The notes below the pieces were generated by a model. That model worked only from the letters and a program-made list of their open reading frames with translations, did no database searches and was not told the DNA's origin. A DNA stretch of 64,000 bases from Candidatus Saccharicenans sp. (GTDB lineage: Bacteria; Acidobacteriota; Aminicenantia; Aminicenantales; Saccharicenantaceae). How positions within the stretch are numbered: position 1 is the stretch's first letter; each line of letters starts with the position of its first letter. The translations under genes and the position numbers were made by a program. The DNA lies in assembly GCA_024653215.1 (NCBI GenBank), contig JANLFU010000010.1, positions 19,625 through 83,624 of the forward strand. The letters are read 5' to 3'. This document shows positions 1 through 64,000 of the stretch, piece after piece.

Positions 1-1
1 C

Positions 2-1804
2 CTGGATATTGACCTTATCCAGGAGAAATGGAAAAGGTTTTCGGGCTGGAGCAGCGATGGCCTTTTCTGTCCCCTGGTCGAAAGGCGCGGATTGCTGCAG
101 GCCGGGGAACGGGCCAGGTTGCTGCTGCTCGAAAGCCGCTGCCGGAGGACGGGAGCGGCCGAAGGCCATAACCTGGTCAGGTTCTCCACCCTGCCCGTGC
201 ATCACCAGGAAAAAACCTACCTGATGGCCACGGACGCCCTGGAAGCGGCTGACTATTTGCTCAAGACCGAATACGGGCTTAGTCTCCCCCCCTGCACCCT
301 TCTTTTTTCTTTCAGCGAAAAGAATTTCATGTACTCCGGCGAGAGTCTCAGCCTGCCCCTGGCCACCCTTTCCCTGAGCCAGAAATTGATATCCAGCCAG
401 CGCCGCTTTTACTTCGTCTATTCGCGGGAAGCGGCCTTCACCGGCAAGGTTGACTTAAATGGAGAAATCCAGCGTATTTCCCCCGACGCCCTGGAAGAAA
501 AGGTCAGGGCTGTTTTCTATTCTGGCATCCGCTACCTGGTCATTCCCGCTCAAAACCTCAAGGAAGCCAGGAGCTTCGTCTTCAACCTGCTGGCCAGACA
601 CCCCTGGAGAAGACTGGAACTCATAGGGGTAAACAACATAAGAGAAATAATCGCCGACAGCCGAATCTGCCAGAAAATAAAGATACCTCTAATCGCCCAC
701 CTGGCCCAGACCAGGGGCCCGTTGATCCGCCGGTCAATTATGGCCGTCCTCGGCCTGGCAGTTATGATCACCGCCCTGGTCATCATCAACAAGAATCCAT
801 CCTTTCACTTCTGGAAAATCAGGCACCCGGTGATAATCGAGCTTCACGACAGCCGGCTCTTCGCCCGCAACCCGGAGGAACAGCTGCTGTGGACCTTTCC
901 CCTGCGCCGGCCCTTCAGGCCTGACACCCTGCAGCAGAAATTCGTGGACCTCGACGGAGACGGGGAAGACGAAATTCTGGTCTCGGGAGACTACCTGAGC
1001 GAGGAAAAGGTCAGCGCGGAACTATTCTGTCTGAAAAAGTCAGGAAAATTGTTGTGGAGCTACCAGCCAGGGCGGAAGATAAAGACCCTGACCGATGAAT
1101 TTTCCAACCATTATACAATCAAGAAGTTCGAGGCCGCGAATTTCAGCCGCACTTCACCCGAAAAATCTGTCCTGGTAATTGGAAACCACGTCACCTGGTA
1201 TCCAACCCAGATTGCCCTGCTTGACGCCCGGGGCAAGCTCCTCGGTGAATACTGGCATGCCGGCCATCTTGGCCAGGCCGCCCTGCTGATAGAAGACCTG
1301 GATGAAGATGGCCGGAAGGAAATCATTGCCGGCGGAACAAATAACGACTTCCAGCAGGCCTGCCTCCTGGTCCTGGACCCGAGAAACATAAGCGGTTGCT
1401 CGCCGGCAAGCGGCAACCCGGATTTCAAGTTCAGGGACCTGCCGGAGGGGACCCAGGAATACTACCTGCTCCTCCCCAGGACCACGATTAATCAGGCCAT
1501 GAACCTTCGCAACTATATCGTAACCATCCAGCTCTTCCGCGAAGAAAAGATCCTGGAAGTAACCACCCATGAATTCAGTAAAGAAGTATCCTGCCGGATG
1601 ATGTACAACTTCGATTTCCGAATGAATCCGCTGTTATCCCGCCCAACCGACGTTTTGACAGAAGCCGTTAAAGAGCTGGTGGTTTCCCGGGTTCTGCCTC
1701 CGCATGCCGAAACCGAACTCAGGAGTCTTAAAGAAAGAATAAGATACTGGGACGGCCAGGCCTGGGTCAACTATCCTGACAGAAACAAAAAGCTTGATTT
1801 TTAA
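2..1804 (+). CDS. 5'-partial membrane protein with a Lon-like (S16) protease domain, then a TM helix and FG-GAP-like beta-propeller repeats. The listed ORF begins at a TTG at 92, but the frame stays open back to nt 2, so the gene probably starts outside the window.
   Basis: SGESLSLPLATLS ... FTGKVDLNGEI ... EEKVRAVFYSGIRYLVIPAQN resembles the Lon proteolytic domain (DGPSAG ... TGEITLRG ... LKEKLLAA ... IPxxN), with the Ser and Lys positions retained. A hydrophobic helix IMAVLGLAVMITALVII follows, then DLDGDGEDEILV and DLDEDGRKEIIAGG motifs typical of FG-GAP repeats. Confidence 0.5.
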   Translation: MDIDLIQEKWKRFSGWSSDGLFCPLVERRGLLQAGERARLLLLESRCRRTGAAEGHNLVRFSTLPVHHQEKTYLMATDALEAADYLLKTEYGLSLPPCTLLFSFSEKNFMYSGESLSLPLATLSLSQKLISSQRRFYFVYSREAAFTGKVDLNGEIQRISPDALEEKVRAVFYSGIRYLVIPAQNLKEARSFVFNLLARHPWRRLELIGVNNIREIIADSRICQKIKIPLIAHLAQTRGPLIRRSIMAVLGLAVMITALVIINKNPSFHFWKIRHPVIIELHDSRLFARNPEEQLLWTFPLRRPFRPDTLQQKFVDLDGDGEDEILVSGDYLSEEKVSAELFCLKKSGKLLWSYQPGRKIKTLTDEFSNHYTIKKFEAANFSRTSPEKSVLVIGNHVTWYPTQIALLDARGKLLGEYWHAGHLGQAALLIEDLDEDGRKEIIAGGTNNDFQQACLLVLDPRNISGCSPASGNPDFKFRDLPEGTQEYYLLLPRTTINQAMNLRNYIVTIQLFREEKILEVTTHEFSKEVSCRMMYNFDFRMNPLLSRPTDVLTEAVKELVVSRVLPPHAETELRSLKERIRYWDGQAWVNYPDRNKKLDF

Positions 1805-2367
1805 CCCCTCAAAAATACCCGCCCATTTTTTCTGCAAAATTAAATTTGGTAAGCCTATACTCATCTCTTGGTGGAGGCGAGGGCAAAAGGGCAAAAGGAA
1901 AGAAGGATGGGAACCTTCTTTTTTTAAAAGTGCTTAATAAACCCAAAGTTGCAGCGACCTGCCAATAAGATTTTCCCCTAACCAAGCCGGGATGCCAGCA
2001 TAACAGAACCGCTATCATTTTAAGCCTCCGCTAAGGCATTTTGGCCTGTTCTTGCTGGAATTTATCAGGGGCAGGAGCCTGGTGGTAGAAATGTTCACTC
2101 AGGGTAGCCTGGTCCTCAGGCTCATTGGCGTGTTTCTAACTGAAAATAAGAAAGATTGGCCAAATAATATGCTTGCTGCCAACCCGAGAGCCTGAAAGAC
2201 TAAGCCTTGCCTTGAAAAGTTCTCTGGTTCAGACAGCCAACTGAGGATTAAAATAAATATAAATAGAGAAATCAGGGCGGCCATATCGAGAACAAAACGC
2301 GACCAGGACCTGAATTACAGCCCCTTGAAATTGATGTATCATAGTACCAGCTGAAGGAAAAAGTTAT

Positions 2368-2763
2368 ATGAACGGCAACAGAAACAAGATTAATGAATTC
2401 CTGAATGAAAAGGAAATTGCGGTGGTCGGGGCCTCCAGGAACCCGGCCAAGTACGGGAACATAGTATTTAACAAGCTCAAATCAGCCGGATACCTGGTCT
2501 ACCCGGTCAATCCCAGAGCTGACCTGGTAGACGGTCAAAAGGCTTATCCCGACCTGTTCAGCCTGCCGGAAACGGTCAAGGCGGCCGTGGTGGTCGTCCC
2601 GCCCGAAATTTCAGAAAAAATTGCCGGACAGGCCATTGCCGCCGGCTTCCGCTACATCTGGTTTCAACCCGGAGCCGAATCGGAAACAGCTATCTCCTTA
2701 CTTGAATCGGCCGGAATCAGCGTCATCCATGGGACCTGCCTTCTGGTCCGGGTCAGTCCCTGA
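2368..2763 (+). CDS. CoA-binding domain protein (YccU-like).
   Basis: IAVVGASRNPAKYGNIVF...GY.VYPVNP is the Rossmann-like CoA-binding signature. An A-rich RBS-like stretch (ggaaaaag) precedes the ATG. Confidence 0.6.
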   Translation: MNGNRNKINEFLNEKEIAVVGASRNPAKYGNIVFNKLKSAGYLVYPVNPRADLVDGQKAYPDLFSLPETVKAAVVVVPPEISEKIAGQAIAAGFRYIWFQPGAESETAISLLESAGISVIHGTCLLVRVSP

Positions 2764-2822
2764 AAATCTGCCAGGGAAGATTTCGCCTGAAGCTGGCGGG
2801 GTCAGAGCCTGAGACCGACCAA

Positions 2823-3704
2823 TCAGGAACGGTAGATTTTTCTTACGAAGGATTCTTTTTCCTTCCACTTCTCATTAACCTTGACCCGGAGAGAAAGAAA
2901 GACCTTTTTGCCGGTCAGGAATTCCAGTTCTTCCCTGGCCAGGGTGCCAATCTTCTTGATCATTGAGCCTCCCTGGCCGATGATGATCTTCTTCTGGGAA
3001 TCCTTTTCCACGTGAATATCCGCCTCGATTTCCAGCAGGCCGCCGGGCGTTCTTTCTTCCACCCTGAGCACCTCGACCGCCACGGCATGAGGAACTTCCT
3101 GGTAGGTATTACCCAGTATTTTTTCCCTTATGATCTCCGCCGCCTGGATGCTCAGGGGGTAATCGGTCACCATATCCTCCGGATAAAGAAGGGGACCTTC
3201 CGGCAGGAGGGAGATTATCCTGTTAACCAGGTCTTCCAGCCCCTCTCCCCTGACTGCAGACAGGCTGACCACCTCCACAAAATCCAGCAATTCCCCGGCT
3301 GATTTGCGGGCCATTTCAATCTGTTCCTCGGAGCACAGGTCCTTTTTGGTCAGGACCAGGACTGCCGGCCGGCCGGTTTGTTTAACCTCAGCCGCCAATT
3401 TCCTGTCCTCGTCGCTGAGGGCCCTGGAAGCATCGACCAGGAACAGGACCAGGTCAACTTCTTTCATTGTCCCGGTCACCTGGGAATTAAGAAAAGCACC
3501 CAGGGCATCCCGGGGCTGGTGGAAGCCGGGGGTATCGACCAGGATAATCTGGGCTTCGGGCCTGGTTATGATTCCCCTCAACTTGAAGCGCGTGGTCTGA
3601 GGTTTCTCGGAGACTATGCTAATTTTCTTCCCGGTCAGGGCATTGAGCAGGGTGGATTTTCCGGTGTTGGGTTTGCCCACCACGGCTACAAAACCCGATT
3701 TCAT
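2823..3704 (-). CDS. era: GTPase Era.
   Basis: G1 motif GKPNTGKST, DTPG, TKKD, and a C-terminal KH domain (IIGQGGSMIKKIG). 293 aa is typical for Era. Confidence 0.9.
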   Translation of the reverse strand: MKSGFVAVVGKPNTGKSTLLNALTGKKISIVSEKPQTTRFKLRGIITRPEAQIILVDTPGFHQPRDALGAFLNSQVTGTMKEVDLVLFLVDASRALSDEDRKLAAEVKQTGRPAVLVLTKKDLCSEEQIEMARKSAGELLDFVEVVSLSAVRGEGLEDLVNRIISLLPEGPLLYPEDMVTDYPLSIQAAEIIREKILGNTYQEVPHAVAVEVLRVEERTPGGLLEIEADIHVEKDSQKKIIIGQGGSMIKKIGTLAREELEFLTGKKVFLSLRVKVNEKWKEKESFVRKIYRS

Positions 3705-3821
3705 GCTGGACCTCCAAGGCCGGTTTCAGAAATGAACTTAAATGACAGAATACAGAATTATTTTATCTTAAATTATTGGGAAGGCAATCCTTCAGCTACC
3801 CCCCAACCGGCGCCAGCCCGC

Positions 3822-5855
3822 TCAGTGCTTCTCGTGGCTCGAAGAAGAGGATTTCTGACCGCCGGAGCGGTCACCGCTCGAGCCCTTCGAAACCGAGGCG
3901 CTGGCAGCAGAGGCGCTATCGGAAGAGCGGCCGGAAGAGGAGCTGCCGGAATAACTTGAAGCACCGGAACCCGGCGAGTAGCCAGACGGCGGTCCTAATT
4001 GAATCAGGCCATGAGGAGTAATCCTCAGGCCAAGACCCCTGGCTTCCTGCGAGGTCAGGCCCAGCTCCGGAGAAACCACCGAATTTCTGGAACTGTCATA
4101 AACGATGCGGATTCCAAGCTGGTGAGCGGTCTTCAGGTCAGGATTCCAGTCACGGAACCGCAGGCCGGGAGCCCCTGGCTTTTCTGGCAGAGACCTGTTT
4201 TCCGCGTTTCTCCTGAGCTCCGGCCTGCCCGGAACTTCCGGTTGGGGGACCTGTTGCTTCAGGGCTTGCCGCTCCATCGGCTGGGCCTTCAAGTTTCCAG
4301 GACCGGTTAGAGAAGCTTTGACTGCTTCCGTTTCATTCCTGTCCTTCAGGAAACGGAAAACTGCCAGATTCCAGGCAGGAACAGTTCCCTGGCCTGGCTT
4401 TCTTGTTTCTCCTGTGGACTGAACCTGCTTTATTTTTTCGGCAACTTCGTTCATAGAGACTCTGCGGGCCAACACATCACGGGCCCCAAGATCATCCGGC
4501 TTAACCAGGATCGGTTCAGGCGGCCTGGCTGAAATTCTCTTCAGGACTTCCTGGTCTCCCCTGTCAATGGCTTTGGCCAAGTTGGCCACCATTTTTCTGT
4601 AGCTTTCAGGGAGGGGAACAGTCTGGGCCTGGCCCTGGTGTTTTTTCAACTGGTCCCTGGTGATTTTGCGGAGGGCCGGCTGTCCCGCTGATTCACCGGG
4701 TGGAAGGACGATGCCGCTGGGGCCATAATAATCCCAGTAGCCATATCCGTAGCCGTAATAACCCAGCCAGTCATACAGAAACCAGGGTCTCCAGCTGTAA
4801 TAACCGTAATAAAAATCCCAGACCGCCCAGGCCGGGGCAAAGGCCGAACCCGGAATCCAGACCCAGCCTTTCTTCTTATCCCACTGCCAGAGGCCCAGGT
4901 GGTAAGGTACCCAGCCCCAGGGTTCAGCTGGCACCCAGAACAGCTGCCCGTTCAGGTAGGTCCAGTTGCCATAGTAATAGGGACTCCAGTTGCCCCAGGG
5001 ATAGTAATCATTATAGAAAGGCCTCCAGACATAGCCGAAATAGTCGTCCCAGATCCATTCCCCGTACTGGTTGGAATAATACTGGGCGAAATAAAAGACG
5101 GCCGGTGGAAGTTTCTGGATGGGCTTGGGCAGGGGCGTCAGCCCTTTATGCAGTTCCAGGAAATGTTTATTCAGGTCGGCATTCCAGGCCTCAAACTCGC
5201 CGAATTCAGGGAAACTCTCTTTAATCTCTATGCTGTGGCCGGAGTCGATGAGCAGGCTGGTTCCTTTTCTGGCGGTCAGAGTCTTTAGATCCTTGCTGGA
5301 GGGTCCGTAAAGCAGGCTGGCTTTGCCTTCCTTCACCGTCAACCAGGTCTCCCCGTTCTCGGTGAAACGGGCAACCAGGACCGTCTTGTTTTTCATCTTC
5401 AGGGCGGTGTTGGCGGTCAATAGCTGGAAAACTTCCCAGGAGTTATAGGCGGTATACATCAGGTAAACCTGCCCTTTTTCCAGAAGCAGGTTGGACAACT
5501 GGTCATCAGAACTCAGGCTCTGGGCCATGATGGTTTCAATTTTCAGCCTGGTATCCGTTCCCAGCCGAACTATGGTTCCGCTATCAAACTGAATTTCACA
5601 GGGTTTATCGAATGTAACCACAACGTCCCCGGGTCCCAGCGGAAAGTTCAGGCTGACCGGCTCGGGCCTGGCCAGTCCGGGCCTGATCACTTCTGGCACC
5701 CTGGTACCGGGCTCCTCGGGAATGTAACTGATAAAGCCGTAGTAAAAATTTCCCTCGCCGTTTAACAGGGTATAATGTTTGCTGGCGGCAAAAGCCGGCT
5801 GGAGCAGCCCGACCCCTAAAACCCCTATGATTAACCAAAAGTTTATTCTTTTCAT
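3822..5855 (-). CDS. Secreted protein with an extremely Trp/Tyr-rich central region and a Ser/Gly-rich low-complexity C-terminal tail; possibly a FecR-like N-domain. The start is set at the ATG of MKRINF, which has a GGGG RBS; the listed ORF begins 4 codons upstream at a GTG.
   Basis: Signal peptide MKRINFWLIIGVLGVGLLQPAFA. A roughly 130-aa segment is dominated by W/Y/G (YYGYYSWRPWFLYDWLGYYGYGYGYWDYYG). The C-terminus reads SGSGASSYSGSSSSGRSSDSASAASAS. Confidence 0.6.
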   Translation of the reverse strand: MKRINFWLIIGVLGVGLLQPAFAASKHYTLLNGEGNFYYGFISYIPEEPGTRVPEVIRPGLARPEPVSLNFPLGPGDVVVTFDKPCEIQFDSGTIVRLGTDTRLKIETIMAQSLSSDDQLSNLLLEKGQVYLMYTAYNSWEVFQLLTANTALKMKNKTVLVARFTENGETWLTVKEGKASLLYGPSSKDLKTLTARKGTSLLIDSGHSIEIKESFPEFGEFEAWNADLNKHFLELHKGLTPLPKPIQKLPPAVFYFAQYYSNQYGEWIWDDYFGYVWRPFYNDYYPWGNWSPYYYGNWTYLNGQLFWVPAEPWGWVPYHLGLWQWDKKKGWVWIPGSAFAPAWAVWDFYYGYYSWRPWFLYDWLGYYGYGYGYWDYYGPSGIVLPPGESAGQPALRKITRDQLKKHQGQAQTVPLPESYRKMVANLAKAIDRGDQEVLKRISARPPEPILVKPDDLGARDVLARRVSMNEVAEKIKQVQSTGETRKPGQGTVPAWNLAVFRFLKDRNETEAVKASLTGPGNLKAQPMERQALKQQVPQPEVPGRPELRRNAENRSLPEKPGAPGLRFRDWNPDLKTAHQLGIRIVYDSSRNSVVSPELGLTSQEARGLGLRITPHGLIQLGPPSGYSPGSGASSYSGSSSSGRSSDSASAASASVSKGSSGDRSGGQKSSSSSHEKH

Positions 5856-6327
5856 TTTGCACCCCACGTCATGTTATACAGCATAAAACGTGCCAGCCCG
5901 GGCCAGGAGCCCTAACCCGTTATCCTGCCCCGTCAAGGACAGGGGCTGTCCTATTCATGATACTCCTGACACCTCAATAATACACCCCCGAGCCTGTAAT
6001 ATCGAATTTTCTAACAAATTTTCTCCGCGGGGCCCCTCCCCGGAACGGGTTTACCTGCTGTTCGCAGACTTTAGAAGCCCTGGGTTCTTCTGCCCGGCAG
6101 AGATACAAGAACCTGATCCCTGGCTATGATTGGCTTCCTTCACCTAGGTCCGGGCCGGCAAGCCCGGAACCATTAATTTTGGATGGCCGGGCTCAATTCT
6201 ATTCTGGTAGGCTTTCGGTAACTCCGGCCAGACCGGTGAATTCAAGTCTTAAAACTATTTTGCTTCCCCTGATTTCTTGCAAATCGGGTTGCTTCTCATC
6301 CCAGAATACGGGTAGAATAGATTCAGG

Positions 6328-6687
6328 ATGGATAAGCCGGCCAAGCTCCAGGAGCAAATTTACAAGCACCTGCCCGGGGTGATTGCCGTGCTGTTGGCCA
6401 TCTGGCTCCTTTCCCCTTTCGTTAAAATTGACCGCTCAGATTATGCCCAGGGCAAGGTCCTGGTTTACAGACTGGCTCTTGGGCTGATGATTATGATCAT
6501 CATGCTGGGCAAGCTGGGCTTTGATGTTTTCTTTCCCCAGGGAATCGCCCGGCCGGTCTCCAACCTCAAGTCCGTTATTTTCCTCGTCCTGGGAATTCTT
6601 CTCCTGGCCTTTGTGGTCTATATCATCATCCAGGCTGGCTCTCTTTTCATGACAAGCTACCCGAACACTTCAGAATTCGGCCAGTAA
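6328..6687 (+). CDS. Small integral membrane protein (3 predicted TM helices).
   Basis: ORF with three hydrophobic helices. No recognisable family. Confidence 0.35.
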   Translation: MDKPAKLQEQIYKHLPGVIAVLLAIWLLSPFVKIDRSDYAQGKVLVYRLALGLMIMIIMLGKLGFDVFFPQGIARPVSNLKSVIFLVLGILLLAFVVYIIIQAGSLFMTSYPNTSEFGQ

Positions 6688-6877
6688 AACCTATTAAACA
6701 TCGGGCCTGCACTCCGTCTGACTAACAACTGGAGCTTGTTATTCAGCAGGGATAATAGCCCCTGTTCTGTCAGCCATAGTTACAAGGCCCGGCCGGGTAA
6801 AGACAAAAATTGTTTACCATTTAGTTTTAGAGTGCTGCCGCCGAAGCAGAGGCCGGCCTCAGGACAACAAAAATCTA

Positions 6878-7528
6878 TTACTTAAATATCTCTTTATTTC
6901 TGATCGCAATGAAGATGGCCGACAGCAGGTAAAGAGCCGTCACCAGCCCCTCGGTGATGGGAGTTAATTCGAAGAGCTGGCCCGTAAAATTTATCATGAA
7001 ATGGAACAGGATGGCGGCCAGAGTGCTGCGCTGGTTCTTCAAGAAAATGTAGGTAAAGATGACCGACTTGGGAAAAAGGTCCAGAAAATAAAAGGCCATA
7101 ATCAGCGGCTGGTCGGCCTTGACCTGCAGGGGATAGCCTTTCACCATGAAAAGCGGGATATGCCACAGGGCCCAGACCGCGGCAACGAGCAGGCTGGCCC
7201 TCAACCCTGACATCCGGCTTTGCAGCTTGTCCAGCCAGTAACCTCTCCAGCCCAGTTCCTCGGGAAAGGGACCGATGAAAAACGTATAAAAAATAAAAAC
7301 GAGAATGGACGGGATGTGGGCCCGGACCTGGGGAACGAGCCGGAACTGCGACAGAGATTCTCCGAGAAGAAAAGAAACGAGAATGGCCACCACGGTGATG
7401 ACCGGAGGCAGAAAAAAGATAAGCCGGTAACTCCCGCGGCTTATCAGGGTCGGGTCAAACACCCGGCGCCAGTAATCCCAGTGATATTCAGCCTCTTCGC
7501 TTAGCAGGATAAAAGCCAGGGCCACCAC
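6878..7528 (-). CDS. CPBP-family (CAAX-type) intramembrane metalloprotease, C-terminal portion. The N-terminal TM helices appear to lie in a different frame at 7488..7684.
   Basis: EELGWRGYWLDKL (the EExxxR motif), FxxxH and FHFMINF (the HxxxN/D motif). The upstream fragment MFSKKIHIDPFLYIPFVLVLTWVPWLLAV, with GGAG before its ATG, looks like the missing N-terminus. Confidence 0.55.
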   Translation of the reverse strand: MVALAFILLSEEAEYHWDYWRRVFDPTLISRGSYRLIFFLPPVITVVAILVSFLLGESLSQFRLVPQVRAHIPSILVFIFYTFFIGPFPEELGWRGYWLDKLQSRMSGLRASLLVAAVWALWHIPLFMVKGYPLQVKADQPLIMAFYFLDLFPKSVIFTYIFLKNQRSTLAAILFHFMINFTGQLFELTPITEGLVTALYLLSAIFIAIRNKEIFK

Positions 7529-7684
7529 AGCCGGTGACCAGCAATCCGCCCAGGAGCAAAACCTTTACGGCCAGGTTCTCCAGGCCCCGGCCGGTGGATA
7601 CGGCCAGCAACCATGGTACCCAGGTCAGGACCAGCACGAAAGGTATGTATAAGAAAGGATCAATATGGATTTTCTTAGAAAACA
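7488..7684 (-). pseudogene. Probable N-terminal fragment of the CPBP protease, out of frame with 6878..7528. This is either a frameshifted gene or a sequencing error near 7490-7530.
   Basis: A hydrophobic N-terminal segment typical of CPBP proteins ends in a 41-nt overlap with the downstream ORF, which is in a different frame (7739-7528 is not a multiple of 3). Confidence 0.35.
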
Positions 7685-8031
7685 TGCTTCGCTCCTGGCT
7701 GTGTCCAGCCCTTCTTAAAATACAAAAAAAATCTTCCATGATAAAGAAAATTTTTTACCGGAGGTCCCCGGGCCGCCAAATTAGAAGAGGCAACCTTCTT
7801 GAAAGAGGCAGAACAGCAAGCCCTGAGTTAACAGGATTACGAACCGATCTGCCTGGAGCCCGAACTGCCTGAAGCTGTCAGGCCGGCCGGTACCGGGTAT
7901 CCTTATATATCCATGAAGTCTGCCTTTCTGGTGGCAAATTGTAGTATCATATTTCTTCTGATATTTCCTGTTGACGCAGCACTCAACAGAAATTATTCAT
8001 ATAAAAGAAAGGTCACTTATGGAGCAGGCCA

Positions 8032-9066
8032 ATGAAAGCAGTCCTACTAACCGGCCCAAGGCAGGCCCAACTCCAGCAAAAACCAGAACCCGAGCTGCCC
8101 GATAAAGATTGGGTTCTGCTCAGAACCAGGGTAGCCGGCATCTGCGGCAGCGACCTGCATTACTTTATCTCCGATTCGGTTGGCGGCGAAAAAGTCCCCT
8201 ACCCCTGCCTGGCCGGCCACGAATGCTCGGCTGAAGTCGTCCGGGTTGGCCCGGAAGCCAGGGATTTCAGCCCCGGCGACCTGGTAGCGGTTGAGCCATC
8301 CATCTCCTGCGGAGCCTGCGACCAGTGCCTGGCCGGTAGGTTCAACACCTGCCGGAAGATCAAATTCCTCGGTCACCCTGGAGAACTGGACGGTTGCTTC
8401 GCTGAATATTTCGTGATGCCTGCCAGAAACTTAATCAAGCTTGATTCATCCCTGACCCCGGAAGAAGCCATGCTGGCCGAACCCCTGTCCATCGCCCTGC
8501 ATGCCCTCAACCTGGCCGCGCCTGGCAGCGGGGACAGGGTGGGGGTTCTGGGCACCGGCCCCATTGGCCTGTCTTTGATATTGCTTCTCAGGCAACGGGG
8601 CTTGAGTTCAATCTTTGCCACCGACCGCTCGGAAGCCAGGGTCAAGGCCGCCCTCAGGGCCGGGGCCGCCTGGGCGGCCAGCGTCGAGCAGGAAGACATA
8701 GTCCGGGAAATTCTTTCCAGGCAGCCGTTGGGATTGGACCTGGTGTTTGAGGCGAGCGGCGACCAGGAAGCCATAGACCAGTCGGTGGCCCTGGTCAAAC
8801 CGGGTGGCCGGATAATCCAGGTCGGGATTCCGGTTCCGGAGAGGATTTCTTACCAGATAGCCCGCCTGCGCCGCAAGGAAGTCGCCATAATCAATTCCAG
8901 GCGGCAGAACCGGTGCCTGGAGCCGGCGCTCGAGTTGATTAAGAACAGGAAGGTCGAGGTGGGCTGGCTGCTTACCCATCGCTTCCGGCCGGAAGAAGCC
9001 CAGCAGGCCTTTTCCACCGCGGCCGACCGCCTGGATGGAGTCCTCAAGGCCGCTTTCATTTTTTGA
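8032..9066 (+). CDS. Zn-dependent medium-chain alcohol/polyol dehydrogenase (threonine/sorbitol dehydrogenase-like).
   Basis: CGSDLHYF and GHECSAEV (catalytic Zn), CGACDQC (structural Zn), GTGPIGL Rossmann motif. 344 aa. Confidence 0.8.
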   Translation: MKAVLLTGPRQAQLQQKPEPELPDKDWVLLRTRVAGICGSDLHYFISDSVGGEKVPYPCLAGHECSAEVVRVGPEARDFSPGDLVAVEPSISCGACDQCLAGRFNTCRKIKFLGHPGELDGCFAEYFVMPARNLIKLDSSLTPEEAMLAEPLSIALHALNLAAPGSGDRVGVLGTGPIGLSLILLLRQRGLSSIFATDRSEARVKAALRAGAAWAASVEQEDIVREILSRQPLGLDLVFEASGDQEAIDQSVALVKPGGRIIQVGIPVPERISYQIARLRRKEVAIINSRRQNRCLEPALELIKNRKVEVGWLLTHRFRPEEAQQAFSTAADRLDGVLKAAFIF

Positions 9067-9155
9067 GAGGTGATGAATACTGACAGAGGCCCTCGAAACG
9101 CAGGCCGGATTGAAGCCGCCAGGGTAAATCCCGGAAAGCTTAAGCCCGTAAGTTC

Positions 9156-9731
9156 TTAAAAAATAAAGCCCAGCACCGCCGAGGCCCGGGTCCCCCCGAT
9201 CTTGAAGTCGACCCCTTCGTAGGTATCACTGGCCGCGCAATAACTTCCGTTCAGGCCGAAGAGGACCGCCTTGAACCTGAGGTAAAGTCCCGCCTCCATC
9301 AGAAATCCCAGCTTGTTGCCGCTGACCTTAATGTCCATGGCTTCTTCTTCGTAGGTGGCCGAAGCTACTCCGGCCCCGATAAAGATTTTCAGGTTCCGGG
9401 CCACTGAGGGGAAATAGGCCAGCCCTCCGCCCATAAATTGCTGCTTGGAATGGGCGGGTTCATTCAGCTCCGGGGTGGTGCCATTTTTGCTCAGGGTGGA
9501 AAACATTCCGTAGATGTAGACATCGCTGATAACCCTGAAGCCCAGCTTGAATTCCGGCACCATGACCTTGCTTCCGTAGACTTCCTTGTAGCCGGAATCG
9601 GCCGGAAAAAGGTAACCGTAGCTGAATGACAGCATCACGGTGTCGGCCCGCAAAGCTGGAACCAGAAAAATTGAAGACAAGACCAATGAAAACAGGACTG
9701 CCAGGGCGCATTTGGTTTTGTGGTTTTTCAT
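9156..9731 (-). CDS. Small outer-membrane beta-barrel protein.
   Basis: Signal peptide, alternating amphipathic strands, and a C-terminal aromatic residue (..LGFIF). Its start at 9731 is 2 nt after the end of the upstream protease gene, suggesting an operon. Confidence 0.55.
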   Translation of the reverse strand: MKNHKTKCALAVLFSLVLSSIFLVPALRADTVMLSFSYGYLFPADSGYKEVYGSKVMVPEFKLGFRVISDVYIYGMFSTLSKNGTTPELNEPAHSKQQFMGGGLAYFPSVARNLKIFIGAGVASATYEEEAMDIKVSGNKLGFLMEAGLYLRFKAVLFGLNGSYCAASDTYEGVDFKIGGTRASAVLGFIF

Positions 9732-9732
9732 G

Positions 9733-11862
9733 CTAAACCTTCTTGTTTATGGTTTTAAGAATTCTTTCCCTGCTTAACTCCGAACCGGTCTTCTGCTGCG
9801 AGGAAGAGCTGATGACCCGTCCGTAGCAATCAAGGGCCTGAATGGTGTAGAGGTAAGTTTTATCTGCTTCCAGGTACTTGTCGATGTAGACAACCTGCCC
9901 TGCCGAAAAATCAGAATCCCTGAAGGTCTGCACAATATGGGGATTGGCCCCGCTGCCCGCTTCCTGCCGGGTGAGCTGGTAGCTATCGACGTTGAAGGGA
10001 GCCGCCTTGCTGACCTGAATGGTAATCCGGGAATAGGCCCGTCTCAAGATCCAGGCCCTCTCCACCTTGCGTTCCACCTGGATATTGATGTTTATTTCAG
10101 GAATAAAACCGGTCCCGCCCAGGCTGAGCAGGGCCTGGGGTGTGGAGGGGTCGTTAGAATTAATGGCGAAAGTGGCAGTCAGGGGACCGGTGTTGTATGC
10201 TCCAAGCCTGAAGCCGACTTCCCGGCTGCTTCCGGCATTAACCGTAAAGGGAAAGGCGGTGGCCAGGCAGGAAAAATCCGTAGCCCCGGAGAGCCGGCTG
10301 ATGCTGTTGATAATCAAGGGCCCGGCCCCGTCGTTGTAAATCGTCAGGGTCAGGTCGGAATTGGTGCAGACATTGACCTGGCCGAAGCTGAGGGTCGAGG
10401 ACGACAGGCGCAGTTCAGGGTTGGCCCCGGCATACATCCTGAAACTTATGGGGGTACCTGACCCTGTGATTTCGGTCATACCCATTCCGGTAGGGCTGCC
10501 GTCATACCGCACAGTTGCCGGGTAGGTGGAAGGACCCAGCTCCGAGCCCGGCCGGTAAAAATCAGCCGAATCGCAACCCCTGATACCAAGCTCGATCTCG
10601 TCCAGGCCGTCGGCCTGGACCAGCATCAGCAATTTATGTTCGGTGTAGGAATTGTCATAGAGGAAGTTGGTGCCGTAGGAATTAAGCCTGGCATCCACGT
10701 GCCAGACGGCCAGGCCAACGTTCCCGCCGTTGACGCTGACCAGCCTGGAGTCGTTCCTGGTGGCATACCTGTTCTGAACCAGGTAATATTCATTAAAAAT
10801 ATCCCCGCTGACCGCTCCCGGAAAGAAAATCAGGGCCTCTGGATAATCACCCGTGGCTCTCAGGCTATAAACCTGGCTGCCGGCGCTGAAGACAGACGGA
10901 GTCAGCCAGTCCAGGATGAACTTGGAAAAGGCATTGTGGTCAAAGTTGTTGGAGTCCATCATGTCAAAGCCGCCCACGCCTCCCTTGGGGCCAACCGAAC
11001 CGTCATAATCGTAATAATCAGGCAGGCCCAGGGCATGTCCCGTTTCGTGAATCGCTACCAGAGGAGTAAACTGGCCGGCAGGATAATTGTAAAGCTCCCA
11101 CTGCCAGGAGTATCTCCTGAGCCTCTTTCCGTCAAGCAGATAACTGGTATCACTGAAAGTCGTCTGGTAACCCCACCAGAAAGTAGCCCAATCGCCATGG
11201 GTCCCGGTCCAGAAAACCAGGAAATAATCAACGTACCCGTCGTTGTCGTTATCGTACTGGGAAAAATCGTGACCCTGGGCGTCGTAATAATTCAGAACCT
11301 CTTTGATGAGAGACTGTCGCCCCTGGGTGGTTTCTGCTACGGCAGAGCGGTTATAAGCGGTGGTATACCAGCCGAGGACATTACCCTGTATGTCCAGTTG
11401 GCTGTAAGAGGCCCGAGAGTAATAGGCTCTCATGGTTTCGTAGGGATAACTGGGGTCGTACATATCTTCCGACCCGAAAAGCTTCTGGGCAATGAAATCA
11501 GCACTGGTCATAGGAGCATAATCCTGGAAGGCAATCAGGATGGCCAGGACCTTAACCTGGCCCTTGGTGGGCATTCCCCGCCAGCTGGGGGGCGGGGCCA
11601 GTAGTCTATCAATCTCCTGCGGACTTAAGCCCCGGGCTTCCAGGGCCAGGCGCTTAACCCGGTAATTCAATTGGGCCACAACGTCCGGGTCCATCCGGTG
11701 ATTTCCGATTTCCCTGGCCGCGGCCACGCGGGCGGCATAGGTGCCATCCTGCTTGTATTTCTGAATCTGCTCCCTGGTGGGCGGTTCCAGGGCCCGGAGC
11801 CCTGCTGTTACCAAGAGAATAATGATTAACAATAAAAAAAAGACCCTGTTACGCGTCAGCAC
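9733..11862 (-). CDS. Secreted M6-family (immune inhibitor A-like) zinc metalloprotease with C-terminal beta-sandwich domains.
   Basis: Signal peptide. VAIHETGHALGLPDYYDYD is the HExxHxxGxxD zincin motif characteristic of M6. 709 aa. Confidence 0.7.
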   Translation of the reverse strand: MLTRNRVFFLLLIIILLVTAGLRALEPPTREQIQKYKQDGTYAARVAAAREIGNHRMDPDVVAQLNYRVKRLALEARGLSPQEIDRLLAPPPSWRGMPTKGQVKVLAILIAFQDYAPMTSADFIAQKLFGSEDMYDPSYPYETMRAYYSRASYSQLDIQGNVLGWYTTAYNRSAVAETTQGRQSLIKEVLNYYDAQGHDFSQYDNDNDGYVDYFLVFWTGTHGDWATFWWGYQTTFSDTSYLLDGKRLRRYSWQWELYNYPAGQFTPLVAIHETGHALGLPDYYDYDGSVGPKGGVGGFDMMDSNNFDHNAFSKFILDWLTPSVFSAGSQVYSLRATGDYPEALIFFPGAVSGDIFNEYYLVQNRYATRNDSRLVSVNGGNVGLAVWHVDARLNSYGTNFLYDNSYTEHKLLMLVQADGLDEIELGIRGCDSADFYRPGSELGPSTYPATVRYDGSPTGMGMTEITGSGTPISFRMYAGANPELRLSSSTLSFGQVNVCTNSDLTLTIYNDGAGPLIINSISRLSGATDFSCLATAFPFTVNAGSSREVGFRLGAYNTGPLTATFAINSNDPSTPQALLSLGGTGFIPEININIQVERKVERAWILRRAYSRITIQVSKAAPFNVDSYQLTRQEAGSGANPHIVQTFRDSDFSAGQVVYIDKYLEADKTYLYTIQALDCYGRVISSSSQQKTGSELSRERILKTINKKV

Positions 11863-12216
11863 AGGCTTCCTCCCCTCTTCACTCTTTCAGAACCTCAATT
11901 CTATTATCCTGATTGAGTCCTGGCTGTCAACCGAAAATTGGCAGCGGCAGAACCGGGCCCGGGCAACCAGCCAAAAACTCAGTTAGAGCATCCGGTTGGA
12001 AGCCGGCAATATATTAAATTGGCTTTTTAAGCTTGAGCTCAGGGACTGTCTCTTCTTAAACCAATTTTCCTTTTACCCGGTCGGTCCCCTGGCAGCCACG
12101 GGTCTATTCGCCAACGGAACGTTGTTATAAATTTTCTTTGTTTATCATCATCCTATTTGCTTATAATATCCCTGATTAATCGGGCTGGCGAAAAAGCCGG
12201 AGATGAGGAGTTAGAC

Positions 12217-13761
12217 ATGCAACTTCACTGGTTGGACCTCTCAGTCTTCATCCTCTTTTTCATCGTGGTGGTTTCGGTCAGCATGTACAAGAGCCGCAAG
12301 GAGCGGACCGGGACGGATTTCTTCCTGGCCGGGCGGGGGCTGGTCTGGCCGCTGATCGGTTTCTCGCTGATCGCGGCCAACATTTCCACCGAGCATTTTG
12401 TCGGCATGTCCGGCCAGGCCGCGGGCGTGGCCGGCATGGCCGTGGCCAGCTACGAGTGGATGGCCGCCATCACCCTGGTTTTCGTGGCCCTGTTTTTCCT
12501 GCCGAAATTCCTGCGCAGCGGTATTTATACCATTCCTGAATTCCTGGAGTACCGCTACAACCCGGCGGCCCGCGGCATCATGGCTTTCTACATGATTCTG
12601 ATGTACACCCTGGTCAGCATCGCGGCCGTGGTTTACACCGGGGCCCTGGCCCTGCACACCATATTCGACTTCGACCTGGTAAAAGCCGTCTGGCTGATCG
12701 GCATCATTGCCGCCGTTTACACCACCTGGGGCGGACTCAAGGCCGTGGCCTGGGCCGACCTCTTCCAGGGCTCAGCCCTGATCCTCGGCGGCCTGGTGAC
12801 CATGGTCCTGGGCTTCAGGGCCGTGGGCGGGATCGGGGCCTTCGTGGCCGCCAACCAGGATAAGCTCCACATGATCATGCCGGCTGACCACCCGGTCATT
12901 CCCTGGACCACCCTGGTCGTCGGGCTATGGATCCCAAATTTCTACTACTGGGGATTAAACCAGTTCATAACCCAGAGAACCCTGGCCGCCAAGAGCCTGA
13001 AGCAGGGTCAGCTGGGAATCATGTTCGCCGCTTTTCTAAAATTGCTGATACCTTTCATCATTGTCATGCCGGGCATAATCTCCTACCAGCTCTACAAAGA
13101 CCAGCTGCTGGCCCCCGGCCATACCACCGACCAGGCCTACCCGCTGCTCATCCGCAACCTGGTTGGTCCCGGAATGAGAGGCTTTATCCTGGCCGCCATT
13201 GCCGGGGCCGTGATCAGCACCCTCGGTTCACTCCTGAACTCGGTCTCCACCATCCTGACCATGGACATCTACAAACGCCACCTGAAGAAGGAAGCCAACC
13301 AGGAAACCCTGATCAAGATCGGGCGGGTGGCCACCATCGTTTTCGTGCTGCTGGTCTGCTTGCTGGCACCAAAGCTGGGAGACCCCAGGTTCAAGGGCAT
13401 CTTCAATTACATCCAGGAATTTCAGGGCTTTGTCTCGCCGGGCGTGCTGGCTGCCTTTGTTTTTGGCCTGTTCATAAAGCGGACACCGCCGGCGGCCGGG
13501 GTGACCGCCCTGGTGCTTTCCGTCCCGGTGTACGGCTTCCTGAAATGGCAGTTTGGCGACATAGCCTTCTTGAACCGCATCGCCATCAACTTTATAGTCC
13601 TGGTCCTGGCCATGGCCATAATTACCCTGGTCAGGCCGCTCAAGCAGCCAAAAGAACTTCCGGTCCAGGAAAATTTCGACATGCGTTCCACCCCGGTTCT
13701 CAAGTACCTGTGCGCCGCCATCGTTATCCTGACTGTCGCCCTTTATATAATTTTCTGGTAA
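12217..13761 (+). CDS. Sodium:solute symporter (SSF family). The start is set at the ATG of MQLHWLDL, which has a GGAG-rich RBS; the ORF track extends 20 codons upstream.
   Basis: About 13 TM helices, and SSF-type motifs (GR.L....GFSLIAANISTEHFVG, YTIPEFLEYRY). Adjacent to the fucosidase gene. Confidence 0.75.
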   Translation: MQLHWLDLSVFILFFIVVVSVSMYKSRKERTGTDFFLAGRGLVWPLIGFSLIAANISTEHFVGMSGQAAGVAGMAVASYEWMAAITLVFVALFFLPKFLRSGIYTIPEFLEYRYNPAARGIMAFYMILMYTLVSIAAVVYTGALALHTIFDFDLVKAVWLIGIIAAVYTTWGGLKAVAWADLFQGSALILGGLVTMVLGFRAVGGIGAFVAANQDKLHMIMPADHPVIPWTTLVVGLWIPNFYYWGLNQFITQRTLAAKSLKQGQLGIMFAAFLKLLIPFIIVMPGIISYQLYKDQLLAPGHTTDQAYPLLIRNLVGPGMRGFILAAIAGAVISTLGSLLNSVSTILTMDIYKRHLKKEANQETLIKIGRVATIVFVLLVCLLAPKLGDPRFKGIFNYIQEFQGFVSPGVLAAFVFGLFIKRTPPAAGVTALVLSVPVYGFLKWQFGDIAFLNRIAINFIVLVLAMAIITLVRPLKQPKELPVQENFDMRSTPVLKYLCAAIVILTVALYIIFW

Positions 13762-13788
13762 TCCCGAAAAAGCGAGGAATGTTATAAG

Positions 13789-15396
13789 ATGCCAGCGGGC
13801 CGAACTTCGAGATTGCCCCCGGCCAAAAATATCCTGCCTGTCCTGCTCCTGGCCGCGGTCATCGCTCTATCCAGCCTGGTCGTTTCCAGAGGCCAACCGA
13901 CTGAAATTCCTTTCAGAAATGTCCAGATAATTGAACCCGGCGACTCGCCCGATATCATAATCCAGAAAGCGGCCAGGGTTGTCCCGGCCAGGCGACAGAT
14001 AAAGTGGCAGGAAAAGGAAATGGCCGCCTTTGTCCATTTCGGGCTTAACACCTTCACCGGCAAGGAACACAGCGACGGGACCGATAGCCCCTCTCTTTTT
14101 CAACCATCGAGCTTCAACTCAAGACAGTGGGCCCGGGTATTCAAGGAGGCCGGCTTCCGGATGATAATCCTGACTGCCAAGCATCATGACGGTTTCTGCC
14201 TCTGGCCAACCCGGACCACCGATTACTCGGTTAAATCAAGCCCCTGGCGGAAGGGACGGGGCGACGTGGTCAAGGAAGTGGCCATGGCCTGCCGGGAAGA
14301 AGGCCTGGATTTCGGCCTTTACCTCTCTCCCTGGGACCGGCACGAAAAGAGTTATGGCAGCCCGCAGTACAACGAGTTTTTCCGTCACCAGTTGAGAGAA
14401 TTGCTCACCAATTATGGCCCGGTGGCCGAAGTCTGGTTCGACGGGTATTGCGGAGAAGGACCGAACGGCCGGAAGCAGGATTATGACTGGATCTCATACT
14501 ACCAGTTGATAAGAAAACTACAGCCGGAAGCCGTCATCGCCATAATGGGCCCGGATGTTCGCTGGGTTGGCAACGAAAGCGGCCTGGCCAGGGAGAGCGA
14601 GTGGAGCGTTCTGCCCCTTAACATTTCTGAAGCTTCCCTGAACCTGTTAAAGGCCGGGCGCACACCGCTGGAAAGAATATTCCAGCCGGCCAATGTCATG
14701 GGAGAAGACCTCGGGAGCCGGGCGGTGATCGGCGGAGCCCGGGCGCTGTTCTGGTACCCGGCCGAGGTCGACGTCTCCATCAGGCCAGGCTGGTTTTACC
14801 ACCAGGACCAGGACCGGCAGGTTAAATCGCCCCGGGAGCTTTTTGAAATATATCTTAAATCAGTTGGAAGAAACTCTGTCCTGCTGCTTAATGTTCCGCC
14901 GGACAGGAGAGGCCTGGTCAACGAAAACGACATGAGGGCTCTGCTGGGCTGGCGGCAGTTGCTGGACCAGACCTTCAGGGAAGGTTACATCAGAAAAATC
15001 GCGGCCAGAGCCTCCGGCCAGTCGCCCGGGACAGAGGCCAGCTACCTGCTCAGGAAAAATCCGGATGGAGTCTGGAGCCCTTCACCCGGCCAGTTACCGG
15101 CCTGGCTGGAGTTCACGCTGGAAAGAATGGGCCGCTTCGACTGCCTGGAAATAAGGGAAGACATCGCCCGGGGTCAGAGAATCGAAGCCTTCTCCGTCGA
15201 AGCCTGGCTGGGGGGAAAATGGACTGAAATTGCCAGGGGAACGACGGTGGGTTATAAGAGGCTGGTAACCTTTTCCCCCGTTTCGACTGACCGGGTGAGG
15301 CTGGTAATAAGACAATCCCGGGATGTCCCCCGGGTGAAGAGTTTCAACCTTTACAGGCTGGCCCGCCAGGCTGCGCGGCCGGCCAGCATTGGTTGA
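13789..15396 (+). CDS. Alpha-L-fucosidase (GH29) with an N-terminal signal.
   Basis: GH29 core motifs KHHDGFCLWPT, VWFDGY and SPWD. 535 aa. Confidence 0.75.
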   Translation: MPAGRTSRLPPAKNILPVLLLAAVIALSSLVVSRGQPTEIPFRNVQIIEPGDSPDIIIQKAARVVPARRQIKWQEKEMAAFVHFGLNTFTGKEHSDGTDSPSLFQPSSFNSRQWARVFKEAGFRMIILTAKHHDGFCLWPTRTTDYSVKSSPWRKGRGDVVKEVAMACREEGLDFGLYLSPWDRHEKSYGSPQYNEFFRHQLRELLTNYGPVAEVWFDGYCGEGPNGRKQDYDWISYYQLIRKLQPEAVIAIMGPDVRWVGNESGLARESEWSVLPLNISEASLNLLKAGRTPLERIFQPANVMGEDLGSRAVIGGARALFWYPAEVDVSIRPGWFYHQDQDRQVKSPRELFEIYLKSVGRNSVLLLNVPPDRRGLVNENDMRALLGWRQLLDQTFREGYIRKIAARASGQSPGTEASYLLRKNPDGVWSPSPGQLPAWLEFTLERMGRFDCLEIREDIARGQRIEAFSVEAWLGGKWTEIARGTTVGYKRLVTFSPVSTDRVRLVIRQSRDVPRVKSFNLYRLARQAARPASIG

Positions 15397-15589
15397 ATGG
15401 CATTCACTCGGTTCTGACTCTTATGGCCCAGTCAACTCGGTCAGGAGCTGGCCCGGGCACGCTTAACCAAGTCCTGTTCGCGAAATGCCTGTTTTTATCC
15501 CTCCCTTCACCGATAGCAGTCAGAATTCTCCACCTGATTGACAGCGCCCGTGAACTGATTTAATTATTTAATACGGGGAGGGAAAGGCG

Positions 15590-16312
15590 ATGAAAAAGGC
15601 AGCGGTCTTCCTGGTGCTGATCCTTTTTTACTGGAGCTGTCTGCCAACGGAGAAGGCAGGTTCGGAAGCGTCCTTCGAACGGCATCTCAACGCCGGCCTT
15701 GCTCACATGCGCAACAGGGACTATGCCCTGGCCAGGCAGGAATTTTCCCGGGCCTTAAACCTCAACCCGAAATCGACGCGGGTTCACAACCTCCTGGGCC
15801 TGACCTACTTTCACGAGCAGAATTACGATATGGCCGAAATGTACTTCCAGCGGGCCGTAAGACTTGACCCGCAATTCAGCCTGGGTTATCTCAACCTCGG
15901 CGGTGTCTATGCCATGAAACAACTCTATCCCCGGGCCAGGGAATACTACGAAAAGACCATCAGCCTGGCCCCTGGCCTGGTCGCCGCCTACTACAGCCTG
16001 GGCGCGGTCTGTTTCCAGCTGGGTGATGAGGAAGCTGCCCTCAATTATCTTTCCAAGGGCTTTGAGCTTGAGCCAGATTTCCTGGAAAAACACCCGGACA
16101 GCCTGGTCGGTTTGCCCATGAAAGGAGCCTCCCTGGCCGAGCTTTATTTTTCCTTCGCCCGCCTGTATGCCGGCCGCCAGGACCTGGACAGGACGGTAGA
16201 TTACCTGAAGCGGGCCAGGCAGGCCGGCTTCAGGGACTGGAAGCGGATAGAGCAGGAACCGGAATTTGAAAAAATCAGGGACAATCCGGTCATCAGGGAA
16301 TTTCTGAAGTAA
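15590..16312 (+). CDS. TPR-repeat lipoprotein.
   Basis: Signal plus cysteine (LFYWSC). Multiple 34-aa TPR units (AxxxxxAL.L.P....A...LG). Confidence 0.6.
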   Translation: MKKAAVFLVLILFYWSCLPTEKAGSEASFERHLNAGLAHMRNRDYALARQEFSRALNLNPKSTRVHNLLGLTYFHEQNYDMAEMYFQRAVRLDPQFSLGYLNLGGVYAMKQLYPRAREYYEKTISLAPGLVAAYYSLGAVCFQLGDEEAALNYLSKGFELEPDFLEKHPDSLVGLPMKGASLAELYFSFARLYAGRQDLDRTVDYLKRARQAGFRDWKRIEQEPEFEKIRDNPVIREFLK

Positions 16313-16474
16313 GACCTGCAACCTTTTATCCCGGACCTGGTTTTTCATGAAGGAGAGTACTTACATTTCCCGGGGCAGGCAGGATTTCTTGACAGTCACC
16401 GCCCCTTGGTTTAGCATTTAGTTGACTTTCGGGCAAACCAGAGTGAAACGACCTAATTTTAACAGGGAAAAAAA

Positions 16475-18556
16475 ATGATAAAAAGAATCGGATGGGTCCT
16501 TGCTATCCTGATTGTAATTACTGCCGCCGTTTCAGCCGGTCAGAAACAATCGGATATCATCAAAGGCCTGAATCCCAAGTACCAGGACTGGCTGAAGCTG
16601 GTCAATTACATCATCCTGCCCCAGGAAAAAGACGTTTTCCTGAAACTCAATAACGACCGGGAAAGGGACCTGTTCATCGAAACCTTCTGGAAGATGAGGG
16701 ACCCGACTCCGGGTACCCCCGAAAACGAGTACAAGGAAGAAATAATCAAGAGATTTAATTACGTGAACAAGACCTTCAGGCGGGGCTCAACCCGCGAAGG
16801 CTGGCAGACGGACATGGGCAAGATCTACATGATTCTCGGTGCCCCGGAGAGCATAGAGAGGTTTGAGGGTGTTAACGGCATAGTCCCCTGCCAGGCCTGG
16901 ACCTACCACGGCGACCCTGAAAAGGGACTGCCCCCGGTCTTCATATTCATCTTTTTCCAGAGGCATGGCAGCATCGAATACAAGCTCTACGACCCGTTGA
17001 TAGACGGCCCGGCCAGCCTCCTCCAGGATAAGCGCGGCCTGGATGGCCTCACCTATGAAGAACTTTACGAGAAAATCCTGGAAATTGCTCCCACCCTGGC
17101 CAACACCGCCATTTCCCTGATTCCAGGAGAATTTTCTTACGATTATTCTCCTTCTCCCCGCTACAACCTCATCCTGGCCGATATCCTGGATTCACCCAAA
17201 AAAGACGTCAACCCGTCCTATGCCACCCACTTCCTTAATTACAAAGGGGTGGTTTCAACCGAGTACCTGACCAATTTCGTCGATTCCGAATCAATGGCCG
17301 AGGTTATCCTTGACCCGGTCACCGGCCTGAACTTTGTTCATTTTACGGTGGCCCCAAAGAGCGTTTCGGTGGATTATTACGAGCCGAGAAGCCAGTACTA
17401 CGTCCCCTTCCAGATGGATGTCAGCCTCAGGTCCAAGGATAAAATAGTCTTCCAGTACAACCGCAACATGTCCTACTACTTTTCCGAAAACGACCTGCCC
17501 CGAATCCAGGGTAACGGGCTGGCCCTTGAAGATTCTTTCCCGGTGGCCGAAGGTTCATACCAGTTAACGGTCCTGCTGAGGAACCCGGTCTCCAAGGAAT
17601 TCACCATCCTGGAAAAGCAGATTGAAGTGGCTGAAGCCGGGAACCAGCCCCGGCTGGCCAACCCGCTCATCGGCTACCGGACGGAAAAATTCGCCCGGAG
17701 CCAGCATCTGCCTTTCAAGGTGGATGAAACCAAGGTCCTGGTGGACCCGAAGAATACCATCTCCGCCTCCGATGTCCTGGCCGTCAGCATCAGTGTTCTC
17801 AACCTGACCGAAAGCCTGCGCCAGAACGGCAAGATCAGGCTGGACCTCAGGAGTCTGGGCCAGAACAACCAGTTGACCAGGACCATAGAAATAAACCTGA
17901 ACGAAAAGGAATTCAGCCGGGTCAGCAATTACCTGAGAGAGATCCAGGTGCGGGACATGATACCTGACTATTACGAGCTCAACCTCAGCCTGCTGGACGG
18001 AGCCGGAAGCCTGGTTGACCAGAAAAAGGGCACTTTCATCATCTCGCCGGAGAAGACCATTGGTCATCCCATAGTCCAGGCCAAGAGCTTTAACCTGGGT
18101 AACCTCTTCTACTATCATTACATGCTGGCCAGCCAGTACGACAAGCTGGACCAGACGGACAGGGCCGCCTACTATTACGAGCAGGCTTTCCGGCAGAATC
18201 CACAATTCAAAGAGGGTCTAAAAGAATACTGCCAGTTCCTCATCAAGGTCGGCCAGTTTGACCGGGTCATGGAAATGGCCGAAGGACTGAAAGCTGACGA
18301 CAGCCAGGCCTTTGACTATCACCTGTTCCGGGGACTGGCCCTGATGGGCAAACAGGACATGGCCGGAGCACTGGACGAACTGTTGAAAGCCATTACCATC
18401 TATGACAGCGATACCCGGGCCCTGAACGCCCTGGGCCGCGTCTATATCCAGACCGGCCAGAAAGAGAAGGCCAGGCAGCCGCTGGAGGCCTCCCTGCGGC
18501 TGAACCCGGACCAGCCCGAGATCAGGAAGCTGCTATCCGAACTGGACAAGAGGTAA
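16475..18556 (+). CDS. GWxTD-domain protein with C-terminal TPR repeats.
   Basis: Signal peptide. TREGWQTDMGKIYMILGAPESIERF matches the GWxTD domain signature. A C-terminal TPR block follows. 693 aa. Confidence 0.6.
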   Translation: MIKRIGWVLAILIVITAAVSAGQKQSDIIKGLNPKYQDWLKLVNYIILPQEKDVFLKLNNDRERDLFIETFWKMRDPTPGTPENEYKEEIIKRFNYVNKTFRRGSTREGWQTDMGKIYMILGAPESIERFEGVNGIVPCQAWTYHGDPEKGLPPVFIFIFFQRHGSIEYKLYDPLIDGPASLLQDKRGLDGLTYEELYEKILEIAPTLANTAISLIPGEFSYDYSPSPRYNLILADILDSPKKDVNPSYATHFLNYKGVVSTEYLTNFVDSESMAEVILDPVTGLNFVHFTVAPKSVSVDYYEPRSQYYVPFQMDVSLRSKDKIVFQYNRNMSYYFSENDLPRIQGNGLALEDSFPVAEGSYQLTVLLRNPVSKEFTILEKQIEVAEAGNQPRLANPLIGYRTEKFARSQHLPFKVDETKVLVDPKNTISASDVLAVSISVLNLTESLRQNGKIRLDLRSLGQNNQLTRTIEINLNEKEFSRVSNYLREIQVRDMIPDYYELNLSLLDGAGSLVDQKKGTFIISPEKTIGHPIVQAKSFNLGNLFYYHYMLASQYDKLDQTDRAAYYYEQAFRQNPQFKEGLKEYCQFLIKVGQFDRVMEMAEGLKADDSQAFDYHLFRGLALMGKQDMAGALDELLKAITIYDSDTRALNALGRVYIQTGQKEKARQPLEASLRLNPDQPEIRKLLSELDKR

Positions 18557-18875
18557 GGAAACTGAACGTGGCTTGGCCCGGTGCGGTATCAAGAAAGTGC
18601 AACCCTGCCAGAAAAATAATGGGTAAAATCCCATAAAACTGAAGAAGAGGTATTCTTCTATCGGCCAGGACAAGCCGTTAACTAAATCCCCCTGGATTCT
18701 AACTGCTCTGAACGAGATAAACCGGCAACATTTCCGGCCACCGCGGGGGAAGTTAAAGTCCATTACACGGAGTGGGGGGTATCCGGCCGTTTTCCAGCGC
18801 GACTTCGCAATGCCATCCTCTGAATTCCACTGGCTCTTGATAACATGAAACAGAGCCGGTCCCGGCCACCAACTA

Positions 18876-20252
18876 TCAGCGAATGGAAAGAATCCAGCCG
18901 GCCAGGTCATTGATCACTTCTTCCGAGACGTTTCCCGGCCGGTACATGTACTCGTCTGGTGTGATCAACCCCTTGCCTTCCATGAACAGATGGTTGCAGA
19001 AGGGATAGAGCTTAAAGGCAACGTTTTTCTTCCCTTCCAGCGCTTTTTTCCAGGCGTTGAAATCCACCTCGGTCACCTGGTAGTCTCTCTTGCCCTGAAG
19101 AATGAGTAGCGGCTTTTCAATTTTCCTGGCCTCTTCGGTTGGGCGATAATCTCTGAGATCAAGCCAGTAAGAAGGAGCGGCCCCGATCAGGATCTCAGGA
19201 GAGTTCTTATCAGCCTCGGTCAGTGCTTTAATCTTTCCCACTGTCGTTTCCAGTTCCTGGAGCTTTTTCTTGGTTTCTTCCGTGGCCGGCCCCTGCAGGG
19301 CCAGCAGGTACCTGGTCTGCTCCAGGATGGTGTCCTCCATGGGCCTGGTCAGCCCGGCCAGGATGATGAACCCGGCGGCCCCTGTGGCCTTCCGGGCAAT
19401 CCTGGGCACAAGCATTCCTCCCAGGCTGTGCCCCAGGACAAAGACTCTGTCCGGGTCAATCCCTTTAGTTTGACGCAGCAGGTTCACGGCCGAAACCGCA
19501 TCGTCCACGGTTTCCTCGTTGACTGTAAAGGAACTCAAAATCTTTTTATCAGTGCCCAGCTTCTGACCGTAGACTCGGGTCCGCTTTTCGTACCTTAATA
19601 CTGCAATGCCTTTTGAAGCCAGCCCCCAGGCAATATCACGGAAGGGCTTGTTGGGACCGACCGTCTCATCGCGGTCGTTGGGACCCGAGCCATGAACCAG
19701 GACCACTGCCGGAAAGGGGCCGGGCCCAACAGGCCTGGCTAAGGTACCGGGCAGAATCCAGTCACCGGTTCTGACCTGGACTTCCTCCTCCCGGAAAGAA
19801 TCAGGTCGGGCATAGGGCGGGGGTGGGCTTTCCCTGACTTCAAGATGGGGCACAAAGCTGAACCCGGCAATTTCCGCCTGTTTGTTGAAAACCACCCTCA
19901 GGTCCAGGGCCTGCTTTTCGAAAAAGCAGGCCAGGTAGACGAAATCATACGGCCCCTGGGATTCAAACCTTGACCCTTTGATCTCCTTCAGGGCTCCGAG
20001 TTGAGCCTGGAGTCTTTCCCAGATCATCTTGAGCGTGGCCGGGGTGGCCTGGGTTTTCATGGTCTGGTCAAAATGTTCGCCAGCCGTTTCATAGTTCCCC
20101 TGGCGGAGATTTTCGACCAGGGTCCAGGCCCTTGTTTCTAGCTTACTCAGGTCGGGCTTTTCCTGGCCAAAGACCTGGCTGCCGCAGGCCAGCAGGCCAG
20201 CTAAAATGACCATTATAAGGATGTGTTCCCTGTTTGTTGTGATGATTTTCAT
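18876..20252 (-). CDS. Secreted alpha/beta-hydrolase (lipoprotein) with an N-terminal DUF3887-like domain.
   Basis: Lipobox LLAC. Nucleophile elbow GHSLGG. HGSGPNDRDE oxyanion region. Confidence 0.7.
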   Translation of the reverse strand: MKIITTNREHILIMVILAGLLACGSQVFGQEKPDLSKLETRAWTLVENLRQGNYETAGEHFDQTMKTQATPATLKMIWERLQAQLGALKEIKGSRFESQGPYDFVYLACFFEKQALDLRVVFNKQAEIAGFSFVPHLEVRESPPPPYARPDSFREEEVQVRTGDWILPGTLARPVGPGPFPAVVLVHGSGPNDRDETVGPNKPFRDIAWGLASKGIAVLRYEKRTRVYGQKLGTDKKILSSFTVNEETVDDAVSAVNLLRQTKGIDPDRVFVLGHSLGGMLVPRIARKATGAAGFIILAGLTRPMEDTILEQTRYLLALQGPATEETKKKLQELETTVGKIKALTEADKNSPEILIGAAPSYWLDLRDYRPTEEARKIEKPLLILQGKRDYQVTEVDFNAWKKALEGKKNVAFKLYPFCNHLFMEGKGLITPDEYMYRPGNVSEEVINDLAGWILSIR

Positions 20253-20613
20253 GTGGCTACTTAAACTCCCTTTATGTCAGTCAGAGCCCCAGAAAGGGTT
20301 CTATAATCTCTTCTTTATCTGACCTATTTTCTCAGTAAATTGCTTCCTGCCGGGGCCTTAAGCAAAGAGTCCGGCTACTGAGATTTAATGCCAGTACAGA
20401 TCACCTCTATTTTATAAGGCTAAGTGCTCATTTTTTCAAATGAAGAAAATAAAATGGCCCTGGCCTTGATGCCAGAAGTGTTCTCTAAAAAAGGATTTGC
20501 CCCTGGCCTGCCCCTGAAAATAAAAATCCCTGCCCCCGGTTATTATTCCCGGAGGCAGGGACTTGACTCTGCTTCAACAATAACAGCCGATGAAGTTCTG
20601 ATCCAGTTCCACC

Positions 20614-21933
20614 TCAGAAACGGTAGTTTATGCCGACAGCCGCATCCCAGGTGCTCCTGTTATAGGTCACCGGGTAAGCGGGGAAGGGATATACCGAATC
20701 CTGCTTCTGGTATTTCTTGTAGAAAACGTAAATGGCCCCGAGTTCCAGGCTGAGCCGGTTAGTCAGGTTCAATTTCAGGCCGCCGCCAATGGTGTCGCTG
20801 CTGAGTTCATGGTTGATATCATCCTGGTATTCGGGAGCCAGGTCAAACTGGGTTCGGAGATAACCGGCACTCAGGGTAACCAGGCGGCTCAGGTCATATT
20901 CCAGCCCGGCTCCCAGCTCGTAGCTATTCTTATTTACCAGCGCTTCAGCCCCTTCCCAGTTGGCACTCCTGTCGAAATAGTAGCTGAAAGACAGGTAGCT
21001 GCGGAAAGCGGGAGTGAAGGCATAGCGCAGACCGGCTGACAGGATGGCCGGAATGTCATTCCGGAATTTCTCGCCGTCCGGGAACATTCCGGTGTCGTCG
21101 ACGGTCGTCTTATTGGTCAGTTCCAGCTTGGTGTTGAACTCATACTTCAGGCTGAAGGCCAGAGACTCGCTGGGCGTGAAGTTCAGGCTCAGGATGGGTG
21201 TAAAGCCGGTGCCGGTCTGCTTGACGTCGACTTGCTTGTCAGCCACCATGGCGGCATAACCCGTCTGGCCTACGGACATGAAGAAAGCATAGGCACTGAC
21301 CCAGGTGCCATTGGGGTTGATCATGACGTTGGTGATAGACCCCTCGTACTTGTTGGTGGCGGTGATAAGGCGAGCCCCGACGCCCAGGGCCAGGCTGGGG
21401 CTCAGGGCATAGGAGAAATTGAGCTGGTAGCCCATGAAGACCGATTCCCCCTTGAAGGCGATGTCCACGTCGTAGCCCGTGGTCGGCACCCCCATGTTGG
21501 AAATTAGCACGGGCAGGGTGGAAAAAGGAATCTCGAACGACGGCAGCCCGGTCTTGAAGTCGGCTGTTCCACCACCGGCATTGGGTCCCACCCCGAAGGA
21601 AATGGCCAGGTTACCCTTCTTATAAACCGCGTACAGGTTGGGGAAAAAGGGCACCCGGACTTCTCCCAGGTAATTGGGGTCGTTGAGCAGCGGGAAACCG
21701 TTAAGGATCTTCTTGTCCTGGGTGATTATCTGGTTGTGCAGCGAGAGGTGAAAGCCGTCTGATAGCTTGACCAGGCCGGCCGGGTTGTAGTAGACGGCAT
21801 CGACGTCGAGGGAAGCGTTTCGGGACAGGAGCCGGATGAAGGTAGCACTCTGGTTGTTGTTGGTCAGGATACCGGCCGTGGCACTTGAGGCCAGGAGGGC
21901 CAGAATCCCCAGAAGACACACCGTTTTCCTCAT
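20614..21933 (-). CDS. FadL/TodX-family outer-membrane transporter for hydrophobic compounds.
   Basis: Signal peptide. N-terminal NPAGL motif. 439 aa of beta-strand periodicity, ending INYRF. Confidence 0.6.
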   Translation of the reverse strand: MRKTVCLLGILALLASSATAGILTNNNQSATFIRLLSRNASLDVDAVYYNPAGLVKLSDGFHLSLHNQIITQDKKILNGFPLLNDPNYLGEVRVPFFPNLYAVYKKGNLAISFGVGPNAGGGTADFKTGLPSFEIPFSTLPVLISNMGVPTTGYDVDIAFKGESVFMGYQLNFSYALSPSLALGVGARLITATNKYEGSITNVMINPNGTWVSAYAFFMSVGQTGYAAMVADKQVDVKQTGTGFTPILSLNFTPSESLAFSLKYEFNTKLELTNKTTVDDTGMFPDGEKFRNDIPAILSAGLRYAFTPAFRSYLSFSYYFDRSANWEGAEALVNKNSYELGAGLEYDLSRLVTLSAGYLRTQFDLAPEYQDDINHELSSDTIGGGLKLNLTNRLSLELGAIYVFYKKYQKQDSVYPFPAYPVTYNRSTWDAAVGINYRF

Positions 21934-22573
21934 TCTTAACCTCCTTTGAGATGTGCTGAATATTATTCGAATTTTTGAATTAATTGCAACTGGTTTTTTT
22001 AGCCCGGCAGGCCGGGTTCAGATACGGAAAACTTCAGGTGTTTAAAGCAGACAGGCGGGGTATTCCTGGCCCGTACAGAGGCCGGGCTGGATGACAGGAC
22101 ATGATTGTTCCTTTATTAGGATAATCCAGGCGAAACCCGAGAGAGTGCCCTTACAGGCCAGAGGCACGATTCAAATCCCACTCCAACCATCCGGAAACGA
22201 TCTCCTGCCCCGGCCAGTTCTTTAATTCTTAATTTTTTCTATTAAGTTTTCTTGTAAGCCTGCTCGTCTTTTACTTGACAGGGATAGACCAAAAGTTTAA
22301 TTTAGAAGCATAGCGGGAGGCCAATACAGAGAAACCGGGGATGGGTAAGTATTGCTTTTTGAAGCCGTGTCCTGTCCTGCACGGGAAGAATTCCGCATCC
22401 AATGGCCCGAATCCATGCATCCCGGCAATCCCTTGTATTTTTATCGGAATAGTAGGATAATGGAAGAGTCATGACAGCCGACAGGATTGACCGGCGACCT
22501 GAGATAAACACCAGGCCCGGTTTTCATAACCGGATTAGACCTGACTCAATAGTAACCAAAAAGGAGGCTTGAT

Positions 22574-22813
22574 ATGTCCGAACTTACACCAGATGTCACC
22601 CTCGATAACAGCGGGCTGGCCTGTCCCATGCCAATCATCAAGACCAAGAAGGCCATCGACGGGATGCAAGTCGGCCAGGTGCTGAAGATGATCGCCACCG
22701 ACCCCGGTTCCATCCCCGATGTCCAGGCCTGGGTCAGCAAGACCGGTCATGAACTTCTGAAGCATGAAACCGAGGGCAACAGGTTCATCTTCTACATCCG
22801 CAAGACAAAATAA
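22574..22813 (+). CDS. tusA: TusA-family sulfur carrier protein.
   Basis: LDNSGLACPMPIIKTKKAI contains the CPxP active-site cysteine motif of TusA/SirA. 79 aa. GGAGG RBS. Confidence 0.85.
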   Translation: MSELTPDVTLDNSGLACPMPIIKTKKAIDGMQVGQVLKMIATDPGSIPDVQAWVSKTGHELLKHETEGNRFIFYIRKTK

Positions 22814-23056
22814 CAGCCGTCAGGGAAGACCTGTCTTCCCCGGCCCTTAGCATAAAAGCCCCGGGCTGAAGGAGAGCTAAGAGTGGTGGGACTCAAGCGG
22901 GAGGCTTTTTTCGGAAAGCCGGTTAATCCCTCTCTGCCGGGAATATTTTTCAATCCGAACTATCCCACACGATACTTACCCCTTACCACCACAAACCATT
23001 TCAGCCACCCGTCTCGGAATTTAAGTCAAGCTAACTTCAAAAAAGGAGGATAAATA

Positions 23057-23530
23057 ATGCCTGAAGGAAAAAAGAGACTGGCCATCATCTGCCTGCACGG
23101 CAGTCTTGACGTGGCCTTTGCCACCTTCGTCCTGGCCACGGCCGGGGCCGCCATGGAAATGGAGACCGCCGTTTATTTTGCCTTCTACGGGCTGGAAGTC
23201 CTCAAGAAGGGGAAAATCAACAAGCTCAAGGTTTCACCGCTGGCCAACCCGGCCATGCCGGTGAAAATTCCCAACATCATTGCCATGCTGCCCGGGATGA
23301 CCGCCGCGGCCACGGCCATGATGAAATCCTGGATGAAAAAATCCAAGGTGGCCACCCTGGGCGAACTGCTGGACACGGCCCGGGAACTGGGCGTCAGGCT
23401 TATTGCCTGCCAGATGAGCATGGACGTCATGGGGATCAAGAAGGAAGACCTCATAGACCGGGTTGAAATCGGCGGGGCGGCTACCTTCCTGGAATTTGCC
23501 AGCCAGGATGCCATCACCCTGACCTTTTAG
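23057..23530 (+). CDS. DsrE/DsrF-family sulfur-transfer protein (DsrE-like 1).
   Basis: DsrE/DsrF fold signature (LAIICLHGSLD..., conserved Cys in IACQMS). AGGAGG RBS. Confidence 0.7.
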   Translation: MPEGKKRLAIICLHGSLDVAFATFVLATAGAAMEMETAVYFAFYGLEVLKKGKINKLKVSPLANPAMPVKIPNIIAMLPGMTAAATAMMKSWMKKSKVATLGELLDTARELGVRLIACQMSMDVMGIKKEDLIDRVEIGGAATFLEFASQDAITLTF

Positions 23531-23539
23531 GAGGAAGCC

Positions 23540-23908
23540 ATGGCCGACGATAAAATCCTGATCATCATGACCAGTGGCCCGGACACACCCCGGCGCTGTG
23601 CCACACCCTTTTTCTTTGCCACTCTGGCCACCGCTATGGATTATGATGTCACCATGTTCTTCACCATTGACGGAACCCTGCTGCTCAAGAAAGGTCTGGC
23701 CGATACAGTTTTCCCCAAGGAAGGAGGCAAATCGGTCGGCGAATTCCTGAAAGAGGCCATGGACTCCGGGGTCAAGATGACCGCCTGCACCGCTTCCCTC
23801 GAACTTCACGGCCTGAGCCCGGAAGACCTGATTCCCGAGGTCAAGATGGTCGGTGGAGCTTCCATGTGGCAGATGGCCGAGGAAAGTAAGACTGTCTTAA
23901 CTTTCTGA
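23540..23908 (+). CDS. DsrE/DsrF-family sulfur-transfer protein (DsrE-like 2).
   Basis: ILIIMTSGPDTPRRCATPFFFA with a conserved cysteine. The 9-nt spacing from the previous gene indicates translational coupling. Confidence 0.7.
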   Translation: MADDKILIIMTSGPDTPRRCATPFFFATLATAMDYDVTMFFTIDGTLLLKKGLADTVFPKEGGKSVGEFLKEAMDSGVKMTACTASLELHGLSPEDLIPEVKMVGGASMWQMAEESKTVLTF

Positions 23909-23930
23909 GCGAATCAAAAAGGAGGAAACC

Positions 23931-24377
23931 ATGGCCATAATTCGCGGCTGTAACCTTCCCGAAGACCTCTACTATTACCCGGAAAAGCACCTGTGGCTAA
24001 AGCCGCTCGGTGGAAACCTCTTCCGTATCGGACTGACCCCCATCGCCGGAAAACTGGCCGGCGGTAAACTTAACGCAGTAACCATCAGGTCCAAGAACAT
24101 CGGCCAGGAAGTCCAGCATGGGAAAAGCCTGGCCACCCTGGAGAGCAGCAAGTACGTGGGTCCGGTGCCGGCTCCCATTACCGGCATCGTCAAGTCTGGA
24201 AACGACAGGCTGGCCGCCGACCCCAACCTGGTCATCAGCGACCCTTACGGCGAAGGCTGGGTGGCCGAGATCGAAGCCACGAAGTGGGACCAGGAAAAAG
24301 CTGCCCTGCTGACCGGGGCTGAAGGCCTGGCCGAATACGAAAAGAAACTGGCAGCGGCCGGGATCTCCTGCGGGTGA
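23931..24377 (+). CDS. GcvH-like lipoate-binding protein (LbpA-type) that is not part of a glycine cleavage operon.
   Basis: YYYPEKHLWLK matches the GcvH EHEWV motif, and TLESSKYVGPVPAPITGIV matches the lipoyl-lysine motif ESVKAxxDxYxPxxGxV. No gcvT/P is nearby. Confidence 0.75.
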   Translation: MAIIRGCNLPEDLYYYPEKHLWLKPLGGNLFRIGLTPIAGKLAGGKLNAVTIRSKNIGQEVQHGKSLATLESSKYVGPVPAPITGIVKSGNDRLAADPNLVISDPYGEGWVAEIEATKWDQEKAALLTGAEGLAEYEKKLAAAGISCG

Positions 24378-24456
24378 TATTTTTTGGGTGCGCTGGAAGA
24401 TTAAAAATTAAAGTTTATAAATCGCGAAAAAATAATTCCTTCGCCAAGGAGGGCAA

Positions 24457-25608
24457 ATGAAGGAAAAAACGATTTATGAGCACTTGAGGGAAAAGGGGCT
24501 CTCCCGGCGGGACTTCATGAAACTCTGCGGCACCATTGCCGGTATGATGGGCCTGGAGTTCGTACCGCCGGTCAAAGCCCTGGGCAAAACACTCGGACCG
24601 AGCCCGGAAGAAGTGGTGGCTCAGGCCCTTAAGACCAAGCCGAAAGTTCCCATCATCTGGCTGGAGTTCCAGGACTGCGCCGGGTGCAGCGAAGCCATCT
24701 CCCGCTCCAGCTCTCCCCTTCTCAGCAACCTGGTCCTAAATGACATTGCCATCGAGTACCACGAAACCCTGATGGCTGCGGCCGGCTTCCAGGCCGAGAA
24801 GGCCAAGGAAGAATGCATGAAGAAATACTTCGGGAAATACGTGCTGGTGGTTGAGGGCAGCCCTACCCTGGCCGATGACGGCATCTACTGCACCGTGGCC
24901 GGAAAAAGTAACCTGGACCTGCTAAAGGAAGCTGCAGCCGGGGCTGCTGCCGTCATCGCCACCGGAAACTGCGCCTGCTTTGGCGGAATCCCGGCAGCCC
25001 ATCCCAACCCGACCAGGGCCGTCGGCGTGGCCGACCTCATCAAAGACAAACCCGTGGTCAACATACCGGGCTGCCCGGCCATTCCTGAAGTTACCACCGG
25101 AACCATACTCCATTTCCTCATCCTGGGCCAGTTGCCTGAGACTGACCAGCTGAAAAGGCCTTTGCCCTTCTATGGCCACACGGTTCACGACCACTGCCTG
25201 CGCCGGCCATTCTACGAAGCCGGAAAATTCGCCGGAAGCTTCGACGACGAAGGAGCCAGGAAAGGCTATTGTCTTTACCGACTCGGTTGCAAGGGCCCGA
25301 CCACTTACAATGCTTGCGCCGGCCTGAAGTGGGAACGCGGCCTTTCCTATCCCGTTCAATCCGGCCACCCCTGCCTCGGCTGTTCCGAGCCTCATTTCTG
25401 GGATGGCGGCGGCTTCTACCAGGGTCAGTCGGCTCCAATCGTACGGCTTGATAAAAGTTCCACGGCCACCCTGGTCGGAGTCGGCGTGGCGGCCGGGGCC
25501 GCCCTGGCTGGCCTCAACGCTGTCAAGAAGAGCCGGGCCAAAAAGGATCTGAAAAAAGATCAGTCTCAGGCCGCCGGGTCTGATCCCGGGTCAAAGAAGG
25601 AGGGCTGA
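24457..25608 (+). CDS. hynS: [NiFe] hydrogenase small subunit, TAT-exported, with a C-terminal membrane anchor.
   Basis: Twin-arginine signal SRRDFMKLCG. Fe-S cysteine clusters (CAGCSEA, GNCAC, CPAIPE, GCKGPTTYNACA, CLGCSEP). A C-terminal hydrophobic helix. Confidence 0.9.
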   Translation: MKEKTIYEHLREKGLSRRDFMKLCGTIAGMMGLEFVPPVKALGKTLGPSPEEVVAQALKTKPKVPIIWLEFQDCAGCSEAISRSSSPLLSNLVLNDIAIEYHETLMAAAGFQAEKAKEECMKKYFGKYVLVVEGSPTLADDGIYCTVAGKSNLDLLKEAAAGAAAVIATGNCACFGGIPAAHPNPTRAVGVADLIKDKPVVNIPGCPAIPEVTTGTILHFLILGQLPETDQLKRPLPFYGHTVHDHCLRRPFYEAGKFAGSFDDEGARKGYCLYRLGCKGPTTYNACAGLKWERGLSYPVQSGHPCLGCSEPHFWDGGGFYQGQSAPIVRLDKSSTATLVGVGVAAGAALAGLNAVKKSRAKKDLKKDQSQAAGSDPGSKKEG

Positions 25609-25609
25609 G

Positions 25610-26287
25610 ATGAACTGGACGAATATCTTGAATTTCAGCCGCGGGCCACTGCTTCATGTGGCCATGATAATTTTCGTGGCCGGCCTGAGCTACCGGCTGG
25701 TCCGGGTTCTTTTGCTCGGCTGGGCGAGAGACAGGGCTAAGAACAAGGGCAGCAAGCTCTGGGGGGTAATCGTCAATTACCTGAAGGGCCTTTTCGTCCT
25801 GCCGTTTATTCCCTGGGTCAGGCGCACCTTCCGCCACAACGAGCTGACCTTTATCGCCGGCGGGCTGTTCCACCTCAGCCTGTTCCTGGTCCTGGTTTTC
25901 GGCACGGCCCATATTTTAGTCTGGAAGAGCCTCTGGGGTTTCGGCTGGAAGGGCCTGCCAACGCCCATCCTGGCTTTCTTCTCGGCCGCGGGCATAATTT
26001 CCATGATTGTCCTGCTGATAAACCGGCTCACCCACCCGGTGTTAAAAATGCTGACCAGGTTCCCGGTCTGGATAAACTGGCTGGTGGTTTTCCTGCCGAT
26101 GATAACCGGCTTCATCATGGCCAGGCACCTGTGGTTCAGGTACGAGGTGATTTTCAGCCTGCACCTGATTTCGGTCAGCCTGCTTCTAATCTGGGTTCCC
26201 TTCGGCCGCATCTCCCACTTCCTGTTTTACTTCTTTTCCAAGACCATCCACGGAGCCCAGGCTGGTAAGCGCGCGGTAACGCCCTGA
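25610..26287 (+). CDS. isp1: Isp1-like di-haem cytochrome b membrane subunit (NarI/DsrM-like).
   Basis: 225 aa with 5-6 TM helices and conserved His in the helices. Its position between hynS and an HdrD-like gene matches the Isp-type hydrogenase architecture. Confidence 0.65.
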   Translation: MNWTNILNFSRGPLLHVAMIIFVAGLSYRLVRVLLLGWARDRAKNKGSKLWGVIVNYLKGLFVLPFIPWVRRTFRHNELTFIAGGLFHLSLFLVLVFGTAHILVWKSLWGFGWKGLPTPILAFFSAAGIISMIVLLINRLTHPVLKMLTRFPVWINWLVVFLPMITGFIMARHLWFRYEVIFSLHLISVSLLLIWVPFGRISHFLFYFFSKTIHGAQAGKRAVTP

Positions 26288-26301
26288 AAAGGAGGCAAGC
26301 C

Positions 26302-27567
26302 ATGAAAAGCCAGAAAACGCAATCAGCCATAAACACCTACCTTAAGGAGACAGGTGGCTGGGTGGCCAGTCAGCTTGAGGCCTGTACCCGCTGCGGCATC
26401 TGCGCCGAAGCCTGCCATTTCTACCAGGCCCTGGGCAATCCAGAATATGCTCCCATCTGGAAGCTGGAGCCGCTGCGCCGGGCCTATGAGCAGCGCTTCA
26501 CGGTGGCCGGCAAGCTGAAATTAGCCCTTGGCCTGGAGAAAAAGCTCGCCGACTCCGACCTGGAACACTGGAGCAAAATCGTCTACGAGGCCTGCACCGT
26601 CTGCAACAAGTGCGCCCATGTCTGCCCGATGGGCATCCAACTCGGGCCACTGATTCACGGGGTCAGAGCCGGGATGGCTGCGGCCGGAGTGGTGCCCGCG
26701 GACCTGGCCGAAGCCACGGAGAAGCAGAAAACCGTCGGCAGCCCGCTGGGGGTTACCGACGAAATGTGGCGGGAAAGAATCGACTGGATCACCGACGAAT
26801 GGGAAGCTCAAATACCAGTTGATAAGGCCGGGGCCGAGAGCCTGGTAGTTTTCACCTCAATTGAGCTTATGAAATTTCCGGATAACCTGGCCGCGGTGGC
26901 CAGGATTCTCAACAGGGCCGGAGAAAACTGGACGGTGAGCTCAACCGGCCGGGAAGTGGTTAACTTCGGCTACTTTGAAGCCGACGAGGAGCTGACCAGG
27001 CTTTTCATGTACCGGGTCTTCAAGGCGGCCGAGGAGCTGGGCGTCAAGCGGATCATCATCAGCGAATGCGGTCACGCCTACGACGCTTTTCGCTGGGCAG
27101 CACCCAACATGATGAAAGTTCCAAAGGGAGTGGAAATCGCCCACATCAGCGAGTACATCCACCAGCTCTGGAAGACCGGCCGGATCAAGCTCAAAGAAGG
27201 AGCCTTTGACGGGGAGACCATCACCTTCCACGACTCCTGCAAAATTCAGCGCCGCGGTGGCATCATCAAGCAGCCGCGGGAGCTGCTCAGGGTACTGGCT
27301 CCCAGGAGTTTCAAAGAAATGACGCCCAACAAGGAGCAGTCCCTGTGCTGCGGCGGCGGGGGCGGTGTCATCTCCATCAAGGAAGCCGACGCCAACCGCT
27401 ATGCCGTCTTCGAGATGAAAATTGAGCAGCTCCAGGAAGTCCAGGCCAGGGCCGTCTGCATGGTCTGCAGCAACTGCCGTTTGCAGTTCGTGGACAGCGT
27501 GGGGCATTTCAACCTGCCGGTAAAAGTCCACGGCCTGGCCGAGCTGGTTTCCAAGGCCCTGGTTTAA
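26302..27567 (+). CDS. isp2: Isp2-like HdrD/DsrK/GlpC-family Fe-S protein with a CCG domain.
   Basis: Two ferredoxin-like CxxCxxCxxxCP motifs (CTRCGICAEACHF; CTVCNKCAHVCPMG), plus CCG-domain cysteines (SCKIQ...CCGGGGG; CMVCSNC). Confidence 0.75.
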   Translation: MKSQKTQSAINTYLKETGGWVASQLEACTRCGICAEACHFYQALGNPEYAPIWKLEPLRRAYEQRFTVAGKLKLALGLEKKLADSDLEHWSKIVYEACTVCNKCAHVCPMGIQLGPLIHGVRAGMAAAGVVPADLAEATEKQKTVGSPLGVTDEMWRERIDWITDEWEAQIPVDKAGAESLVVFTSIELMKFPDNLAAVARILNRAGENWTVSSTGREVVNFGYFEADEELTRLFMYRVFKAAEELGVKRIIISECGHAYDAFRWAAPNMMKVPKGVEIAHISEYIHQLWKTGRIKLKEGAFDGETITFHDSCKIQRRGGIIKQPRELLRVLAPRSFKEMTPNKEQSLCCGGGGGVISIKEADANRYAVFEMKIEQLQEVQARAVCMVCSNCRLQFVDSVGHFNLPVKVHGLAELVSKALV

Positions 27568-27582
27568 GGAAAGGAGGGGAAA

Positions 27583-27903
27583 ATGGCATCCTTTAATCTT
27601 ACCCCGGTGGAAAAAGGAATCCTCAGGTGCCGTCACACCGGCCCCTTTACCCCTGAGGACATTCAATCCCTGACGGTTTTCTTCAGGGAATACCACGGCA
27701 AGCTGCTGATAGACCTCAGCGGAACTGACCCGTCCGAATGCCTGCGGCACATCAGGCACATGAGGCCGATCATGCCAACCGCGGCCATTTTCGGGGCCGA
27801 AATAGACCCCAAAATTCTGGAGATAGACCGCAGTTACTACGCCAACGAGGTGCGCTGGTTCCGGACCGAAAAAGAAGCCCTGGAATGGCTTCGCAACCAG
27901 TAA
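27583..27903 (+). CDS. Hypothetical 106-aa protein inserted between isp2 and hynL.
   Basis: Strong RBS (GGAGGGG) and tight spacing in the operon. No recognisable family. Confidence 0.5.
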   Translation: MASFNLTPVEKGILRCRHTGPFTPEDIQSLTVFFREYHGKLLIDLSGTDPSECLRHIRHMRPIMPTAAIFGAEIDPKILEIDRSYYANEVRWFRTEKEALEWLRNQ

Positions 27904-27918
27904 TGGGAGGAGGACAAA

Positions 27919-29658
27919 ATGGCTAATCGAATCGTCATCGATCCTATAACCAGGATAGAAGGTCACTTAAGGATTGAAGCCGCGATCGATGGGAACAACA
28001 CCATCACCGAGGCCTACTCGGCTGGAACCATGGTTCGCGGCATCGAAAACATCCTGAAGAAGCGCGACCCGCGCGATGCCTGGGCCTTTGCCCAGAGAAT
28101 CTGCGGGGTTTGCACCACGGTCCATGCCATTGCCTCCATCCGGGCGGTAGAAGACGCGCTAGGCATAAACATTCCTAAAGCAGCCAACCTGATGCGAAAC
28201 ATGATCATCGCCCAGCAGTACATCCATGACCACGTGATGCATTTCTACATCCTGCACGCCCTGGATTTCGTGGACGTGGTCAGTGCCCTGAAAGCTGACC
28301 CGAAGAAAACCTCGGACATCCAGCAGAGCATCTCCGGCTGGCCCAAATCCTCCCCGGCCTACTTTGCCGAGGTCCAGAAAAAGGTTCAGGCCATCGTCGA
28401 TAGCGGCCAGCTATCGCTTTTCAGCAATGGCTACTGGGGGCACCCGGCCTACAAGCTCCCGCCGGAAATCAACCTGCTGGGCGTGGCTCACTACCTGGAG
28501 TGCCTGGACTGGCAGTCACAGGTGACCAAGATCCACACCATCTTCGGCGGCAAGAACCCGCATCCCAACTTCGTGGTGGGAGGGGTGCCGCTACCCATTG
28601 ACATGAACTCGGACCAGGCCCTGAACGCCGAGAAGCTGGCGGTGATAGCCGATTCCATCAAGAGGATGAACGACTTCGTTGACCAGGTTTACCTGCCGGA
28701 CCTGCTGGCCGTGGCTCCCTATTACCTGGAATATGCGGCGGTCGGCGAAGGGTTGGGTAATTTCCTGGCCTGGGGGGAATTTCCTGAAGGGCAGCTCAAC
28801 GAAATTGATAAGCTGATTTTCCCCAGGGGTGTCATCGTCAACCGTGACCTGAAGAACGTTATCGTGCCCGACCCGAGAGATGCGGCCAGGATGAAAGAAT
28901 TCATCACCCATAGCTGGTATAAGTACAGCCAGGGCGACGAAACGGGCCTGTTTCCCTGGGAAGGCGAAACAGTCTTTAATTACACGGGTCCAAGACCGCC
29001 TTACGAATACCTCAACGTCGAGGGCAAGTATTCCTGGTTGAAATCACCCCGCTGGAACGAGCTGCCGATGGAAGTCGGCCCCCTGGCCCGGGTGCTGATT
29101 CTTTATGCCACGGGGCACAAGGAGACGGTTGCCCTGGTCAACGCCGTTCTGGAAAAGCTCAGGGCTCCGGTCAGCGCCGTGTTTTCGACGCTCGGACGGA
29201 CGGCGGCCAGGGCCATTGAGACCAAGGTCATCGCCGGGCTGCTTCAGAAGTTCTATGACGAGCTGGTGGCCGAGATTAAAGCCGGAAACACCGACACCTT
29301 CAACGACGAAAAATGGGAGCCCCGGACCTGGCCGAAGAAGGCGCTCGGTTTCGGCTATACCGAGGCGCCGCGCGGAGCCCTGGGGCACTGGGTGGTGATA
29401 GAGAACAGGAAAATCAAGAATTACCAGATAGTGGTGCCGACCACCTGGAATGCTTCGCCCCGCGACCACAGGAACCAGGCCGGCGCCTATGAGGCTTCGC
29501 TGGTCGGAACTAGGCTGGCCAACCCCGAACAGCCGCTGGAGATTCTACGGACGCTTCATTCCTTCGACCCGTGCCTGGCCTGCGCCGTGCACCTGGTCGA
29601 CACCAGCGGGAAGAAGGTCGGAGAAGCGGCCACCGGCTTTAACCTGGTTGTCCGCTGA
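27919..29658 (+). CDS. hynL: [NiFe] hydrogenase large subunit.
   Basis: N-terminal RIEGH and RICGVC (CxxC) motifs. C-terminal DPCLACAVH (DPCxxCxxH), followed by a 21-aa extension that is the expected substrate of the maturation endopeptidase. Confidence 0.92.
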   Translation: MANRIVIDPITRIEGHLRIEAAIDGNNTITEAYSAGTMVRGIENILKKRDPRDAWAFAQRICGVCTTVHAIASIRAVEDALGINIPKAANLMRNMIIAQQYIHDHVMHFYILHALDFVDVVSALKADPKKTSDIQQSISGWPKSSPAYFAEVQKKVQAIVDSGQLSLFSNGYWGHPAYKLPPEINLLGVAHYLECLDWQSQVTKIHTIFGGKNPHPNFVVGGVPLPIDMNSDQALNAEKLAVIADSIKRMNDFVDQVYLPDLLAVAPYYLEYAAVGEGLGNFLAWGEFPEGQLNEIDKLIFPRGVIVNRDLKNVIVPDPRDAARMKEFITHSWYKYSQGDETGLFPWEGETVFNYTGPRPPYEYLNVEGKYSWLKSPRWNELPMEVGPLARVLILYATGHKETVALVNAVLEKLRAPVSAVFSTLGRTAARAIETKVIAGLLQKFYDELVAEIKAGNTDTFNDEKWEPRTWPKKALGFGYTEAPRGALGHWVVIENRKIKNYQIVVPTTWNASPRDHRNQAGAYEASLVGTRLANPEQPLEILRTLHSFDPCLACAVHLVDTSGKKVGEAATGFNLVVR

Positions 29659-30020
29659 AGCTGCACACAATCTAGGTTTAAGAAGTGATTGGACGGCCAA
29701 GAGCTTGAAACGCCGGGACTGGCCCGTTAACCAGGTGAATCATAATTCCGGAGGAGTAAGAGCACAGACCGGGCACTGGCAACGGCAGATGATAGAAACG
29801 TTTGAAAAATTGAAGATATCTAACCGAAAAAGAACAAACGGCCCGGTTGGGGTTCCAGCCCTTCAGGGACAAGACGCTGTTCAGAAAACCGCCTTATTCC
29901 AGGACGGCCACAAATGGCAGGTAGCTGCTAACCTGGGTAAAACTGGCGTGCGGTCAGCTGTCCGGACCAGAAAGAAGCGGCAGTCACAACGTGTCGTCAT
30001 GGGGACGAAACCTATTAGAT

Positions 30021-30040
30021 ATATGAATGGTTATTCATAT
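30021..30040. promoter_or_regulatory. Perfect palindrome ATATGAA-N6-TTCATAT in the hynL-hynD intergenic gap; candidate transcription-factor operator.
   Basis: 7-bp inverted repeat with a 6-bp spacer, 38 nt upstream of the hynD start. The same half-sites and spacing recur at 58481..58500. Confidence 0.45.
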
Positions 30041-30077
30041 GTCCTGAAACTGGCCGAATCTGAGGGCAGAAACTGAA

Positions 30078-30569
30078 ATGACCAAGAGAATTGTGGTGCT
30101 TGGAGTGGGAAACATCCTGAACCGGGATGAAGGAGCGGGAGTGCAGGCCCTAAAAGAACTGGAAAAAATTCTACCCGCTGGCCTGAAGCCGAAGGTTGAG
30201 CTGGTAGATGGCGGGGTGCTGGGGATGGACCTTCTCCCCTACGTGGAACGGGCCACTCACCTGCTCGTCCTGGATGCGGCGGATTTCCAGGGCCGGCCGG
30301 GAGAAATCCGGGAGTTTCCGGGAGGGGCGCTAAAAACATTTTTCTCAGGCAAGATTTCCTGGCACCAGCTCGGCTTCCAGGAGGTGCTGGAAGTAGCCCG
30401 GGTCAGAGGGCACTATCCGGGACAGGTTCACCTGATCGGCGTTCAGCCGGGGGACATGGAAGTCGGACTGGGCTTAAGCGAAGCTCTGGAGCTTTCCGTG
30501 AAGGACATGGCCAGAAGGGCCCTGGATATACTGAAAAACTGGCTCGAAGATACTGACCATGCAGGATAA
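30078..30569 (+). CDS. hynD: Hydrogenase maturation endopeptidase (HyaD/HybD/HynD family).
   Basis: IVVLGVGNILNRDEGAG ... LLVLDA is typical of the family. 163 aa. Confidence 0.8.
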   Translation: MTKRIVVLGVGNILNRDEGAGVQALKELEKILPAGLKPKVELVDGGVLGMDLLPYVERATHLLVLDAADFQGRPGEIREFPGGALKTFFSGKISWHQLGFQEVLEVARVRGHYPGQVHLIGVQPGDMEVGLGLSEALELSVKDMARRALDILKNWLEDTDHAG

Positions 30570-30906
30570 ATTCCGGAGGATTACCCCTCAAATAAAAATG
30601 TTAACTTGCACCATCTACAGGTCCAGGACCAAGTACAGGAAACAGAAGAGTCACCATGCGCTTCAGGTTCAAGTGGCAGCAAGAATCCTGCCTGTGCGAA
30701 GTCTTAATCAAAGGCTTCTGGCCTTTACCAGATATTCAGCTCCAGAAACCCGAACTCTGAAGCCTGGATTGAGGCATTAATAAAACAAATTTCCGAGGGA
30801 TTGATTTATAAAACTAAATAAGGCAAAAAAGGCATTAATTACCAAAATGGGGCTAATCAAAAAACAAACGATAAATCATCTTAAGGACCTGGAAAGGAAA
30901 TAAAGG

Positions 30907-32007
30907 ATGGACGGGAATCATAGGAAAAGAATAAGGGGCATCGACCTGGGGGAAGTGCCGGCCGTTAGGTCGCAGACTTGCTACCATGCTGTCGGCTACG
31001 CCTTTGGACCCAAAACTCCTGATACCATCATCCTGGTCAGCCCCGCGAGTCCCTATGTCTGTGTCGGCTTCCACCAGGAAGCGGAGAGGGAAGTTGACCT
31101 GGAATACTGCCGGCAGGCCGGGCTGCCCGTCTACCGGCGCGAAGTCGGAGGCGGCGCTGTCTATCTCGACCGGAACCAGCTTTTCGTGCAGTGGATTTTC
31201 CACCCGGAAAGCCTGCCCCTCGAGCTTGAGGATAAATTCAGGTTCTACGTTGAGCCAATTATCCTCACCTACCGGGAGCTGGGAATTGAGGCCTCTTACC
31301 GCCCGGTTAATGACATCCACGTAGCCGGAAAGAAAATCGGAGGCACGGGCGCGGCCAGGATCGGCCAGGCGGACATCCTGGTCGGAAGTTTCATGTTTGA
31401 TTTTGATAAGAAAACGATGGCCAGGGTGCTCCGGGTTTCCTCAGAAAAGATGCGTGACAAGGTCTTCCAGAGCCTGGAGCAGTATATGACCACGATGAAA
31501 GAACTGTTGCCGGAACTTCCCGCCAGAGAGATTGTTAAGAGAATTTATCTGAATAAGGTGGCAGAACTGCTGGAAGCCGAAGTAGAGGCAGGCGGAATGT
31601 GCGAGGCAGAACTTCAAGAGGCGGAAAGGCTGGACCGCCTTTTCCAGAGCGAGGACTGGATTTTCCAGAAGGGACCGCTGCGCCGGCCTTCCGTCAAGAT
31701 CCACGAAGATGTCCACGTGCGCGAGGTGGATTATAAAGCTCCGGGCGGATTGATCAGGTTGACAGCCAGGATCAGGACGGAGGGCGGAAAACCGATCCTG
31801 GATTCGGTCTGGATTTCCGGCGACTTCACCGCCATTCCCAAGGAAGGTATATTCATCCTGGAAGATAGGCTGCGGGGTATTGCCATCGAGGAAAAAAGCA
31901 TCGGTGAAGCGGTCTGCCGGGCTCTTGGAGAATCGGGGCTGCAGTGTCCCGGACTGACAGAACAGAGCTGGATTTCTGCCCTGCTCAGGCTGACCGATTC
32001 CGGGTAA
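30907..32007 (+). CDS. lplA: Lipoate-protein ligase A family protein.
   Basis: HVAGKKIGGTGAARIG matches the LplA lysine-loop motif (GRKISGSAQ). 366 aa with a C-terminal accessory domain. Confidence 0.7.
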   Translation: MDGNHRKRIRGIDLGEVPAVRSQTCYHAVGYAFGPKTPDTIILVSPASPYVCVGFHQEAEREVDLEYCRQAGLPVYRREVGGGAVYLDRNQLFVQWIFHPESLPLELEDKFRFYVEPIILTYRELGIEASYRPVNDIHVAGKKIGGTGAARIGQADILVGSFMFDFDKKTMARVLRVSSEKMRDKVFQSLEQYMTTMKELLPELPAREIVKRIYLNKVAELLEAEVEAGGMCEAELQEAERLDRLFQSEDWIFQKGPLRRPSVKIHEDVHVREVDYKAPGGLIRLTARIRTEGGKPILDSVWISGDFTAIPKEGIFILEDRLRGIAIEEKSIGEAVCRALGESGLQCPGLTEQSWISALLRLTDSG

Positions 32008-32368
32008 ATTGCGGTTGGCCCCTGCCCCCGAAGCAGATAATATGCATCAAGGCGGAGCAAAAAATTATAAAGGCTCTTGGTCGCCGGATTTATTGATTAT
32101 CGAGTGGGGTTTATAGGTTTTCTTTCAGCCAAAGTATATAAAATGAATTTTTCACCGGGGAAGCCGGCAAATGACCTTCTCAAAGTCTGTATCAAAGACT
32201 TAACCGTGTTTCGTTGTATATCCGTCTGCCTGGCCGGCTCTCAACTTCCTCATAATAATAACGATACAGGAAAAAATACCCCAGGCTGCCAGGTAAATAA
32301 ATTCGGGTTTTTAAGTTGCCTATTATCAGGTAGCCGTCTATAATAGAAAATAAGGCAGGAGGTAAAAC

Positions 32369-32863
32369 ATGATCAGCAAAAAGATGGAAGAAGCCATCAA
32401 CAAACAGATCAACGAGGAGATGTATTCGGCCTATCTTTATCTGTCGATGGCCGGGTACTTTGCCGAGCAGAACCTGATGGGTTTCCACAACTGGCTGTAT
32501 GTTCAGTACCACGAAGAGCTGGAGCATGCCGAGAAATTCTACAAGTATCTGGTGGAACGCGGCGGGCAGGTCAGGCTGGCCGCTATCAAGGAACCCGAGC
32601 ACACCTGGAAAAACGCCAGGGATGCCTTCGAGGCGGTCCTCAAGCACGAACGGCACATTACCGGCAGGATTAACGAGCTGGTGGACATAGCCGAAGCAGA
32701 AAAGGACCGGGCTTCTTTCGCCATGCTGCAGTGGTTCGTCAACGAGCAGGTCGAAGAAGAAGCTAACGCCCAGGACATCCTGTCCAAGCTGGAGATGGTG
32801 GGCGACCACAAGCAGGGCCTGCTGATGATCGACCGGGCCCTGGCCGAACGGAAAAAAGGCTGA
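32369..32863 (+). CDS. ftn: Non-haem ferritin.
   Basis: EEMYSAYLYLSMAGYF ... EELEHAEKF ... LQWFVNEQVEEE are ferroxidase-centre ligand motifs. 164 aa. Confidence 0.85.
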   Translation: MISKKMEEAINKQINEEMYSAYLYLSMAGYFAEQNLMGFHNWLYVQYHEELEHAEKFYKYLVERGGQVRLAAIKEPEHTWKNARDAFEAVLKHERHITGRINELVDIAEAEKDRASFAMLQWFVNEQVEEEANAQDILSKLEMVGDHKQGLLMIDRALAERKKG

Positions 32864-32869
32864 CAAAAA

Positions 32870-32907
32870 AGGGGGACACAATATCGTGTCCCCCGTTCTA
32901 TTTTTTC
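32870..32907. terminator. Bidirectional rho-independent terminator shared by ftn (+) and the transglutaminase-like gene (-).
   Basis: GGGGGACAC-aatatc-GTGTCCCCC is a perfect 9-bp stem. It is preceded by an A-run and followed by TTCTATTTTTT. Confidence 0.75.
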
Positions 32908-34979
32908 CTGAGGACTATCTGCTGACTGTCACGAGCCAGGACAAAGTCAAAAAACTCTTTCAGGTGAATATACTCGTTGACCGGAAATAGATTTTTCTTG
33001 ATGGCCAGCCGCCTTTCCACGCGCAACTGACCCGGCTCATCCTGGCTACAGGCCAGGTTAAAACCGGCCCGTTCCGAATCCCTGGTCTTAGCTTCGGGAA
33101 GCGCCTCCACCTCGTAGCCATCGGGTAATTCGATTATGATTTCGTCAATCTCAGCGTACGGGTAATTGAAATAAACCGGGTATTTCCTGAAAGCGGAGCG
33201 GAAAGGATAGCGGCCCGGATTGGTCAGGGCATAGACCGGAAGCAACAGCTTGTCACCGGCTTCATGTATCACCCCGGAAACCGTGGCCTCAAACTCAGCA
33301 GCCAGTTCGGCTGATCTTTCTTTAAGCCCCGTAAGATCCTTTAGCTTAACCTTACTGCCGGCTGGTAGTTTCTTGAGCAGCTCTTCTTCCAGGATTTCCT
33401 TAAACTTCATTGCATCCTTTTCCCTGTTACCAAACTTCCTTGATAGGGCTTCCTGTCCCCTGTATTCTACCCGGATTGTGCCGGTCAGATTGCCCTGGCC
33501 ATCAGGTCGCAATTTCGCTATTTGCCTGCAGCTTGAGTCATCAGCCGAAGTCGAGGGGCTGGTGAAAAAGCTCATCCGGTCATTCTCGAAGGTCAGGGCC
33601 GTGGTCCCGGTCCTCGGCCAGTAAACCATCTCGTATGGGCAACCGGGCAACCCGGGGTCAAACGCCTGGAACCTATTTCCAATTTTTACCATGACAATTT
33701 CCGAATCTAACTGCTCCTTGAACAAGGGGATATCAGCCTTGAAAATCTTTTCGTCTCGACTGGCCACCCTGACCAGGTAGGTCTCGAAGCCCGCCGCCCG
33801 GGCCAGGGCGGCAAAGGTCCTGGCAATCTGGTTCTTATACCCATAATTCCTTTTTAGAACGTCCCTGACATCATTGTTTGGCTTGATCTTTTTCCATTCT
33901 TTTTCTGACATTGACGGGACATAATCCAGGTTCTTTATGTCCTGGACACGCTCATATAGTTTCCTCAATTTAACTTCGGGGTCAGTTGCCCCTTCGACCA
34001 GGGCCAGAACCTCTTTTTGCAGACCTTTCCCGCCAGTCATAAATTCCTCATAAATTTGTTTCCAGGAGCCGGCCGCTTTCTCCCAGTATTCATCGTTACT
34101 TCTGATGTCTGGAGGGAGATAATAAATCTTAAAAGAAATCTTTTCGGCATTTTCCGGCGGCATAAATTCTTCTCGTAAAAAGGGCGGGATATCATTTACT
34201 TCCAGTTCCAAACCTTTTTCAATCCTTTTCGGGAGGACGTTCCGAAGGTTATTGGTTACCCAGGCCATGTTGTATTTGCCGCCACTGCTAACCCCGGTAA
34301 CCGGGTCAGCTAAAAAAGTATATTTTGCTTTTTTTATATAGATGGAATCCTGTAATTCCCAGTTGACGGCAGACTGAGAGTAGAAATCATCCATCATGAT
34401 AAAAACCGCGTTAATACTGATCGACAGAACTCCATCGGTGATTATCCATAAAGGGCCCGGTTTCTCACCCGGTGACATCTCGTATTCATAATCAATTATC
34501 TGTCCAGCCGAAACACCGGGAATGGCCAGGGTCTTGATTCGGTTTTCAAACATTCCCTGCCTGGAAGCAATCTTATCCATTGTTTCCGGCACGACTTCAC
34601 GACGGCGCCCGTCAGTTTCATAAACGACAACCTTGATGTTTTTTACATCATTCAGCAGGGGAACATATGGAATTTCAAGGTTGGCATAATCTCTGCCGGC
34701 CGGGCTCAGGATTTTAATTCTCTTGAAGACCGATTTCACCTTTTTTTGATTATCATCTATTCTTTCATAATACAGGCAGACGGCCGGAGCCCCGGGGAGT
34801 TCCGGCAGGTCGCTCATGGCCAGGTCTTCAGGAGTTATTGGAGGCCTGGGCCGGGCCGGTTCCTTGGTCTGAGCGGAAAGTCCGAAATCAAGGACGGCAA
34901 TCACCAAAATCAGCAGAAGGATCATCTGGCCTAAATGATAACCCGATTTATGCTGTCGGAATGAACAGCGAATTTTCAT
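32898..34979 (-). CDS. Secreted DUF3857/transglutaminase-like protein. It is a paralog of the upstream gene but lacks the catalytic Cys.
   Basis: Signal anchor. Global similarity to 34991..37072. Where the paralog has YGDCKDKATLLAAL, this protein has YGYKNQIARTFAAL (Cys to Lys). Confidence 0.55.
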   Translation of the reverse strand: MKIRCSFRQHKSGYHLGQMILLLILVIAVLDFGLSAQTKEPARPRPPITPEDLAMSDLPELPGAPAVCLYYERIDDNQKKVKSVFKRIKILSPAGRDYANLEIPYVPLLNDVKNIKVVVYETDGRRREVVPETMDKIASRQGMFENRIKTLAIPGVSAGQIIDYEYEMSPGEKPGPLWIITDGVLSISINAVFIMMDDFYSQSAVNWELQDSIYIKKAKYTFLADPVTGVSSGGKYNMAWVTNNLRNVLPKRIEKGLELEVNDIPPFLREEFMPPENAEKISFKIYYLPPDIRSNDEYWEKAAGSWKQIYEEFMTGGKGLQKEVLALVEGATDPEVKLRKLYERVQDIKNLDYVPSMSEKEWKKIKPNNDVRDVLKRNYGYKNQIARTFAALARAAGFETYLVRVASRDEKIFKADIPLFKEQLDSEIVMVKIGNRFQAFDPGLPGCPYEMVYWPRTGTTALTFENDRMSFFTSPSTSADDSSCRQIAKLRPDGQGNLTGTIRVEYRGQEALSRKFGNREKDAMKFKEILEEELLKKLPAGSKVKLKDLTGLKERSAELAAEFEATVSGVIHEAGDKLLLPVYALTNPGRYPFRSAFRKYPVYFNYPYAEIDEIIIELPDGYEVEALPEAKTRDSERAGFNLACSQDEPGQLRVERRLAIKKNLFPVNEYIHLKEFFDFVLARDSQQIVLRKK

Positions 34980-34990
34980 TCGTGCCTCCT

Positions 34991-37072
34991 TCAGTCCGGA
35001 TTGTTGACCTTCTTGAGGAGCAACCGGCGCCGTTCTTCGCCGGAGAGCAACCTGAACATCTCCAGGATTTCATGGAATCGGTCGGGTGGCAGATAATCCT
35101 GCTTGATTTTGAATAACCGCTTCAGCCGCAGCGTCCCCCCATCGAGTTCCAGACGGCTGTAATAATCGGCAAATCCGTTACTGAGTTCAACCGGCCCCGG
35201 GAGGACTTCCACGGCGTAACCTGCCGGGAGCTTGATTTCAAACTCGTCCTGGCTGGTGCCAACCATAGATAACAGGACAGGATATTTCCGGTCGTCTTTC
35301 TGTTTTAAGATCTCATAGTCGTCAACCATGGCCAGGATATTAGGCCTGAAGCTGAAAACGTCGCCGGTCTTACTTAGGTAAGAGGCAGCCCGGAAGCTGT
35401 ACTGAAGCACAACTTCCCTGTCCGGTTCGTTAAGGTTAAGGTATTGATAATTTTCGAGGGTGAAGGACCCGACGCTCCGTGCCAGGAAATCTTCCATATC
35501 CTTCCGTCTCTCCTGCTCGTGGACATCCCGGAGCCTCAACCGGACCACTTCCGCCTGGAAGCCAGCCAGGGTTTCGGTCACATCTCCTTTAAGCGTGCCA
35601 TCAGCCGAAAGCACAAATTGTCCCCGGCGATTTAACTCCAAGCTGTCCGGGGATGAGCCAGGAAAGTGGATCAACCGGCTGTGCTCCCCGGCCACCAGCA
35701 GTCCGTTGTTTTTCTGCAGGTAGAATGGTAGCCGCCCGGGCGGGCTGTGGGGCATGGTCGGGTCGAAGATCAACAGCCGGCCCAGGCCCGGGATTGAGAC
35801 CACGGCCTCAGAACTTTCGTACAGCTTATCATCAGGCAACTTTATCCCGAGGATAACATGATTAAACCAGAACAGCGAAACCGGGGAATTCTCTTTGACC
35901 ACCTGGGGCTCAATATTGACAATGAAATAATACGAATCGATATTTAGGGAACTCAGCAGGGCGGCCAGCAGGGTGGCCTTATCCTTGCAGTCCCCGTAGC
36001 GGTTGGCCAGGATTTCCGAAGCCCGGTGAGGTTGATACCCGCCAATACCTATCTGGATGGAAACGTACCTGATTTCCTGCTGGACGAAGGCCGCCAGTTT
36101 CTCTATCCGGGCTCTATGGTCCGTCAACCCGGAAACCAGCTCGCTGGCTTTTACCCTGACACTCTCATCCGGCTGGCGCCGCTCCCTTGAGAGCTGCTCA
36201 TACCATAGTCCCATATCTTTCCAGTCGGAGAAAAAATAGCCGAACCTTGGGGCGTTTTTAGTCTTGAAACGAACCAGCAGGCGCCCAGCGATGGCTTCAT
36301 CCGGGGGTTTGAGCGGTTCATCTTTTATGGCCGGGACATCCGACAGCTTCACTGAAAATGACTTTGGTCCAATGGTCACCGAGGATTCAGGCCAGTTTAT
36401 CCAGTCCAGCCGGGGCTGGCAACCTGAAGGATACTCGGCCTGGTAGATGGCCTGAAGGACTGGAAAGCGAAGCTGAAAAATGAAGAGGTCTTCCAGCGAA
36501 AGGGGCTTGACTTCCTCTTCCCATTCATAACCGATCAGGCTGCCTCTGGTTACTTCCGACATGACCAGGAACAGTGTCTTGACATCCCAGTAAAGCGTAT
36601 CCGGCGCCAGCGAGGTGGAAATAGCCGATTTTAGGTTGTAATCCTGCTTGCTTCCGTCCGGGTTGATAACCCAGGCGTTCATCTTGCGGACCCGGGTATT
36701 AAAGGTGTTGGCCCTGACCAGAAATTTCAGTCGTTCTATGCCTTCCGACCTCAGGATCTTGATAGCCTGCCTGCCGTAGCGAACCAGGTTCCCGGAGGAG
36801 CTGTAGGTTAACTTCTGCTCATGAAGAAGGTAAATTCCCTCTGTTTCGGGCGCCAATTCAGGCAGCGGTGTTTCTGCCATCTCGGTCAGCCAGCGTGGCG
36901 GTTTGGACCCTCCGGGAGCCGCCTGGGCCTGAATACCTAAAAGTGTCACAATTAAGATAATCCCTAATAATATCTGCTGACATCCGTGGCATAAGAAACG
37001 CTTGCGAGATAATTTGGCCCGGCTTTTAAGAAGGAAATTAAGAGGGTTTATTTGACCTGGGTGTCCTTTCAT
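34991..37072 (-). CDS. Secreted DUF3857/transglutaminase-like cysteine protease-fold protein with the catalytic Cys present.
   Basis: ANRYGDCKDKATLLAALL is the transglutaminase-core Cys motif. Signal anchor. 693 aa. The 11-nt gap to the downstream paralog suggests an operon. Confidence 0.6.
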   Translation of the reverse strand: MKGHPGQINPLNFLLKSRAKLSRKRFLCHGCQQILLGIILIVTLLGIQAQAAPGGSKPPRWLTEMAETPLPELAPETEGIYLLHEQKLTYSSSGNLVRYGRQAIKILRSEGIERLKFLVRANTFNTRVRKMNAWVINPDGSKQDYNLKSAISTSLAPDTLYWDVKTLFLVMSEVTRGSLIGYEWEEEVKPLSLEDLFIFQLRFPVLQAIYQAEYPSGCQPRLDWINWPESSVTIGPKSFSVKLSDVPAIKDEPLKPPDEAIAGRLLVRFKTKNAPRFGYFFSDWKDMGLWYEQLSRERRQPDESVRVKASELVSGLTDHRARIEKLAAFVQQEIRYVSIQIGIGGYQPHRASEILANRYGDCKDKATLLAALLSSLNIDSYYFIVNIEPQVVKENSPVSLFWFNHVILGIKLPDDKLYESSEAVVSIPGLGRLLIFDPTMPHSPPGRLPFYLQKNNGLLVAGEHSRLIHFPGSSPDSLELNRRGQFVLSADGTLKGDVTETLAGFQAEVVRLRLRDVHEQERRKDMEDFLARSVGSFTLENYQYLNLNEPDREVVLQYSFRAASYLSKTGDVFSFRPNILAMVDDYEILKQKDDRKYPVLLSMVGTSQDEFEIKLPAGYAVEVLPGPVELSNGFADYYSRLELDGGTLRLKRLFKIKQDYLPPDRFHEILEMFRLLSGEERRRLLLKKVNNPD

Positions 37073-37196
37073 TACTTAATACCCCGAGCTTCTGATGCAT
37101 GACATTTTTATCTTAAAAACGCGTGGTAATTGAGTCAAGAAAATTCTTTCCGAAAAGGGTAGCCAACCATGGGCACCCGGTGTCAAGAAGATTTTA

Positions 37197-37583
37197 TTAG
37201 ACTTTCACTACATTGCGCCCTGTCTTATTTTTTTTCCTGAGGGTGACTTCGGTAGCGCCCCACCCCCCGGCGGTCAGGTCGGCCTCTCTGAAGCTAAGCA
37301 CGGCCGGGTGCTTCTTTAAGACGCTGTGGACAATGGCCCTTAAGGTTCCAGTCCCCTTGCCATGTATTATCCGCAGGTCATAGATGCCCCGGTTGAGACA
37401 TTCCTCGATGTAATCACCTACCAGCTCTTTAACTTCCTTCGGTCGAAAGGTATGTAAATCCAGCACGCCGTCTATGGGCATTTCTACCGGTTCTTCCACT
37501 CCCCCGGCTCCCGGCAACTCCGCCATTTCGGCAGCCTTTCTCTTTTCTGTCTCATCTGTCTTTTCGGTCTGATATTTTTTCAC
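37197..37583 (-). CDS. Smr-domain protein (small MutS-related nuclease domain).
   Basis: [11 protein letters not shown]...[20 protein letters not shown] is the Smr signature. 128 aa. Confidence 0.65.
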
Positions 37584-37910
37584 GGCATTTCACCATTCAA
37601 CTTATTATTTATCCTTTCCACCCTTGATTTCAAATCTGAAATCTTGACCTCTCTGCTGTAGATAGAGGGCGAGCGGACTGTACGCAGTCCTCTAAGAACT
37701 ATTTACTAACCGGATTCCAATTTCAACCAAGGGAACCATGGCCGGAACCCGGGCCATCCCGACCGGACCTTTATCATAACTTCCAGGTTATTCGAACCAA
37801 ATTAAAAAAACAGGGCCGAGGCACTAATACAATTACCGATTTGACTTTTCATACCCGGCTACCTAAATTTTATCTTGAAGGTAAGGCCGGGCAGGTAAAG
37901 AGATTATAGG

Positions 37911-38438
37911 ATGAGGCACTGTAATCAATTGAGGGCAAGATATGGTCTTGTCTGCTTTTTGTTCATTTCTCTTCTTCTGGGAATGAGCTGTTCATCCCCT
38001 TCCGGGACGCCTTACGGACAATTGGTAAGGCACTCCGGTTGCAAGAGCTTCCTGGCCGTCCAGGGCAGCACTCTAACCCCGAGCCATTCCTCCAGCGAAG
38101 AATGCCTGGAATATACCTATGACGGCCAGGGACACCTGACCCTGCGGCATATCAATGCCGGCTTCAACTGCTGCCCGGGAACCATTTCCGCCGCCATCGT
38201 TATCCTGGCCGGAGAAATCATCATTAAAGAAAAAGAAGAGTCTTCATTGTGCGATTGTAATTGCCTTTTTGATGTCGATTATGAGTTCATGAACATCAAA
38301 CCCGGCCTCTACCGGATTTCAGTTAAAGGACCATATCAACCTCCGGACGAGCCTCCGCTGGAATTTGTGGTTGCCCTGAAAGGTCCGGTCTCAGGGACGT
38401 TCTGCGTCCCCCGGAAAAAGTACCCCTGGGGATCGTAA
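37911..38438 (+). CDS. Cys-rich lipoprotein, hypothetical.
   Basis: Signal plus lipobox (LLLGMSC). 10 Cys. No family assigned. Confidence 0.4.
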   Translation: MRHCNQLRARYGLVCFLFISLLLGMSCSSPSGTPYGQLVRHSGCKSFLAVQGSTLTPSHSSSEECLEYTYDGQGHLTLRHINAGFNCCPGTISAAIVILAGEIIIKEKEESSLCDCNCLFDVDYEFMNIKPGLYRISVKGPYQPPDEPPLEFVVALKGPVSGTFCVPRKKYPWGS

Positions 38439-38507
38439 AAAATTTAAGCCTGTCCCTCAACCGAGTCTTAGTCTTAAAGCGAAATTGAAGATTCTCTTCA
38501 AGACTTA

Positions 38508-39296
38508 TCAGCCGGAGGCCCGGCGCAGCATCTCGGCATATTCCACGGGCAGCCCGCTCTGTTCCACGGCCCGGGCCATGGCTTCTACCTCGTAAGGCAC
38601 CCGCATGATTTCATATTTTATGCCCTCGTCCTGAAAATCTAACAGGGCATATCCAGCCCGCGGGTCTCCGTCCTTGGGCTTGCCCACGCTTCCGGTGTTC
38701 ACCAGAATATAGCGGCCGCCTGGCTTTCTTCTGGTGACCTGCCGGCCGTCAGTGTCGGCGACTGTCTCCAGGCCCTCCTCGACCATCAGGTCATGAACAT
38801 AAGGCAGATGGGTATGGCCGCAGGTGATGATGTCCACCTTCTCCGCTTCAAACATTCTGATTATGGAAGCGGTCGGGCGGTCCTCGAACAGATACTCATT
38901 GATCCTGCGTGGACTTCCGTGAACCATTAAAATCTTTTTTCCATCTATGGTCAGGCTGATTCTCTCGGGAAGATGCCGCAGGTAAGACTTGTTTTCGGAG
39001 GTGACCCTGTCTCTGGTCCAGGCTATCGAACGCTTGCCCAGCGCCCTGGATAACTCGTCCCGGTAGGCGCAGCCGCAGTCGTCCGAGTCATTTCCGATAC
39101 CCTGGTCGTAATTGCCCATGATGGTGGGAATATGATTTTCCCTGATTAGAGAAATTACCTCGTTGGGAAAGGCCCCGTAGCCGACCAGGTCTCCCCCGCA
39201 AAAGACCATGTCCACCCCGCGACTCTGGATATCGGCCAGCACTGCCCGCAGGGCCAGAAGGTTCCCATGGATGTCTGAAAATATGGCTATTTTCAT
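38508..39296 (-). CDS. Calcineurin-like metallophosphoesterase (YfcE/MJ0936-like).
   Basis: MKIAIFSDIHGN, GGDLVGYG, GNYD, GHTH and VNTGSVG motifs. Confidence 0.75.
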   Translation of the reverse strand: MKIAIFSDIHGNLLALRAVLADIQSRGVDMVFCGGDLVGYGAFPNEVISLIRENHIPTIMGNYDQGIGNDSDDCGCAYRDELSRALGKRSIAWTRDRVTSENKSYLRHLPERISLTIDGKKILMVHGSPRRINEYLFEDRPTASIIRMFEAEKVDIITCGHTHLPYVHDLMVEEGLETVADTDGRQVTRRKPGGRYILVNTGSVGKPKDGDPRAGYALLDFQDEGIKYEIMRVPYEVEAMARAVEQSGLPVEYAEMLRRASG

Positions 39297-39580
39297 TTAT
39301 TTCCCTCCAGCCTGACCAAAATCATCATACCAGGAATAAAGCCCAAATCTAAAAACTCTGATAAATTTTTCCTGAAAGACAATGGTTAATAATCAGGAGA
39401 ACCATAATTCTGGCTGAATTAAATAAACAACTGCCAGGCCATCTGCATTCGGGTTCCCGAAAAAGAAATTCATCGTGATTCATCATCACTTTATATTTTA
39501 CCCCCTGATTAAAGCGGACGCTTTCGCTTAACAGAAATTTAACTTAAAAAATGATCCGGGGAAGCCCTGAACCTGAAATC

Positions 39581-39838
39581 CTAACCTTGCTCCTCGGGCG
39601 GCAGGTCGCCGGCTTCCTGCTGGTCGCGGCGTTCATCCTTCTTAATCTGAACCACATATTTTTTGGATGGCTCCAGCAACTGCTGGACCTCCAGGCAGGC
39701 ATTGCTCAGGGCGCTGGAACTCGGTTTCTTCCGCCGGTAATAAATCCAGCCCCTTCCCTCCATATAAAGCAGAAGCCGGTCCAGTCCAAGAAGCAATCCG
39801 GCCACCAGCCCGATCCAGAGCAGGGTTTTCAAGTTCAT
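39581..39838 (-). CDS. Small membrane protein, hypothetical.
   Basis: N-terminal TM helix followed by a charged tail. Weak evidence. Confidence 0.3.
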   Translation of the reverse strand: MNLKTLLWIGLVAGLLLGLDRLLLYMEGRGWIYYRRKKPSSSALSNACLEVQQLLEPSKKYVVQIKKDERRDQQEAGDLPPEEQG

Positions 39839-40043
39839 CCTGACCTTTCTCCGGAGATTTTACAATATTTTCTCCCCACCCAACAACATTCTCTGCCGAG
39901 CCCGGTGGACTGTCCAGGACCATCCCTGAACTGAAGTCCCCTGGTTGCAAATTTTTATCCGTTGTTATCTTAGGTCACCTCTCCCCAATTTCAGGTCTTG
40001 AAGTCTGAAAATACCCGTCCTAAAATTATGGTGCAGGAGGTAT

Positions 40044-40553
40044 TTGCCGATGGGGAGGGTTAAACGCGATCTTCCTGCCTCTATCCTTCCGGCCCTGGTT
40101 ATTTTACTTGCGTTGGCTGGAGCGACTGGCTGCAGGAGTCCCTTCTCTCCGATCGACGACCTGGAAAATATCCCGGAAGCTGTTGTGATCGAAGGGACAA
40201 AAATCACCATGAAGGCTTTCCTTTACCGGGATTTCATGCCGGGCGGTGAGCCGGGCGGCTCACCTCTCATGGCTGGAATCGAACTCACCGCTGAAGGGGC
40301 ATCTCGCTTCCCCGATAACGTCGCGGCCGACAGGCTCTGGGTAACCAACAGGACCGATACCTGGGAAACCGGGTTCGAGTCAGAAATAAGGCCCAAGAGT
40401 CCGGGCGAGCCAAACAAGATTGAGGTTGTGGCCCGCGGCGGCCCGAAATGGGAAATCGGCACGAAAGCCGACGTGGTGGTCAGGCTCAGGGTTAACGGGA
40501 AGCTTTCCCTGTTCATCAAGTCGCTTAACAATGAGGTCGGGGCAGTCTATTAG
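40044..40553 (+). CDS. Lipoprotein, hypothetical.
   Basis: Lipobox LALAGATGC. GGAGG RBS. Confidence 0.45.
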   Translation: MPMGRVKRDLPASILPALVILLALAGATGCRSPFSPIDDLENIPEAVVIEGTKITMKAFLYRDFMPGGEPGGSPLMAGIELTAEGASRFPDNVAADRLWVTNRTDTWETGFESEIRPKSPGEPNKIEVVARGGPKWEIGTKADVVVRLRVNGKLSLFIKSLNNEVGAVY

Positions 40554-40692
40554 CTTTAGCCGGGCAGAATAAACAGAAGCCTGGTCGGCGTCGTTATGAT
40601 AGAGGTGAAAAAATTCAACTAAAAAACCTCGCAGCTCAAAGCTAATTTAATTTGGCGATGTTGCCTCATATCATATAAAGGGGGTAAAAGGC

Positions 40693-41730
40693 ATGGCCCA
40701 TAAATTTATATCCAGGAGCTGCTCTTCTGTTGATAAGGGCAGGTTATCCAGCCGGTTTCCGGGCTGGCCCGGTCTCATAACGACTCTAATGTTTCTTTTA
40801 TTCCTCCTGACCCTGACCGCGGGCCCGACTCCTCCCGCCGCCGCTGGCCAGAATGTTCGGTTGAAATTCATACCGGAGCTGACCATCGGCCAGGAAAGCG
40901 GCGACGAAAACTTTATGTTTGGCCACATAAGCTACATTGATGTCGATCCAGATGGAAACATTTACGTCACTGACAGCAAGAACCGCCAGGTGAGGATATT
41001 CGACCGTGACGGCCGCTTCATAAGAAAGATTATCGTCCCCGAGGGGCAGGGGCCTCAAGAACTTAACCAGATAAGCGGTATTGCCGTCACCCCGTCTGGC
41101 CTTCTTTTCATCAACGGCGACCGCAAAATGATAGTCTACGACGGGCAGGGAAATTACCTGCGCACCTTCAAGGTCGATTTCCATGTAAGCTGCATCAGGT
41201 CAGCCGGCTCGGAAGAGGTCATCGGCATCGGGCCGCATGAGGAAAAGATATTACATGTCTTTGACTCCGAAGGCCGGCTGCTTTCCTCCTTCGGGGAAGT
41301 CTTCGAGGTGCCAAAGGATTTCGAGCCGATGAAGATGATGCCCATGTTCGGGGCACCGCTCCTGTTCTCAGCTTCCAAGGACGGCCGGGTTTTCGTCCTG
41401 AATCCTCACCGTTACCAGGTTCTGGTTTTCAGGAACAAGAAGCTTGAAGCCACCGTGGCCGGTTCCAGTGAACTCTACGAGCCACTTGCCAGGATGGGCC
41501 GGGGATTTGTCTCCACCGCGGCCATTATACTTCCGGCCGGGAAGTCCCTGCTCGTTTACTTTGAATACTTTAAGAACCAGGAGCGTGTGGCTGACCTCTT
41601 TCTTGGGGAGAAACAGGTCGGCAGCCTTAAACTTCCGGGAGAGCTTAAAGCCATCGATTACCAGGGCAAGCTGTATATGGTTATCCCGGGTGAATTTCCC
41701 AGGGTAACCCGTTATTCTGTCAGCGAATAA
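40693..41730 (+). CDS. NHL-repeat / six-bladed beta-propeller secreted protein.
   Basis: Signal. Repeated YVTDSKNRQVRIFDRDGRF-type NHL units. Confidence 0.55.
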   Translation: MAHKFISRSCSSVDKGRLSSRFPGWPGLITTLMFLLFLLTLTAGPTPPAAAGQNVRLKFIPELTIGQESGDENFMFGHISYIDVDPDGNIYVTDSKNRQVRIFDRDGRFIRKIIVPEGQGPQELNQISGIAVTPSGLLFINGDRKMIVYDGQGNYLRTFKVDFHVSCIRSAGSEEVIGIGPHEEKILHVFDSEGRLLSSFGEVFEVPKDFEPMKMMPMFGAPLLFSASKDGRVFVLNPHRYQVLVFRNKKLEATVAGSSELYEPLARMGRGFVSTAAIILPAGKSLLVYFEYFKNQERVADLFLGEKQVGSLKLPGELKAIDYQGKLYMVIPGEFPRVTRYSVSE

Positions 41731-41871
41731 CGGGGAAAATTTGCCTGGGTGGAATACAATGAGCCGGCCGGCCAGTACGAACTTCATGTTTATTGATAGC
41801 AATGATTCTCTTGAAGATATAATTTGATTCACAGGTAGAAAATTGGGGAATGAGTATTGTGTCCCCCGTTC

Positions 41872-44800
41872 TCACTGCTTATAAATGATTATGGGGCCGA
41901 GAAGGCCGGAAGGAAGCAGCGGGTCGCCCTGCCTGTAAAAACGGTGGGTGGTAAAAGTATAGCGCCTGGTCGGGCGGGGTTCACCTTTTAACAGCCACTC
42001 GGGCCATTTGCCGTCGGCCACTCCATCCCAGGGTTCATTCTCATCGCCGATAAGTCGGTTAACCCAGAGGTTGGCCACTTCAATTTCCAGGAGATTATTT
42101 TTCTTTTTAAGCCCGCCTTTAAGGAGAACCCGGGGCGGGGCCGTCCAGACTATACCCAGCTCTTTTCCATTCAGTTTCACGCGCGCCAGGCAGCGCACTT
42201 CACCCAGGTCAAGGTAAAGCCGGTCCTTCCGGGAAATTTCCGCACCTGCCGGCAAATCGAAGTCTATGCTATATACCGCGGTCCCCGAATAATACCTGAT
42301 ACCCTCGGTCGGGTGTTTCGTCCAGTCAAGCAATTTTTCAAAAATTACTTCCCTTGGGCCTCCCCATTTCGGGTCAAACCAGACTTTCCAGGGACCTGCG
42401 ATTTCCATCAGAGTCCGCGTTTCAGGAAAATTTCTGGATAAGGATTCCAAATTTTTGATGCCCGCTACTTTTCCTTCTAATTTTTTATATTCAAAATTTT
42501 TCTTTACTGGCTCATCCGGTTCACGTTCATTTCTTAATCCGATTTTATTTTCTAACCTGGATTTATTGTCTGATTCAGGGTTAACTCGAGGTTCAACCCC
42601 CTGCTTCCCTTTCTCAAAAACCACAAAGAAGCTCTGGTACGGTTCAAGCCTCACTCCGAGTTCAACGCCGGCCGGCCCGGCTTTCACTCCCTCAAGCTTC
42701 CGGATTTCTCCGGTCGCCGGGTCCCAGAGCTCGGCCCGCAAGGAACCATCTCTGAACCGGCAGACATCTTCCACCCGTTCGCCAGCGCGGTTCGAAATAA
42801 AATAGATTTCGCGCCCATCTTCAGTTAGAGACCGGTGAGTGTAGCGAATTTTCCCGGTGCTGCAGGTAAAATCGGGCTCGACACCCATCTTTTCGAGCAC
42901 CGCCACCGTGTCTTCATAATCAGGATAAAGCCGGGCCTCAAGCGGGCTGGAATCACTTCTCACCGGCGCCGGACTCAGGTTACCGCCCCAGAATATTTTT
43001 CCCTTTCCATAATCGCGCCCGGTGGAATCTTTCGGCCGCTCCAGGCTTCCCCAGACCTTTTCGGCTGCTTCCTTAACCAGCCGGTCGCAGTCGGGATAAT
43101 TTTCCAGGGAAGGCGACCTCCAGGGTGGACTGCCGATGACCACCGCTCCCTCCCTTACCAGCTCTTCAATCCTAGCCAGGAGCTCGGGCGTCATGGTTTC
43201 CAGGGCAGGAAGAATCAGAAGCCGGTAGGAAGCTCCTCCCGGAAAAACTATTCTCCCATCTTTGACCTTAGCCAGCTTCATCAGCGCCGTCGGAGAACAA
43301 CCATCAAAAGCGTAACCGCGCTTGTCAGGAAGGAATTCTGTACCGTCAGTGGCCCCGCCTGCCGGCCTGAAAACCTGCGGCGCCCCTTCAGGCGTCAGGT
43401 ACAAAATATCAGCCACCGGCTTCCCCTGGCTCAGGAGAAACTGGCACCTGGCAATGTATTCATGATACGGCCTGACCATCGACCACCAGGTCTGGCCGCG
43501 GTCCCAGTGCACACCGTAGGGCCCCATGGTCATTCCCGGCTTAAGCTCATCGTCGAGTGGATTATGGACAAAGGTATGAAAAATCAGCCGGTTCAATCCC
43601 TGGCAGAAAGCCCAGTCAGTCTGGTTTTTCATGTTAACGGGGTATTTCTTCCAGGCTTCCTGGGGCATAGCCGTAAATGATTCGGCCGCAATCACCGGCC
43701 GTCCCATCACATGTCCGATGGAAGTGGCTTCAATAACGCTGAAGGCCGAATTAAAACCGTAGCCGTCGCTCCAGAACTCACCCATGGGCACATCGGCCAC
43801 GGCTCCCAGGTCGAAATCAGCCGCCGGGTTCATATCGTAGGGCTCGATTGAAAGGGTAAACCCGTATCTCCGACCGAGCTCCTTGAATTTCTCGGCATGA
43901 TTTTCCACAATGAGTTCGCTCGAGGTACGTCTCAGGTCCCAGAGAAAACGCTCGCTTTCTTCCAGGCTGCCAACAATTCGGCCAGCATAAACTGGATAAA
44001 AGGGCAAAGGATCATAGCCACGACGGCGCTTGAATTCTTCCCGGAAATTCTGCGAGAAGTTCTGGGCCCCCATTTCCCAGCTGTCGATGTGGATCATGAC
44101 CCAGCCACCGCCGGCTGGTGTCTTCTGCGGCCTGGCCCGGTTGATGAGCTTTCCCGCGTAGGCTTCAAAATGGGCCTCAAAGGCTTCACGGCTGAACTTG
44201 TCGCACTCAAATCCCAGCCCCGGCACCGGAGCCGGCCTGGTCACCGCACCGTTATTCCTGGCGACAAACCGCATTACCGTCCAGCGCCCGGGCGGCACTT
44301 CCCAGGCCAGGCTGCCGTCGGGCTGCAGGCGCTCGGTCAGGTTCACAATACGGTCAGGAGATATGGCGGCTTTCATCAGTTCCCGTTTCTTGTTCCCGCA
44401 GTTATCAATTGCTTCCACACCAAACGGCGGCGGAAGATAAGGCCAGACACCTGGTTGCGAGGTATAAGGCGCGCGGTAATAGAGAGCCTTCTCATCTATC
44501 AACGAAATTCTTGCCTCAGCTTCAGGCGCCGGAAAAGCCAGCACGGCCACATCCCGGTACCATTCATCGCGGAGTTTTTCCAGTTCCGGGGTCAGGCTTC
44601 CCTCGCCGAAAAAGGGTTTTTTAGGTTCGGGCAGGGGCAGCTTCAAATTCTTGGCGCCCGGGCCACTGACTGTAACTTCGGAAGCTACCAGGTGCTGCAT
44701 CGATTGTTCTGGCCGGACCCAGGGCCCGCCGCTTCCGGCCCAGCCCGGACCGGAACCGAGGATGAGCCTTATTCCCAGCCTCTCCGCTTCCCTGACCGCG

Positions 44801-45174
44801 TGGGTGAAAAGCTCCTGCCACTCCTTGCTCAGGAAATCAACCTTTCCCCTCGGCACACCCACGTTGACTTCCAGGAAAAGGGCCCACCTGATACCGGCTC
44901 TTTTCATGGCCTCGAGATCCGCCGTCATTTTCTCCTGGCTCAGATTGCCATCCATGAAGTACCAGTAAACGCCCGGCCAGAAGTCATCGGGTGGCGAGGT
45001 GAACCCCTTTTTCAGGGCAGATTCTTTTGAAGGCAGGCAGCCCTGGTGGAACAGAGAAAGAGCCGCTATTACAATGATAAATAAAGAGAACGATACCGAC
45101 CCGGCCACACTTAGAGCAGGCCTGGTAGCTTTTGTGTTTTTATCAAGCATATTAAACCTTGAACCCTCAGACAA
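41872..45174 (-). CDS. Large secreted glycoside hydrolase, possibly GH106-like alpha-L-rhamnosidase, with a C-terminal carbohydrate-binding/beta-sandwich region.
   Basis: Signal. N-terminal FWPGVYWYFMDGN...LEAMKRAGI block and a TIM-barrel-like HIDSWEMG segment. The 1100-aa size and N-terminal pattern recall GH106. The family call is tentative. Confidence 0.5.
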   Translation of the reverse strand: MSEGSRFNMLDKNTKATRPALSVAGSVSFSLFIIVIAALSLFHQGCLPSKESALKKGFTSPPDDFWPGVYWYFMDGNLSQEKMTADLEAMKRAGIRWALFLEVNVGVPRGKVDFLSKEWQELFTHAVREAERLGIRLILGSGPGWAGSGGPWVRPEQSMQHLVASEVTVSGPGAKNLKLPLPEPKKPFFGEGSLTPELEKLRDEWYRDVAVLAFPAPEAEARISLIDEKALYYRAPYTSQPGVWPYLPPPFGVEAIDNCGNKKRELMKAAISPDRIVNLTERLQPDGSLAWEVPPGRWTVMRFVARNNGAVTRPAPVPGLGFECDKFSREAFEAHFEAYAGKLINRARPQKTPAGGGWVMIHIDSWEMGAQNFSQNFREEFKRRRGYDPLPFYPVYAGRIVGSLEESERFLWDLRRTSSELIVENHAEKFKELGRRYGFTLSIEPYDMNPAADFDLGAVADVPMGEFWSDGYGFNSAFSVIEATSIGHVMGRPVIAAESFTAMPQEAWKKYPVNMKNQTDWAFCQGLNRLIFHTFVHNPLDDELKPGMTMGPYGVHWDRGQTWWSMVRPYHEYIARCQFLLSQGKPVADILYLTPEGAPQVFRPAGGATDGTEFLPDKRGYAFDGCSPTALMKLAKVKDGRIVFPGGASYRLLILPALETMTPELLARIEELVREGAVVIGSPPWRSPSLENYPDCDRLVKEAAEKVWGSLERPKDSTGRDYGKGKIFWGGNLSPAPVRSDSSPLEARLYPDYEDTVAVLEKMGVEPDFTCSTGKIRYTHRSLTEDGREIYFISNRAGERVEDVCRFRDGSLRAELWDPATGEIRKLEGVKAGPAGVELGVRLEPYQSFFVVFEKGKQGVEPRVNPESDNKSRLENKIGLRNEREPDEPVKKNFEYKKLEGKVAGIKNLESLSRNFPETRTLMEIAGPWKVWFDPKWGGPREVIFEKLLDWTKHPTEGIRYYSGTAVYSIDFDLPAGAEISRKDRLYLDLGEVRCLARVKLNGKELGIVWTAPPRVLLKGGLKKKNNLLEIEVANLWVNRLIGDENEPWDGVADGKWPEWLLKGEPRPTRRYTFTTHRFYRQGDPLLPSGLLGPIIIYKQ

Positions 45175-45557
45175 AATTTAAGAACCCGACCCGACCAGAA
45201 TAAAACTCCGGCAGAAATGGTGTCAAGAAATTCCTCACTGAGAAACCAACTTAAAAGAGTTCCCTGGTTTGACAGCCGCGGAAGGCAAAACTTATAATCC
45301 GGCCGTAAGGCCTGAGGACCAGAGGAAAATGCGCTCCAGGTACGCCCCTGTTCTGTTCCTTAACCTGAAATGTTCAAAAAGGTGCCAGCCACATACTCCT
45401 GGTTTCCGGCTGGAACACCTGGACTCAATTTACAGCCTGTCTGAAAACATTGCGCAAATAAAAAGCGATGACTTATGGGCCGGAAAACGTTAATTTATTT
45501 AACTTGCGGGCGACAGGAAAAGCCCGGCGCTGAAAATGGCAGTAAAGGGAGGCAAGA

Positions 45558-47120
45558 ATGACGTCCAGAACCAAAATCCATAGTGGGTTCTTATCATCAT
45601 TAATTTTAACGTCCACATTCATTTTTCTGATTTCAGGTCTGGCCCTGGCTGGCAACACGGGAGCGCCGAATGTTCAGGCCGCCAAAGGCGAACTCAATCC
45701 AGCGTCGGTGAAAATTGGCCTGTTCGGCATCGGGCTTAACACCTACTGGGGACAGTTTGCCGGCCTGCGCGACCGGCTGGAGGGCTATCTCAAGACCATA
45801 GAAACCAGGCTGTCTTCGGGCCAGGGTTGCCAGGTCATCTCCGCCGGCCTGGTGGACTCCGTGGATAAGGCCAGGGAAGCAGCCAGCCTGTTCAAGGCTC
45901 GTGAGGTGCGAATCATTTTTCTCTATGTCTCCACCTATGCCCTGTCCTCAACCGTTCTGCCGGTCGTTCAGGAAGTTAAGGTTCCGGTCATCGTCCTCAA
46001 CCTGCAGCCCGCACCTGCCATCGATTACAGGTGGTTTAACTCCCTCGGCGACCGGGGCAAGATGACCGGCGAATGGCTGGCCTTCTGCCAGGCCTGCTCG
46101 GTCCCGGAAATAGCCAACGTCTTCAGCCGGGCCGGAATTGACTTTCACCTGGTAACCGGAACTCTCGATGATCCCGAAGCCTGGAAAGAAATCGGGGAAT
46201 GGGTGGAAGCCGCCCGCGTGGCTGAAATCCTGGGCCGAACCACCCTCGGCATTCTCGGGCATTATTACAGCGGTATGCTCGACGTCTATTCTGACCCGAC
46301 CCAGCTGGCAGCCAGCCTTGGACTTCATATCGAATTCCTGGAAATGGCTGAACTAAAAGTCCTCAGGCAGAAAGTAACCAGGAAAGAAATCGAGGCCAAA
46401 ATCAAGGAAATGCAGGCCACCTTCAAAATTCTGCCGGAATGTTCCCCGGCAGAAATTGAACGGGCGGCCAGGACCGCCTGCGCCCTGGATCGCCTGGTAG
46501 CCGAAAAGAACCTGGGCTGCGTGGCTTACTATTATGAAGGAACTCCCGGAAGCGAAGAAGAAGACATCGTTACTTCCATGATTGCCGGGAACTCCCTTCT
46601 GACCGCCCGGCACGTGCCCATGGCCGGGGAAGGCGAGCTCAAGAATGCCGTGGCCATGAAAATTATGGATGCCTTCGGCGCCGGCGGCTCCTTCACCGAG
46701 TTCTACGCCATGGACTTTAACGAGGGCGTGGTGCTCATGGGCCACGATGGCCCGGGCCACGTTGGCATAGCCGAAGGCCAGCCGCTGCTCAAGCCGCTCG
46801 GCGTTTTCCACGGCAAGCCGGGTCGAGGCCTGAGCATTGAAATGAAGGTAAAAAACGGGCCGGTGACCCTGCTGTCGGTGGTGCAGACCAGGAACGGGGA
46901 ACTCAAGCTGCTGGTGGCCGAAGGCGAATCGGTTCCCGGACCCATCCTGGAAATCGGCAATACCAACAGCCGCTACAAGTTCCCGCTGGGCGTAAAGGGT
47001 TTCATAGAAGCCTGGAGCAAAGAAGGCCCGGCCCATCACTGCGCTGTTGGCCTCGGCCATATTGCCTCAAAGATTCAGAAACTGGCCGCCATAATGGGCC
47101 TGAAATTCGTCAGGGTCTGA
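45558..47120 (+). CDS. L-arabinose/L-fucose isomerase-family sugar isomerase. The start is uncertain; the annotated N-terminus is signal-peptide-like.
   Basis: C-terminal domain motifs of the AraA/FucI family (MGHDGPGHVG..., HHCAVGLGH). 520 aa. Confidence 0.5.
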   Translation: MTSRTKIHSGFLSSLILTSTFIFLISGLALAGNTGAPNVQAAKGELNPASVKIGLFGIGLNTYWGQFAGLRDRLEGYLKTIETRLSSGQGCQVISAGLVDSVDKAREAASLFKAREVRIIFLYVSTYALSSTVLPVVQEVKVPVIVLNLQPAPAIDYRWFNSLGDRGKMTGEWLAFCQACSVPEIANVFSRAGIDFHLVTGTLDDPEAWKEIGEWVEAARVAEILGRTTLGILGHYYSGMLDVYSDPTQLAASLGLHIEFLEMAELKVLRQKVTRKEIEAKIKEMQATFKILPECSPAEIERAARTACALDRLVAEKNLGCVAYYYEGTPGSEEEDIVTSMIAGNSLLTARHVPMAGEGELKNAVAMKIMDAFGAGGSFTEFYAMDFNEGVVLMGHDGPGHVGIAEGQPLLKPLGVFHGKPGRGLSIEMKVKNGPVTLLSVVQTRNGELKLLVAEGESVPGPILEIGNTNSRYKFPLGVKGFIEAWSKEGPAHHCAVGLGHIASKIQKLAAIMGLKFVRV

Positions 47121-47364
47121 ACGGGGAGCGGTAATTACAGCCTGTTGATTATCTACAACTCATTCAGGAAAAGACGGCTAATTTTTTAACATTCTGAACC
47201 AATAAGGGCTGAAATCGACGAGGCTATTTCTAACCCTGCAATGGACTTGACTTTTGCCATTTAAGAAGTTGATAAAGAATAAATTAAACCCATCCCCGAA
47301 CATATAAAAATCTACTTGACACCCCCGTCGGAAATCATAATCATATTAATCAAGGAGGGCCAAA

Positions 47365-48996
47365 ATGTTTACCAGGGTTAAAGGGAGTATTCTTTTCTTT
47401 TTTCTGGCGGGGCTGGCTGTTTCGCTGCTGGTTTTCTTCGCGCCGGCAGCCGGCCAGGAGCGCCTGGTAGCAAAAAAATCCACGCTCCGGACCAATTCCC
47501 TGCTATTTGTCCCGAAAACGACACTGCTGGCCGTGGGCGACAGCCTGACCCAGGGTACCAGGGACGCCACTAACAACCAGTACCATCTGCAGAATGCTTA
47601 CCTGCAGAAGGTGGCCAATAAGCTGAGCCTGGTTCTGCCGTTGAAATTCAGCCAGGCTTGGCTCGATGTCAACGGCACCCGGCTTAACCCCCTGACCGTT
47701 CCCAGCAACCTCGGCGTCGACGGAGAGGACATCTTTTCGGTGGAAGGCTACGAATACTACAAGCGGGCCGGTACCAGTTCAAATTATATCTCATCAGATT
47801 ACCTCTGCGACCGGCTTCAGCCCTACCTTTTCACCGACATGCACGACAGGGTGCTCTACCCGATTAACATCCTGGCCGGAAAGCCGGTCAGCCAGATCGA
47901 TGCCCTGATCTGGCACCTGAACAATCGGACCGGACCAGCCATTGTCATTTTCTGGGTGGGAAACAACGATGCCGCTCTGTCGACGCTGGGCCTCGGGGGG
48001 CAGAACCCGCAGTACCTGCCCATTCCGTTTGACCAGATCAAGGACAGGCTGAAACCGGTAGTAAGTTACCTTCTGAACTACGGGCTAAGCCAGGGAGCCA
48101 TTGCTTTTGAGCCATACACCCCGGCCCAGATCGGCCACAACCTGACCGATATTGCCGATTTCCAGGCCCAGCTCAGCCGGCTGGTCACCAGGATTAACCT
48201 CAACCGCTCCGGGGTCAAGTATTTCTTCCTGACCTATCCTTACTACCCAGAAATCGGCTACCTCATGGGCAAAGAGGACCTGGAATTCTATTTGACCAAC
48301 AAGCTGGGCTATGCTGTCCCCGACGGCTTTACAGGCCGGATTCCGCTTCTAACCTTCCTCTGCCTCTATGAGCTAGCCAGGGAAGGCGAGTTTGGCCGGA
48401 TTGGTACCGTTCTGGCCAACGACCGGCTGGTCATGAGCCCGGATGAAGCCTTGATTATCAAAAACCGCATTGACCTGTTCAACGCCGCCGTCAAGTCGCT
48501 GAGCGGCCGGCCAAATTCTTACATTGTGGATATTGGTGACAGGCTCAACCAGACCTTCTCCACCGGCCTGCCGGTTGGCAGCTATACTCTGACCCGGAAC
48601 TGGGGGCGCGGTGGCTCTTTTTCCCTGGACGGCGTGCACGCCGGGCATACTGTCCATGCTCATATTGCCAATATTGTTCTTGAGGCCATAAACAATGCCA
48701 CCGGCCTGAACGCTCCGCTCTGGGACCTGGCCTCGGTCCTGCCTTCTGACCCCTATTTTGATTTCGACGGCGACGGCTGGGTGCCCGGGCCGAACCTGGC
48801 GGCTTCGGGCCGGACCAAAATCCTCTACCTGTTCAAGGACTACCAGGAAGGCGTTTACGGCCCGGCAGTAATTGACACCATGACCCCTGCTGACGTCTGG
48901 TCGCTTATCTCCGATGCCCTGCTGGAAGAGATTCTCGGTATTTCCTTGATCAGGGCTGAAGCTGAAAGAATTGGCGTGGTTCAGCTTAAAAAATAA
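47365..48996 (+). CDS. Secreted SGNH/GDSL-family hydrolase (esterase).
   Basis: Signal. LLAVGDSLTQG is the GDSL block I. FWVGNND is block III. DGVHAGH is block V. Confidence 0.65.
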   Translation: MFTRVKGSILFFFLAGLAVSLLVFFAPAAGQERLVAKKSTLRTNSLLFVPKTTLLAVGDSLTQGTRDATNNQYHLQNAYLQKVANKLSLVLPLKFSQAWLDVNGTRLNPLTVPSNLGVDGEDIFSVEGYEYYKRAGTSSNYISSDYLCDRLQPYLFTDMHDRVLYPINILAGKPVSQIDALIWHLNNRTGPAIVIFWVGNNDAALSTLGLGGQNPQYLPIPFDQIKDRLKPVVSYLLNYGLSQGAIAFEPYTPAQIGHNLTDIADFQAQLSRLVTRINLNRSGVKYFFLTYPYYPEIGYLMGKEDLEFYLTNKLGYAVPDGFTGRIPLLTFLCLYELAREGEFGRIGTVLANDRLVMSPDEALIIKNRIDLFNAAVKSLSGRPNSYIVDIGDRLNQTFSTGLPVGSYTLTRNWGRGGSFSLDGVHAGHTVHAHIANIVLEAINNATGLNAPLWDLASVLPSDPYFDFDGDGWVPGPNLAASGRTKILYLFKDYQEGVYGPAVIDTMTPADVWSLISDALLEEILGISLIRAEAERIGVVQLKK

Positions 48997-49414
48997 TTGC
49001 CGGTATCGAGAACGGAATTTCCTGTAAAACGGAGCCATCTCAATTGTCCAGAGAGGACCTTCTCATTGCCGGCTGAAGAGCTTGCAGGGAAAACACTTAT
49101 AATCAAAGGAGTGATTTCTTTTGCCTTGAAAGGGAAAACATCGATAACTTCTTGGTCATGATGAGAATCACCCTGCGGGATAAAAGGCGATCAAGTTACC
49201 TAAGGTTGGAGATATTTGTGGCAGGATAGCCAGGAAGGGACAGAATTTCATTCGCAAATAAAGCCTGGAAAATAAGCGGGAAAACCGGAGCAGAGTTCTT
49301 CTGGTGCCTGATGTCCGGATTTGCCGGTCGCCGGCTCGACGCTGGAATAAGAACTGGAAATAAATAAAATAGTTATAAAAACCCTGATATTTCCTGGCAG
49401 GAAGGGAGAAACAA

Positions 49415-50254
49415 ATGGAAGAAAATCAGGCCTTTCTCAGGGGGCAAAGACCCGAAATCAGGAAGCGAACAGCCGGCAACTGGCTGGCCTGGCTCAACCT
49501 GGTCGGCTTCCTGGGCATGATTGTGGTCAACTACCTGGCCAATGCCCTGCCCATCAACAACCTGAACACCGGACAGCTTTCCGATAAGTACCCCAACCTT
49601 TTCGTCCCGGCCGGCTTTACCTTTTCCATCTGGGGAGTTATCTACCTGCTCCTAGCTGTCTTTGTCTTCTTCTCGCTTAAGCAGGCCATAACGGGGCGCG
49701 AGGTTTTCCCGGCTTTTAAGGCCATCGGGCTGCTATTTTTCCTGACCTGCCTGGCCAACGCCGGCTGGATTTTCGCCTGGCACTATGAACAGCTTCTTCT
49801 TTCGCTCCTGGTAATGTTGACCCTGCTGGTGCTGCTGGTAATAATTTACCAGCGACTGAGCCGTCGCCCCTACGAAGAAAAGCAGCACGACCGCTTCCCG
49901 GCCCGGCTGCCCTTCAGCATCTACCTGGCCTGGATATCAGTTGCCACCGTGGCCAACACCACCGCCGTCCTGGTTGGCTTCAAATGGAACCGTTTTGGCC
50001 TCAGCGAGCAGTTCTGGACCATCGTCGTCCTGGCTCTGATCACGGTCCTGACCCTGGTTTTCATGCTCAAGAAAAAAGACCTCCTGTTCGGGCTGACGGC
50101 CATCTGGGCCCTTTCCGGGATTCTCTACAAGAGGGTCCAGGATACCGCGGCCGCCGACCGGGCCGTAGAAACGGCAATTGTCGCCGCCCTGTTCATCATC
50201 CTGCTGGCCCTGATCCTTATGGTTGTTGTCCGTCCGGCCGGAAAAGCTGCTTAG
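49415..50254 (+). CDS. Integral membrane protein (about 7 TM helices), hypothetical.
   Basis: Hydrophobicity pattern only. Trp-rich helices. No confident family. Confidence 0.4.
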   Translation: MEENQAFLRGQRPEIRKRTAGNWLAWLNLVGFLGMIVVNYLANALPINNLNTGQLSDKYPNLFVPAGFTFSIWGVIYLLLAVFVFFSLKQAITGREVFPAFKAIGLLFFLTCLANAGWIFAWHYEQLLLSLLVMLTLLVLLVIIYQRLSRRPYEEKQHDRFPARLPFSIYLAWISVATVANTTAVLVGFKWNRFGLSEQFWTIVVLALITVLTLVFMLKKKDLLFGLTAIWALSGILYKRVQDTAAADRAVETAIVAALFIILLALILMVVVRPAGKAA

Positions 50255-50583
50255 TGCTGCAGGGAGTCTTTTCCCGGTTTAATTTGCAGGAGGGAACCCC
50301 AAATACGAACAAGATTCTATGAGCTTGATAAAGCCCTCCCGGTGGCTGCGCAGATTCAGACATTAAGGAGAGAACTTTAATTTCCGAACAAGATAACCAT
50401 GGGAAGGCTAAAGAACTTTCCTGAAATAAAAAAAGAAGGGAACCCACTTAACACCCGAGCCTTGGCTGGACTGCTCACAACCCATCCCATGCCCTGGTCA
50501 TATGACTCTTTTCAGGAATAAATATTTACTTGACTTTATTAGCCCGGCTGGAATAAAGAAAAAGTATAAAGGAGGGAAGCGCC

Positions 50584-51486
50584 ATGAAAAAGCTAGCTAT
50601 CCTGTTCTTTCTCTTTATTTTTCTTGCCACCTTCCCCGGCCTGGCTGATAAGACGGTCCGGGACCCGGAAGAGGCCACCCACATCCTGGTGGGAGAAGTG
50701 GCCGAGGTGGAAGGGTACTACGATTACAATGAATACGGCGACTACCTGATCTTCAGCCGGGTGACGGTCCGGGTGGACAAAGAGCTTAAGGGCCGGGCCG
50801 AGAAATTCGTTGCCTTCTCGGTCGAGGGCGGCGAGGTTGGGGACCTGGGGCTGAGGGTTTCCAACACACCAGCATTCAAGAAAGGCCAGGTCCACAAGTT
50901 CTACTTAAAAAAGCTGAATGCCGTCTATAAATTAATCAAGCAGGAAAAACTCCAGCCCGAGGCCAAAGCCCAGACCGTATGCTGTCTCACCTTTGCTAAA
51001 TGGCCCTCAAAAACGGCCACCTTTTACCTTAATCCAAACTGCAATGACATGACCTCAAGCTGCACTTATTCAGAGATCGACCTGGGCTCGGGGAGCTGGC
51101 AGCCAGTTTTCAATTTGGTCATCGGCGGCACAACTTCCCTGACCAAGGTCAAGCAGGACTACCAGAACATAGTCTTCTTCAGAAAAGTCAAAGGCGGGAG
51201 CACCATCGCCGTTACCTATACCTGGTACAACCGGACCACCGGAGAAATCATCGAGTTCGACATGATGTTCTACGATGGCTGGAAGTATTTCAGCTTTAAC
51301 AATGCCTGCACCGCAACCTGCAACGGCGGTTTCTACCTGAGCGTTATCGCCGCCCACGAGTTCGGGCATGCCATAGGAATTGACCACAACGACTGCACCA
51401 CTTCCATCATGTACCCATACGCCGATTACTGCGAAACCGGCCTGGTGCAGAGCGATGATAGGGCCTGCGCCGCCACGATTTATTGA
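50584..51486 (+). CDS. Secreted matrixin-like (M10 metzincin) zinc metalloprotease.
   Basis: Signal. AAHEFGHAIGIDHNDCTTSIMYP is the HExxHxxGxxH motif followed by a Met-turn. Confidence 0.7.
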   Translation: MKKLAILFFLFIFLATFPGLADKTVRDPEEATHILVGEVAEVEGYYDYNEYGDYLIFSRVTVRVDKELKGRAEKFVAFSVEGGEVGDLGLRVSNTPAFKKGQVHKFYLKKLNAVYKLIKQEKLQPEAKAQTVCCLTFAKWPSKTATFYLNPNCNDMTSSCTYSEIDLGSGSWQPVFNLVIGGTTSLTKVKQDYQNIVFFRKVKGGSTIAVTYTWYNRTTGEIIEFDMMFYDGWKYFSFNNACTATCNGGFYLSVIAAHEFGHAIGIDHNDCTTSIMYPYADYCETGLVQSDDRACAATIY

Positions 51487-51696
51487 TGGGATAGAAGATC
51501 GCAAATAATAAGACGGCAGGCGCGCTGGACCCGGCATCCAGTTCAGGATAAAAGAAATATGATTTCCAGGCCGGATAATTAGCGGGGATAACCCTGGGGT
51601 TTCTTAGGTTTTTCCTGAACCAGGCTATTCTTACTCTAACTAAACTCTAACTAAAACAGATTAATATTCAAAATATTCTGCCGAGATCTTTTACCT

Positions 51697-51740
51697 AAAG
51701 GAGAGAGCAAAAATCATCTGGCTTATCTCTCCTTTTTGTT
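51697..51740. terminator. Rho-independent terminator-like hairpin.
   Basis: AAAGGAGAGA-19 nt loop-TCTCTCCTTT is a 10-bp stem followed by TTGTT. It lies between the M10 protease gene and hrpA. Confidence 0.45.
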
Positions 51741-51947
51741 GAGCTAAATCCATATCCATTTTCTATTAATATGAACTACTTTTGCTCTGACCACCGCCAT
51801 TATTTTTTCTTGTTCTCAAACTGAACAGGTCTCAATTTCAGTCGACTCCAATTATCCAATTTATTGTCCTCACTATCTCCGCTCTCCTGGTCAGCTGTTT
51901 CTTCCTGCCTTTCTTCTATATCAGTCCGGGCGAAAATAGGATAAAAT

Positions 51948-54900
51948 TTGAATGCTGAAAGAAGTATTAAAATGGGCAGAGAGCCAACCAGGGAGACCCG
52001 GAAGGAGCCTGCCGGCCCCGAACGAACCCGGCTGCAGGACCTGAGGAACGAAATCTCCCGGCTTCTGCCCGAAGCCATGCTCCGGGATTCTTACCAGGCG
52101 CGGGAGAGACTGGTTCAGCTTCTTACTTCCAGCCTGCCCCGAAAAAACCCGGCCAGGGCAGTCGAGGTCTTGGTCCGCCTGAAACAGAGACTTCAAGAAT
52201 CGGCCGAGGAAAAAAGGGCCCGCCACCGTAAAAAACCCCGCCTGTCCTATCCCCGCGAGCTGCCCATAACCCGGCACCGCCAGGAAATAGTCCGGGCCAT
52301 AAGGGACAACCGGGTCATCATCGTCAGTGGCGAGACCGGCTGTGGCAAGAGCACCCAGCTGCCCAAGATGTGCCTGGAGGCCGGTCGGGGGCTGGCCGGG
52401 AAAATCGCCTGTACCCAGCCCCGGCGGATTGCGGCCATGACCATCGCCCAGCGAATTTCCGAGGAGCTGGGCCAGCCCCTGGGAAAAGCCGTCGGCTACA
52501 AGATTCGCTTCCAGGACCGCACCTCTCCCGGCTCCTACATCAAGGTCCTGACCGACGGTATGCTGCTGGCTGAAACCCAGGGCGACCGCCTGCTGACCGA
52601 GTACGACACCATCATCATCGACGAAGCCCACGAGCGCAGCCTGAACATTGACTTTCTTATCGGTCTCTGCCGGCGCCTTCTGGAAAAACGCCCCGAACTC
52701 AAACTTATCATCACCTCGGCCACCCTGGAAGTGGAAAAATTCGTTGAGGCTTTCAACCATCCCCCGCTCTTCAAGGTCAGCGGGCGGATGTACCCGGTGG
52801 AGGTGATTTATTACGAGCCGGAGTCTGCCCGCCAGAAAAAAGAAGAGCCCGACTACGTTGACCTGGCCGTGGAGGCAGTCAACTTCATCAAGCGGGAAAA
52901 GCCGCCTGGCGACATCCTGATTTTCATGCCCACCGAGCAGGACATCCTGGAAACCTGCCAGCGCCTGCAGGGCAAGCATTACCCGGACTCGGTCATCCTG
53001 CCGCTGTTTGCCCGGATGCCGGCTCACCAGCAGAAGCAGATATATCATGTAAAAGAAGGAAAAATCGTGGTGGCCACCAACGTGGCCGAAACTTCGCTGA
53101 CCATTCCCGGAATCCGTTACGTGGTGGACACCGGCCTGGCCCGCATCTCGCAGTACCAGACCTCATCCGGAATCCACAGCCTGCCGATTCTGCCCATCTC
53201 CCGGGCCAGCTCCGAGCAGCGCAAGGGTCGCTGCGGCCGGGTGAGCGCCGGCCTGTGCCTCCGTCTTTACTCGGAAGAAGATTACCGGTCCCGGCCCGAG
53301 CACACCCCGCCAGAAATCCTGCGCAGCAACCTGGCCGAGGTCATCCTGCGGATGCTCGACCTGGAACTGGGCGACCCGCTCAAGTTTCCCTTCCTGGACC
53401 CGCCGGCCGCCCGGGCAGTGCGCGACGGCTACCGGACCCTAGTGGAGCTGGGTGCCCTGGAGAGCTCTGAATCCGGCTATGAACTGACCGACCTGGGCCG
53501 GAAGATGGCCCGCCTGCCACTCGACCCAAGGCTGGCGCGGATGCTGCTTGAAGCCGAGCGGCGAGGTTGCCTGGATGAGGTGGCTGTCATCGCCGCCGCC
53601 CTGAGCATCCAGGACCCGCGCCTGCGGCCCCTGGAAAAGGCGGCCGACGCTGACCGCGTCCAGTCCGTCTTCCAGCACCCGGAATCGGATTTCCTGACCT
53701 TCTTCAACCTGTGGCAGGCCCTCCAGACCGCCAGCCAGGGGCAACCTTCAGGCCCCGGACTTAAGAAATTTGCCCGCGATTACTTTCTTTCCTACAACCG
53801 GCTGCGGGAATGGATTTTTGTCCACAACCAGATTTTAGAAATTCTCGAAGAACAGAAAATCCGGGTCAGCCGACCGGCCCGGCCGCGGGAGGCTGAAACA
53901 GACCGTTACTCGGCCATCCATAAGTCCATCCTGGGCGGTTTCATCTCTCACCTGGCTGCCCACAAGGAAAAGAATATCTACGAAGCGGCCCGTGGCCAGG
54001 AAGCCATGCTCTGGCCGGGCTCGGCCCTTTTCCGGAAGCCGCCGGCCTGGGTGGTGGCGGCCGAGCTCATCAAGACCAACCGGTTATACCTGAGGACCGT
54101 GGCCCGCATCTCGCCAGCCTGGGTGGAAGAGCTGGCCCCGCATCTCTGCCGCTATTCCTACGAAGACCCTTACTGGGACCGGAACCGGGGCCAGGTTCGG
54201 GCCAAGGAGAGAGTTACCATCTTTAACCTGTCGATAATCAGCGGTCGGGACGTGCCCTTCGGCCGCCAGGACCCGGCGCTGGCCCACGAAATCTTCGTGG
54301 ACGAAGCCCTGGTCAAAAACCAGGTTAACCGCCAGCTTCCCTTCCTCGAACACAACCACCGGCTGGTCAGCCGGGTGCGCCTGCTGGAAGACAAGCTCCG
54401 CCAGCGGAATATCATGATTCCCGGGCAATATCTTTTTGATTTTTATTCCGGACGCCTGCAGGGGGTTTACAGCCTGGAAGGACTGGAGCAGAGGATTAAA
54501 AACGCCGGCGGCGACGACTTCCTCAGGCTCCAGGAAGAAAACCTCTACCTGACCAGGCCGAAAGAAGAGCTGGTGGAAAAGTATCCCGACAGCCTGAAGA
54601 TTCTCGGGCACACTTACCAGCTAAAGTACCGCTTCGCACCGGGCGAGGACGATGACGGGGTGACGATTGTGGTCCCGCGGAAGCTCATCGACCAGGTCCC
54701 CGAAGCGCTGCTGACCTGGCCGGTTCCGGGCCTGCTCCAGGAAAAGGTCGAAGCCTGCCTGAAAGCCCTGCCCAAGGAATACCGACGGCTCCTGCAGCCA
54801 CTGGGAGAAAGGGCCGAGCAGATCGCCCGGGAGCTGAAGCCAGCCCCCGTGTCCTTTTTTACGGCCCTGGCCGCGCTCCTCAGGGACCGCTACAAGATGG

Positions 54901-55988
54901 ATATTCCCAGGGACGTCTGGGAAAAACTGGAAATCCCGCGCTACCTCAAAATGAGAATCTCGATCGTTAACGAAGCCGGCCAGGAAGTCCTCAGCGGTCG
55001 CGACCTCGATTTCCTTAAGAAGATGCTCAGCAGCCAGGCCCGGCAGCCGGCAGCCGAAGAGTCGCCGGGCTGGCGGGAAGCCAGAGCCAGGTGGGAAAAG
55101 AGCGGCCTGGCCGGCTGGGAAGAAACCATTCCGGAAATTCCCGAAGAAGTGGCCATAGACGATTTCCTGAAAGGTTACCCGGCCCTCACTGCCAGCGGTG
55201 AAAAATTTGAAGTCCGGCTTTTCAAGAGCCAGGACGAGGCCAGGCAGGCCCATCTCCGGGCGGTGGAAGAAATCCTGAGCCGGCAATTCCAGAAGGACCT
55301 GAACTTCATCCAGCGAAGTTATGTCTTTCCGGAAGACTTGCGACCGGTGATGCTGTTTTTCGGGGGCGAGGCAGCCCTCAAGAGCCGCATTTTGCAGAGG
55401 ATTAAGGCGGAAGTTTTCCAGAAGAACTTCCGAAGGCGGGAAGAACTCCAGGCCTTTATCAGGGACAGCGCCCTGAAACAACTTTTTGAGACCGGGCACC
55501 GGGTTTTTTCCGCCGTCCAGGAAATTCTCCAGGAATACCGGAAAACCAGGGCCCTCATCCAGGAGATGGAAGAAGCCAGGAGAAAGCTCGGGGTGAGTTC
55601 AACCCTGCCCGAATTGCTGAAAGAGGAGCTTACCCGTTTGGTGCCGCCGGACTTCCTGGCAGTCTATCCTTCAGACTTCCTGGCCCGGCTGCCGCGTATG
55701 GTCCAGGCCCTGGGCCTTCGGGCTGAAAGGGCCAGGCTGTCGGCCGAAAAAGACCGGGCCAAGGCCACCCAGGTCGAGCCTTTCCTGGCCGAGTACGAGC
55801 GCCTGAGCCGGCTGGCCCGAAAGAAACCTGGCCCGGAAAAAGAGAAATTGCTCTTTGAGCTGCGCTGGATGATCGAAGAGTTCAAGGTCTCGCTCTTTGC
55901 CCCGGAAATCAAGACGGCTTTCCCGGTCAGCGCCAAGCGCCTGGCCGCGCGGGTCAAAGAAATTGAAGCACTCCTGGAACAGGGTTAA
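51948..55988 (+). CDS. hrpA: ATP-dependent RNA helicase HrpA (DEAH-box). The start may instead be the ATG at 51972.
   Basis: GETGCGKST (Walker A), IIIDEAHERSL (DEAH), SATL, TNVAETSLTIPG, a HA2 domain, and the long HrpA-specific C-terminal region. 1346 aa. Confidence 0.9.
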   Translation: MNAERSIKMGREPTRETRKEPAGPERTRLQDLRNEISRLLPEAMLRDSYQARERLVQLLTSSLPRKNPARAVEVLVRLKQRLQESAEEKRARHRKKPRLSYPRELPITRHRQEIVRAIRDNRVIIVSGETGCGKSTQLPKMCLEAGRGLAGKIACTQPRRIAAMTIAQRISEELGQPLGKAVGYKIRFQDRTSPGSYIKVLTDGMLLAETQGDRLLTEYDTIIIDEAHERSLNIDFLIGLCRRLLEKRPELKLIITSATLEVEKFVEAFNHPPLFKVSGRMYPVEVIYYEPESARQKKEEPDYVDLAVEAVNFIKREKPPGDILIFMPTEQDILETCQRLQGKHYPDSVILPLFARMPAHQQKQIYHVKEGKIVVATNVAETSLTIPGIRYVVDTGLARISQYQTSSGIHSLPILPISRASSEQRKGRCGRVSAGLCLRLYSEEDYRSRPEHTPPEILRSNLAEVILRMLDLELGDPLKFPFLDPPAARAVRDGYRTLVELGALESSESGYELTDLGRKMARLPLDPRLARMLLEAERRGCLDEVAVIAAALSIQDPRLRPLEKAADADRVQSVFQHPESDFLTFFNLWQALQTASQGQPSGPGLKKFARDYFLSYNRLREWIFVHNQILEILEEQKIRVSRPARPREAETDRYSAIHKSILGGFISHLAAHKEKNIYEAARGQEAMLWPGSALFRKPPAWVVAAELIKTNRLYLRTVARISPAWVEELAPHLCRYSYEDPYWDRNRGQVRAKERVTIFNLSIISGRDVPFGRQDPALAHEIFVDEALVKNQVNRQLPFLEHNHRLVSRVRLLEDKLRQRNIMIPGQYLFDFYSGRLQGVYSLEGLEQRIKNAGGDDFLRLQEENLYLTRPKEELVEKYPDSLKILGHTYQLKYRFAPGEDDDGVTIVVPRKLIDQVPEALLTWPVPGLLQEKVEACLKALPKEYRRLLQPLGERAEQIARELKPAPVSFFTALAALLRDRYKMDIPRDVWEKLEIPRYLKMRISIVNEAGQEVLSGRDLDFLKKMLSSQARQPAAEESPGWREARARWEKSGLAGWEETIPEIPEEVAIDDFLKGYPALTASGEKFEVRLFKSQDEARQAHLRAVEEILSRQFQKDLNFIQRSYVFPEDLRPVMLFFGGEAALKSRILQRIKAEVFQKNFRRREELQAFIRDSALKQLFETGHRVFSAVQEILQEYRKTRALIQEMEEARRKLGVSSTLPELLKEELTRLVPPDFLAVYPSDFLARLPRMVQALGLRAERARLSAEKDRAKATQVEPFLAEYERLSRLARKKPGPEKEKLLFELRWMIEEFKVSLFAPEIKTAFPVSAKRLAARVKEIEALLEQG

Positions 55989-56510
55989 GGGAATTTTCCC
56001 ATCTGCGGTAATAATCGGACAGCTTCCTACTTATCGGTGTGCGGGGTCAGATAAATTATCGAAACATCAGGGCAAGAAGGACAGGTGTTATTACACATTC
56101 GGCCCGGCTCTACAGTTGCATCATTCCGGGCTCCGGATTTATAAGGTCTCTGCCTGGCCAGGGGACCGCATCAAAGAGCGCGGTCAACAAGCTGAAGCGA
56201 TTTGACTATTATGCCGCCTGCGGCAATGTCGGCAGGACTTGTTCTACCAGCTCCTCTGCCTGCTCTCTGAATTGGGCCCTTCCGATTTTAGCCTGTATTT
56301 TCATGCGCTTAGGATAGAGCCATATATGAATGAAGTTTCATATAATAAAAAGGGTTGAAGTGAAGCTTAAAATTAAATAGATATATAATGCCCTTAAAAC
56401 AAGTCGGCTGCTTCAAGAAGGTGGCCGGGGATGAATGGTCAGATGGTCCGGGCAAACCCGCGGTCAGCCTGACCGGGTCGGGCCGGAACCAGGGCCGGTG
56501 GAGGTTCAAA

Positions 56511-57010
56511 TGAGTGATGAGAAGATAAGCGGGAACAGCGTACAGGGAATGGACGAAAAAAAGATAAAGCCCCGCCTGCTTAAAAAAATGCTCGGCCAGG
56601 AATTCTGCCTCTCCGACTGGCTGACCATGACCCAGGACCGAATTAACGCCTTTGCCGATTGCACCGAGGACCACCAGTGGATTCACGTCGACCTGGAGAG
56701 GGCCAGCCGGAGCCCGCTCAAGAGCACCATCGCCCACGGCTTTCTTCTGCTGTCGCTTCTGCCCCATTTCCTGGCCCAGTCGCCCCTGGCCAGGATCAAG
56801 GTCCGGATGATTTTCAACTACGGCCTGGACCGGATCAGGTTCATCCAGCCGGTCAGGCCGGGAGACCGCATCAGGAACCGGGCCGTGCTAAAAGAAATTA
56901 AAAGGAAAGGTTTCCGCCGCTGGCTGGTGAAAATTGAAAACACCCTGGAAATAGACGGCAACCCCAAGCCGGCCCTGGTGGCCGAGCTCCTGGTCTTCGT
57001 GATTTTCTGA
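56511..57010 (+). CDS. MaoC-like (R)-hydratase/dehydratase hot-dog fold protein. The start is set at the ATG with a GGAGG RBS.
   Basis: DWLTMTQDRINAFADCTEDHQWIHVD is the MaoC hot-dog motif. Confidence 0.65.
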
Positions 57011-57031
57011 GGCCGGAAACCGCGGCTTCAA

Positions 57032-58213
57032 TCAGCGACCGGCGGCCAGGTCTTTCAGGATGTCCACGGTCCGGTCTATTTCTTCGAAGGAATTGTAGAT
57101 ATGGGTGGACTGGCGCACTCCGTAGACCTCGCCCATTGACCGGGGCCGAAGTCGGGCCCTCTTCCAGAGCTCATCCTGGATAAAATTCCCGGTCAGGCCT
57201 TCAATGTTGTAAACGGTAATCCCGGCGGCCATTTCGGGGTGAAGCGGGGTAAATAGCTGAATTCCCGGAACTTCCTGCAACCTGGTCCTCAGGTAATCAC
57301 CGAGGGCCTTGATCCGGGCATAGACCCGCTCCGGGCCAAGTTCAAAATGAAAATCAAGGGCCTCGTCCAGTCCGAAAAGAAGCGACAGGTTGCCGGTGCC
57401 CCGCTGGCCCAGGCGGAAGCCGTGGTCTTCCTGGTTATCCCACTGGGTGCTGGCCAGGGTGGTCCAGACTTTCCCGGCCATGTCGCGCCGGAGATATAAG
57501 AAGCCGTTACCGGCCGGGGCGCAGAGCCACTTGTGAAAGCTGCCGTAGTAAGCGTCGCAGCCGAGTTCTTTCAGGTCAACCCGGATCTGGCCGACGGTCT
57601 GGGCCCCGTCTATGACCGTGAAAATTCCCCGCTGCCGGGCTTCGGCGCAGAGCTCTTTAACCGGCAGGATGGCCCCGCTGCCGGTGATGATATGGGGAAT
57701 GGCCAGGACCCTGGTTCTTGGGCCCATGGCCTGAACGAAGGTGTCGATAACTTCCCGCGGCGATTTGATCGGTTTTCCGAGCGGCAACTGGCGGTAGACA
57801 ACACCGCAGCGTTTGGCCTTGAGCTTCCAGCCGGACTCGCCGCCGGGATGTTCCTGGTCGGTTCCCAGGACCTCATCCCCTTCTTTGAGGTCAAGCCCGT
57901 TCGAGATGTAGTTCATTCCGGCCGTGGCATTTTCGGTCAGGGCAATTTCCCCGGCCTGGCAGTTCAGCAACCGGGCGATTTTCTCCCTGATTTCAGTCCA
58001 GGGCTGGTAGCCTGAAATCCAGTCGGCCCCGTAATAATCCCACTCGGCAATCTTTTCGGCCGTGAGCCGAAGGTGGTTGACAACCCGGTCCAGGACCCGT
58101 CGGGGCATGGCCCCCAGGGTGCCGGTGTTGAAAAAGACCTGGCCAGGGTCGAGCAGGAATTCCGCCCTCACTTTCTTCCAGAATTCTTTTTCTTCGGCTT
58201 CCCGCTCCAGCAT
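57032..58213 (-). CDS. Class V aminotransferase-fold PLP enzyme (cysteine desulfurase / isopenicillin-N epimerase-like).
   Basis: SFHKWLCAPAG contains the PLP-lysine. 393 aa. Fold-type I motifs. Confidence 0.65.
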   Translation of the reverse strand: MLEREAEEKEFWKKVRAEFLLDPGQVFFNTGTLGAMPRRVLDRVVNHLRLTAEKIAEWDYYGADWISGYQPWTEIREKIARLLNCQAGEIALTENATAGMNYISNGLDLKEGDEVLGTDQEHPGGESGWKLKAKRCGVVYRQLPLGKPIKSPREVIDTFVQAMGPRTRVLAIPHIITGSGAILPVKELCAEARQRGIFTVIDGAQTVGQIRVDLKELGCDAYYGSFHKWLCAPAGNGFLYLRRDMAGKVWTTLASTQWDNQEDHGFRLGQRGTGNLSLLFGLDEALDFHFELGPERVYARIKALGDYLRTRLQEVPGIQLFTPLHPEMAAGITVYNIEGLTGNFIQDELWKRARLRPRSMGEVYGVRQSTHIYNSFEEIDRTVDILKDLAAGR

Positions 58214-58480
58214 TTTCTCCTCCCGGACTGAAATTTCCCAGAAATTTTCCCGGCCCGAAACCGCTGAGCAGACCGGGACAGGTTCAGGAATCTTCGACTA
58301 CGGCTGTAAGCCACTTCCTGGATTCAAGGCTTCCAGTCACCTGATTCCTGCCTGAGCCAATAAGTTTAGCCGATTCTTACCCATTGATAAAGTGAGCTAC
58401 AGCTTATAAGAAATAAATTCTGTGGACCGGTTATTCTTCTGCCAGGACACGGTCTCAAAGGCTCAGGAAAAATACTCAAT

Positions 58481-58500
58481 ATATGAACATCCATTCATAT
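58481..58500. promoter_or_regulatory. Second copy of the ATATGAA-N6-TTCATAT palindrome; candidate operator upstream of the class V aminotransferase gene.
   Basis: ATATATGAA-catcca-TTCATATAT (58479..58502) lies about 270 nt upstream of the minus-strand start at 58213. Half-site and spacing are identical to 30021..30040. Confidence 0.45.
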
Positions 58501-58639
58501 ATTGTTCTCAGGACACAGAGATATTTGTAATTATTCTTCGAATGCATAAAAAATCTCTGCGCCAGGGAACTTATCCCCTCGATGACCATCAGCTCATTTA
58601 ATCAGAATGTTACGGTCCTTTATTAAATCCCGTCCCGGC

Positions 58640-60037
58640 TCAGTTTCCTTTCAGCGAATAAGACTTTTCTATAGCCTGGTAGACCATGGTCCGGAACTTG
58701 TTCTGCAGGTCGCCGAGTCCGGCCGGAACGGGCAGGACCTGGATCATGAACACCGCTACCAGCTTCTCCACCGGGTCAACCCAGTAGCTGGTAAAATAGG
58801 CCCCGCCCCAGCCGTAGGAACCAACGGTGCCCGGGAGTCCGGAAGTACCCAGGCTCTTGGTGACCCAGAAACCCAAACCAAAGCCGGTGGCTCCGCCAGA
58901 ATAGAGCTGGCCCACGTGGTCGGCGGTCATCAGCTCAACCGACTTCGGGCTCAGAAGCCGCGAGCCGCCCAGCTCGCCGCCATTCTGGAGCATGAGCAGA
59001 AAGCGGGCATAATCCTCGGCCGTTGCGACTAACCCGGCCCCGCCCGAATAGCACTTCTTCGGTCCATAGACATAAGGACTCCTGGCCGGGTCTTCGGTCA
59101 TTTTTAGCTCGCCTTTTTCATCGGCACCGTAGGACGGGGTGAACCTGGACACCTTGCTTTCCGGCAGGAAGAAGTGGGTATCTTTCATTCCCAGCGGTCC
59201 GGTTATCCGCTTCTCCACGAACTCGGCCAGGGTCATCCCGGAGACAACTTCCACCAGGTAGCCCAGGATGTCGGTGTTGTAGCCATAGACGAACTTTTCT
59301 CCGGGCTGGGCATCAAAAGGCAGCCTGGCCAGTTTTTTGACCAGCTCGCCGATGGTCATATCTTTGTCTGTTAAAAACCAGCCATGAATTCCAGCTTTCA
59401 GGTACTCTTCCTTGGCCGGGCCTTCTCCATAGGATATGCCGGCCGTATGGGTCAGCAGGTCGCGGATGGTAATCTGGCGCCTGGCCGGCACCAGGCTGTA
59501 TCCCCTGGCCTCCTTGTTTTCGGCCCTGACGGCCACAAAGGTTTCCTTGAATTCGGGAATATACCTGGACACCGGGTCGTCCAGAAGCAACTTCCCTTCT
59601 TCCATCAACATCATGACCGCCACCGAAGTTACGGCCTTGGACTGGGAAGCGATGCGGAAGATGGCATCCGGAGGCATCGGCTCGGGCCGGTCGAGCCTGA
59701 ATTTTCCAAAAGCCCGGTGGTAGGCAACCCGTCCATTCCTGGCTACCAGAACCACCATTCCCGGCGCTCCCTTCTGGTCGCAGTAGCTCTGCAAGACCTG
59801 TCCCAGTCGTTCCAGGCGGCTGGCCGAAAGCCCGACCTCGCCCGGGCGGGCAGCCGGCAGACTGGTCGACCAGGCAGAGAGGCTTAATGTCAGGACCAGC
59901 AGTGCCAGGCCGAGAAGGCGGATAAAAGCCCGGGAACTTATTCCCGAATTTTTATCCTTTGCTTTAACTTTTTTGCCGGAAGATCTTTCTCTTCCGTATG
60001 CTTCACCCAGATAACCCGAAAATACTTTCAAGTTCAT
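58640..60037 (-). CDS. Serine beta-lactamase/transpeptidase-fold hydrolase (class C / esterase EstB-like), membrane-anchored or secreted.
   Basis: SxxK motif in IASQSKAVT. N-terminal signal anchor. 465 aa. Confidence 0.7.
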   Translation of the reverse strand: MNLKVFSGYLGEAYGRERSSGKKVKAKDKNSGISSRAFIRLLGLALLVLTLSLSAWSTSLPAARPGEVGLSASRLERLGQVLQSYCDQKGAPGMVVLVARNGRVAYHRAFGKFRLDRPEPMPPDAIFRIASQSKAVTSVAVMMLMEEGKLLLDDPVSRYIPEFKETFVAVRAENKEARGYSLVPARRQITIRDLLTHTAGISYGEGPAKEEYLKAGIHGWFLTDKDMTIGELVKKLARLPFDAQPGEKFVYGYNTDILGYLVEVVSGMTLAEFVEKRITGPLGMKDTHFFLPESKVSRFTPSYGADEKGELKMTEDPARSPYVYGPKKCYSGGAGLVATAEDYARFLLMLQNGGELGGSRLLSPKSVELMTADHVGQLYSGGATGFGLGFWVTKSLGTSGLPGTVGSYGWGGAYFTSYWVDPVEKLVAVFMIQVLPVPAGLGDLQNKFRTMVYQAIEKSYSLKGN

Positions 60038-60686
60038 TTTCCCTCCTGTTTCCCGTTTAATTTTATAGTCTCTTTCAGAACTGCCATCATTTTTCCGGTG
60101 AGATAGAGAAATGCCCCTGCTTTTCTTTTATAAATACCCGGAAGGCAAGCAATCAATGACATTCTCGGTTTTATTACCTGACTATATCCCATCCAGCCGA
60201 CGGCTGTCAAAATGGAGGCCGTACCCGGCTGAAGTAGGGCCCGCAGATGGTCCCTGACCGAATGACCGCACCGCCACCTGCTTAATTAAAGTCTTATTAA
60301 TACCTTCTTCCCGATTACCTCCAGACCACCTGCCCCGTGCCTTGTAAATTGATTAATTCCAGCCTGAAACCCTCTATTCTCACTGTGGCAGGTCAAATCT
60401 TTTCTGAGTGCTTATTAATCAAGAAGCCCCTACCACATTCCTCTTTTTTCATCACCCCTTTGTATGAAGAACCCTTCTCGTCCCGGTTGCCCCATGAGAG
60501 AATCTATATGAAGACCTGATCACTGGCTTGCCTAAGAATTCATACCAAAATTTGCGCGGTTACTGCTCACTCTCGGCGACAATCACAGCCTGTTCCTGGG
60601 TCTGCTTATCTCTGCTTTTAGTTTCAACTATGAGCTCCTGGTAGGTGTCTTGACTGAACTGAAGTGGCCATAATATACTCACGGGC

Positions 60687-61415
60687 GTGACCAAAGACTC
60701 TCCGGCCCGCATCTGGGAAATAGACTTTCTGCGGGGGCTGGCCATCATCCTGATGGTCGGCTACCACCTGCTCTATGACCTCGGCGATTTTGCCGGCCTG
60801 GAAAAATTCCTGGGTTTCACCACCGACCTGACCACCCCGGCCTGGCTCCTGGCCCAGCATTTCTTTGCCGGCCTGTTTGTCATACTGTCCGGGATGAGCT
60901 CCAATTTCAGCCAGAACAATTTCCGGCGCAGCCTGAAATACCTGGCCGTGGCCCTGCTGATCACCGCGGCCAGCTATGTTTTTGACCCGGAGTCGGTCAT
61001 CCTGTTCGGTATCATTCATTGCCTGGGAGTTTCGGCCCTCTTATATGGCCTGTTATTTAAAAACTCCACGGCCACGACCTGCCTGATTTCCGGAATTATC
61101 ATCGCCGGCCTGAGCGCCTTGCTGCCCTCAGCTCATAGAATTCTGGCCATAAACACCAACTGGCTCCTGCCCCTTGGCCTTCACCGCCCGGACTTTGCTT
61201 CCTTCGATTACTTCCCGCTCATCCCGTGGCTGGGGATCTTTTTAATCGGGGCCGCTCTTGGCCGCTGGCTGTATCCGTCCCGAAAAAGTCTCCTGGGCCG
61301 AGAACTGTCTCCGAATCTCTTCAACTGGTGCGGACGCCACTCTCTCTGGATTTATCTCCTCCACCAGCCGATAATTCTCGGGATTCTCTATATCCTCGGA
61401 TACGTCACCCTGTAA
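60687..61415 (+). CDS. DUF1624 / heparan-alpha-glucosaminide N-acetyltransferase-like membrane protein. Starts at a GTG.
   Basis: IDFLRGLAIILMVGYHL is the DUF1624 N-terminal signature. Multiple TM helices. Confidence 0.55.
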   Translation: MTKDSPARIWEIDFLRGLAIILMVGYHLLYDLGDFAGLEKFLGFTTDLTTPAWLLAQHFFAGLFVILSGMSSNFSQNNFRRSLKYLAVALLITAASYVFDPESVILFGIIHCLGVSALLYGLLFKNSTATTCLISGIIIAGLSALLPSAHRILAINTNWLLPLGLHRPDFASFDYFPLIPWLGIFLIGAALGRWLYPSRKSLLGRELSPNLFNWCGRHSLWIYLLHQPIILGILYILGYVTL

Positions 61416-61462
61416 GAAATAATAAGGTAGAATAAAGAAGATGCCCTGGATGGGACCAGGTT

Positions 61463-62782
61463 TCAGATATTTTTCATCAGCTTCTGGAAATCGCTCTTTT
61501 TCAGCAACTTTTCCATCTCGAAGAACTGCTTTAAGAGCTGGTTAACTTCCTGGATGGGGCGACCGCTGCCCCGGGCGATCCTGGCCCGTCTCCGGCCGTC
61601 GATGATCCGCGGATTTTCCCGCTCGGCCGGGGTCATGGAGTTGATGATGGCTTCGAAATAAACAAGCTTCTTATCGTCAACGTCCAGGTTACCCATCTTC
61701 TTGAAGGGCCCGGCCTTGGGCAAAAGGTCCAGCAGTCCCGACAGGCTGCCCATCTTTTTTAGCTGCTGGAGCTGCTTGCGGAAATCTTCCAGGGTGAACT
61801 GCTGCTTTTTTATCTTCCTGGCAATTTCCTCGGCCTCCTTCAGGTCCGCTTCCTGCTCTGCCTTTTCAATCAGGCTGAGAATATCACCCATGCCCAGGAT
61901 CCTCGAGGCCATGCGGTCGGGGTGAAAGACTTCCAGCTTGTCGAATTTTTCGCCCACGCCGATGAACTTTATAGGCTTATGGGTTACATAGACAATGGAC
62001 AGGGCGGCTCCGCCCCGGGCGTCGCCGTCCAGCTTGGTCAGGATGATAGAGGTCAGGCCTATCTTTTCCTCGAAGGCCTGGGCGCTGCGGACCGCATCCT
62101 GGCCGGTCATGGCATCGCCCACATAGATGACCTCGGTTGGCTCCAGGATTTCCCGGACCAGCCTCAGCTCCTCCATCAGCTCTTCATCAATGTGGAGACG
62201 CCCGGCCGTATCCACGATGAGCGGGTCGTAGCCGCGGTTCCTGGTGAAGGTCATCAGCTCCTTAAGGGCTTCGGCCGGGTTCTTCATCTTCTCGGCCGTC
62301 ATTTCGTAAAAAGGCAGGCTGAGCGACCTGGAAATGATCCGCAACTGGTCCTGGGCGGCCAGCCTCTTAAGGTCAAAGGACACCAGCAACGGGTTTCGCC
62401 CGAGCCCTTTAACATACCTGGCCAGCTTGCCCGAGGTGGTGGTCTTGCCGCTGCCCTGCAACCCGACCAGCATGAACACCGAAGGCGGGTGGCTGGCAAA
62501 GGTCAGGGGTTTGGCTTCCCCGCCCAAGATCTCGGTCAGTTCATCTCTTACTATCTTTATGAAATGCTGGGCGGGGGTCAGGCTCATCATGACTTCCTGG
62601 TCAAGGGCCCTGGCCTTGACCCGGGCTTCAAACTCCTTGACCACCTTGTAATTGACATCGGCCTCAAGGAAGGCCAGGCGTAGCATCTTCAGGGCTTCGG
62701 CAATATTCTTCTCGGTTATTTTGCCTTCGCCCCGGATATACTTGAGGGTTCTCTGGATTTTTTCGGCAAGCTGTTCAAACAT
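61463..62782 (-). CDS. ffh: Signal recognition particle protein Ffh (SRP54).
   Basis: N domain, G domain (GLQGSGKTTTSGKLA; DTAGRL; TKLD) and a Met-rich M domain. 439 aa. Confidence 0.92.
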   Translation of the reverse strand: MFEQLAEKIQRTLKYIRGEGKITEKNIAEALKMLRLAFLEADVNYKVVKEFEARVKARALDQEVMMSLTPAQHFIKIVRDELTEILGGEAKPLTFASHPPSVFMLVGLQGSGKTTTSGKLARYVKGLGRNPLLVSFDLKRLAAQDQLRIISRSLSLPFYEMTAEKMKNPAEALKELMTFTRNRGYDPLIVDTAGRLHIDEELMEELRLVREILEPTEVIYVGDAMTGQDAVRSAQAFEEKIGLTSIILTKLDGDARGGAALSIVYVTHKPIKFIGVGEKFDKLEVFHPDRMASRILGMGDILSLIEKAEQEADLKEAEEIARKIKKQQFTLEDFRKQLQQLKKMGSLSGLLDLLPKAGPFKKMGNLDVDDKKLVYFEAIINSMTPAERENPRIIDGRRRARIARGSGRPIQEVNQLLKQFFEMEKLLKKSDFQKLMKNI

Positions 62783-63280
62783 TCAGGCCACCTGACTGCC
62801 TTAAATCTTACGCCAGGCCGCCCCCGAGGTCAATCAAGCGGAAGCCCCTGCGGCGCCTGGTCTTCCGGAAGATGACTCCGGAACGGGCTATTTACCCGGA
62901 AACTACCTTTCTTATCTCAAACAGCAAAAAAATGAAGTAACCCCTCAGGCTGGAACCTGGCTCATGCCTCCAGAAGAATCGGGCTTCAGGCATTAAAGCC
63001 TGAATGCCTCCCCGGCGCAGTTTACCCGCCAGGCTGGATTATTGATGATCAGACCATAATAGCCCTGAATACCCCTATCCAGCACCAGCTTCCCCCGATT
63101 CCAAGCCAGGACCCGCCCCGAGAAGCCAGGCCCAGACAGACGGGTGGCGTCGCCGAACTCAGGCCGGGCCCGATAGGTTAACTTATTGATTATAAATTAT
63201 ATATATCCAGGCCCCGGCTTCCGGCTTGACAATCCGGGCCGTTCTGGGTAAAGTTTTACTAACTTTCAGGAAGGTGAATA

Positions 63281-63808
63281 ATGACCCAAAAGAACGGTAA
63301 GCCTGTTGATTCAGGCCAGGCGAGTCCCTTCAGCTCGAAAATTGACTATGAAGAACTCCGAAAGCTGATCTCACTCCTTGAAGAGAAAAACCTCACCCAG
63401 TTCGAGCTGGAAGTGGAAGGTTTCAAGATAAAACTGAGCCGCAGCCTGGGCAATTCGTCAGGCCCGGCCCAGGTGATGTTTACCCCGGCCATGCCGGAAG
63501 CCGCGGCCAAGATTATGGCCACCAACGGCGACATTCCCGCCCCGACCCCGGCTGAAGACAAGAACATACATTACGTGACTTCGCCCATGGTCGGAACCTT
63601 TTACCGGGCGCCTTCTCCCACCTCTCCCCCCTTCGTGGACATAGGCGATCCAGTCAAGAAGGGCCAGACCCTGTGCATCGTGGAAGCCATGAAGTTGATG
63701 AATGAGATCGAGTGCGACGTCAACGGCCTGGTAGTCGATATCCTGGTGGAAAACGGGAAACCGGTTGAATACGGGCAGAAACTCTTTGCCATCAAAGTGA
63801 GCGCCTGA
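63281..63808 (+). CDS. accB: Acetyl-CoA carboxylase biotin carboxyl carrier protein.
   Basis: [10 protein letters not shown] is the biotinyl-lysine motif. A Pro/Ala-rich linker. 175 aa. Confidence 0.88.
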
Positions 63809-63813
63809 GAAAC

Positions 63814-64000
63814 ATGTTCTCCAAGATTCTGGTGGCCAACCGGGGCGAAATCGCCTTAAGAATCATCAGGTCCTGCAAAGAGCTGGGCATCAAGACCGTA
63901 GCAGTCTTCTCCGAAGCCGACCGCAATTCTCTCCACGCCATGCTGGCCGACGAGAGTATCTGCATCGGGCCGGCCAAGGCTTCAGACAGCTACCTCAACA
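63814..64000 (+). CDS. accC: Biotin carboxylase, 5' fragment. It runs off the window end and is absent from the ORF track because it has no stop.
   Basis: [41 protein letters not shown] matches the AccC N-terminus. It begins 6 nt after accB. Confidence 0.8.

What the first reader, a model, noticed from the sequence alone, without database searches (positions are those of the whole stretch)
22574..32007. Sulfur-carrier / lipoate module (TusA, 2x DsrE, LbpA-like GcvH, LplA) fused into an Isp-type [NiFe] hydrogenase operon
Eleven co-directional genes with short or overlapping spacers encode, in order, TusA, DsrE-like, DsrE-like, a GcvH-like lipoate-binding protein, HynS (TAT), Isp1 cytochrome b, an Isp2 HdrD-like CCG protein, a 106-aa unknown, HynL, HynD and a lipoate-protein ligase. 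TusA/DsrE/LbpA plus a dedicated LplA is the carrier toolkit known from lipoate-dependent sHdr sulfur-oxidation loci, but no hdrABC is present here. Instead, the only heterodisulfide-reductase-like catalytic subunit is Isp2, belonging to a membrane hydrogenase. This suggests a system that couples H2 oxidation (or evolution) at a periplasmic [NiFe] site, via cytochrome b and the CCG protein, to a cytoplasmic protein-bound persulfide or lipoate-borne sulfur substrate. I am not aware of this wiring having been described.
Basis: partly seen in the sequence, partly recalled or inferred. Interest (0 to 1): 0.88.

Follow-up and report, generated by a model that had tools for sequence, protein, structure and literature searches.

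The report
Hydrogenase operon with lipoate sulfur carriers
A membrane hydrogenase of an uncultured Aminicenantes bacterium is encoded in one conserved operon with a lipoate-carrying protein, three sulfur-carrier proteins and a lipoate ligase, which points to the long-unknown cytoplasmic partner of this hydrogenase type and to an unrecognised way of respiring sulfur with hydrogen.

Summary
One detail is wrong: three spacers are long (243, 419 and 337 nt).

The GcvH-like protein is an LbpA-type lipoate-binding protein. It has the lipoyl-lysine and the two extra cysteines that define LbpA and are absent from GcvH.

The arrangement is not local. All 30 related loci examined, from at least five phyla, keep DsrE-LbpA-HynS-Isp1-Isp2 in the same order. 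Most also keep TusA, DsrE2, HynL, HynD and LplA. These LbpA proteins form one clade. Its sister group is the LbpA of sulfur-oxidising sHdr loci.

Two variants are informative:
- One lineage has the carriers with only a DsrM/DsrK-like pair and no hydrogenase.
- Another has a formate dehydrogenase inserted between isp2 and hynL.

My best reading is that periplasmic H2 (or formate) sends electrons through cytochrome b Isp1 to Isp2. Isp2 then reduces lipoyl-LbpA or sulfane sulfur delivered by TusA/DsrE, releasing sulfide. The functional link is well supported. The direction and the substrate are inferred.

Ten literature searches found no earlier description. I rate it a new variant of known kinds.

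The parts
21934..22573 (.). Upstream non-coding region between a divergent outer-membrane protein gene and tusA. The operon promoter is presumably here but was not identified.
   Evidence: No ORF of 90 aa or more. One weak sigma-70-like site at 22096-22125, with the scan at chance level. The PocR/HTH regulator found upstream in 22 of 30 related loci is absent from the window.
22574..22813 (+). TusA sulfur-carrier protein (79 aa).
   Evidence: PF01206, 89.9 bits. Cys17 in the CPMP motif is invariant in 27/27 sequences. Present in 26 of 30 related loci.
23057..23530 (+). DsrE2-like sulfur-carrier protein (157 aa).
   Evidence: PF13686, 156 bits; NCBIfam DsrE2 157.8 bits, below the 210 cut-off. 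Cys118 is invariant in 28/28.
23540..23908 (+). DsrE-family sulfur-carrier protein (122 aa). It belongs to the strict core of the module.
   Evidence: PF02635, 75 bits. Cys20 is conserved in 31/31 and Cys83 in 30/31. It lies immediately upstream of lbpA in 30/30 loci. It is 45% identical to the DsrE of an sHdr locus (L043).
23931..24377 (+). LbpA-type lipoate-binding protein (148 aa, GcvH fold).
   Evidence: PF01597, 89.6 bits. Lipoyl-Lys74, Cys7 and C-terminal Cys147 are invariant in 31 family members. This meets the LbpA definition of Cao et al. 2018. The operon-linked proteins form one clade, sister to sHdr LbpA. In the AF2 model both Cys residues sit on unstructured termini.
24457..25608 (+). 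HynS, [NiFe] hydrogenase small subunit with a TAT signal and a C-terminal hydrophobic anchor.
   Evidence: TIGR00391, 413 bits; TAT signal at residues 15-38. All cluster-ligand Cys/His and RR17-18 are conserved.
25610..26287 (+). Isp1, membrane cytochrome b-type subunit (225 aa).
   Evidence: TmcC-family membrane anchor 110 bits, HmcE 85 bits. Six His are conserved in 29-30 of 30 sequences.
26302..27567 (+). Isp2, cytoplasmic iron-sulfur protein with one CCG (heterodisulfide-reductase-type) domain. It is the proposed catalytic site for the carrier proteins.
   Evidence: PF02754 CCG, 53 bits; DsrK 224.7, HmcF 218 and TmcB 218 bits, all below their cut-offs. Two CX2CX2CX3C motifs, C256-G-H258 and C313 are in 30/30 sequences; C349, C350, C389 and C392 are in 29/30. 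C389/C392 align with HdrB2 Cys231/Cys234.
27583..27903 (+). 106-aa protein of unknown role with a STAS/SpoIIAA-like fold.
   Evidence: AF2 model with pLDDT 88. Best PDB matches are STAS domains, TM 0.55-0.59. Cys16, His18 and Cys53 are invariant. Found between isp2 and hynL in 16 of 30 loci. 265 database clusters were found, with no other context known.
27919..29658 (+). HynL, [NiFe] hydrogenase large subunit, Isp type (group 1e-like).
   Evidence: PF00374, 756 bits. Best solved relative is 3MYR of A. vinosum at 813 bits. The RICGVC and DPCLACAVH nickel-binding motifs are read directly from the translation.
30078..30569 (+). HynD, hydrogenase maturation endopeptidase.
   Evidence: PF01750 HycI, 91 bits. 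Follows hynL in 25 of 30 loci.
30907..32007 (+). Lipoate-protein ligase (366 aa, fused large and small domains) dedicated to the LbpA.
   Evidence: PF21948, 132.5 bits. TIGR00545 126.9 bits and LplB 30.9 bits, all below cut-offs. Lys143 is conserved in at least 95% of 22 sequences. It is 43% identical to the sHdr-linked ligase of Alicyclobacillus tolerans and 54% identical to that of L046. It is the last gene of the cluster in 21 of 30 loci and also in L008.

Best explanation
The eleven genes encode one respiratory module. The outward-facing, membrane-anchored HynSL oxidises H2. In one Chloroflexi lineage a formate dehydrogenase encoded inside the same operon would add formate as a second donor. 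Electrons cross the membrane through the haems of cytochrome b Isp1 to the cytoplasmic Isp2. Isp2 has one CCG domain of the kind that binds a non-cubane [4Fe-4S] cluster in HdrB/DsrK and cleaves S-S bonds.

Its substrate is the operon's own LbpA, a protein lipoylated by the operon's own ligase, with two further cysteines on flexible termini. TusA, DsrE2 and DsrE load sulfane sulfur from persulfides, polysulfide or a related species. Either they load it onto LbpA, or they present it to dihydrolipoyl-LbpA. Isp2 re-reduces the resulting disulfide or polysulfane and H2S is released.

Protons are released outside and consumed inside, so the complex would build a proton-motive force without needing quinone. 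In effect it would be an H2:protein-bound-sulfur oxidoreductase. It is built like Methanosarcina's H2:heterodisulfide system or like DsrMK/DsrC, but with LbpA in the place of CoM-S-S-CoB or DsrC.

Shown: gene content, family membership, catalytic residues, and conserved co-inheritance of the carriers with Isp1/Isp2. Inferred: physical interaction, the chemical nature of the substrate, the direction of electron flow, and energy conservation.
For: 1. Co-inheritance. DsrE-LbpA-HynS-Isp1-Isp2 sit in the same order and at nearly the same spacing in 30/30 loci. These come from Acidobacteriota, Chloroflexota, Bacteroidota/Ignavibacteria, Calditrichia and Actinomycetota.
2. The link is to the Isp1/Isp2-type pair, not to the hydrogenase as such. 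L051 and L052 carry TusA-DsrE2-DsrE, a DsrM-like cytochrome b, a DsrK-like CCG protein (323 bits) and LbpA, with no hydrogenase. That CCG protein shares the ECGH, CCGGGGG and CxNC motifs with Isp2.
3. Direction. L008-L010 have a selenocysteine FdnG (TIGR01553, 1095 bits, above the cut-off), FdnH and FdhE inserted between isp2 and hynL, with no cytochrome of their own. This makes two outward-facing donors for one Isp1/Isp2.
4. LbpA identity. The protein is a true LbpA: lipoyl-Lys plus N- and C-terminal Cys, all invariant. Its clade is sister to sHdr LbpA. A dedicated ligase closes the operon.
5. Carrier cysteines. All sulfur-carrier active-site Cys are conserved in at least 30 of 31 sequences, most of them in every one.
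6. Precedent for the chemistry. The related DsrK passes electrons from haem b through one non-cubane cluster to a protein-bound trisulfide and releases sulfide.
7. Precedent for the physiology. Isp-type hydrogenases are linked to H2-dependent sulfur reduction, and the cytoplasmic acceptor of Isp2 is still described as unknown.
Against: There are no expression, biochemical or interaction data.

No sulfur importer or sulfane-generating enzyme (rhodanese, YeeE, Psr, Sqr) lies in the operon or the window.

The only described role of LbpA is in sulfur oxidation, the opposite direction. Group 1e enzymes are reported to be bidirectional.

Isp2 is not a bona fide DsrK. It scores below the DsrK cut-off (224.7 against 400). 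It also keeps Cys where DsrK has Asp.

TusA and DsrE2 are missing from 4 of 30 loci, and LplA was not found within reach in 4 complete loci.

In this window, three long spacers leave room for separate transcription of hynD and lplA.
Confidence: 0.58

Rival explanations
1. Same complex, opposite direction. Isp2 with LbpA and TusA/DsrE acts as a minimal sHdr-like sulfur- or thiol-oxidising unit. Electrons from carrier-bound sulfane sulfur or dihydrolipoyl-LbpA flow into Isp1. From there they go to quinone, or to HynSL for H2 evolution as an electron sink.
For: LbpA, TusA, DsrE and the special ligase are so far known only from sulfur oxidation. The sister clade of this LbpA is sHdr-linked. Group 1e hydrogenases are called bidirectional. 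DsrMK works oxidatively in sulfur oxidisers (established knowledge, and noted).
Against: Isp2 has one CCG domain, whereas sHdr uses HdrB1/B2 plus the flavoprotein HdrA, and these are absent.

Oxidising sulfane sulfur with protons as the acceptor is strongly endergonic (thermodynamic reasoning).

Insertion of a formate dehydrogenase, another donor-side enzyme, into the operon fits donor-to-cytoplasm flow better.

Most carriers are anaerobes described as fermenters, not sulfur oxidisers (record titles; inference).
Confidence: 0.2
2. An H2-driven lipoyl reductase without sulfur respiration. Isp2 keeps LbpA in the dihydrolipoyl state as a general cytoplasmic dithiol reductant, for example for persulfide or polysulfide detoxification or thiol-redox homeostasis. 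TusA and DsrE would be minor clients rather than parts of an energy-conserving pathway.
For: The lipoyl disulfide is a chemically plausible direct substrate for a heterodisulfide-reductase-type site. No sulfur importer or terminal-reductase gene is in the cluster. Four loci lack TusA/DsrE2 but keep DsrE and LbpA.
Against: DsrE is retained in 30/30 loci. The two non-lipoyl Cys of LbpA are invariant, which argues for sulfur handling rather than only dithiol/disulfide cycling. A membrane-spanning, TAT-exported respiratory hydrogenase is an expensive way to run a housekeeping reductase.
Confidence: 0.14
3. Neighbours only. The carrier and ligase genes serve an unrelated function, such as ordinary glycine cleavage, cofactor or thionucleoside biosynthesis, or hydrogenase maturation, and merely sit next to the hydrogenase genes.
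For: Databases annotate the protein as 'glycine cleavage system protein H'. In this window three spacers are long.
Against: No gcvT or gcvP is present. All GcvH models score below their cut-offs. LbpA-specific cysteines are present. Order and spacing are conserved across at least five phyla, with lbpA always directly upstream of hynS. The carriers stay with a DsrMK-like pair even where the hydrogenase is absent.
Confidence: 0.04

Closest known systems
Isp-type (group 1e) membrane [NiFe] hydrogenase HynS-Isp1-Isp2-HynL of purple sulfur bacteria (Allochromatium vinosum, Thiocapsa) and Acidithiobacillus
   Same: The gene order hynS-isp1-isp2-hynL is the same. The small subunit is TAT-exported. 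Isp1 is a cytochrome b and Isp2 a CCG protein. HynL is most similar to the A. vinosum enzyme 3MYR. The type has a reported link to H2-dependent sulfur reduction.
   Different: The described operons are reported with only isp1/isp2 between the structural genes, plus maturation genes. No LbpA, TusA, DsrE or lipoate ligase is mentioned. Here these are co-operonic and co-inherited. The hosts are Aminicenantes, Chloroflexota, Ignavibacteria and others, not Proteobacteria.
sHdr-LbpA sulfur-oxidation system (Hyphomicrobium denitrificans, Aquifex, Sulfobacillus, Thermomicrobium; Cao et al. 2018, Tanabe et al. 2023)
   Same: The same carrier toolkit: LbpA with lipoyl-Lys and two extra Cys, TusA, DsrE-family proteins and a dedicated LplA-type ligase. 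This LbpA clade is sister to sHdr LbpA.
   Different: There is no sHdrA, HdrB1/B2, HdrC1/C2 or Etf, and no LipS1/LipS2 radical-SAM genes in the window. The only CCG protein is Isp2 of a membrane hydrogenase. The likely direction is reduction rather than oxidation.
DsrMK(JOP) with DsrC (sulfate reducers and sulfur oxidisers)
   Same: A membrane cytochrome b is paired with a cytoplasmic protein that has two [4Fe-4S] motifs, one CCG domain and a Cys-x-His motif. The substrate is a small protein carrying sulfur on cysteines of a flexible C-terminal arm. Sulfide is the product. LbpA ends in an invariant Cys on an unstructured tail.
   Different: Isp2 scores below the DsrK cut-off. It keeps Cys392 where DsrK has Asp500. 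The proposed carrier is a lipoylated GcvH-fold protein, not DsrC. No DsrAB is present. Electrons come directly from a hydrogenase in the same complex rather than from quinol.
Hmc and Tmc transmembrane complexes of Desulfovibrio (HmcE/HmcF, TmcC/TmcB)
   Same: Isp1 and Isp2 score best or near-best against TmcC/HmcE and HmcF/TmcB. These complexes also carry electrons from periplasmic H2 or formate oxidation to a cytoplasmic CCG protein (established knowledge).
   Different: Hmc and Tmc receive electrons through periplasmic cytochromes c, not from a hydrogenase encoded between the subunits. No lipoate or TusA/DsrE carriers are associated with them.
H2:heterodisulfide oxidoreductase of Methanosarcina (VhoGAC plus HdrDE)
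   Same: An outward-facing [NiFe] hydrogenase, cytochrome b and a cytoplasmic CCG subunit reduce a disulfide, conserving energy by a redox loop (established knowledge).
   Different: The methanogen system has two separate complexes linked by methanophenazine. Its substrate is the small molecule CoM-S-S-CoB and HdrD has two CCG domains. Here there is one operon and a protein-bound lipoyl or sulfur substrate.
Glycine cleavage system H protein (GcvH)
   Same: The fold and the lipoyl-lysine motif are shared. PDB GcvH proteins are the best solved matches.
   Different: All GcvH models score below their cut-offs. Two invariant extra Cys are present. No gcvT or gcvP is nearby. Canonical GcvH proteins in the survey have the STKS motif and no terminal Cys.

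Membership tests
Group 1e (Isp-type) [NiFe] hydrogenase | [quoted passage not shown] | tested here: met
   The order is hynS 24457-25608, isp1 25610-26287, isp2 26302-27567, then the 106-aa gene, then hynL 27919-29658. The defining arrangement is as stated.
Group 1e (Isp-type) [NiFe] hydrogenase | The large subunit clusters with known 1e enzymes. | tested here: inconclusive
   The best solved relative is the A. vinosum Hyn enzyme 3MYR at 813 bits, against 708 bits for the next hit, a group 1d enzyme. No HydDB classifier or reference phylogeny was available.
Group 1e (Isp-type) [NiFe] hydrogenase | A TAT-exported small subunit, and group 1 nickel-binding motifs in the large subunit. | tested here: met
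   TAT signal TIGR01409 at residues 15-38. RR17-18 is conserved. RICGVC and DPCLACAVH are read from the translation.
LbpA (lipoate-binding protein of sHdr systems, Cao et al. 2018) | A strictly conserved lipoyl-lysine. | tested here: met
   K74 in the ESSK motif aligns with the lipoyl-Lys of GcvH 3IFT. It is invariant in 31 sequences.
LbpA (lipoate-binding protein of sHdr systems, Cao et al. 2018) | Two strictly conserved Cys that GcvH lacks, one near the N-terminus and one near the C-terminus. | tested here: met
   Cys7 and Cys147 are invariant. The definition is quoted.
LbpA (lipoate-binding protein of sHdr systems, Cao et al. 2018) | Encoded in or next to an hdr-like (shdr) gene cluster. 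| tested here: not met
   No sHdrA, HdrB/C or Etf homologue is in the window; only Isp2 matches the CCG queries (Pfam). The protein is therefore LbpA-type by sequence but lies outside the genomic context that defined the family.
LbpA (lipoate-binding protein of sHdr systems, Cao et al. 2018) | Accompanied by a dedicated lipoate-protein ligase. | tested here: met
   An LplA-type ligase lies at 30907-32007. It is 43% identical to the sHdr-linked ligase in L043. It is present in 21 of 30 loci and in L008.
LbpA (lipoate-binding protein of sHdr systems, Cao et al. 2018) | The protein is actually lipoylated. | not testable with these tools
   This needs mass spectrometry or an anti-lipoate blot of the native or co-expressed protein.
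sHdr sulfur-oxidation system | The shdrC1B1AHC2B2 (type I) or shdrA/B3/etfAB (type II) catalytic genes are present. | tested here: not met
   tblastn of the L043 sHdr proteins against the window hits only Isp2, LbpA and LplA.
DsrK (catalytic subunit of DsrMK) | Two ferredoxin-type [4Fe-4S] motifs plus a single CCG domain. | tested here: met
   C28/31/34/38, C98/101/104/108 and C313 are in 30/30 sequences; C349, C350, C389 and C392 are in 29/30. There is one PF02754 hit.
DsrK (catalytic subunit of DsrMK) | A conserved non-ligating Cys followed by His (Cys329-x-His331 in A. fulgidus). | tested here: inconclusive
   An invariant C256-G-H258 is present upstream of the CCG domain. Positional equivalence could not be checked because no DsrK sequence or structure was available.
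DsrK (catalytic subunit of DsrMK) | Asp replaces the supernumerary Cys234 of HdrB. | tested here: not met
   Cys392 aligns with Cys234 of HdrB2 in 9SFI_C. The feature is described.
DsrK (catalytic subunit of DsrMK) | The NCBIfam equivalog score is reached. | tested here: not met
   224.7 bits against a cut-off of 400.
Glycine cleavage system | GcvH scores above the family cut-offs and is encoded with gcvT/gcvP. | tested here: not met
   NF002270 scores 90.7 against a cut-off of 117, and TIGR00527 scores 64.6 against 115.85. No gcvT or gcvP is in the 64 kb window.

The most novel reading that the evidence does not exclude
A widespread, so far unrecognised respiratory enzyme: an H2 (and formate):protein-bound-sulfur oxidoreductase. 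A lipoylated LbpA plays the role that DsrC plays for DsrK and is the physiological substrate of Isp2. This would identify the long-missing cytoplasmic partner of Isp-type hydrogenases. It would give lipoate a role in anaerobic sulfur reduction. It would also recast many 'fermentative' Anaerolineae, Aminicenantes, Ignavibacteria and Calditrichia as hydrogen-consuming sulfur reducers.
Probability: 0.45. Interest if true: 0.86.

Novelty: new variant of a known kind. Interest (0 to 1): 0.76.

Why it matters
What Isp2 hands its electrons to has been open since Isp-type hydrogenases were described. A 2024 structural-modelling study could still only guess 'NAD+ or ferredoxin'. A conserved operon that places an LbpA, three sulfur carriers and a ligase beside Isp2 turns that question into a direct experiment.

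The finding also takes LbpA and its ligase out of their only known setting, aerobic or microaerobic sulfur oxidation. It suggests a general rule that DsrK/Isp2-type CCG proteins work on small carrier proteins.

The module occurs in hundreds of database clusters from abundant uncultured anaerobes. If it is a sulfur-reducing hydrogenase, H2 and sulfur budgets inferred from metagenomes of sediments, aquifers and digesters are missing a pathway. These genes are currently annotated as 'glycine cleavage H protein' and 'Fe-S oxidoreductase'.

Tried and rejected
- Ordinary glycine cleavage. Rejected: no gcvT/gcvP, GcvH models below their cut-offs, LbpA-specific Cys present.
- A hidden sHdr system in the window. 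Rejected by Pfam scans of all ORFs of 90 aa or more and by tblastn with a verified sHdr locus.
- A terminator or RNA element splitting the operon. The terminator scan is at chance level with nothing on the + strand in the spacers. Rfam finds nothing. The lbpA-hynS spacer is AT-rich with a ribosome-binding site and no hairpin.
- The three long spacers as mobile or repeated elements. No repeats and no copies elsewhere in the window or loci.
- The 95-aa gene called by JGI at 29789-30076. It has no homologue in any related locus and I treat it as spurious.
- The 106-aa protein. It has a STAS-like fold, but its role was not resolved.
- Predicting its structure with homologues taken from loci.
- Aligning Isp2 to a solved DsrK. 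None is in the PDB copy. Only HdrB2 and a mycobacterial Fe-S reductase matched.
- Literature. Ten full-text searches combined Isp2, LbpA, GcvH, TusA, DsrE, lipoate ligase, group 1e, Aminicenantes, Anaerolineae, Saccharicenans and DsrK. None described this arrangement. Subscription-only papers, such as the 'Ca. Saccharicenans subterraneus' genome paper, were not searchable.
- Whole-genome questions. Whether carriers also have DsrAB, Psr, other lipoyl proteins or LipS1/S2 could not be addressed with 20 kb loci.

Full report
**Observation**

Pfam and NCBIfam confirm each family:
- TusA.
- A DsrE2-like protein (PF13686).
- A DsrE protein.
- A GcvH-fold protein.
- The TAT-signal small subunit HynS.
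- A TmcC/HmcE-like membrane anchor (Isp1).
- A protein with two ferredoxin-type motifs and one CCG domain. It scores about equally against DsrK, HmcF and TmcB (about 220 bits, below every cut-off). This is Isp2.
- A 106-aa protein with only a weak SpoIIAA-like hit.
- The large subunit HynL (756 bits).
- The endopeptidase HynD.
- An LplA-type ligase.

The statement about 'short or overlapping spacers' is only partly right. Seven spacers are 1-79 nt, but TusA-DsrE2 (243 nt), HynL-HynD (419 nt) and HynD-LplA (337 nt) are long. These long spacers are peculiar to this lineage. Relatives have 3-12 nt there. The spacers are not repeats or mobile elements.

Three further checks on the operon structure gave nothing:
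- No + strand terminator-like site lies in any spacer, and the scan as a whole is at chance level.
- Rfam finds nothing.
- The lbpA-hynS spacer carries a ribosome-binding site and no hairpin.

**Source and surroundings**

The window matches a 131 kb JGI metagenome contig. Its Isp2 is 97% identical to a protein of 'Candidatus Saccharicenans subterraneus' (Aminicenantes/Acidobacteriota).

The flanks encode unrelated functions: fucosidase, TPR and GWxTD proteins, a hydrolase, an outer-membrane protein, ferritin and transglutaminase-like proteins. Pfam scans of all other large ORFs found no hdrA, etf, gcvT/gcvP, dsrAB, sox or radical-SAM lipoyl synthase gene. A tblastn with a verified sHdr locus gave the same result.

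**What the GcvH-like protein is**

It aligns with solved GcvH proteins, and its Lys74 sits on their lipoyl-lysine. All GcvH models nevertheless score below their cut-offs.

In an alignment of 31 family members, Lys74, Cys7 and Cys147 are invariant. Cys147 is the last or second-to-last residue.

Cao et al. (2018) define LbpA by exactly these features: the lipoyl-lysine plus two strictly conserved cysteines, one near each terminus, that GcvH lacks. The canonical GcvH proteins picked up in the same survey have an STKS motif and no terminal cysteines.

An AlphaFold model of moderate confidence (pLDDT 72) places both cysteines on unstructured termini flanking a GcvH core and a C-terminal helix.

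**Conservation**

The family alignment was used to scan one genome per species of GTDB. It returned 80 loci. Window proteins were mapped onto these and onto loci fetched by exact-protein look-up.

Every locus whose LbpA is at least 48% identical to the query has DsrE-LbpA-HynS-Isp1-Isp2 in the same order and at almost the same spacing. That is 30 loci: 27 from the genome scan and 3 from the look-ups.

Counts for the other genes across the 30 loci are:

| Gene | Loci with it | Note |
|---|---|---|
| TusA | 26 | |
| DsrE2 | 26 | one search prints 27; one of these (L016) is a cross-hit on the DsrE gene |
| HynL | 26 | three of the other four are cut by contig ends; L015 is complete but gave no HynL hit |
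| HynD | 25 | |
| LplA | 21 | also present in L008 |
| 106-aa gene | 16 | |

The hosts are:
- Acidobacteriota.
- Many Chloroflexota: Anaerolineae, Caldilineaceae, Thermoflexales, Herpetosiphon, and the isolate Oscillochloris sp. ZM17-4.
- Bacteroidota and Ignavibacteria.
- Calditrichia.
- Actinomycetota.

A neighbour-joining tree puts all 31 operon-linked LbpA proteins in one clade with no intruders. Its sister group is the first LbpA of loci that carry tandem LbpA genes. One of those loci (L043, Alicyclobacillus tolerans) encodes an HdrA-like flavoprotein, HdrB/C-like CCG proteins and Etf, so it is an sHdr sulfur-oxidation locus.

The family is large. More than 120 clusters at 90% identity are at least 63% identical to the LbpA. 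There are 265 clusters for the 106-aa protein.

**Two informative variants**

First, L051 and L052 (Chloroflexota) have TusA, DsrE2 and DsrE, then a DsrM-like cytochrome b, a DsrK-like CCG protein (323 bits) and LbpA. They have no hydrogenase. That CCG protein shares the ECGH, HDxC, CCGGGGG and CxNC motifs with Isp2. The carriers therefore travel with the cytochrome b/CCG pair rather than with the hydrogenase as such.

Second, L008-L010 (Chloroflexota) have three genes inserted between isp2 and hynL:
- A selenocysteine formate dehydrogenase-N alpha subunit (TIGR01553, 1095 bits, above the cut-off).
- Its beta subunit.
- FdhE.

They have no cytochrome subunit of their own. Two outward-facing donor enzymes sharing one Isp1/Isp2 pair argues that electrons flow from outside to a cytoplasmic acceptor.

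**Catalytic residues**

All of the following are conserved across the operon-linked families.

| Protein | Conserved residues |
|---|---|
| TusA | Cys17 |
| DsrE2 | Cys118 |
| DsrE | Cys20 and Cys83 |
| HynS | All cluster-ligand Cys/His and the twin arginines |
| Isp1 | Six histidines |
| Isp2 | Both CX2CX2CX3C motifs, a Cys256-Gly-His258 motif, and the five cysteines of one CCG domain |
| LplA | Lys143 in the GKK(I/V)GG motif |

[quoted passage not shown] A 2026 preprint reports a strictly conserved non-ligating Cys-x-His in DsrK. It also reports an Asp in place of HdrB's 'supernumerary' Cys234.

Isp2 has a Cys-x-His of the same pattern. Its positional equivalence could not be checked, because no DsrK sequence is in the PDB copy. 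Isp2 keeps a cysteine (Cys392) at the position aligned with HdrB2 Cys234. Isp2 is therefore a relative of DsrK and HdrB, but not a DsrK.

**Hydrogenase type**

HynL is closest to the A. vinosum membrane-bound enzyme 3MYR (813 bits). The next hits are group 1d enzymes at 708 bits or less. The hynS-isp1-isp2-hynL order is the hallmark of the Isp type. HydDB itself could not be run.

**Mechanism proposed**

1. H2, and formate where the dehydrogenase is present, is oxidised outside the membrane.
2. Electrons cross the membrane through Isp1.
3. Isp2 reduces an S-S bond on or via lipoyl-LbpA.
4. TusA, DsrE2 and DsrE supply sulfane sulfur, which ends as H2S.
5. Protons are released outside and consumed inside, giving a redox loop.

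Steps supported by data here are the composition, the conserved residues and the co-inheritance. The interaction, the substrate chemistry, the direction and the energy coupling are inferred. The inference rests on DsrMK/DsrC, on the reported sulfur-reducing physiology of Isp-type enzymes, and on the established Methanosarcina Vho/HdrDE system.

The main rival is the reverse, oxidative direction. It is favoured by LbpA's only known role and by the reported bidirectionality of group 1e. It is disfavoured by the lack of HdrA and HdrB1/B2, by thermodynamics, and by the formate dehydrogenase variant.

A second rival is a housekeeping H2:lipoyl reductase. Mere adjacency or glycine cleavage is essentially excluded.

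**Novelty**

Ten full-text searches found no paper that links LbpA, GcvH-like proteins, TusA/DsrE or lipoate ligases with Isp-type hydrogenases or DsrK-like proteins. The LbpA literature treats the protein as part of sHdr clusters. A 2024 study still lists the Isp2 acceptor as unknown. Subscription-only literature was not searchable, so priority cannot be excluded.

All the modules are known and the combination is not. I therefore rate it a new variant of known kinds. It has high interest, because it makes the Isp2 question directly testable and concerns abundant uncultured anaerobes.

Noticed in passing
L008:13696-18390 (also L009, L010): In one Chloroflexota lineage, a selenocysteine formate dehydrogenase-N alpha subunit, its beta subunit and FdhE are inserted between isp2 and hynL. 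No FdnI cytochrome is present, which suggests that a hydrogenase and a formate dehydrogenase share one Isp1/Isp2 module.
   Followed up: partly
L051:4836-8794 and L052:5669-9450: TusA, DsrE2 and DsrE are followed by a DsrM-like cytochrome b, a DsrK-like CCG protein and LbpA, with no hydrogenase. This is a possible quinol-linked version of the same carrier system and was also not found in the literature searched.
   Followed up: partly
window 27583-27903: The 106-aa protein between isp2 and hynL has a confident STAS/SpoIIAA-like model and invariant Cys16, His18 and Cys53. It is present in about half of the operons. All 265 database clusters found are close relatives of about the same length, and its role is unknown.
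   Followed up: partly
L019:6681-7445 and 21 other loci; absent from the window: A regulator with an excisionase-type HTH and a PocR sensor domain sits directly upstream of tusA or dsrE in 22 of 30 loci. It is missing in the Aminicenantes window, which has a 640-nt non-coding region there instead.
   Followed up: partly
window 29659-30077 and 30570-30906: Two long non-coding spacers (419 and 337 nt, the second only 40% G+C) separate hynL, hynD and lplA in this lineage only. They have no repeats, Rfam hits or copies elsewhere. The 95-aa gene called by JGI at 29789-30076 has no homologue in related loci.
   Followed up: yes
window 22814-23056: The TusA-DsrE2 spacer is only 91% identical to the otherwise near-identical JGI contigs L001 and L002, while the flanking genes are 99-100% identical. 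This is a local hot spot of strain variation.
   Followed up: no
window 32898-37072 (- strand) and 16475-18556 (+ strand): Two tandem transglutaminase-like/DUF3857 genes and a GWxTD-domain gene are each exactly 693 codons long. This is probably coincidence for the third, but the tandem pair look like paralogues.
   Followed up: no
L023:10137-11900 and L028:15243-16800: Two loci carry a second, more distant GcvH-like gene (34-35% identity, no terminal Cys) together with a second LplA-like gene just downstream of the hydrogenase operon.
   Followed up: no
L007:1505-5358 and 17333-18594: In the 1.95 Mb contig, a DsrC gene and a separate CCG-domain protein lie about 5-8 kb upstream of the operon. 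TauE (sulfite-exporter family) and DUF1634 genes follow the ligase directly.
   Followed up: no

Follow-up and report, generated by a model that had tools for sequence, protein, structure and literature searches.

We identified a lipoate-binding protein of the LbpA type in an operon that also encodes an Isp-type membrane-bound [NiFe] hydrogenase. The evidence from sequence supports assigning the protein encoded at 23931-24377 to the LbpA class and not to the glycine-cleavage H proteins, and we consider it reasonably probable that this hydrogenase is the base of a composite respiratory module in which LbpA acts as the cytoplasmic carrier. It is the hydrogenase context that is new, as the published LbpAs are components of sHdr systems and belong to sulfur-oxidation clusters (PMC6067878, PMC10332631). 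No earlier description of a link between LbpA and a hydrogenase was found in the literature, in which subscription journals were thinly covered, so a prior description is possible.

The gene lies on the + strand of the 64-kb window (the whole stretch of DNA that was analyzed). Its open reading frame begins with ATG, fills the interval exactly, and encodes 148 residues; a strong ribosome-binding site, AAGGAGG, stands seven bases 5′ of the start codon. More than 1100 clusters of homologues are in the database, and an identical sequence is public (MCR4410426.1, labelled 'glycine cleavage system protein H'), so the reading frame is real, far beyond chance. The initial annotation had described a GcvH-like protein with an intact lipoyl-lysine motif, and this description holds. 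EKHLWLK (residues 18-24) aligns with the KEHEWLR segment of E. coli GcvH, the lipoylation motif is LESSKYVGPVPAPITGIV with the lipoyl-lysine K74 in ESSK, and the Pfam GCV_H match reaches 89.6 bits (cutoff 22.2). The AlphaFold model (pLDDT 72.7) has a single-domain GcvH-like fold that matches the solved H-proteins 1ONL and 3A8J (Foldseek, TM 0.75/0.86). Two cysteines, Cys7 in the context RGCNLP and Cys147 in the context GISCG, where it is the penultimate residue, are invariant together with the lipoyl-lysine in the family alignment and in 120/120 listed homologues.

Two conserved cysteines that GcvH is without are the hallmark of LbpA proteins according to Cao et al. 2018; one is near the N-terminus and the other near the C-terminus, the latter often beside a glycine (PMC6067878). 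Our comparison set of 105 sequences comprised 27 members of the hydrogenase-linked family, 38 other members of the LbpA clade, and 40 other GcvH-like proteins. All 105 have a lysine at the aligned lipoyl column. The N-terminal cysteine column is occupied in 27/27 family members, 38/38 other LbpA-clade sequences, and 0/40 of the others, and a cysteine within the last 12 residues is found in 27/27, 36/38, and 0/40, respectively. With profile HMMs of sHdr-context LbpAs and of GcvHs, both built with the hydrogenase-linked family left out, the protein scored 157.8 bits against the former and 117.2 bits against the latter, and the LbpA profile was preferred by at least 37.5 bits in all 27 family members. 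Both NCBIfam cutoffs for GcvH were missed (TIGR00527, 64.6 vs 115.85; PRK01202, 90.7 vs 117). Sequence identity is 42-46% to LbpA2-position and Etf-type first LbpAs and about 36% to canonical GcvH. NJ analysis with bootstrapping placed the family among the sHdr-context LbpAs, away from the GcvHs without the cysteines, and showed it to be monophyletic with 96% bootstrap; the node joining it to the sHdr LbpAs was weak (29%), and a clade also holding three DsrE-adjacent GcvH-like proteins reached 76%. The cysteine signature, the tree, the profile scores, and the missed cutoffs, along with an operon that carries its own LplA+LplB-type ligase, TusA, DsrE2, and DsrE3, uphold the view that this is an LbpA and not a glycine-cleavage H protein. 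On phylogeny, the expected grouping with sHdr-context LbpAs was recovered, but the family forms a clade of its own and falls into neither published sHdr-linked group.

The initial annotation had also called the gene an orphan, which it is not: it is the fourth of 11 genes clustered on the + strand (22574-32007) in the order TusA-DsrE2-DsrE3-LbpA-HynS-Isp1-Isp2-(p106)-HynL-protease-lipoate ligase, with gaps of 1-79 bp between the core genes. The position given for it, between DsrE-like genes and the hydrogenase and apart from gcvT and gcvP, was right. Two DsrE-family genes lie immediately upstream and hynS follows 79 bp downstream, and a search of the 64-kb window for gcvT, gcvP, sHdrA/B/C, Etf, EMO, and lipS genes found none. 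The TusA and lipoate-protein ligase genes had gone unmentioned. A scan for promoters and terminators gave counts at chance level. The other reading frames of the window encode sugar-active enzymes, a GTPase, a helicase, SRP54, and similar proteins; a second one with a biotin/lipoyl domain (63281-63808) is an ordinary BCCP.

Three genes for sulfur carriers precede that of LbpA. The first (22574-22813, 79 residues) encodes a TusA-type sulfur carrier (Pfam TusA, 89.9 bits) with the active-site Cys17 in a CPxP motif, invariant in 25/25 related loci. The second (23057-23530, 157 residues) encodes a DsrE2-type sulfurtransferase (Pfam DrsE_2, 156 bits) that stays under the NCBIfam DsrE2 cutoff (157.8 vs 210 bits); its best PDB matches are 3PNX and 2QS7, and its Cys118 is invariant in 25/25 loci. 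The third (23540-23908, 122 residues) encodes a DsrE3-type sulfurtransferase (Pfam DsrE, 75 bits) with invariant Cys83 and Cys20 (27/27 loci), whose best PDB match, 3MC3, is DsrE3A (PMC11094781). The cluster closes with a lipoate-protein ligase of 366 residues (30907-32007), in which the catalytic domain of LplA (Pfam LplA-B_cat, 132.5 bits) is fused to the accessory domain of LplB (NCBIfam LplB, residues 275-353). PDB matches to 1VQZ and 3R07_A/C span both domains, and the ligase is 43-54% identical to the ligases of two sHdr loci (L032 and L035).

The remaining genes encode the hydrogenase and proteins associated with it. The small subunit HynS (24457-25608; TIGR00391, 413 bits vs a cutoff of 179.5) has a TAT signal domain and a C-terminal membrane anchor, with a hydrophobic segment at residues 335-356. 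The large subunit HynL (27919-29658; Pfam NiFeSe_Hases, 756 bits) best matches 3MYR_B of A. vinosum in the PDB (813 bits; next match, 708 bits). Isp1 (25610-26287), a membrane protein with some five helices, is a putative di-heme cytochrome b of the DsrM/NarI superfamily. It has no match in Pfam and no sequence match in the PDB; HHalign links it to classical Isp1 with 99.9% and to DsrM-like proteins with 95.6% probability, and 25/25 loci keep its His88, His101, His173, His185, and His203. Isp2 (26302-27567; Pfam CCG plus Fer4_8) is an Fe-S protein of the cytoplasm that resembles HdrD and DsrK; it has two ferredoxin motifs as well as a CCG domain, and every Fe-S and CCG cysteine is kept in 26/26 loci. 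In NCBIfam it best matches DsrK (224.7 bits, under the cutoff of 400), HmcF, and TmcB, and its PDB matches are to the CCG regions of HdrB. A small protein with a STAS/SpoIIAA fold, p106, is encoded at 27583-27903 (AF2 pLDDT 87.3; Foldseek matches to STAS proteins at TM about 0.6). Its family counts 265 clusters only, and its gene occurs in 15-16 of the 27 related loci, with Cys16 and Cys53 invariant. A maturation endopeptidase of the HycI/HynD family (30078-30569; Pfam HycI, 91 bits) has counterparts in 22/27 loci. Topology signals mark LbpA, TusA, DsrE3, Isp2, and LplA as soluble and give HynS a Tat signal and an anchor helix.

The arrangement is conserved well beyond this genome. Among 27 non-redundant loci whose LbpA is at least 53% identical, hynS stands directly 3′ of the LbpA gene in every case, and DsrE, Isp2, TusA, and Isp1 are found as neighbors in 27, 26, 25, and 25 loci, respectively. 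These loci span at least six phyla (Acidobacteriota, Chloroflexota, Bacteroidota, Ignavibacteria/Melioribacteraceae, Calditrichia, and Acidimicrobiia), and the gene order is kept in all of them though protein identity drops to 53-67%. TusA and DsrE2 are missing from two loci (L002 and L014). The lipoate ligase gene was found in 18/27; of the nine loci without a match, some have sequences that stop short of the ligase position, and others, L014, L019, L021, and L023 among them, have sequence beyond the protease gene in which a ligase was looked for and not found. LipS1/LipS2-type lipoyl synthase genes are additionally present in L018 and L013, hypA and hypB lie beside the operon in some loci, and TauE or TDT-type anion transporter genes adjoin it in three. 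In one Chloroflexi lineage (L002 and L003), genes for a selenocysteine-containing FDH-N alpha subunit, a beta subunit, and FdhE are inserted between isp2 and hynL, and this insert is without a cytochrome b of its own. Two further loci, L040 and L041, combine TusA-DsrE2-DsrE3, a DsrM-like gene, a DsrK/Isp2-like gene, and LbpA, and have no hydrogenase; the membrane protein of L041 (253 residues; BLASTP E = 0.007) is DsrM-like by both NCBIfam and HHalign. LbpA has in common with the LbpA1/LbpA2 proteins of sHdr systems its fold, the lipoyl-lysine, and the N- and C-terminal cysteines (the latter next to a glycine), and its companions TusA, DsrE2, DsrE3, and an LplA+LplB-type ligase, with LipS1/LipS2 in some loci (PMC6067878). 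The operon differs from the sHdr systems in that the partners are those of an Isp-type [NiFe] hydrogenase and in that each operon has a single LbpA, from a clade of its own. Its hosts (Aminicenantes, Anaerolineae, Ignavibacteria, and Calditrichia) are mostly not known sulfur oxidizers.

Isp-type hydrogenases are defined by the order hynS-isp1-isp2-hynL, in which a b-type cytochrome and an HdrD-like Fe-S protein are encoded between the structural genes (PMC11018855, PMC7735108). The operon has this diagnostic order of the group 1e enzymes and shares with them a Tat-exported small subunit, an Isp1 with conserved histidines, and a CCG-domain Isp2; HynL was compared with them through its PDB match and its 61-62% identity to classical enzymes. 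We compared it with three classical loci of purple sulfur bacteria (L086-L088). These have HupH upstream but lack the sulfur/lipoate module: no TusA, DsrE, LbpA, or LplA gene was found within 9 kb of any of the three. They also differ by the STAS-like gene between isp2 and hynL, present in about half of the loci described here, and by the formate dehydrogenase insert of the one Chloroflexi lineage. Identity to the classical proteins is 61-62% for HynL and 53% for HynS but only 35-36% for Isp2 and 27-30% for Isp1, whereas the four proteins are 56-74% identical within the LbpA-linked loci. Because Isp1 and Isp2 diverge from the classical loci far more than HynL and HynS do, the part that differs is the electron-output module.

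These observations allow a pathway to be proposed, in which the functional link between LbpA and the hydrogenase is drawn entirely from synteny and residue conservation. HynSL, exported by the Tat system, would oxidize H2 in the periplasm, and the electrons would cross the membrane through the heme b of Isp1 to the DsrK/HdrD-like Isp2 on the cytoplasmic side. The CCG-domain cluster of Isp2 would presumably contact lipoyl-LbpA and act on its dithiolane or persulfide, while LbpA would exchange sulfane sulfur with TusA, DsrE2, and DsrE3. The net reaction that we favor, and whose direction we infer, would be driven by H2 and would reduce protein-bound sulfane sulfur to H2S while separating charge across the membrane. 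A precedent for such a reaction is the Thiocapsa HydSL, which reduces S0 with H2 (PMC10892978). In some Chloroflexi, the reduction of sulfane sulfur may also be formate-driven, as the formate dehydrogenase of L002 and L003 would be another periplasmic donor feeding the same Isp module, and we count this in favor of the reductive direction. Isp2 is suggested as the partner of LbpA by its membership in the DsrK/HmcF/TmcB family, by the disulfide-reducing CCG domain that it has in common with HdrB, and by L040 and L041, where an Isp2-like protein is paired with LbpA though the hydrogenase is absent. That lipoylation matters is indicated by the ligase in the operon and by the LipS1/LipS2-type genes of L018 and L013. 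Lys74 is probably lipoylated by the LplA+LplB-type ligase of the operon, and Cys7 and Cys147 are probably additional sulfur-binding or redox thiols.

What Isp2 reduces in the cytoplasm has been an open question ever since the isp genes were found; a structural-modelling study of 2024 still listed its acceptor as unknown and suggested NAD+ or ferredoxin (PMC11018855). A lipoyl carrier encoded in the operon with its own ligase and a sulfur relay is a concrete, testable candidate. More specifically, and only tentatively, lipoate on LbpA may be the physiological substrate of Isp2, in which case the operon would code for a respiratory enzyme system not recognized before, a lipoate-dependent H2 (or formate):sulfane-sulfur oxidoreductase. 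It could then be, by analogy and with no greater assurance, that LbpA plays for Isp2 the role that DsrC plays toward DsrMK. The operon resembles DsrMK-DsrC in design and is not a member of that system. Alike are the DsrM/NarI-family cytochrome b with a cytoplasmic DsrK-family CCG protein, and a small protein that would be fed by TusA and DsrE and has a cysteine at its extreme C-terminus. It differs from DsrMK(JOP)-DsrC in that Isp2 remains under the DsrK equivalog cutoff, the small protein has a GcvH/lipoyl and not a DsrC fold, DsrAB is absent, and electrons would come from a hydrogenase that is fused into the complex. If the proposal is true, the long-unknown cytoplasmic acceptor would be identified for one large branch of the Isp-type hydrogenases. 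LbpA and dissimilatory lipoate are so far known only from sHdr sulfur oxidation, and a second, hydrogenase-linked context would broaden their biology and, if the proposal is true, give dissimilatory lipoate a part in hydrogen-linked sulfur reduction among anaerobes that are widespread (Aminicenantes, Anaerolineae, Ignavibacteria, and Calditrichia). The hosts of the operon are abundant anaerobes, most of them uncultured, and inferences on H2 and sulfur cycling drawn from metagenomes could change.

It is also conceivable, though we regard it as unlikely, that the same parts work in the opposite or in a branched direction. Isp2 would then oxidize LbpA-bound sulfane sulfur or the dihydrolipoyl group, and the electrons would enter the quinone pool by way of Isp1, a course also proposed for sHdr/EMO; the heme b hub would receive further electrons from the hydrogenase and, in loci that have one, from a formate dehydrogenase, or the hydrogenase would vent surplus electrons as H2. 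The nearest relatives of LbpA do serve sulfur oxidation (PMC6067878, PMC11094781). In L040 and L041, moreover, where a DsrMK-like pair meets LbpA, flow to quinone would be favorable, and quinol-driven lipoyl reduction would be endergonic by an estimate from standard potentials. Group 1e enzymes have been described as bidirectional (PMC7735108), and the TauE/TDT transporters at three operons could hint at an oxidized sulfur product. However, none of the 27 loci had a sulfur-oxygenating, sHdrA/B/C, Etf, or EMO gene within 10 kb, and since such catalytic genes are missing throughout, there is no evident route to sulfite. Anaerolineae are described as anaerobic fermenters. This description has been given for many of the hosts, Aminicenantes among them (PMC10766756), and H2 evolution from sulfane-sulfur oxidation would be thermodynamically unfavorable by our estimate.

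We find it improbable that LbpA, TusA, DsrE, and the ligase serve an sHdr or other sulfur system encoded elsewhere in the genome and merely share a location or regulation with the hydrogenase in a lithotrophy island, with no direct exchange of electrons or sulfur with Isp2. The sHdr membership of published LbpAs would fit such an arrangement, and sHdr, Dsr, or glycine-cleavage genes could lie elsewhere in the host genomes, but a chance or regulatory association accords poorly with a gene order kept in all 27 loci at such divergence and with gaps of no more than 79 bp in the core. In addition, the LbpA clade is specific to the hydrogenase context, the divergence of Isp1 and Isp2 goes along with the presence of the module, and L040 and L041 couple an Isp2-like protein to LbpA independently of any hydrogenase. 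These same two loci, which retain the module, speak against the highly improbable reading in which the module services the hydrogenase itself, for instance as a sulfur relay for Fe-S cluster assembly or repair or through lipoyl-thiol protection or reactivation after oxidative damage. The module does adjoin the maturation protease and, in some loci, hypA and hypB; lipoylated proteins may have antioxidant roles (PMC10332631); and the STAS-like p106 carries two invariant cysteines. Nevertheless, maturation proceeds without any such module in classical Isp hydrogenases and in other enzymes of group 1, and TusA and DsrE2/E3 are carriers of the dissimilatory type.

It is scarcely credible that the protein is in truth an H protein of glycine cleavage or of a lipoyl relay, next to a hydrogenase by chance, since the Pfam match, fold, lipoyl-lysine motif, and moderate identity that it shares with canonical GcvH, and the public label, are set against two extra cysteines absent from 40/40 other GcvH-like sequences, both missed NCBIfam cutoffs, a 40-bit lead of the LbpA profile, and a gene context of sulfur carriers and a dedicated ligase, with gcvT and gcvP found neither in the window nor in the related loci; on cutoffs, cysteines, profile scores, and context, canonical GcvH identity was rejected. 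Every named member of the 90% cluster of LbpA, and every other named homologue examined, nevertheless carries the label 'glycine cleavage system protein H', which can yield false glycine-cleavage calls in metabolic reconstructions. A tblastn search of a plasmid collection found no member of the family and gave only canonical gcvH matches, plus one gene on an A. ferrooxidans plasmid. The latter is annotated as glycine cleavage system protein H and aligns from residue 1.

The gene at 23931-24377 (+) lies exactly where the initial annotation placed it, with an ATG at 23931 preceded by AAGGAGG 7 bases 5', 148 codons and a stop at 24375-24377. Its product contains the motifs read there, EKHLWLK (residues 18-24) and the lipoylation motif LESSKYVGPVPAPITGIV, with K74 as the lipoyl-lysine. 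The setting is also as described: two DsrE-family genes lie just upstream and a [NiFe] hydrogenase small subunit gene 79 bp downstream, and neither gcvT nor gcvP was found across the 64-kb window. The protein matches Pfam GCV_H (89.6 bits, cutoff 22.2), and its AlphaFold2 model (mean pLDDT 72.7) aligns with solved H-proteins at TM 0.75/0.86. An identical protein is recorded as MCR4410426.1 [Candidatus Saccharicenans sp.] under the label "glycine cleavage system protein H". The window's sole other biotin/lipoyl-domain protein, the BCCP of acetyl-CoA carboxylase at 63281-63808 (+) (TIGR00531 171 bits, cutoff 115; EAMKLM motif), has no relation to this finding.

According to Cao et al. 2018 (PMC6067878), LbpAs have in common the lipoyl-lysine and, unlike GcvH, two conserved cysteines, one near the N-terminus and one near the C-terminus that is often flanked by glycine. 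Both are present in the window protein, as Cys7 (RGCNLP) and Cys147 (GISCG), although the initial annotation mentions neither. Alignment A1 shows no variation at Cys7, Lys74 or Cys147, and RGC[NDE]LP, ESSK[YF]VGP and a cysteine at the last or second-last position are found in each of the 120 homologues listed. We compared 105 GcvH-like proteins out of 85 loci: 27 members of the window protein's own family (close relatives at hydrogenase-linked loci), 38 others in the clade that holds all LbpAs of sHdr context, and 40 remaining proteins, including E. coli GcvH. Cysteine occupies the Cys7 column in 27/27, 38/38 and 0/40 of these groups, respectively, and occurs within the last 12 residues in 27/27, 36/38 and 0/40. 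In a bootstrapped neighbor-joining tree (144 columns, 100 replicates), the family is monophyletic (96%) and nests among the sHdr-context LbpAs, with weak support at deeper nodes (29% and 76%), as was also the case for the deep LbpA/GcvH nodes of Cao et al. (PMC6067878).

As an independent test, we left the family out and built one profile HMM from 36 sHdr-context LbpAs and another from 37 Cys-less GcvH-like proteins. They scored the window protein at 157.8 and 117.2 bits, respectively, and the LbpA profile was preferred by 27/27 family members by at least 37.5 bits. Both NCBIfam GcvH cutoffs were missed (64.6 against 115.85 and 90.7 against 117). Identity was 46% to the first LbpA of Etf-type sHdr loci and 42% to proteins at the LbpA2 position, itself assigned by inference from the TK90_0638/0640 locus tags, and lower to LbpA1-position proteins (34%) and canonical GcvH (36%). 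The cysteine signature, tree, profile scores, missed cutoffs and identities together support the LbpA class first proposed from the sequence alone, and by these sequence criteria the window protein is very probably of the LbpA type. The family is also tight and well separated, since just 7 of 3432 GcvH-superfamily hits in a 50%-identity representative library reach E <= 1e-30. All named members of its 90% cluster, and all other named homologues encountered, are labeled "glycine cleavage system (protein) H" (NCBI/JGI). Such labels could lead to glycine cleavage being wrongly assigned when the metabolism of Aminicenantes, Chloroflexi and other groups is reconstructed. In the tree, three proteins lie at the border of the LbpA clade and ordinary GcvH: those of Comamonas, Bordetella and Rhizobacter (L058 9974-10845, L059 and L078), where a DsrE-family gene comes straight after the gene for the Cys-less GcvH-like protein. 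They may be a further H-protein variant not involved in glycine cleavage.

The LbpA gene is the fourth of eleven on one strand (22574-32007). It is preceded by TusA (CPxP Cys17), a DsrE2-type protein (best PDB matches 3PNX/2QS7) and a DsrE3-type protein (3MC3), and followed by HynS, which has a twin-arginine signal and a C-terminal anchor helix; Isp1, with about five helices and conserved histidines; Isp2, with two ferredoxin motifs and a CCG domain; a 106-residue protein, p106 (27583-27903, +); HynL (best PDB match 3MYR of A. vinosum, 813 bits); a HycI-type protease (Pfam HycI, 91 bits); and a lipoate-protein ligase with fused LplA and LplB domains. From dsrE2 to hynL, the core genes are 1-79 bp apart. 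Gaps of about 420 bp between hynL and the protease gene (29659-30077) and about 338 bp before the ligase gene (30570-30906) hold no convincing ORF; at L006, the closest related locus, the protease gene adjoins hynL. The ORF at 29450-30076 is probably spurious, since it matches no family and overlaps the 3' end of hynL. Upstream of the operon, beyond a 640-bp intergenic region (21934-22573), lies an outer-membrane beta-barrel gene on the opposite strand. The p106 protein is predicted to have a STAS/SpoIIAA-like fold (AF2 pLDDT 87.3; Foldseek TM ~0.6), with invariant Cys16 and Cys53, and its gene sits between isp2 and hynL. Its family comprises only 265 clusters, nearly all labeled "hypothetical"; by ORF clustering it is present at 15 of the 27 LbpA-linked loci, about half, and it is missing from the classical Isp loci.

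Loci spanning a range of similarity were gathered by protein identity and by scanning a single genome from each species. Among them, 27 non-redundant loci, including the window, encode an LbpA-like protein at least 53% identical, and hynS lies directly downstream in all of them; an additional 28th locus appears frameshifted. ORF clustering recovered LbpA, HynS and DsrE-family proteins (59 copies) in 27 loci, Isp2 in 26, TusA and Isp1 in 25 each, HynL in 23, the protease in 22 and the ligase in 18, some of the lower counts reflecting a contig or available sequence that stops before the gene position. The ligase had no match in loci such as L014, L019, L021 and L023, although their sequence extends past the expected position. 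By their record titles, these loci fall in Acidobacteriota, Chloroflexota (many loci, among them that of the cultured Oscillochloris sp. ZM17-4), Bacteroidota, Ignavibacteria/Melioribacteraceae, Calditrichia and Acidimicrobiia. Upstream of the operon, 21/27 loci have a gene for a PocR-domain/HTH_17 regulator (e.g., L002 8590-9372), which is absent from the window. At 34-50% LbpA identity the loci are sHdr loci (Etf-type or sHdrA-type), including those of Aquificaceae and Thermoplasmata, from which hydrogenase genes are absent; below this tier are ordinary GcvHs.

LbpA has been described as part of sHdr systems (PMC10332631). The Alicyclobacillus tolerans cluster (L032), a typical Etf-type sHdr locus used as reference, encodes sHdrA, a CCG protein, EtfBA, EMO, two LbpAs, a ligase and TusA/DsrE; the window operon has the carrier and ligase half in common with it, whereas the sHdr half is replaced by the hydrogenase. 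The window ligase matches true lipoate-protein ligases across the catalytic and LplB accessory domains and is 43-54% identical to those of the sHdr loci L032 and L035. Two LbpA-linked operons end in a Cys-less GcvH-like gene together with lipoate-assembly genes. In an Ignavibacteriaceae MAG (L018 16207-19842) the latter are an LplA-LipS1 fusion (LipS1 236 bits, cutoff 230) and a gene resembling LipS2 (202 bits against a cutoff of 270); in a Chloroflexi MAG (L013 10107-12803) they are LplA and a gene resembling LipS1 (224 bits against a cutoff of 230). These match parts of the sLpl(AB)-LipS1/S2 pathway reported from sHdr clusters (PMC10332631) and, with the window ligase, suggest that lipoylation matters in this setting. 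The arrangement thus combines an LbpA-type carrier, its sulfur relay and its ligase with a hydrogenase of the Isp type rather than with sHdr. No description of LbpA or a TusA/DsrE/ligase module tied to a hydrogenase was found in the LbpA/sHdr and recent hydrogenase literature covered, which omits most subscription-journal papers, so that the novelty is provisional.

As a control, A. vinosum HydL, taken from the PDB alignment, was used as a query for purple sulfur bacterial loci. The three classical loci examined (a Thermochromatium-like contig, Thiocapsa sp. KS1 and Thioflavicoccus mobilis) share the order HupH-HynS-Isp1-Isp2-HynL, and no gene for TusA, DsrE, LplA or a GcvH-like protein lies within 9 kb. 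Identity of the window subunits to their classical counterparts is 61-62% for HynL, 52-53% for HynS, 35-36% for Isp2 and 27-30% for Isp1, versus 69-74%, 61-70%, 61-65% and 56-61%, respectively, within LbpA-linked loci across phyla. It is therefore Isp1/Isp2, the electron-output pair, that sets the LbpA-linked enzymes apart, as would be expected if their cytoplasmic partner were different.

As of 2024, the acceptor of Isp2 was conjectural, "e.g. NAD+ or ferredoxin" (PMC11018855). The best curated families for the window Isp2 are DsrK, HmcF and TmcB, each below its equivalog cutoff, and its C-terminal CCG region aligns to HdrB of methanogen heterodisulfide reductases. HdrB-type CCG domains hold non-cubane clusters for disulfide reduction. 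The Fe-S and CCG cysteines of Isp2 are all invariant in 26/26 loci. In HHalign, Isp1 matched classical Isp1 at 99.9% probability and DsrM-like proteins at 95.6% (E = 1.2e-8). Two Chloroflexi loci without a hydrogenase (L041 6663-10441 and L040 4836-8788) encode, in order, TusA-DsrE2-DsrE3, a DsrM/NarI-like membrane protein, an Isp2/DsrK-like protein 36% identical to the window Isp2 (E = 1e-94) and an LbpA-like protein (39-41% identity). A DsrMK-type module is thus paired with LbpA independently of hydrogenase, and these loci are a quinone-linked relative of the LbpA-Isp module. DsrC is a small protein with a reactive cysteine at its extreme C-terminus, and DsrMK-DsrC offers a parallel design, in which a membrane/CCG pair acts on such a protein; the likeness to LbpA-Isp2 is one of possible mode of working, not of family membership. 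From gene content and sequence, LbpA is likely to be functionally coupled to the hydrogenase module; Isp2 would contact LbpA, and any roles of Cys7, Cys147 and p106 are putative. DsrC-family genes also occur about 1 kb downstream of the classical hyn operon in Thiocapsa (L087 11699-12058) and, with an HmcF/DsrK-like CCG protein, 5-8 kb upstream of the LbpA-linked operon of L001 (1505-1825 and 4405-5358); they may bear on which small proteins Isp2-type subunits act on.

HynS bears export and anchor signals, and no hydrophobic segments were found in LbpA, TusA, DsrE3, Isp2, p106 or LplA. H2 would therefore be oxidized outside the membrane, with the sulfur/lipoate module inside and Isp1 as the sole possible connection. 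In one Chloroflexi lineage (L003 9978-14672 and L002 13696-18390), genes for an FDH-N alpha subunit with selenocysteine (in-frame TGA; TIGR01553 1096 bits, cutoff 814), an FDH-beta-like subunit and FdhE lie between isp2 and hynL, and no cytochrome b dedicated to this enzyme was found in either locus. This suggests that formate dehydrogenase and hydrogenase share Isp1/Isp2 there; the inserted enzyme would be a second periplasmic donor to the Isp module. Thiocapsa HydSL is reported to reduce S0 with H2 (PMC10892978). On these grounds we tentatively favor inward, reductive flow, a direction we hold with slightly less than even confidence: electrons from H2 or formate would pass to Isp1 and then to Isp2, which would act on lipoyl-LbpA and sulfane sulfur to release H2S. 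The Isp/LbpA module may instead work in an oxidative or hub arrangement, and from standard potentials we estimate that this would be thermodynamically more natural for the hydrogenase-less Chloroflexi loci. Inside or next to LbpA-linked operons there are also TDT/TehA family genes (L019 15376-16530 and L020 10155-11264) and TauE with DUF1634 (L001 17333-18594), anion transporters that may move sulfur species.

Follow-up and report, generated by a model that had tools for sequence, protein, structure and literature searches.

We analysed a 64-kb stretch of DNA (64,000 nucleotides, hereafter the window) from a glycan-degrading relative of Ca. Saccharicenans (Aminicenantes), a host outside the classical sulfur bacteria. 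It holds a block of genes on one strand that encode a [NiFe] hydrogenase, two accessory Isp proteins, sulfur carriers and a lipoate-binding protein with its ligase (Table 1). The initial annotation had placed isp1 and isp2 between the genes of the small and large hydrogenase subunits, and the list of open reading frames and the domain matches return both at exactly those positions. The presence of these two genes stands, but not the count: the order is hynS-isp1-isp2-orf106-hynL, such that three reading frames separate the subunit genes. The genes from dsrE2 to hynL are tightly packed, with 1–79 bp between them, and wider gaps follow tusA (243 bp) and flank hynD (419 and 337 bp). Judged by this spacing, the block may be co-transcribed. 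A consensus scan for promoters and terminators between positions 21500 and 32500 gave nothing above the shuffled background, and hence says nothing on operon boundaries. Scans of the whole window found no Rfam match and no tRNA, and nothing was recognisable by eye in the non-coding stretches of 419 bp and 640 bp. The rest of the window carries glycan-degradation and housekeeping genes; we looked there for sHdr, hyp and other sulfur enzyme genes and found none.

Table 1. Genes of the hydrogenase and sulfur-carrier block, with positions in the window.
Product	Coordinates	Strand	Domain matches and features
TusA sulfur carrier, 79 aa	22574..22813	+	Pfam TusA, E 9.5e-26; Cys17 in CPxP motif
DsrE2-type sulfurtransferase, 157 aa	23057..23530	+	Pfam DrsE_2, E 9e-46; Cys118 invariant
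DsrE3(A)-like sulfurtransferase, 122 aa	23540..23908	+	Pfam DsrE, E 6.7e-21; Cys20 and Cys83 invariant
LbpA-type lipoate-binding protein, 148 aa	23931..24377	+	Pfam GCV_H, E 1.8e-25; lipoyl-Lys74 (ESSK), Cys7, penultimate Cys147 (...ISCG)
HynS, [NiFe] hydrogenase small subunit	24457..25608	+	Pfam Oxidored_q6 and NiFe_hyd_SSU_C; Tat signal; C-terminal TM anchor
Isp1, integral-membrane putative di-haem cytochrome b, 225 aa, NarI/DsrM/TmcC/HmcE-like	25610..26287	+	NCBIfam TmcC/HmcE matches
Isp2, predicted cytoplasmic DsrK/HdrD-like Fe-S protein, 421 aa	26302..27567	+	Pfam CCG, Fer4_8/Fer4_17
orf106, small STAS/SpoIIAA-like protein, 106 aa	27583..27903	+	Pfam SpoIIAA-like, weak match, E 3e-4
HynL, [NiFe] hydrogenase large subunit, 579 aa	27919..29658	+	Pfam NiFeSe_Hases, E 2.6e-227
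HynD/HycI-type hydrogenase maturation endopeptidase	30078..30569	+	Pfam HycI, E 6e-26
LplA-type lipoate-protein ligase, 366 aa	30907..32007	+	Pfam LplA-B_cat, E 2.5e-38; NCBIfam lipoyltrans, LplAB and LplB matches

HynS scores above the cut-off of the hydA model TIGR00391 (413 bits against 179.5) and is 53% identical to HynS of Thermochromatium. Its Tat signal was recognised by a dedicated model (E 2.5e-6), and hydropathy places its membrane anchor at approximately residues 335–357. HynL, 62% identical to its Thermochromatium homologue, aligns over the motifs RICGVC and DPCLACAVH and has the C-terminal extension for proteolytic maturation. Its best match in the PDB is the group 1e enzyme of A. 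vinosum (3MYR_B, 813 bits), followed by the group 1d enzyme Hyd-5 (708 bits). The assignment to group 1e made in the initial annotation agrees with this ranking and with the S-isp1-isp2-L order, and on both grounds the window appears to encode a genuine Isp-type, membrane-bound [NiFe] hydrogenase.

We then considered the two proteins encoded between the subunits. Isp1 matches the NCBIfam membrane-anchor models TmcC (E 8e-32) and HmcE (E 5e-24), in both cases under the equivalog cut-off; a Pfam scan and a sequence search of the PDB returned no match. Hydropathy indicates about five hydrophobic helices. Four histidines (H88, H101, H185 and H203) are conserved in 100% of 84 sequences, including those of Chromatiaceae, and the pairs H88/H101 and H185/H203 lie in or beside the hydrophobic segments 79–103 and 178–204. 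Two invariant pairs in two helices recall the haem ligands of NarI and DsrM and fit the bis-His ligation expected of a cytochrome b. Isp1 is accordingly described here as a putative di-haem cytochrome b, in which these residues would bind the haems.

Isp2 has two ferredoxin-type CxxCxxCxxxC motifs (C28/31/34/38 and C98/101/104/108) and a complete CCG motif (C313-X35-C349C350G-X38-C389-X2-C392), all invariant. Each of its 14 cysteines is conserved in 100% of 85 sequences, among them Chromatiaceae Isp2, and the motifs predict that the protein binds Fe-S clusters. Two CCG motifs had been expected; one is complete and conserved, while the other is missing, the N-terminal half-domain keeping C256 alone, and Pfam recognises CCG in a single stretch (residues 307–396, E 3.7e-14). 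At the level of sequence, Isp2 resembles the single-CCG type of DsrK, HmcF and TmcB and not the two-CCG type of HdrB and HdrD. It matches DsrK (E 1.8e-66), HmcF and TmcB at E values of about 1e-65, with bit scores below all three equivalog cut-offs (224.7 against 400, 218 against 750 and 218 against 735, respectively). It is related to these families, yet lies outside them. The AF2 model of Isp2 (pLDDT 84) has as top structural match EtfD of M. smegmatis (9OJN, TMq 0.74, E 2e-14) and also matches HdrB (5ODC_B); the PDB offers no structure of DsrK for comparison. Hydropathy gives neither a transmembrane helix nor a signal peptide for Isp2. With conserved CCG cysteines in Isp2 and paired histidines in Isp1, neither of the two observations that would have contradicted the initial annotation was made.

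The small protein encoded by orf106 has invariant Cys16, His18 and Cys53 and only 265 homologues, all of about 106 aa. Its AF2 model (pLDDT 87) matches the fold of 2Q3L (E 9e-4); a PDB sequence search gave no match. The gene directly follows isp2 in 53 of 78 loci, and around one third of the related loci have the order hynS-isp1-isp2-hynL without it.

The other genes of the block encode sulfur carriers and lipoate proteins with conserved reactive residues. TusA, whose C17 is invariant in 66 homologues, finds E. coli TusA/YhhP as top PDB match. DsrE2 matches the NCBIfam DsrE2 model (E 2.5e-46, under the cut-off) and the PDB entries 3PNX and 2QS7 (DsrE2B), and its C118 is 100% conserved among homologues. 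Both cysteines of DsrE3 are 100% conserved, and its top PDB match, 3MC3, is the DsrE3A protein SSO1125 (PMC11094781). K74, C7 and C147 of LbpA are conserved in all 74 homologues. A lipoyl-lysine together with N- and C-terminal cysteines that GcvH lacks are the hallmarks of LbpA (Cao et al. 2018), and judged by them the protein of the window is of the sHdr type. We rejected an ordinary GcvH, given the two extra invariant cysteines, scores below every NCBIfam GcvH equivalog cut-off, the adjoining dedicated ligase and the absence of gcvT and gcvP nearby. This ligase, LplA, combines a catalytic domain, with invariant Lys143, and an LplB-like C-terminal domain. Within the block, a Tat signal with a C-terminal transmembrane helix occurs on HynS only. 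LbpA, like Isp2, has no predicted transmembrane helix, and inspection by eye gave no sign of a signal peptide on TusA, DsrE3 or LplA. Hence, Isp1/Isp2 would form the sole path encoded in the cluster between the periplasm and the carriers.

To see how far this organisation extends, we compared 80 related loci. They were picked by Isp2 similarity (at least 61% Isp2 identity) and represent one clade, not an unbiased sample. The Isp architecture recurs in all 80, which together with the extreme HMM E-values rules out chance as an explanation. Upstream of isp2, the series TusA-DsrE2-DsrE3-LbpA-HynS-Isp1 is kept in 65 of the 67 loci with enough upstream DNA to be tested; downstream, 53 of the 57 that could be tested retain HynL-HynD-LplA. 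Their record titles assign the loci to Aminicenantes, Chloroflexota, Ignavibacteriota, Calditrichia and Actinomycetota. Some loci have a HypC gene nearby, and no flanking family other than a PocR regulator is recurrent among the 80. Genes of the sHdr core (hdrC1B1A-hyp-hdrC2B2, or the type II set with etfAB/EMO) are absent from the window and from 10 kb on either side of loci L081 and L082.

Carriers also occur, independently, with more distant Isp1/Isp2 pairs in other arrangements. Locus L095 has the order radical-SAM, LplA, DsrE, LbpA, HynD, HupH, HynS, Isp1, HynL, Isp2, and in L093 and L118 a DsrE gene follows isp2. In L098, LbpA, DsrE2, TusA and an ArsR-type regulator accompany Isp1-like and Isp2-like genes and the hydrogenase is absent. 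The LbpA proteins of L095 and L098 keep the Cys/Lys/Cys hallmarks. This recurrence in rearranged clusters and the presence in several phyla speak against the association being the quirk of a single lineage. The majority of distant Isp loci do without carriers, so the coupling is not general to Isp hydrogenases. Among the papers searchable in full text, a set without the 2019 Extremophiles paper on the Ca. Saccharicenans genome, we found none that describes a link of LbpA/GcvH with Isp1/Isp2 hydrogenases, TusA, DsrE or the host taxa.

Among the closest known systems is the group 1e HynSL-Isp1-Isp2 hydrogenase of Allochromatium vinosum and Thiocapsa roseopersicina, which shares the hynS-isp1-isp2-hynL core, the Tat-exported and C-terminally anchored small subunit, the four histidines of Isp1 and the 14 cysteines of Isp2. 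In contrast to the Chromatiaceae loci, the window has a STAS-like gene between isp2 and hynL and no HupH upstream, and it is flanked by TusA, DsrE2, DsrE3, LbpA and LplA; genes for TusA, DsrE, GCV_H or LplA are absent within 10 kb on either side of the two classical Chromatiaceae loci examined. The hosts also differ, being purple sulfur bacteria in one case and Aminicenantes, Chloroflexota, Ignavibacteriota and similar lineages in the other. Isp1 and Isp2 of the window are only 28% and 35% identical to those of Chromatiaceae and form their own cluster at 50% identity, against 53% for HynS and 62% for HynL. They have diverged far more than the catalytic subunits, which fits a change of partner.

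The accessory genes resemble those of sHdr-LbpA systems. sHdr is likewise built with CCG-domain subunits. The systems of Hyphomicrobium denitrificans, Aquifex and Thioalkalivibrio (Cao et al. 2018; Tanabe et al. 2024) have in common with the window the Lys/Cys set of LbpA, a dedicated ligase, TusA, DsrE2- and DsrE3-type transferases and a CCG-domain Fe-S protein as presumed catalytic partner. In Aquifex, TusA interacts with LbpA and with sHdr (PMC11094781). The block and its flanks differ in lacking an hdrA/hdrB/hdrC-like core, LipS1/LipS2 and dihydrolipoamide dehydrogenase; here the membrane-linked Isp2 takes the part of the CCG protein, with a periplasmic hydrogenase as source or sink of electrons.

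Other systems share the membrane module or the carriers. A membrane di-haem b subunit with a cytoplasmic subunit of two [4Fe-4S] clusters and a CCG domain is, by sequence, common to the predicted module, DsrMK(JOP)-DsrC and HdrDE. These act on protein- or cofactor-bound disulfides or trisulfides, as we propose for the module of the window, and the flexible C-terminal cysteine of LbpA is conceptually like that on the arm of DsrC. The window lacks DsrC, DsrAB and DsrJOP, and electrons are proposed to come from a hydrogenase docked to the haem subunit itself and not from quinol alone. EtfD/EMO of M. smegmatis (9OJN) follows the same logic of a cytochrome b with a DsrK-like domain; EtfD is a single fused polypeptide with, in the alignment, a fuller N-terminal Cys motif and an ETF partner, whereas the window has no etfAB. 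EMO belongs to type II sHdr clusters (PMC11094781). Finally, the TusA and DsrE2 pair is shared with the YTD (YedE-TusA-DsrE2) clusters of anaerobes, which serve reductive or disproportionating sulfur metabolism in sulfur reducers and disproportionators (PMC8528874). The window lacks the YedE permease and adds DsrE3, LbpA, LplA and the hydrogenase.

The conserved block points to TusA, the DsrE proteins and LbpA as the likely cytoplasmic partner of Isp2. A route from H2 to the adjacent carriers had been suggested in the initial annotation, and the synteny, both in the collinear loci and in the other Isp1/Isp2 architectures with LbpA, DsrE or TusA, strongly backs it as a prediction. We think that the Isp1/Isp2 module is probably dedicated to the cytoplasmic sulfur-carrier/lipoate system of TusA, DsrE2, the DsrE3A-like protein, LbpA and LplA, in H2-dependent reduction of sulfane sulfur. 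The Tat-exported HynSL, held by the C-terminal helix of HynS, would oxidise H2 in the periplasm, and the electrons would cross the membrane via two b-haems of Isp1, one at each histidine pair. On the cytoplasmic side, the two [4Fe-4S] clusters of Isp2 would relay them to the CCG-bound cluster, which could perform two-electron thiol/disulfide chemistry, as DsrK does on DsrC and HdrD on CoM-S-S-CoB. On LbpA, once lipoylated by LplA, the group reduced would be the lipoyl disulfide, sulfane sulfur bound to Cys, or both (lipoate at Lys74, Cys7 and Cys147); DsrE2/DsrE3 and TusA would supply sulfane or thiosulfonate sulfur, which would leave as H2S. Overall, H2 would reduce sulfane sulfur, with protons released outside and consumed inside. 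The contact of Isp2 with LbpA or TusA, its substrate and the direction of flow are what we infer from this arrangement. The redox potential of H2 is -414 mV, against textbook values of about -290 mV for lipoamide and about -270 mV for S0. At environmental H2 levels this leaves a small driving force for electrogenic transfer, making direction and energy conservation uncertain.

An alternative is that Isp1/Isp2 do no more than pass electrons between the hydrogenase and the menaquinone pool, in the manner of the cytochrome b of other group 1 enzymes or of a split EtfD/EMO, next to a separate sulfur module that is co-located or co-regulated. Thiocapsa Hyn has been linked to the quinone pool, and both Chromatiaceae loci and most distant Isp loci do without carriers. 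Moreover, EtfD is the closest structure to the Isp2 model, so a DsrK-like CCG domain may pass electrons to quinone without disulfide chemistry. We nevertheless regard quinone coupling alone as unlikely: collinearity is near-universal in loci of several phyla, the gaps between the genes are very short, the association repeats in rearranged clusters, once with an Isp1/Isp2-like pair without hydrogenase, and besides a regulator no recurrent neighbour could use the carriers. Rather improbable, in our view, is a purely supportive role in hydrogenase assembly, in which the carriers and the lipoyl protein would supply Fe-S sulfur or act as a redox chaperone; indeed, we give it very little credence. 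The carrier genes do lie close to that of HynD, the maturation protease, and in some loci to a HypC gene, and orf106 might be an assembly factor, given its conserved Cys and His. However, in classical group 1e, as in other [NiFe] hydrogenases, maturation proceeds without carrier genes, and the carriers also accompany the Isp1/Isp2-like pair of L098, where there is no hydrogenase to assemble. We know of no role of a dedicated lipoate ligase or an sHdr-type LbpA in [NiFe] maturation.

Electrons might also run the other way. Dihydrolipoyl-LbpA or the sulfane sulfur of a carrier would then be oxidised at Isp2, and Isp1, as a shared membrane haem module, would deliver the electrons to quinone or, assisted by the membrane potential, to HynSL for H2 evolution; electrons would exit much as in sHdr or EMO. 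The sHdr pathway of sulfur oxidation does have LbpA, TusA, DsrE3A and a dedicated ligase as its accessories, and its type II sends electrons via EtfAB to the EtfD-like EMO; Isp2 resembles EtfD. The hydrogenase-free cluster of L098 could be understood as transfer from LbpA to quinone, and HydDB, as quoted in PMC7735108, gives group 1e as bidirectional. On the other hand, neither an sHdr core nor another sulfane-oxidising enzyme is found in the window or within 10 kb of related loci, and taxon labels and gene content indicate anaerobic fermentative or heterotrophic hosts that are not known sulfur oxidisers. H2 evolution from sulfur or lipoate couples should be endergonic without input of proton-motive force, and the documented physiological role of Thiocapsa Hyn/Hyd is S0 reduction with H2 (PMC10892978). 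This reversal therefore seems to us quite unlikely, slightly more so than quinone coupling alone.

Returning to H2-dependent reduction of carrier sulfur, a more specific version can be put forward tentatively, with somewhat more doubt than belief: once the DsrE2/DsrE3/TusA relay has loaded it with sulfur, LbpA may be the physiological substrate of Isp2, as DsrC is for DsrK, and the block a self-contained, previously unrecognised lipoate-dependent H2:sulfane-sulfur oxidoreductase. Reviews present Isp2 as of unknown function or merely HdrD-like. The block bears on its cytoplasmic substrate, a question as old as the description of these hydrogenases, and on what lipoate does on LbpA in sulfur metabolism. 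One conserved unit joins the full set of sHdr accessory genes, minus the sHdr core, to an Isp hydrogenase. It thereby nominates testable substrates of Isp2, namely lipoyl-LbpA and persulfidated LbpA or TusA. If this version is true, LbpA with a CCG protein would be a portable redox module, used by sHdr, by a hydrogenase or by a bare DsrMK-like quinone module, and Aminicenantes, Anaerolineae, Ignavibacteria, Calditrichia and Actinomycetota would either respire sulfur hydrogenotrophically by a new route or have an electron sink that depends on sulfur. Abundant heterotrophs of the subsurface, sediments and digesters (Aminicenantes, Anaerolineae and Ignavibacteria), usually annotated as fermenters, may thus couple H2 with sulfur of intermediate oxidation state, a link between the hydrogen and sulfur cycles that surveys relying on psr, sre or dsr as marker genes would overlook.

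Both ORFs that the initial annotation had assigned to isp1 and isp2 were recovered at exactly the same positions in our ORF table, and profile matches of their neighbours placed them, as claimed, between the genes for the small (HynS) and large (HynL) subunits of a [NiFe] hydrogenase. The insertion is nevertheless larger than the two genes described, because a third ORF (orf106) also intervenes. Among PDB entries, HynL comes closest to the group 1e reference 3MYR of A. vinosum (813 bits), followed by the group 1d enzyme Hyd-5 (708 bits), and identity to the Thermochromatium proteins reaches 62% for HynL and 53% for HynS. Together with the S-isp1-isp2-L order, these sequence matches support the proposed assignment to group 1e. 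That this is such a hydrogenase and that the two inserted genes encode Isp1 and Isp2 can be regarded as nearly certain; the Isp1/Isp2 insertion is in itself previously known.

Genes of the hydrogenase core in the window
Gene	Position	Strand	Evidence
hynS	24457-25608	+	TIGR00391, 413 bits; Tat signal; Oxidored_q6 and NiFe_hyd_SSU_C domains; 5' of isp1
isp1	25610-26287	+	ORF of 225 aa (ORF table)
isp2	26302-27567	+	ORF of 421 aa (ORF table)
orf106	27583-27903	+	106 aa; between isp2 and hynL; STAS/SpoIIAA-like predicted fold
hynL	27919-29658	+	NiFeSe_Hases, E 2.6e-227; 3' of isp2

Isp2 combines two ferredoxin-type dicluster motifs with one Pfam CCG domain, and resembles DsrK, HmcF and TmcB at E ~1e-65 while scoring under their equivalog cut-offs. 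We aligned 84-85 homologs of each Isp protein, taken from 80 genome loci and two Chromatiaceae loci. Conservation is 100% for Isp2 cysteines C28/31/34/38, C98/101/104/108, C256, C313, C349, C350, C389 and C392, and falls to 31% for C386. The initial annotation foresaw two CCG motifs with conserved cysteines. One is complete (C313-X35-CCG-X38-C-X2-C) and its cysteines are invariant, but the second is incomplete: C256 is the sole Cys retained in the N-terminal half-domain, a region where EtfD keeps more of them in the alignment. The structure closest to the AF2 model of Isp2 (pLDDT 84) is M. smegmatis EtfD (9OJN, TMq 0.74), followed by LutA and HdrB (5ODC_B). Isp1 has no Pfam match and is recognised by the membrane-anchor models TmcC (E 8e-32) and HmcE (E 5e-24), with a hydropathy profile indicating about five hydrophobic helices. 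Its residues H88, H101, H185 and H203 are 100% conserved, H173 and H214 being close behind (98% and 94%). The four invariant histidines form two pairs within hydrophobic segments ~79-103 and ~178-204, i.e. the NarI/DsrM pattern of predicted ligands for two b haems, in line with the bis-His coordination anticipated for this protein.

The hydrogenase genes are part of a longer block on the + strand, whose complete order is TusA, DsrE2-like, DsrE3A-like, LbpA-like (a lipoate-binding protein), HynS, Isp1, Isp2, orf106, HynL, HynD (a maturation endopeptidase) and LplA-like (a lipoate-protein ligase), with intergenic gaps of 1-79 bp from dsrE2 to hynL. To quantify its conservation, we scanned the Isp2 alignment against 185,579 species genomes, which gave 551 relatives, and searched the loci of the best 80 of these (all at least 61% identical) with the window proteins by tblastn. 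Among these best 80, the succession TusA-DsrE2-DsrE3-LbpA-HynS-Isp1 was found in 65 of the 67 loci with sufficient upstream DNA, and HynL-HynD-LplA downstream in 53 of 57. Going by record titles, the related loci belong to Aminicenantes, Chloroflexota (Anaerolineae), Ignavibacteriota, Calditrichia and Actinomycetota. Active-site residues are invariant in TusA (C17), DsrE2 (C118), DsrE3 (C20 and C83), LbpA (K74) and LplA (K143). The sole further recurrent neighbour, encoded directly 5' of tusA in other phyla (39 loci, e.g. L028:5555-6319, L081:5696-6463 and L082:5485-6237), is a regulator with HTH_17 and PocR sensory domains. The window lacks this regulator and has 640 bp of non-coding DNA (21934-22573) ahead of tusA.

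Some loci depart locally from this arrangement. In some Chloroflexota loci (L034, L041-L043, L060 and L074), a further DsrE3-like gene, with 31-35% identity, follows tusA at about 350 bp, ahead of dsrE2. The non-coding gaps around hynD are unusually long in the Saccharicenans lineage (in the window 419 bp at 29659-30077 and 337 bp at 30570-30906, neither with an Rfam match or a convincing ORF), hynD lying 15-100 bp past hynL in other phyla. In one Aminicenantes MAG (L013:940-3050), a second DsrMK-like pair is located 3.5 kb upstream of tusA; its members are a 231-aa protein lacking a Pfam match and a CCG Fe-S protein of 528 aa (32% identity to Isp2), and its neighbours a Cys/Met PLP enzyme and a protein of the Nitro_FeMo-Co family. 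Of 78 related loci, 53 have orf106 directly 3' of isp2; about one third of loci can do without its product. A database of 5.8 billion proteins holds about 265 homologs, all of ~106 aa and unannotated, and they are apparently confined to this type of hydrogenase/carrier cluster. Its AF2 model (pLDDT 87) matches 2Q3L (E 9e-4, TM ~0.55), and the homologs show no variation at Cys16, His18 and Cys53; an adaptor, redox or metal-binding role is possible.

The carrier genes are those of another system. Compared with GcvH, the LbpA proteins associated with sHdr, a system of sulfur oxidation, have a conserved Lys, an N-terminal Cys and a C-terminal Gly-flanked Cys (Cao et al. 2018). The window LbpA has exactly these hallmarks: a lipoyl-Lys in ESSK and the invariant cysteines Cys7 and Cys147, the latter in penultimate position (...ISCG). 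The top PDB match of DsrE3 is 3MC3 and the DsrE2-like protein matches 2QS7, which are DsrE3A and DsrE2B, respectively (Tanabe et al. 2024, PMC11094781). Hence, the block contains the complete sHdr accessory set, whereas the sHdr core is replaced by the Isp hydrogenase.

The nearest Isp2 homologs are annotated as Ca. Saccharicenans or Aminicenantes, and the cluster region is 92-93% identical in nucleotides to Ca. Saccharicenans subterraneus BY38 and Aminicenantes MAG Ch100. The remaining window genes (fucosidase, GH106 rhamnosidase, GWxTD protein, sodium:solute symporter, SRP54 and similar) include no sHdr, dsr or hyp genes. Among them, the glycan-utilisation genes at 12157-15396 and 41872-45174 (sodium:solute symporter, alpha-L-fucosidase carrying an F5/8 type C domain, GH106 alpha-L-rhamnosidase) agree with the saccharolytic way of life ascribed to Ca. 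Saccharicenans. A ferritin gene conserved in Saccharicenans loci lies downstream of lplA (32369-32863), followed by tandem 693-aa ORFs on the - strand (32898-34979 and 34991-37072), probably paralogs given their equal length and adjacency; the first, which was scanned, has DUF3857 and transglutaminase-core domains.

We then analysed whether carriers accompany other Isp loci. In an exhaustive search of representatives, the Isp2 clade of the window falls into one cluster at 50% identity (representative 57% identical to the query), every other full-length relative being at most 40% identical; the classical proteobacterial representative (P0245) ranks among the nearest. Classical enzymes were searched with the A. 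vinosum HynL sequence rebuilt from the PDB alignment. The Thermochromatium-type and Thiocapsa loci have the order HupH-HynS-Isp1-Isp2-HynL, and no TusA, DsrE, GCV_H or LplA within 10 kb on either side. Thiocapsa sp. KS1 also has a gene of the DsrC family (L084:12699-13058) about 1 kb 3' of hynL, past a PhdYeFM/PIN toxin-antitoxin pair; its product might be a partner of Isp2 in hosts with the classical group 1e enzyme.

A metagenome scan with outgroup Isp2 representatives gave 80 further loci, and carriers are absent from most of the hydrogenase-linked ones. Locus L095 (32-9197) is rearranged (radical-SAM, LplA, DsrE, LbpA, HynD, HupH, HynS, Isp1, HynL, Isp2), with isp2 3' of hynL, an Isp2 39% identical to the window protein and a possibly lipoyl-synthase-like radical SAM gene. 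A DsrE gene follows Isp2 in L093 and L118. L098 (536-5230) and L099 encode LbpA, DsrE2, TusA, an ArsR/HTH_5-type regulator, Isp1-like and Isp2-like proteins (the latter 42% identical to the window Isp2 in L098), with no hydrogenase genes in the 10 kb covered; the carrier and DsrMK-like module can thus exist alone. LbpA of L095 and L098 retains the Cys/Lys/Cys hallmarks. The region just upstream of HynD-HynS-Isp1-Isp2 in L151 (136-5021) encodes, besides DsrE2, TusA and a sulfite-oxidase-like molybdoenzyme (these three at about 4 kb), a YeiH-like membrane protein and a PALP enzyme, which apparently puts this Isp hydrogenase in a sulfur-oxidising context. Tandem isp2 paralogs 45-51% identical to the window Isp2 occur past isp1 at L090:3025-5543, before hynL, and at L129:7959-9843; the available upstream DNA (only ~1.2 kb in L090) showed no carrier genes in either. 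That LbpA and the carriers lie beside Isp1/Isp2-type modules repeatedly and independently is the best evidence available for functional coupling.

Only HynS has a Tat signal and membrane anchor. No TM helix is predicted on Isp2 or LbpA, and TusA, DsrE3 and LplA show no visible signal peptide; all were therefore taken as cytoplasmic. This leaves HynSL to the predicted Isp1 haems to the predicted Isp2 clusters as the only encoded connection. DsrMK acts on DsrC, and HdrDE on heterodisulfide. By analogy, the Isp2 CCG cluster would perform two-electron disulfide or persulfide chemistry, for which the block offers three candidates as substrate: the LbpA lipoyl disulfide, sulfane/thiosulfonate sulfur at LbpA Cys7 or Cys147, and sulfur carried by TusA or DsrE. 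Synteny and recurrence support the coupling implied by the route from H2 to TusA/DsrE/LbpA in the initial annotation, and we consider functional coupling of Isp1/Isp2 to the carriers fairly probable. A pure quinone-coupling role of Isp1/Isp2, which the EtfD resemblance of Isp2 keeps alive, is a less probable rival.

Regarding direction, the net flow that we favour would be H2-driven reduction with release of H2S, although electron flow from H2 to sulfur is a tentative reading that falls somewhat short of probable. The potential gap from H2 to lipoamide or S0 is small, and the hydrogenase-free L098 variant fits a flow from LbpA to quinone equally well, which makes the direction uncertain. The bidirectionality reported for group 1e (PMC7735108) adds to this. 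H2-driven reduction agrees with the role in S0 reduction that is documented for Thiocapsa Hyn (PMC10892978) and with the anaerobic, fermentative hosts.

Reviews still call Isp2 HdrD-like or of unknown function, and published work ties LbpA strictly to sHdr (Cao et al. 2018; PMC11094781). Our full-text literature search found no paper connecting an Isp hydrogenase with LbpA, TusA or DsrE. As far as can be told, the conserved union of an Isp hydrogenase with the sHdr accessory toolkit is new.
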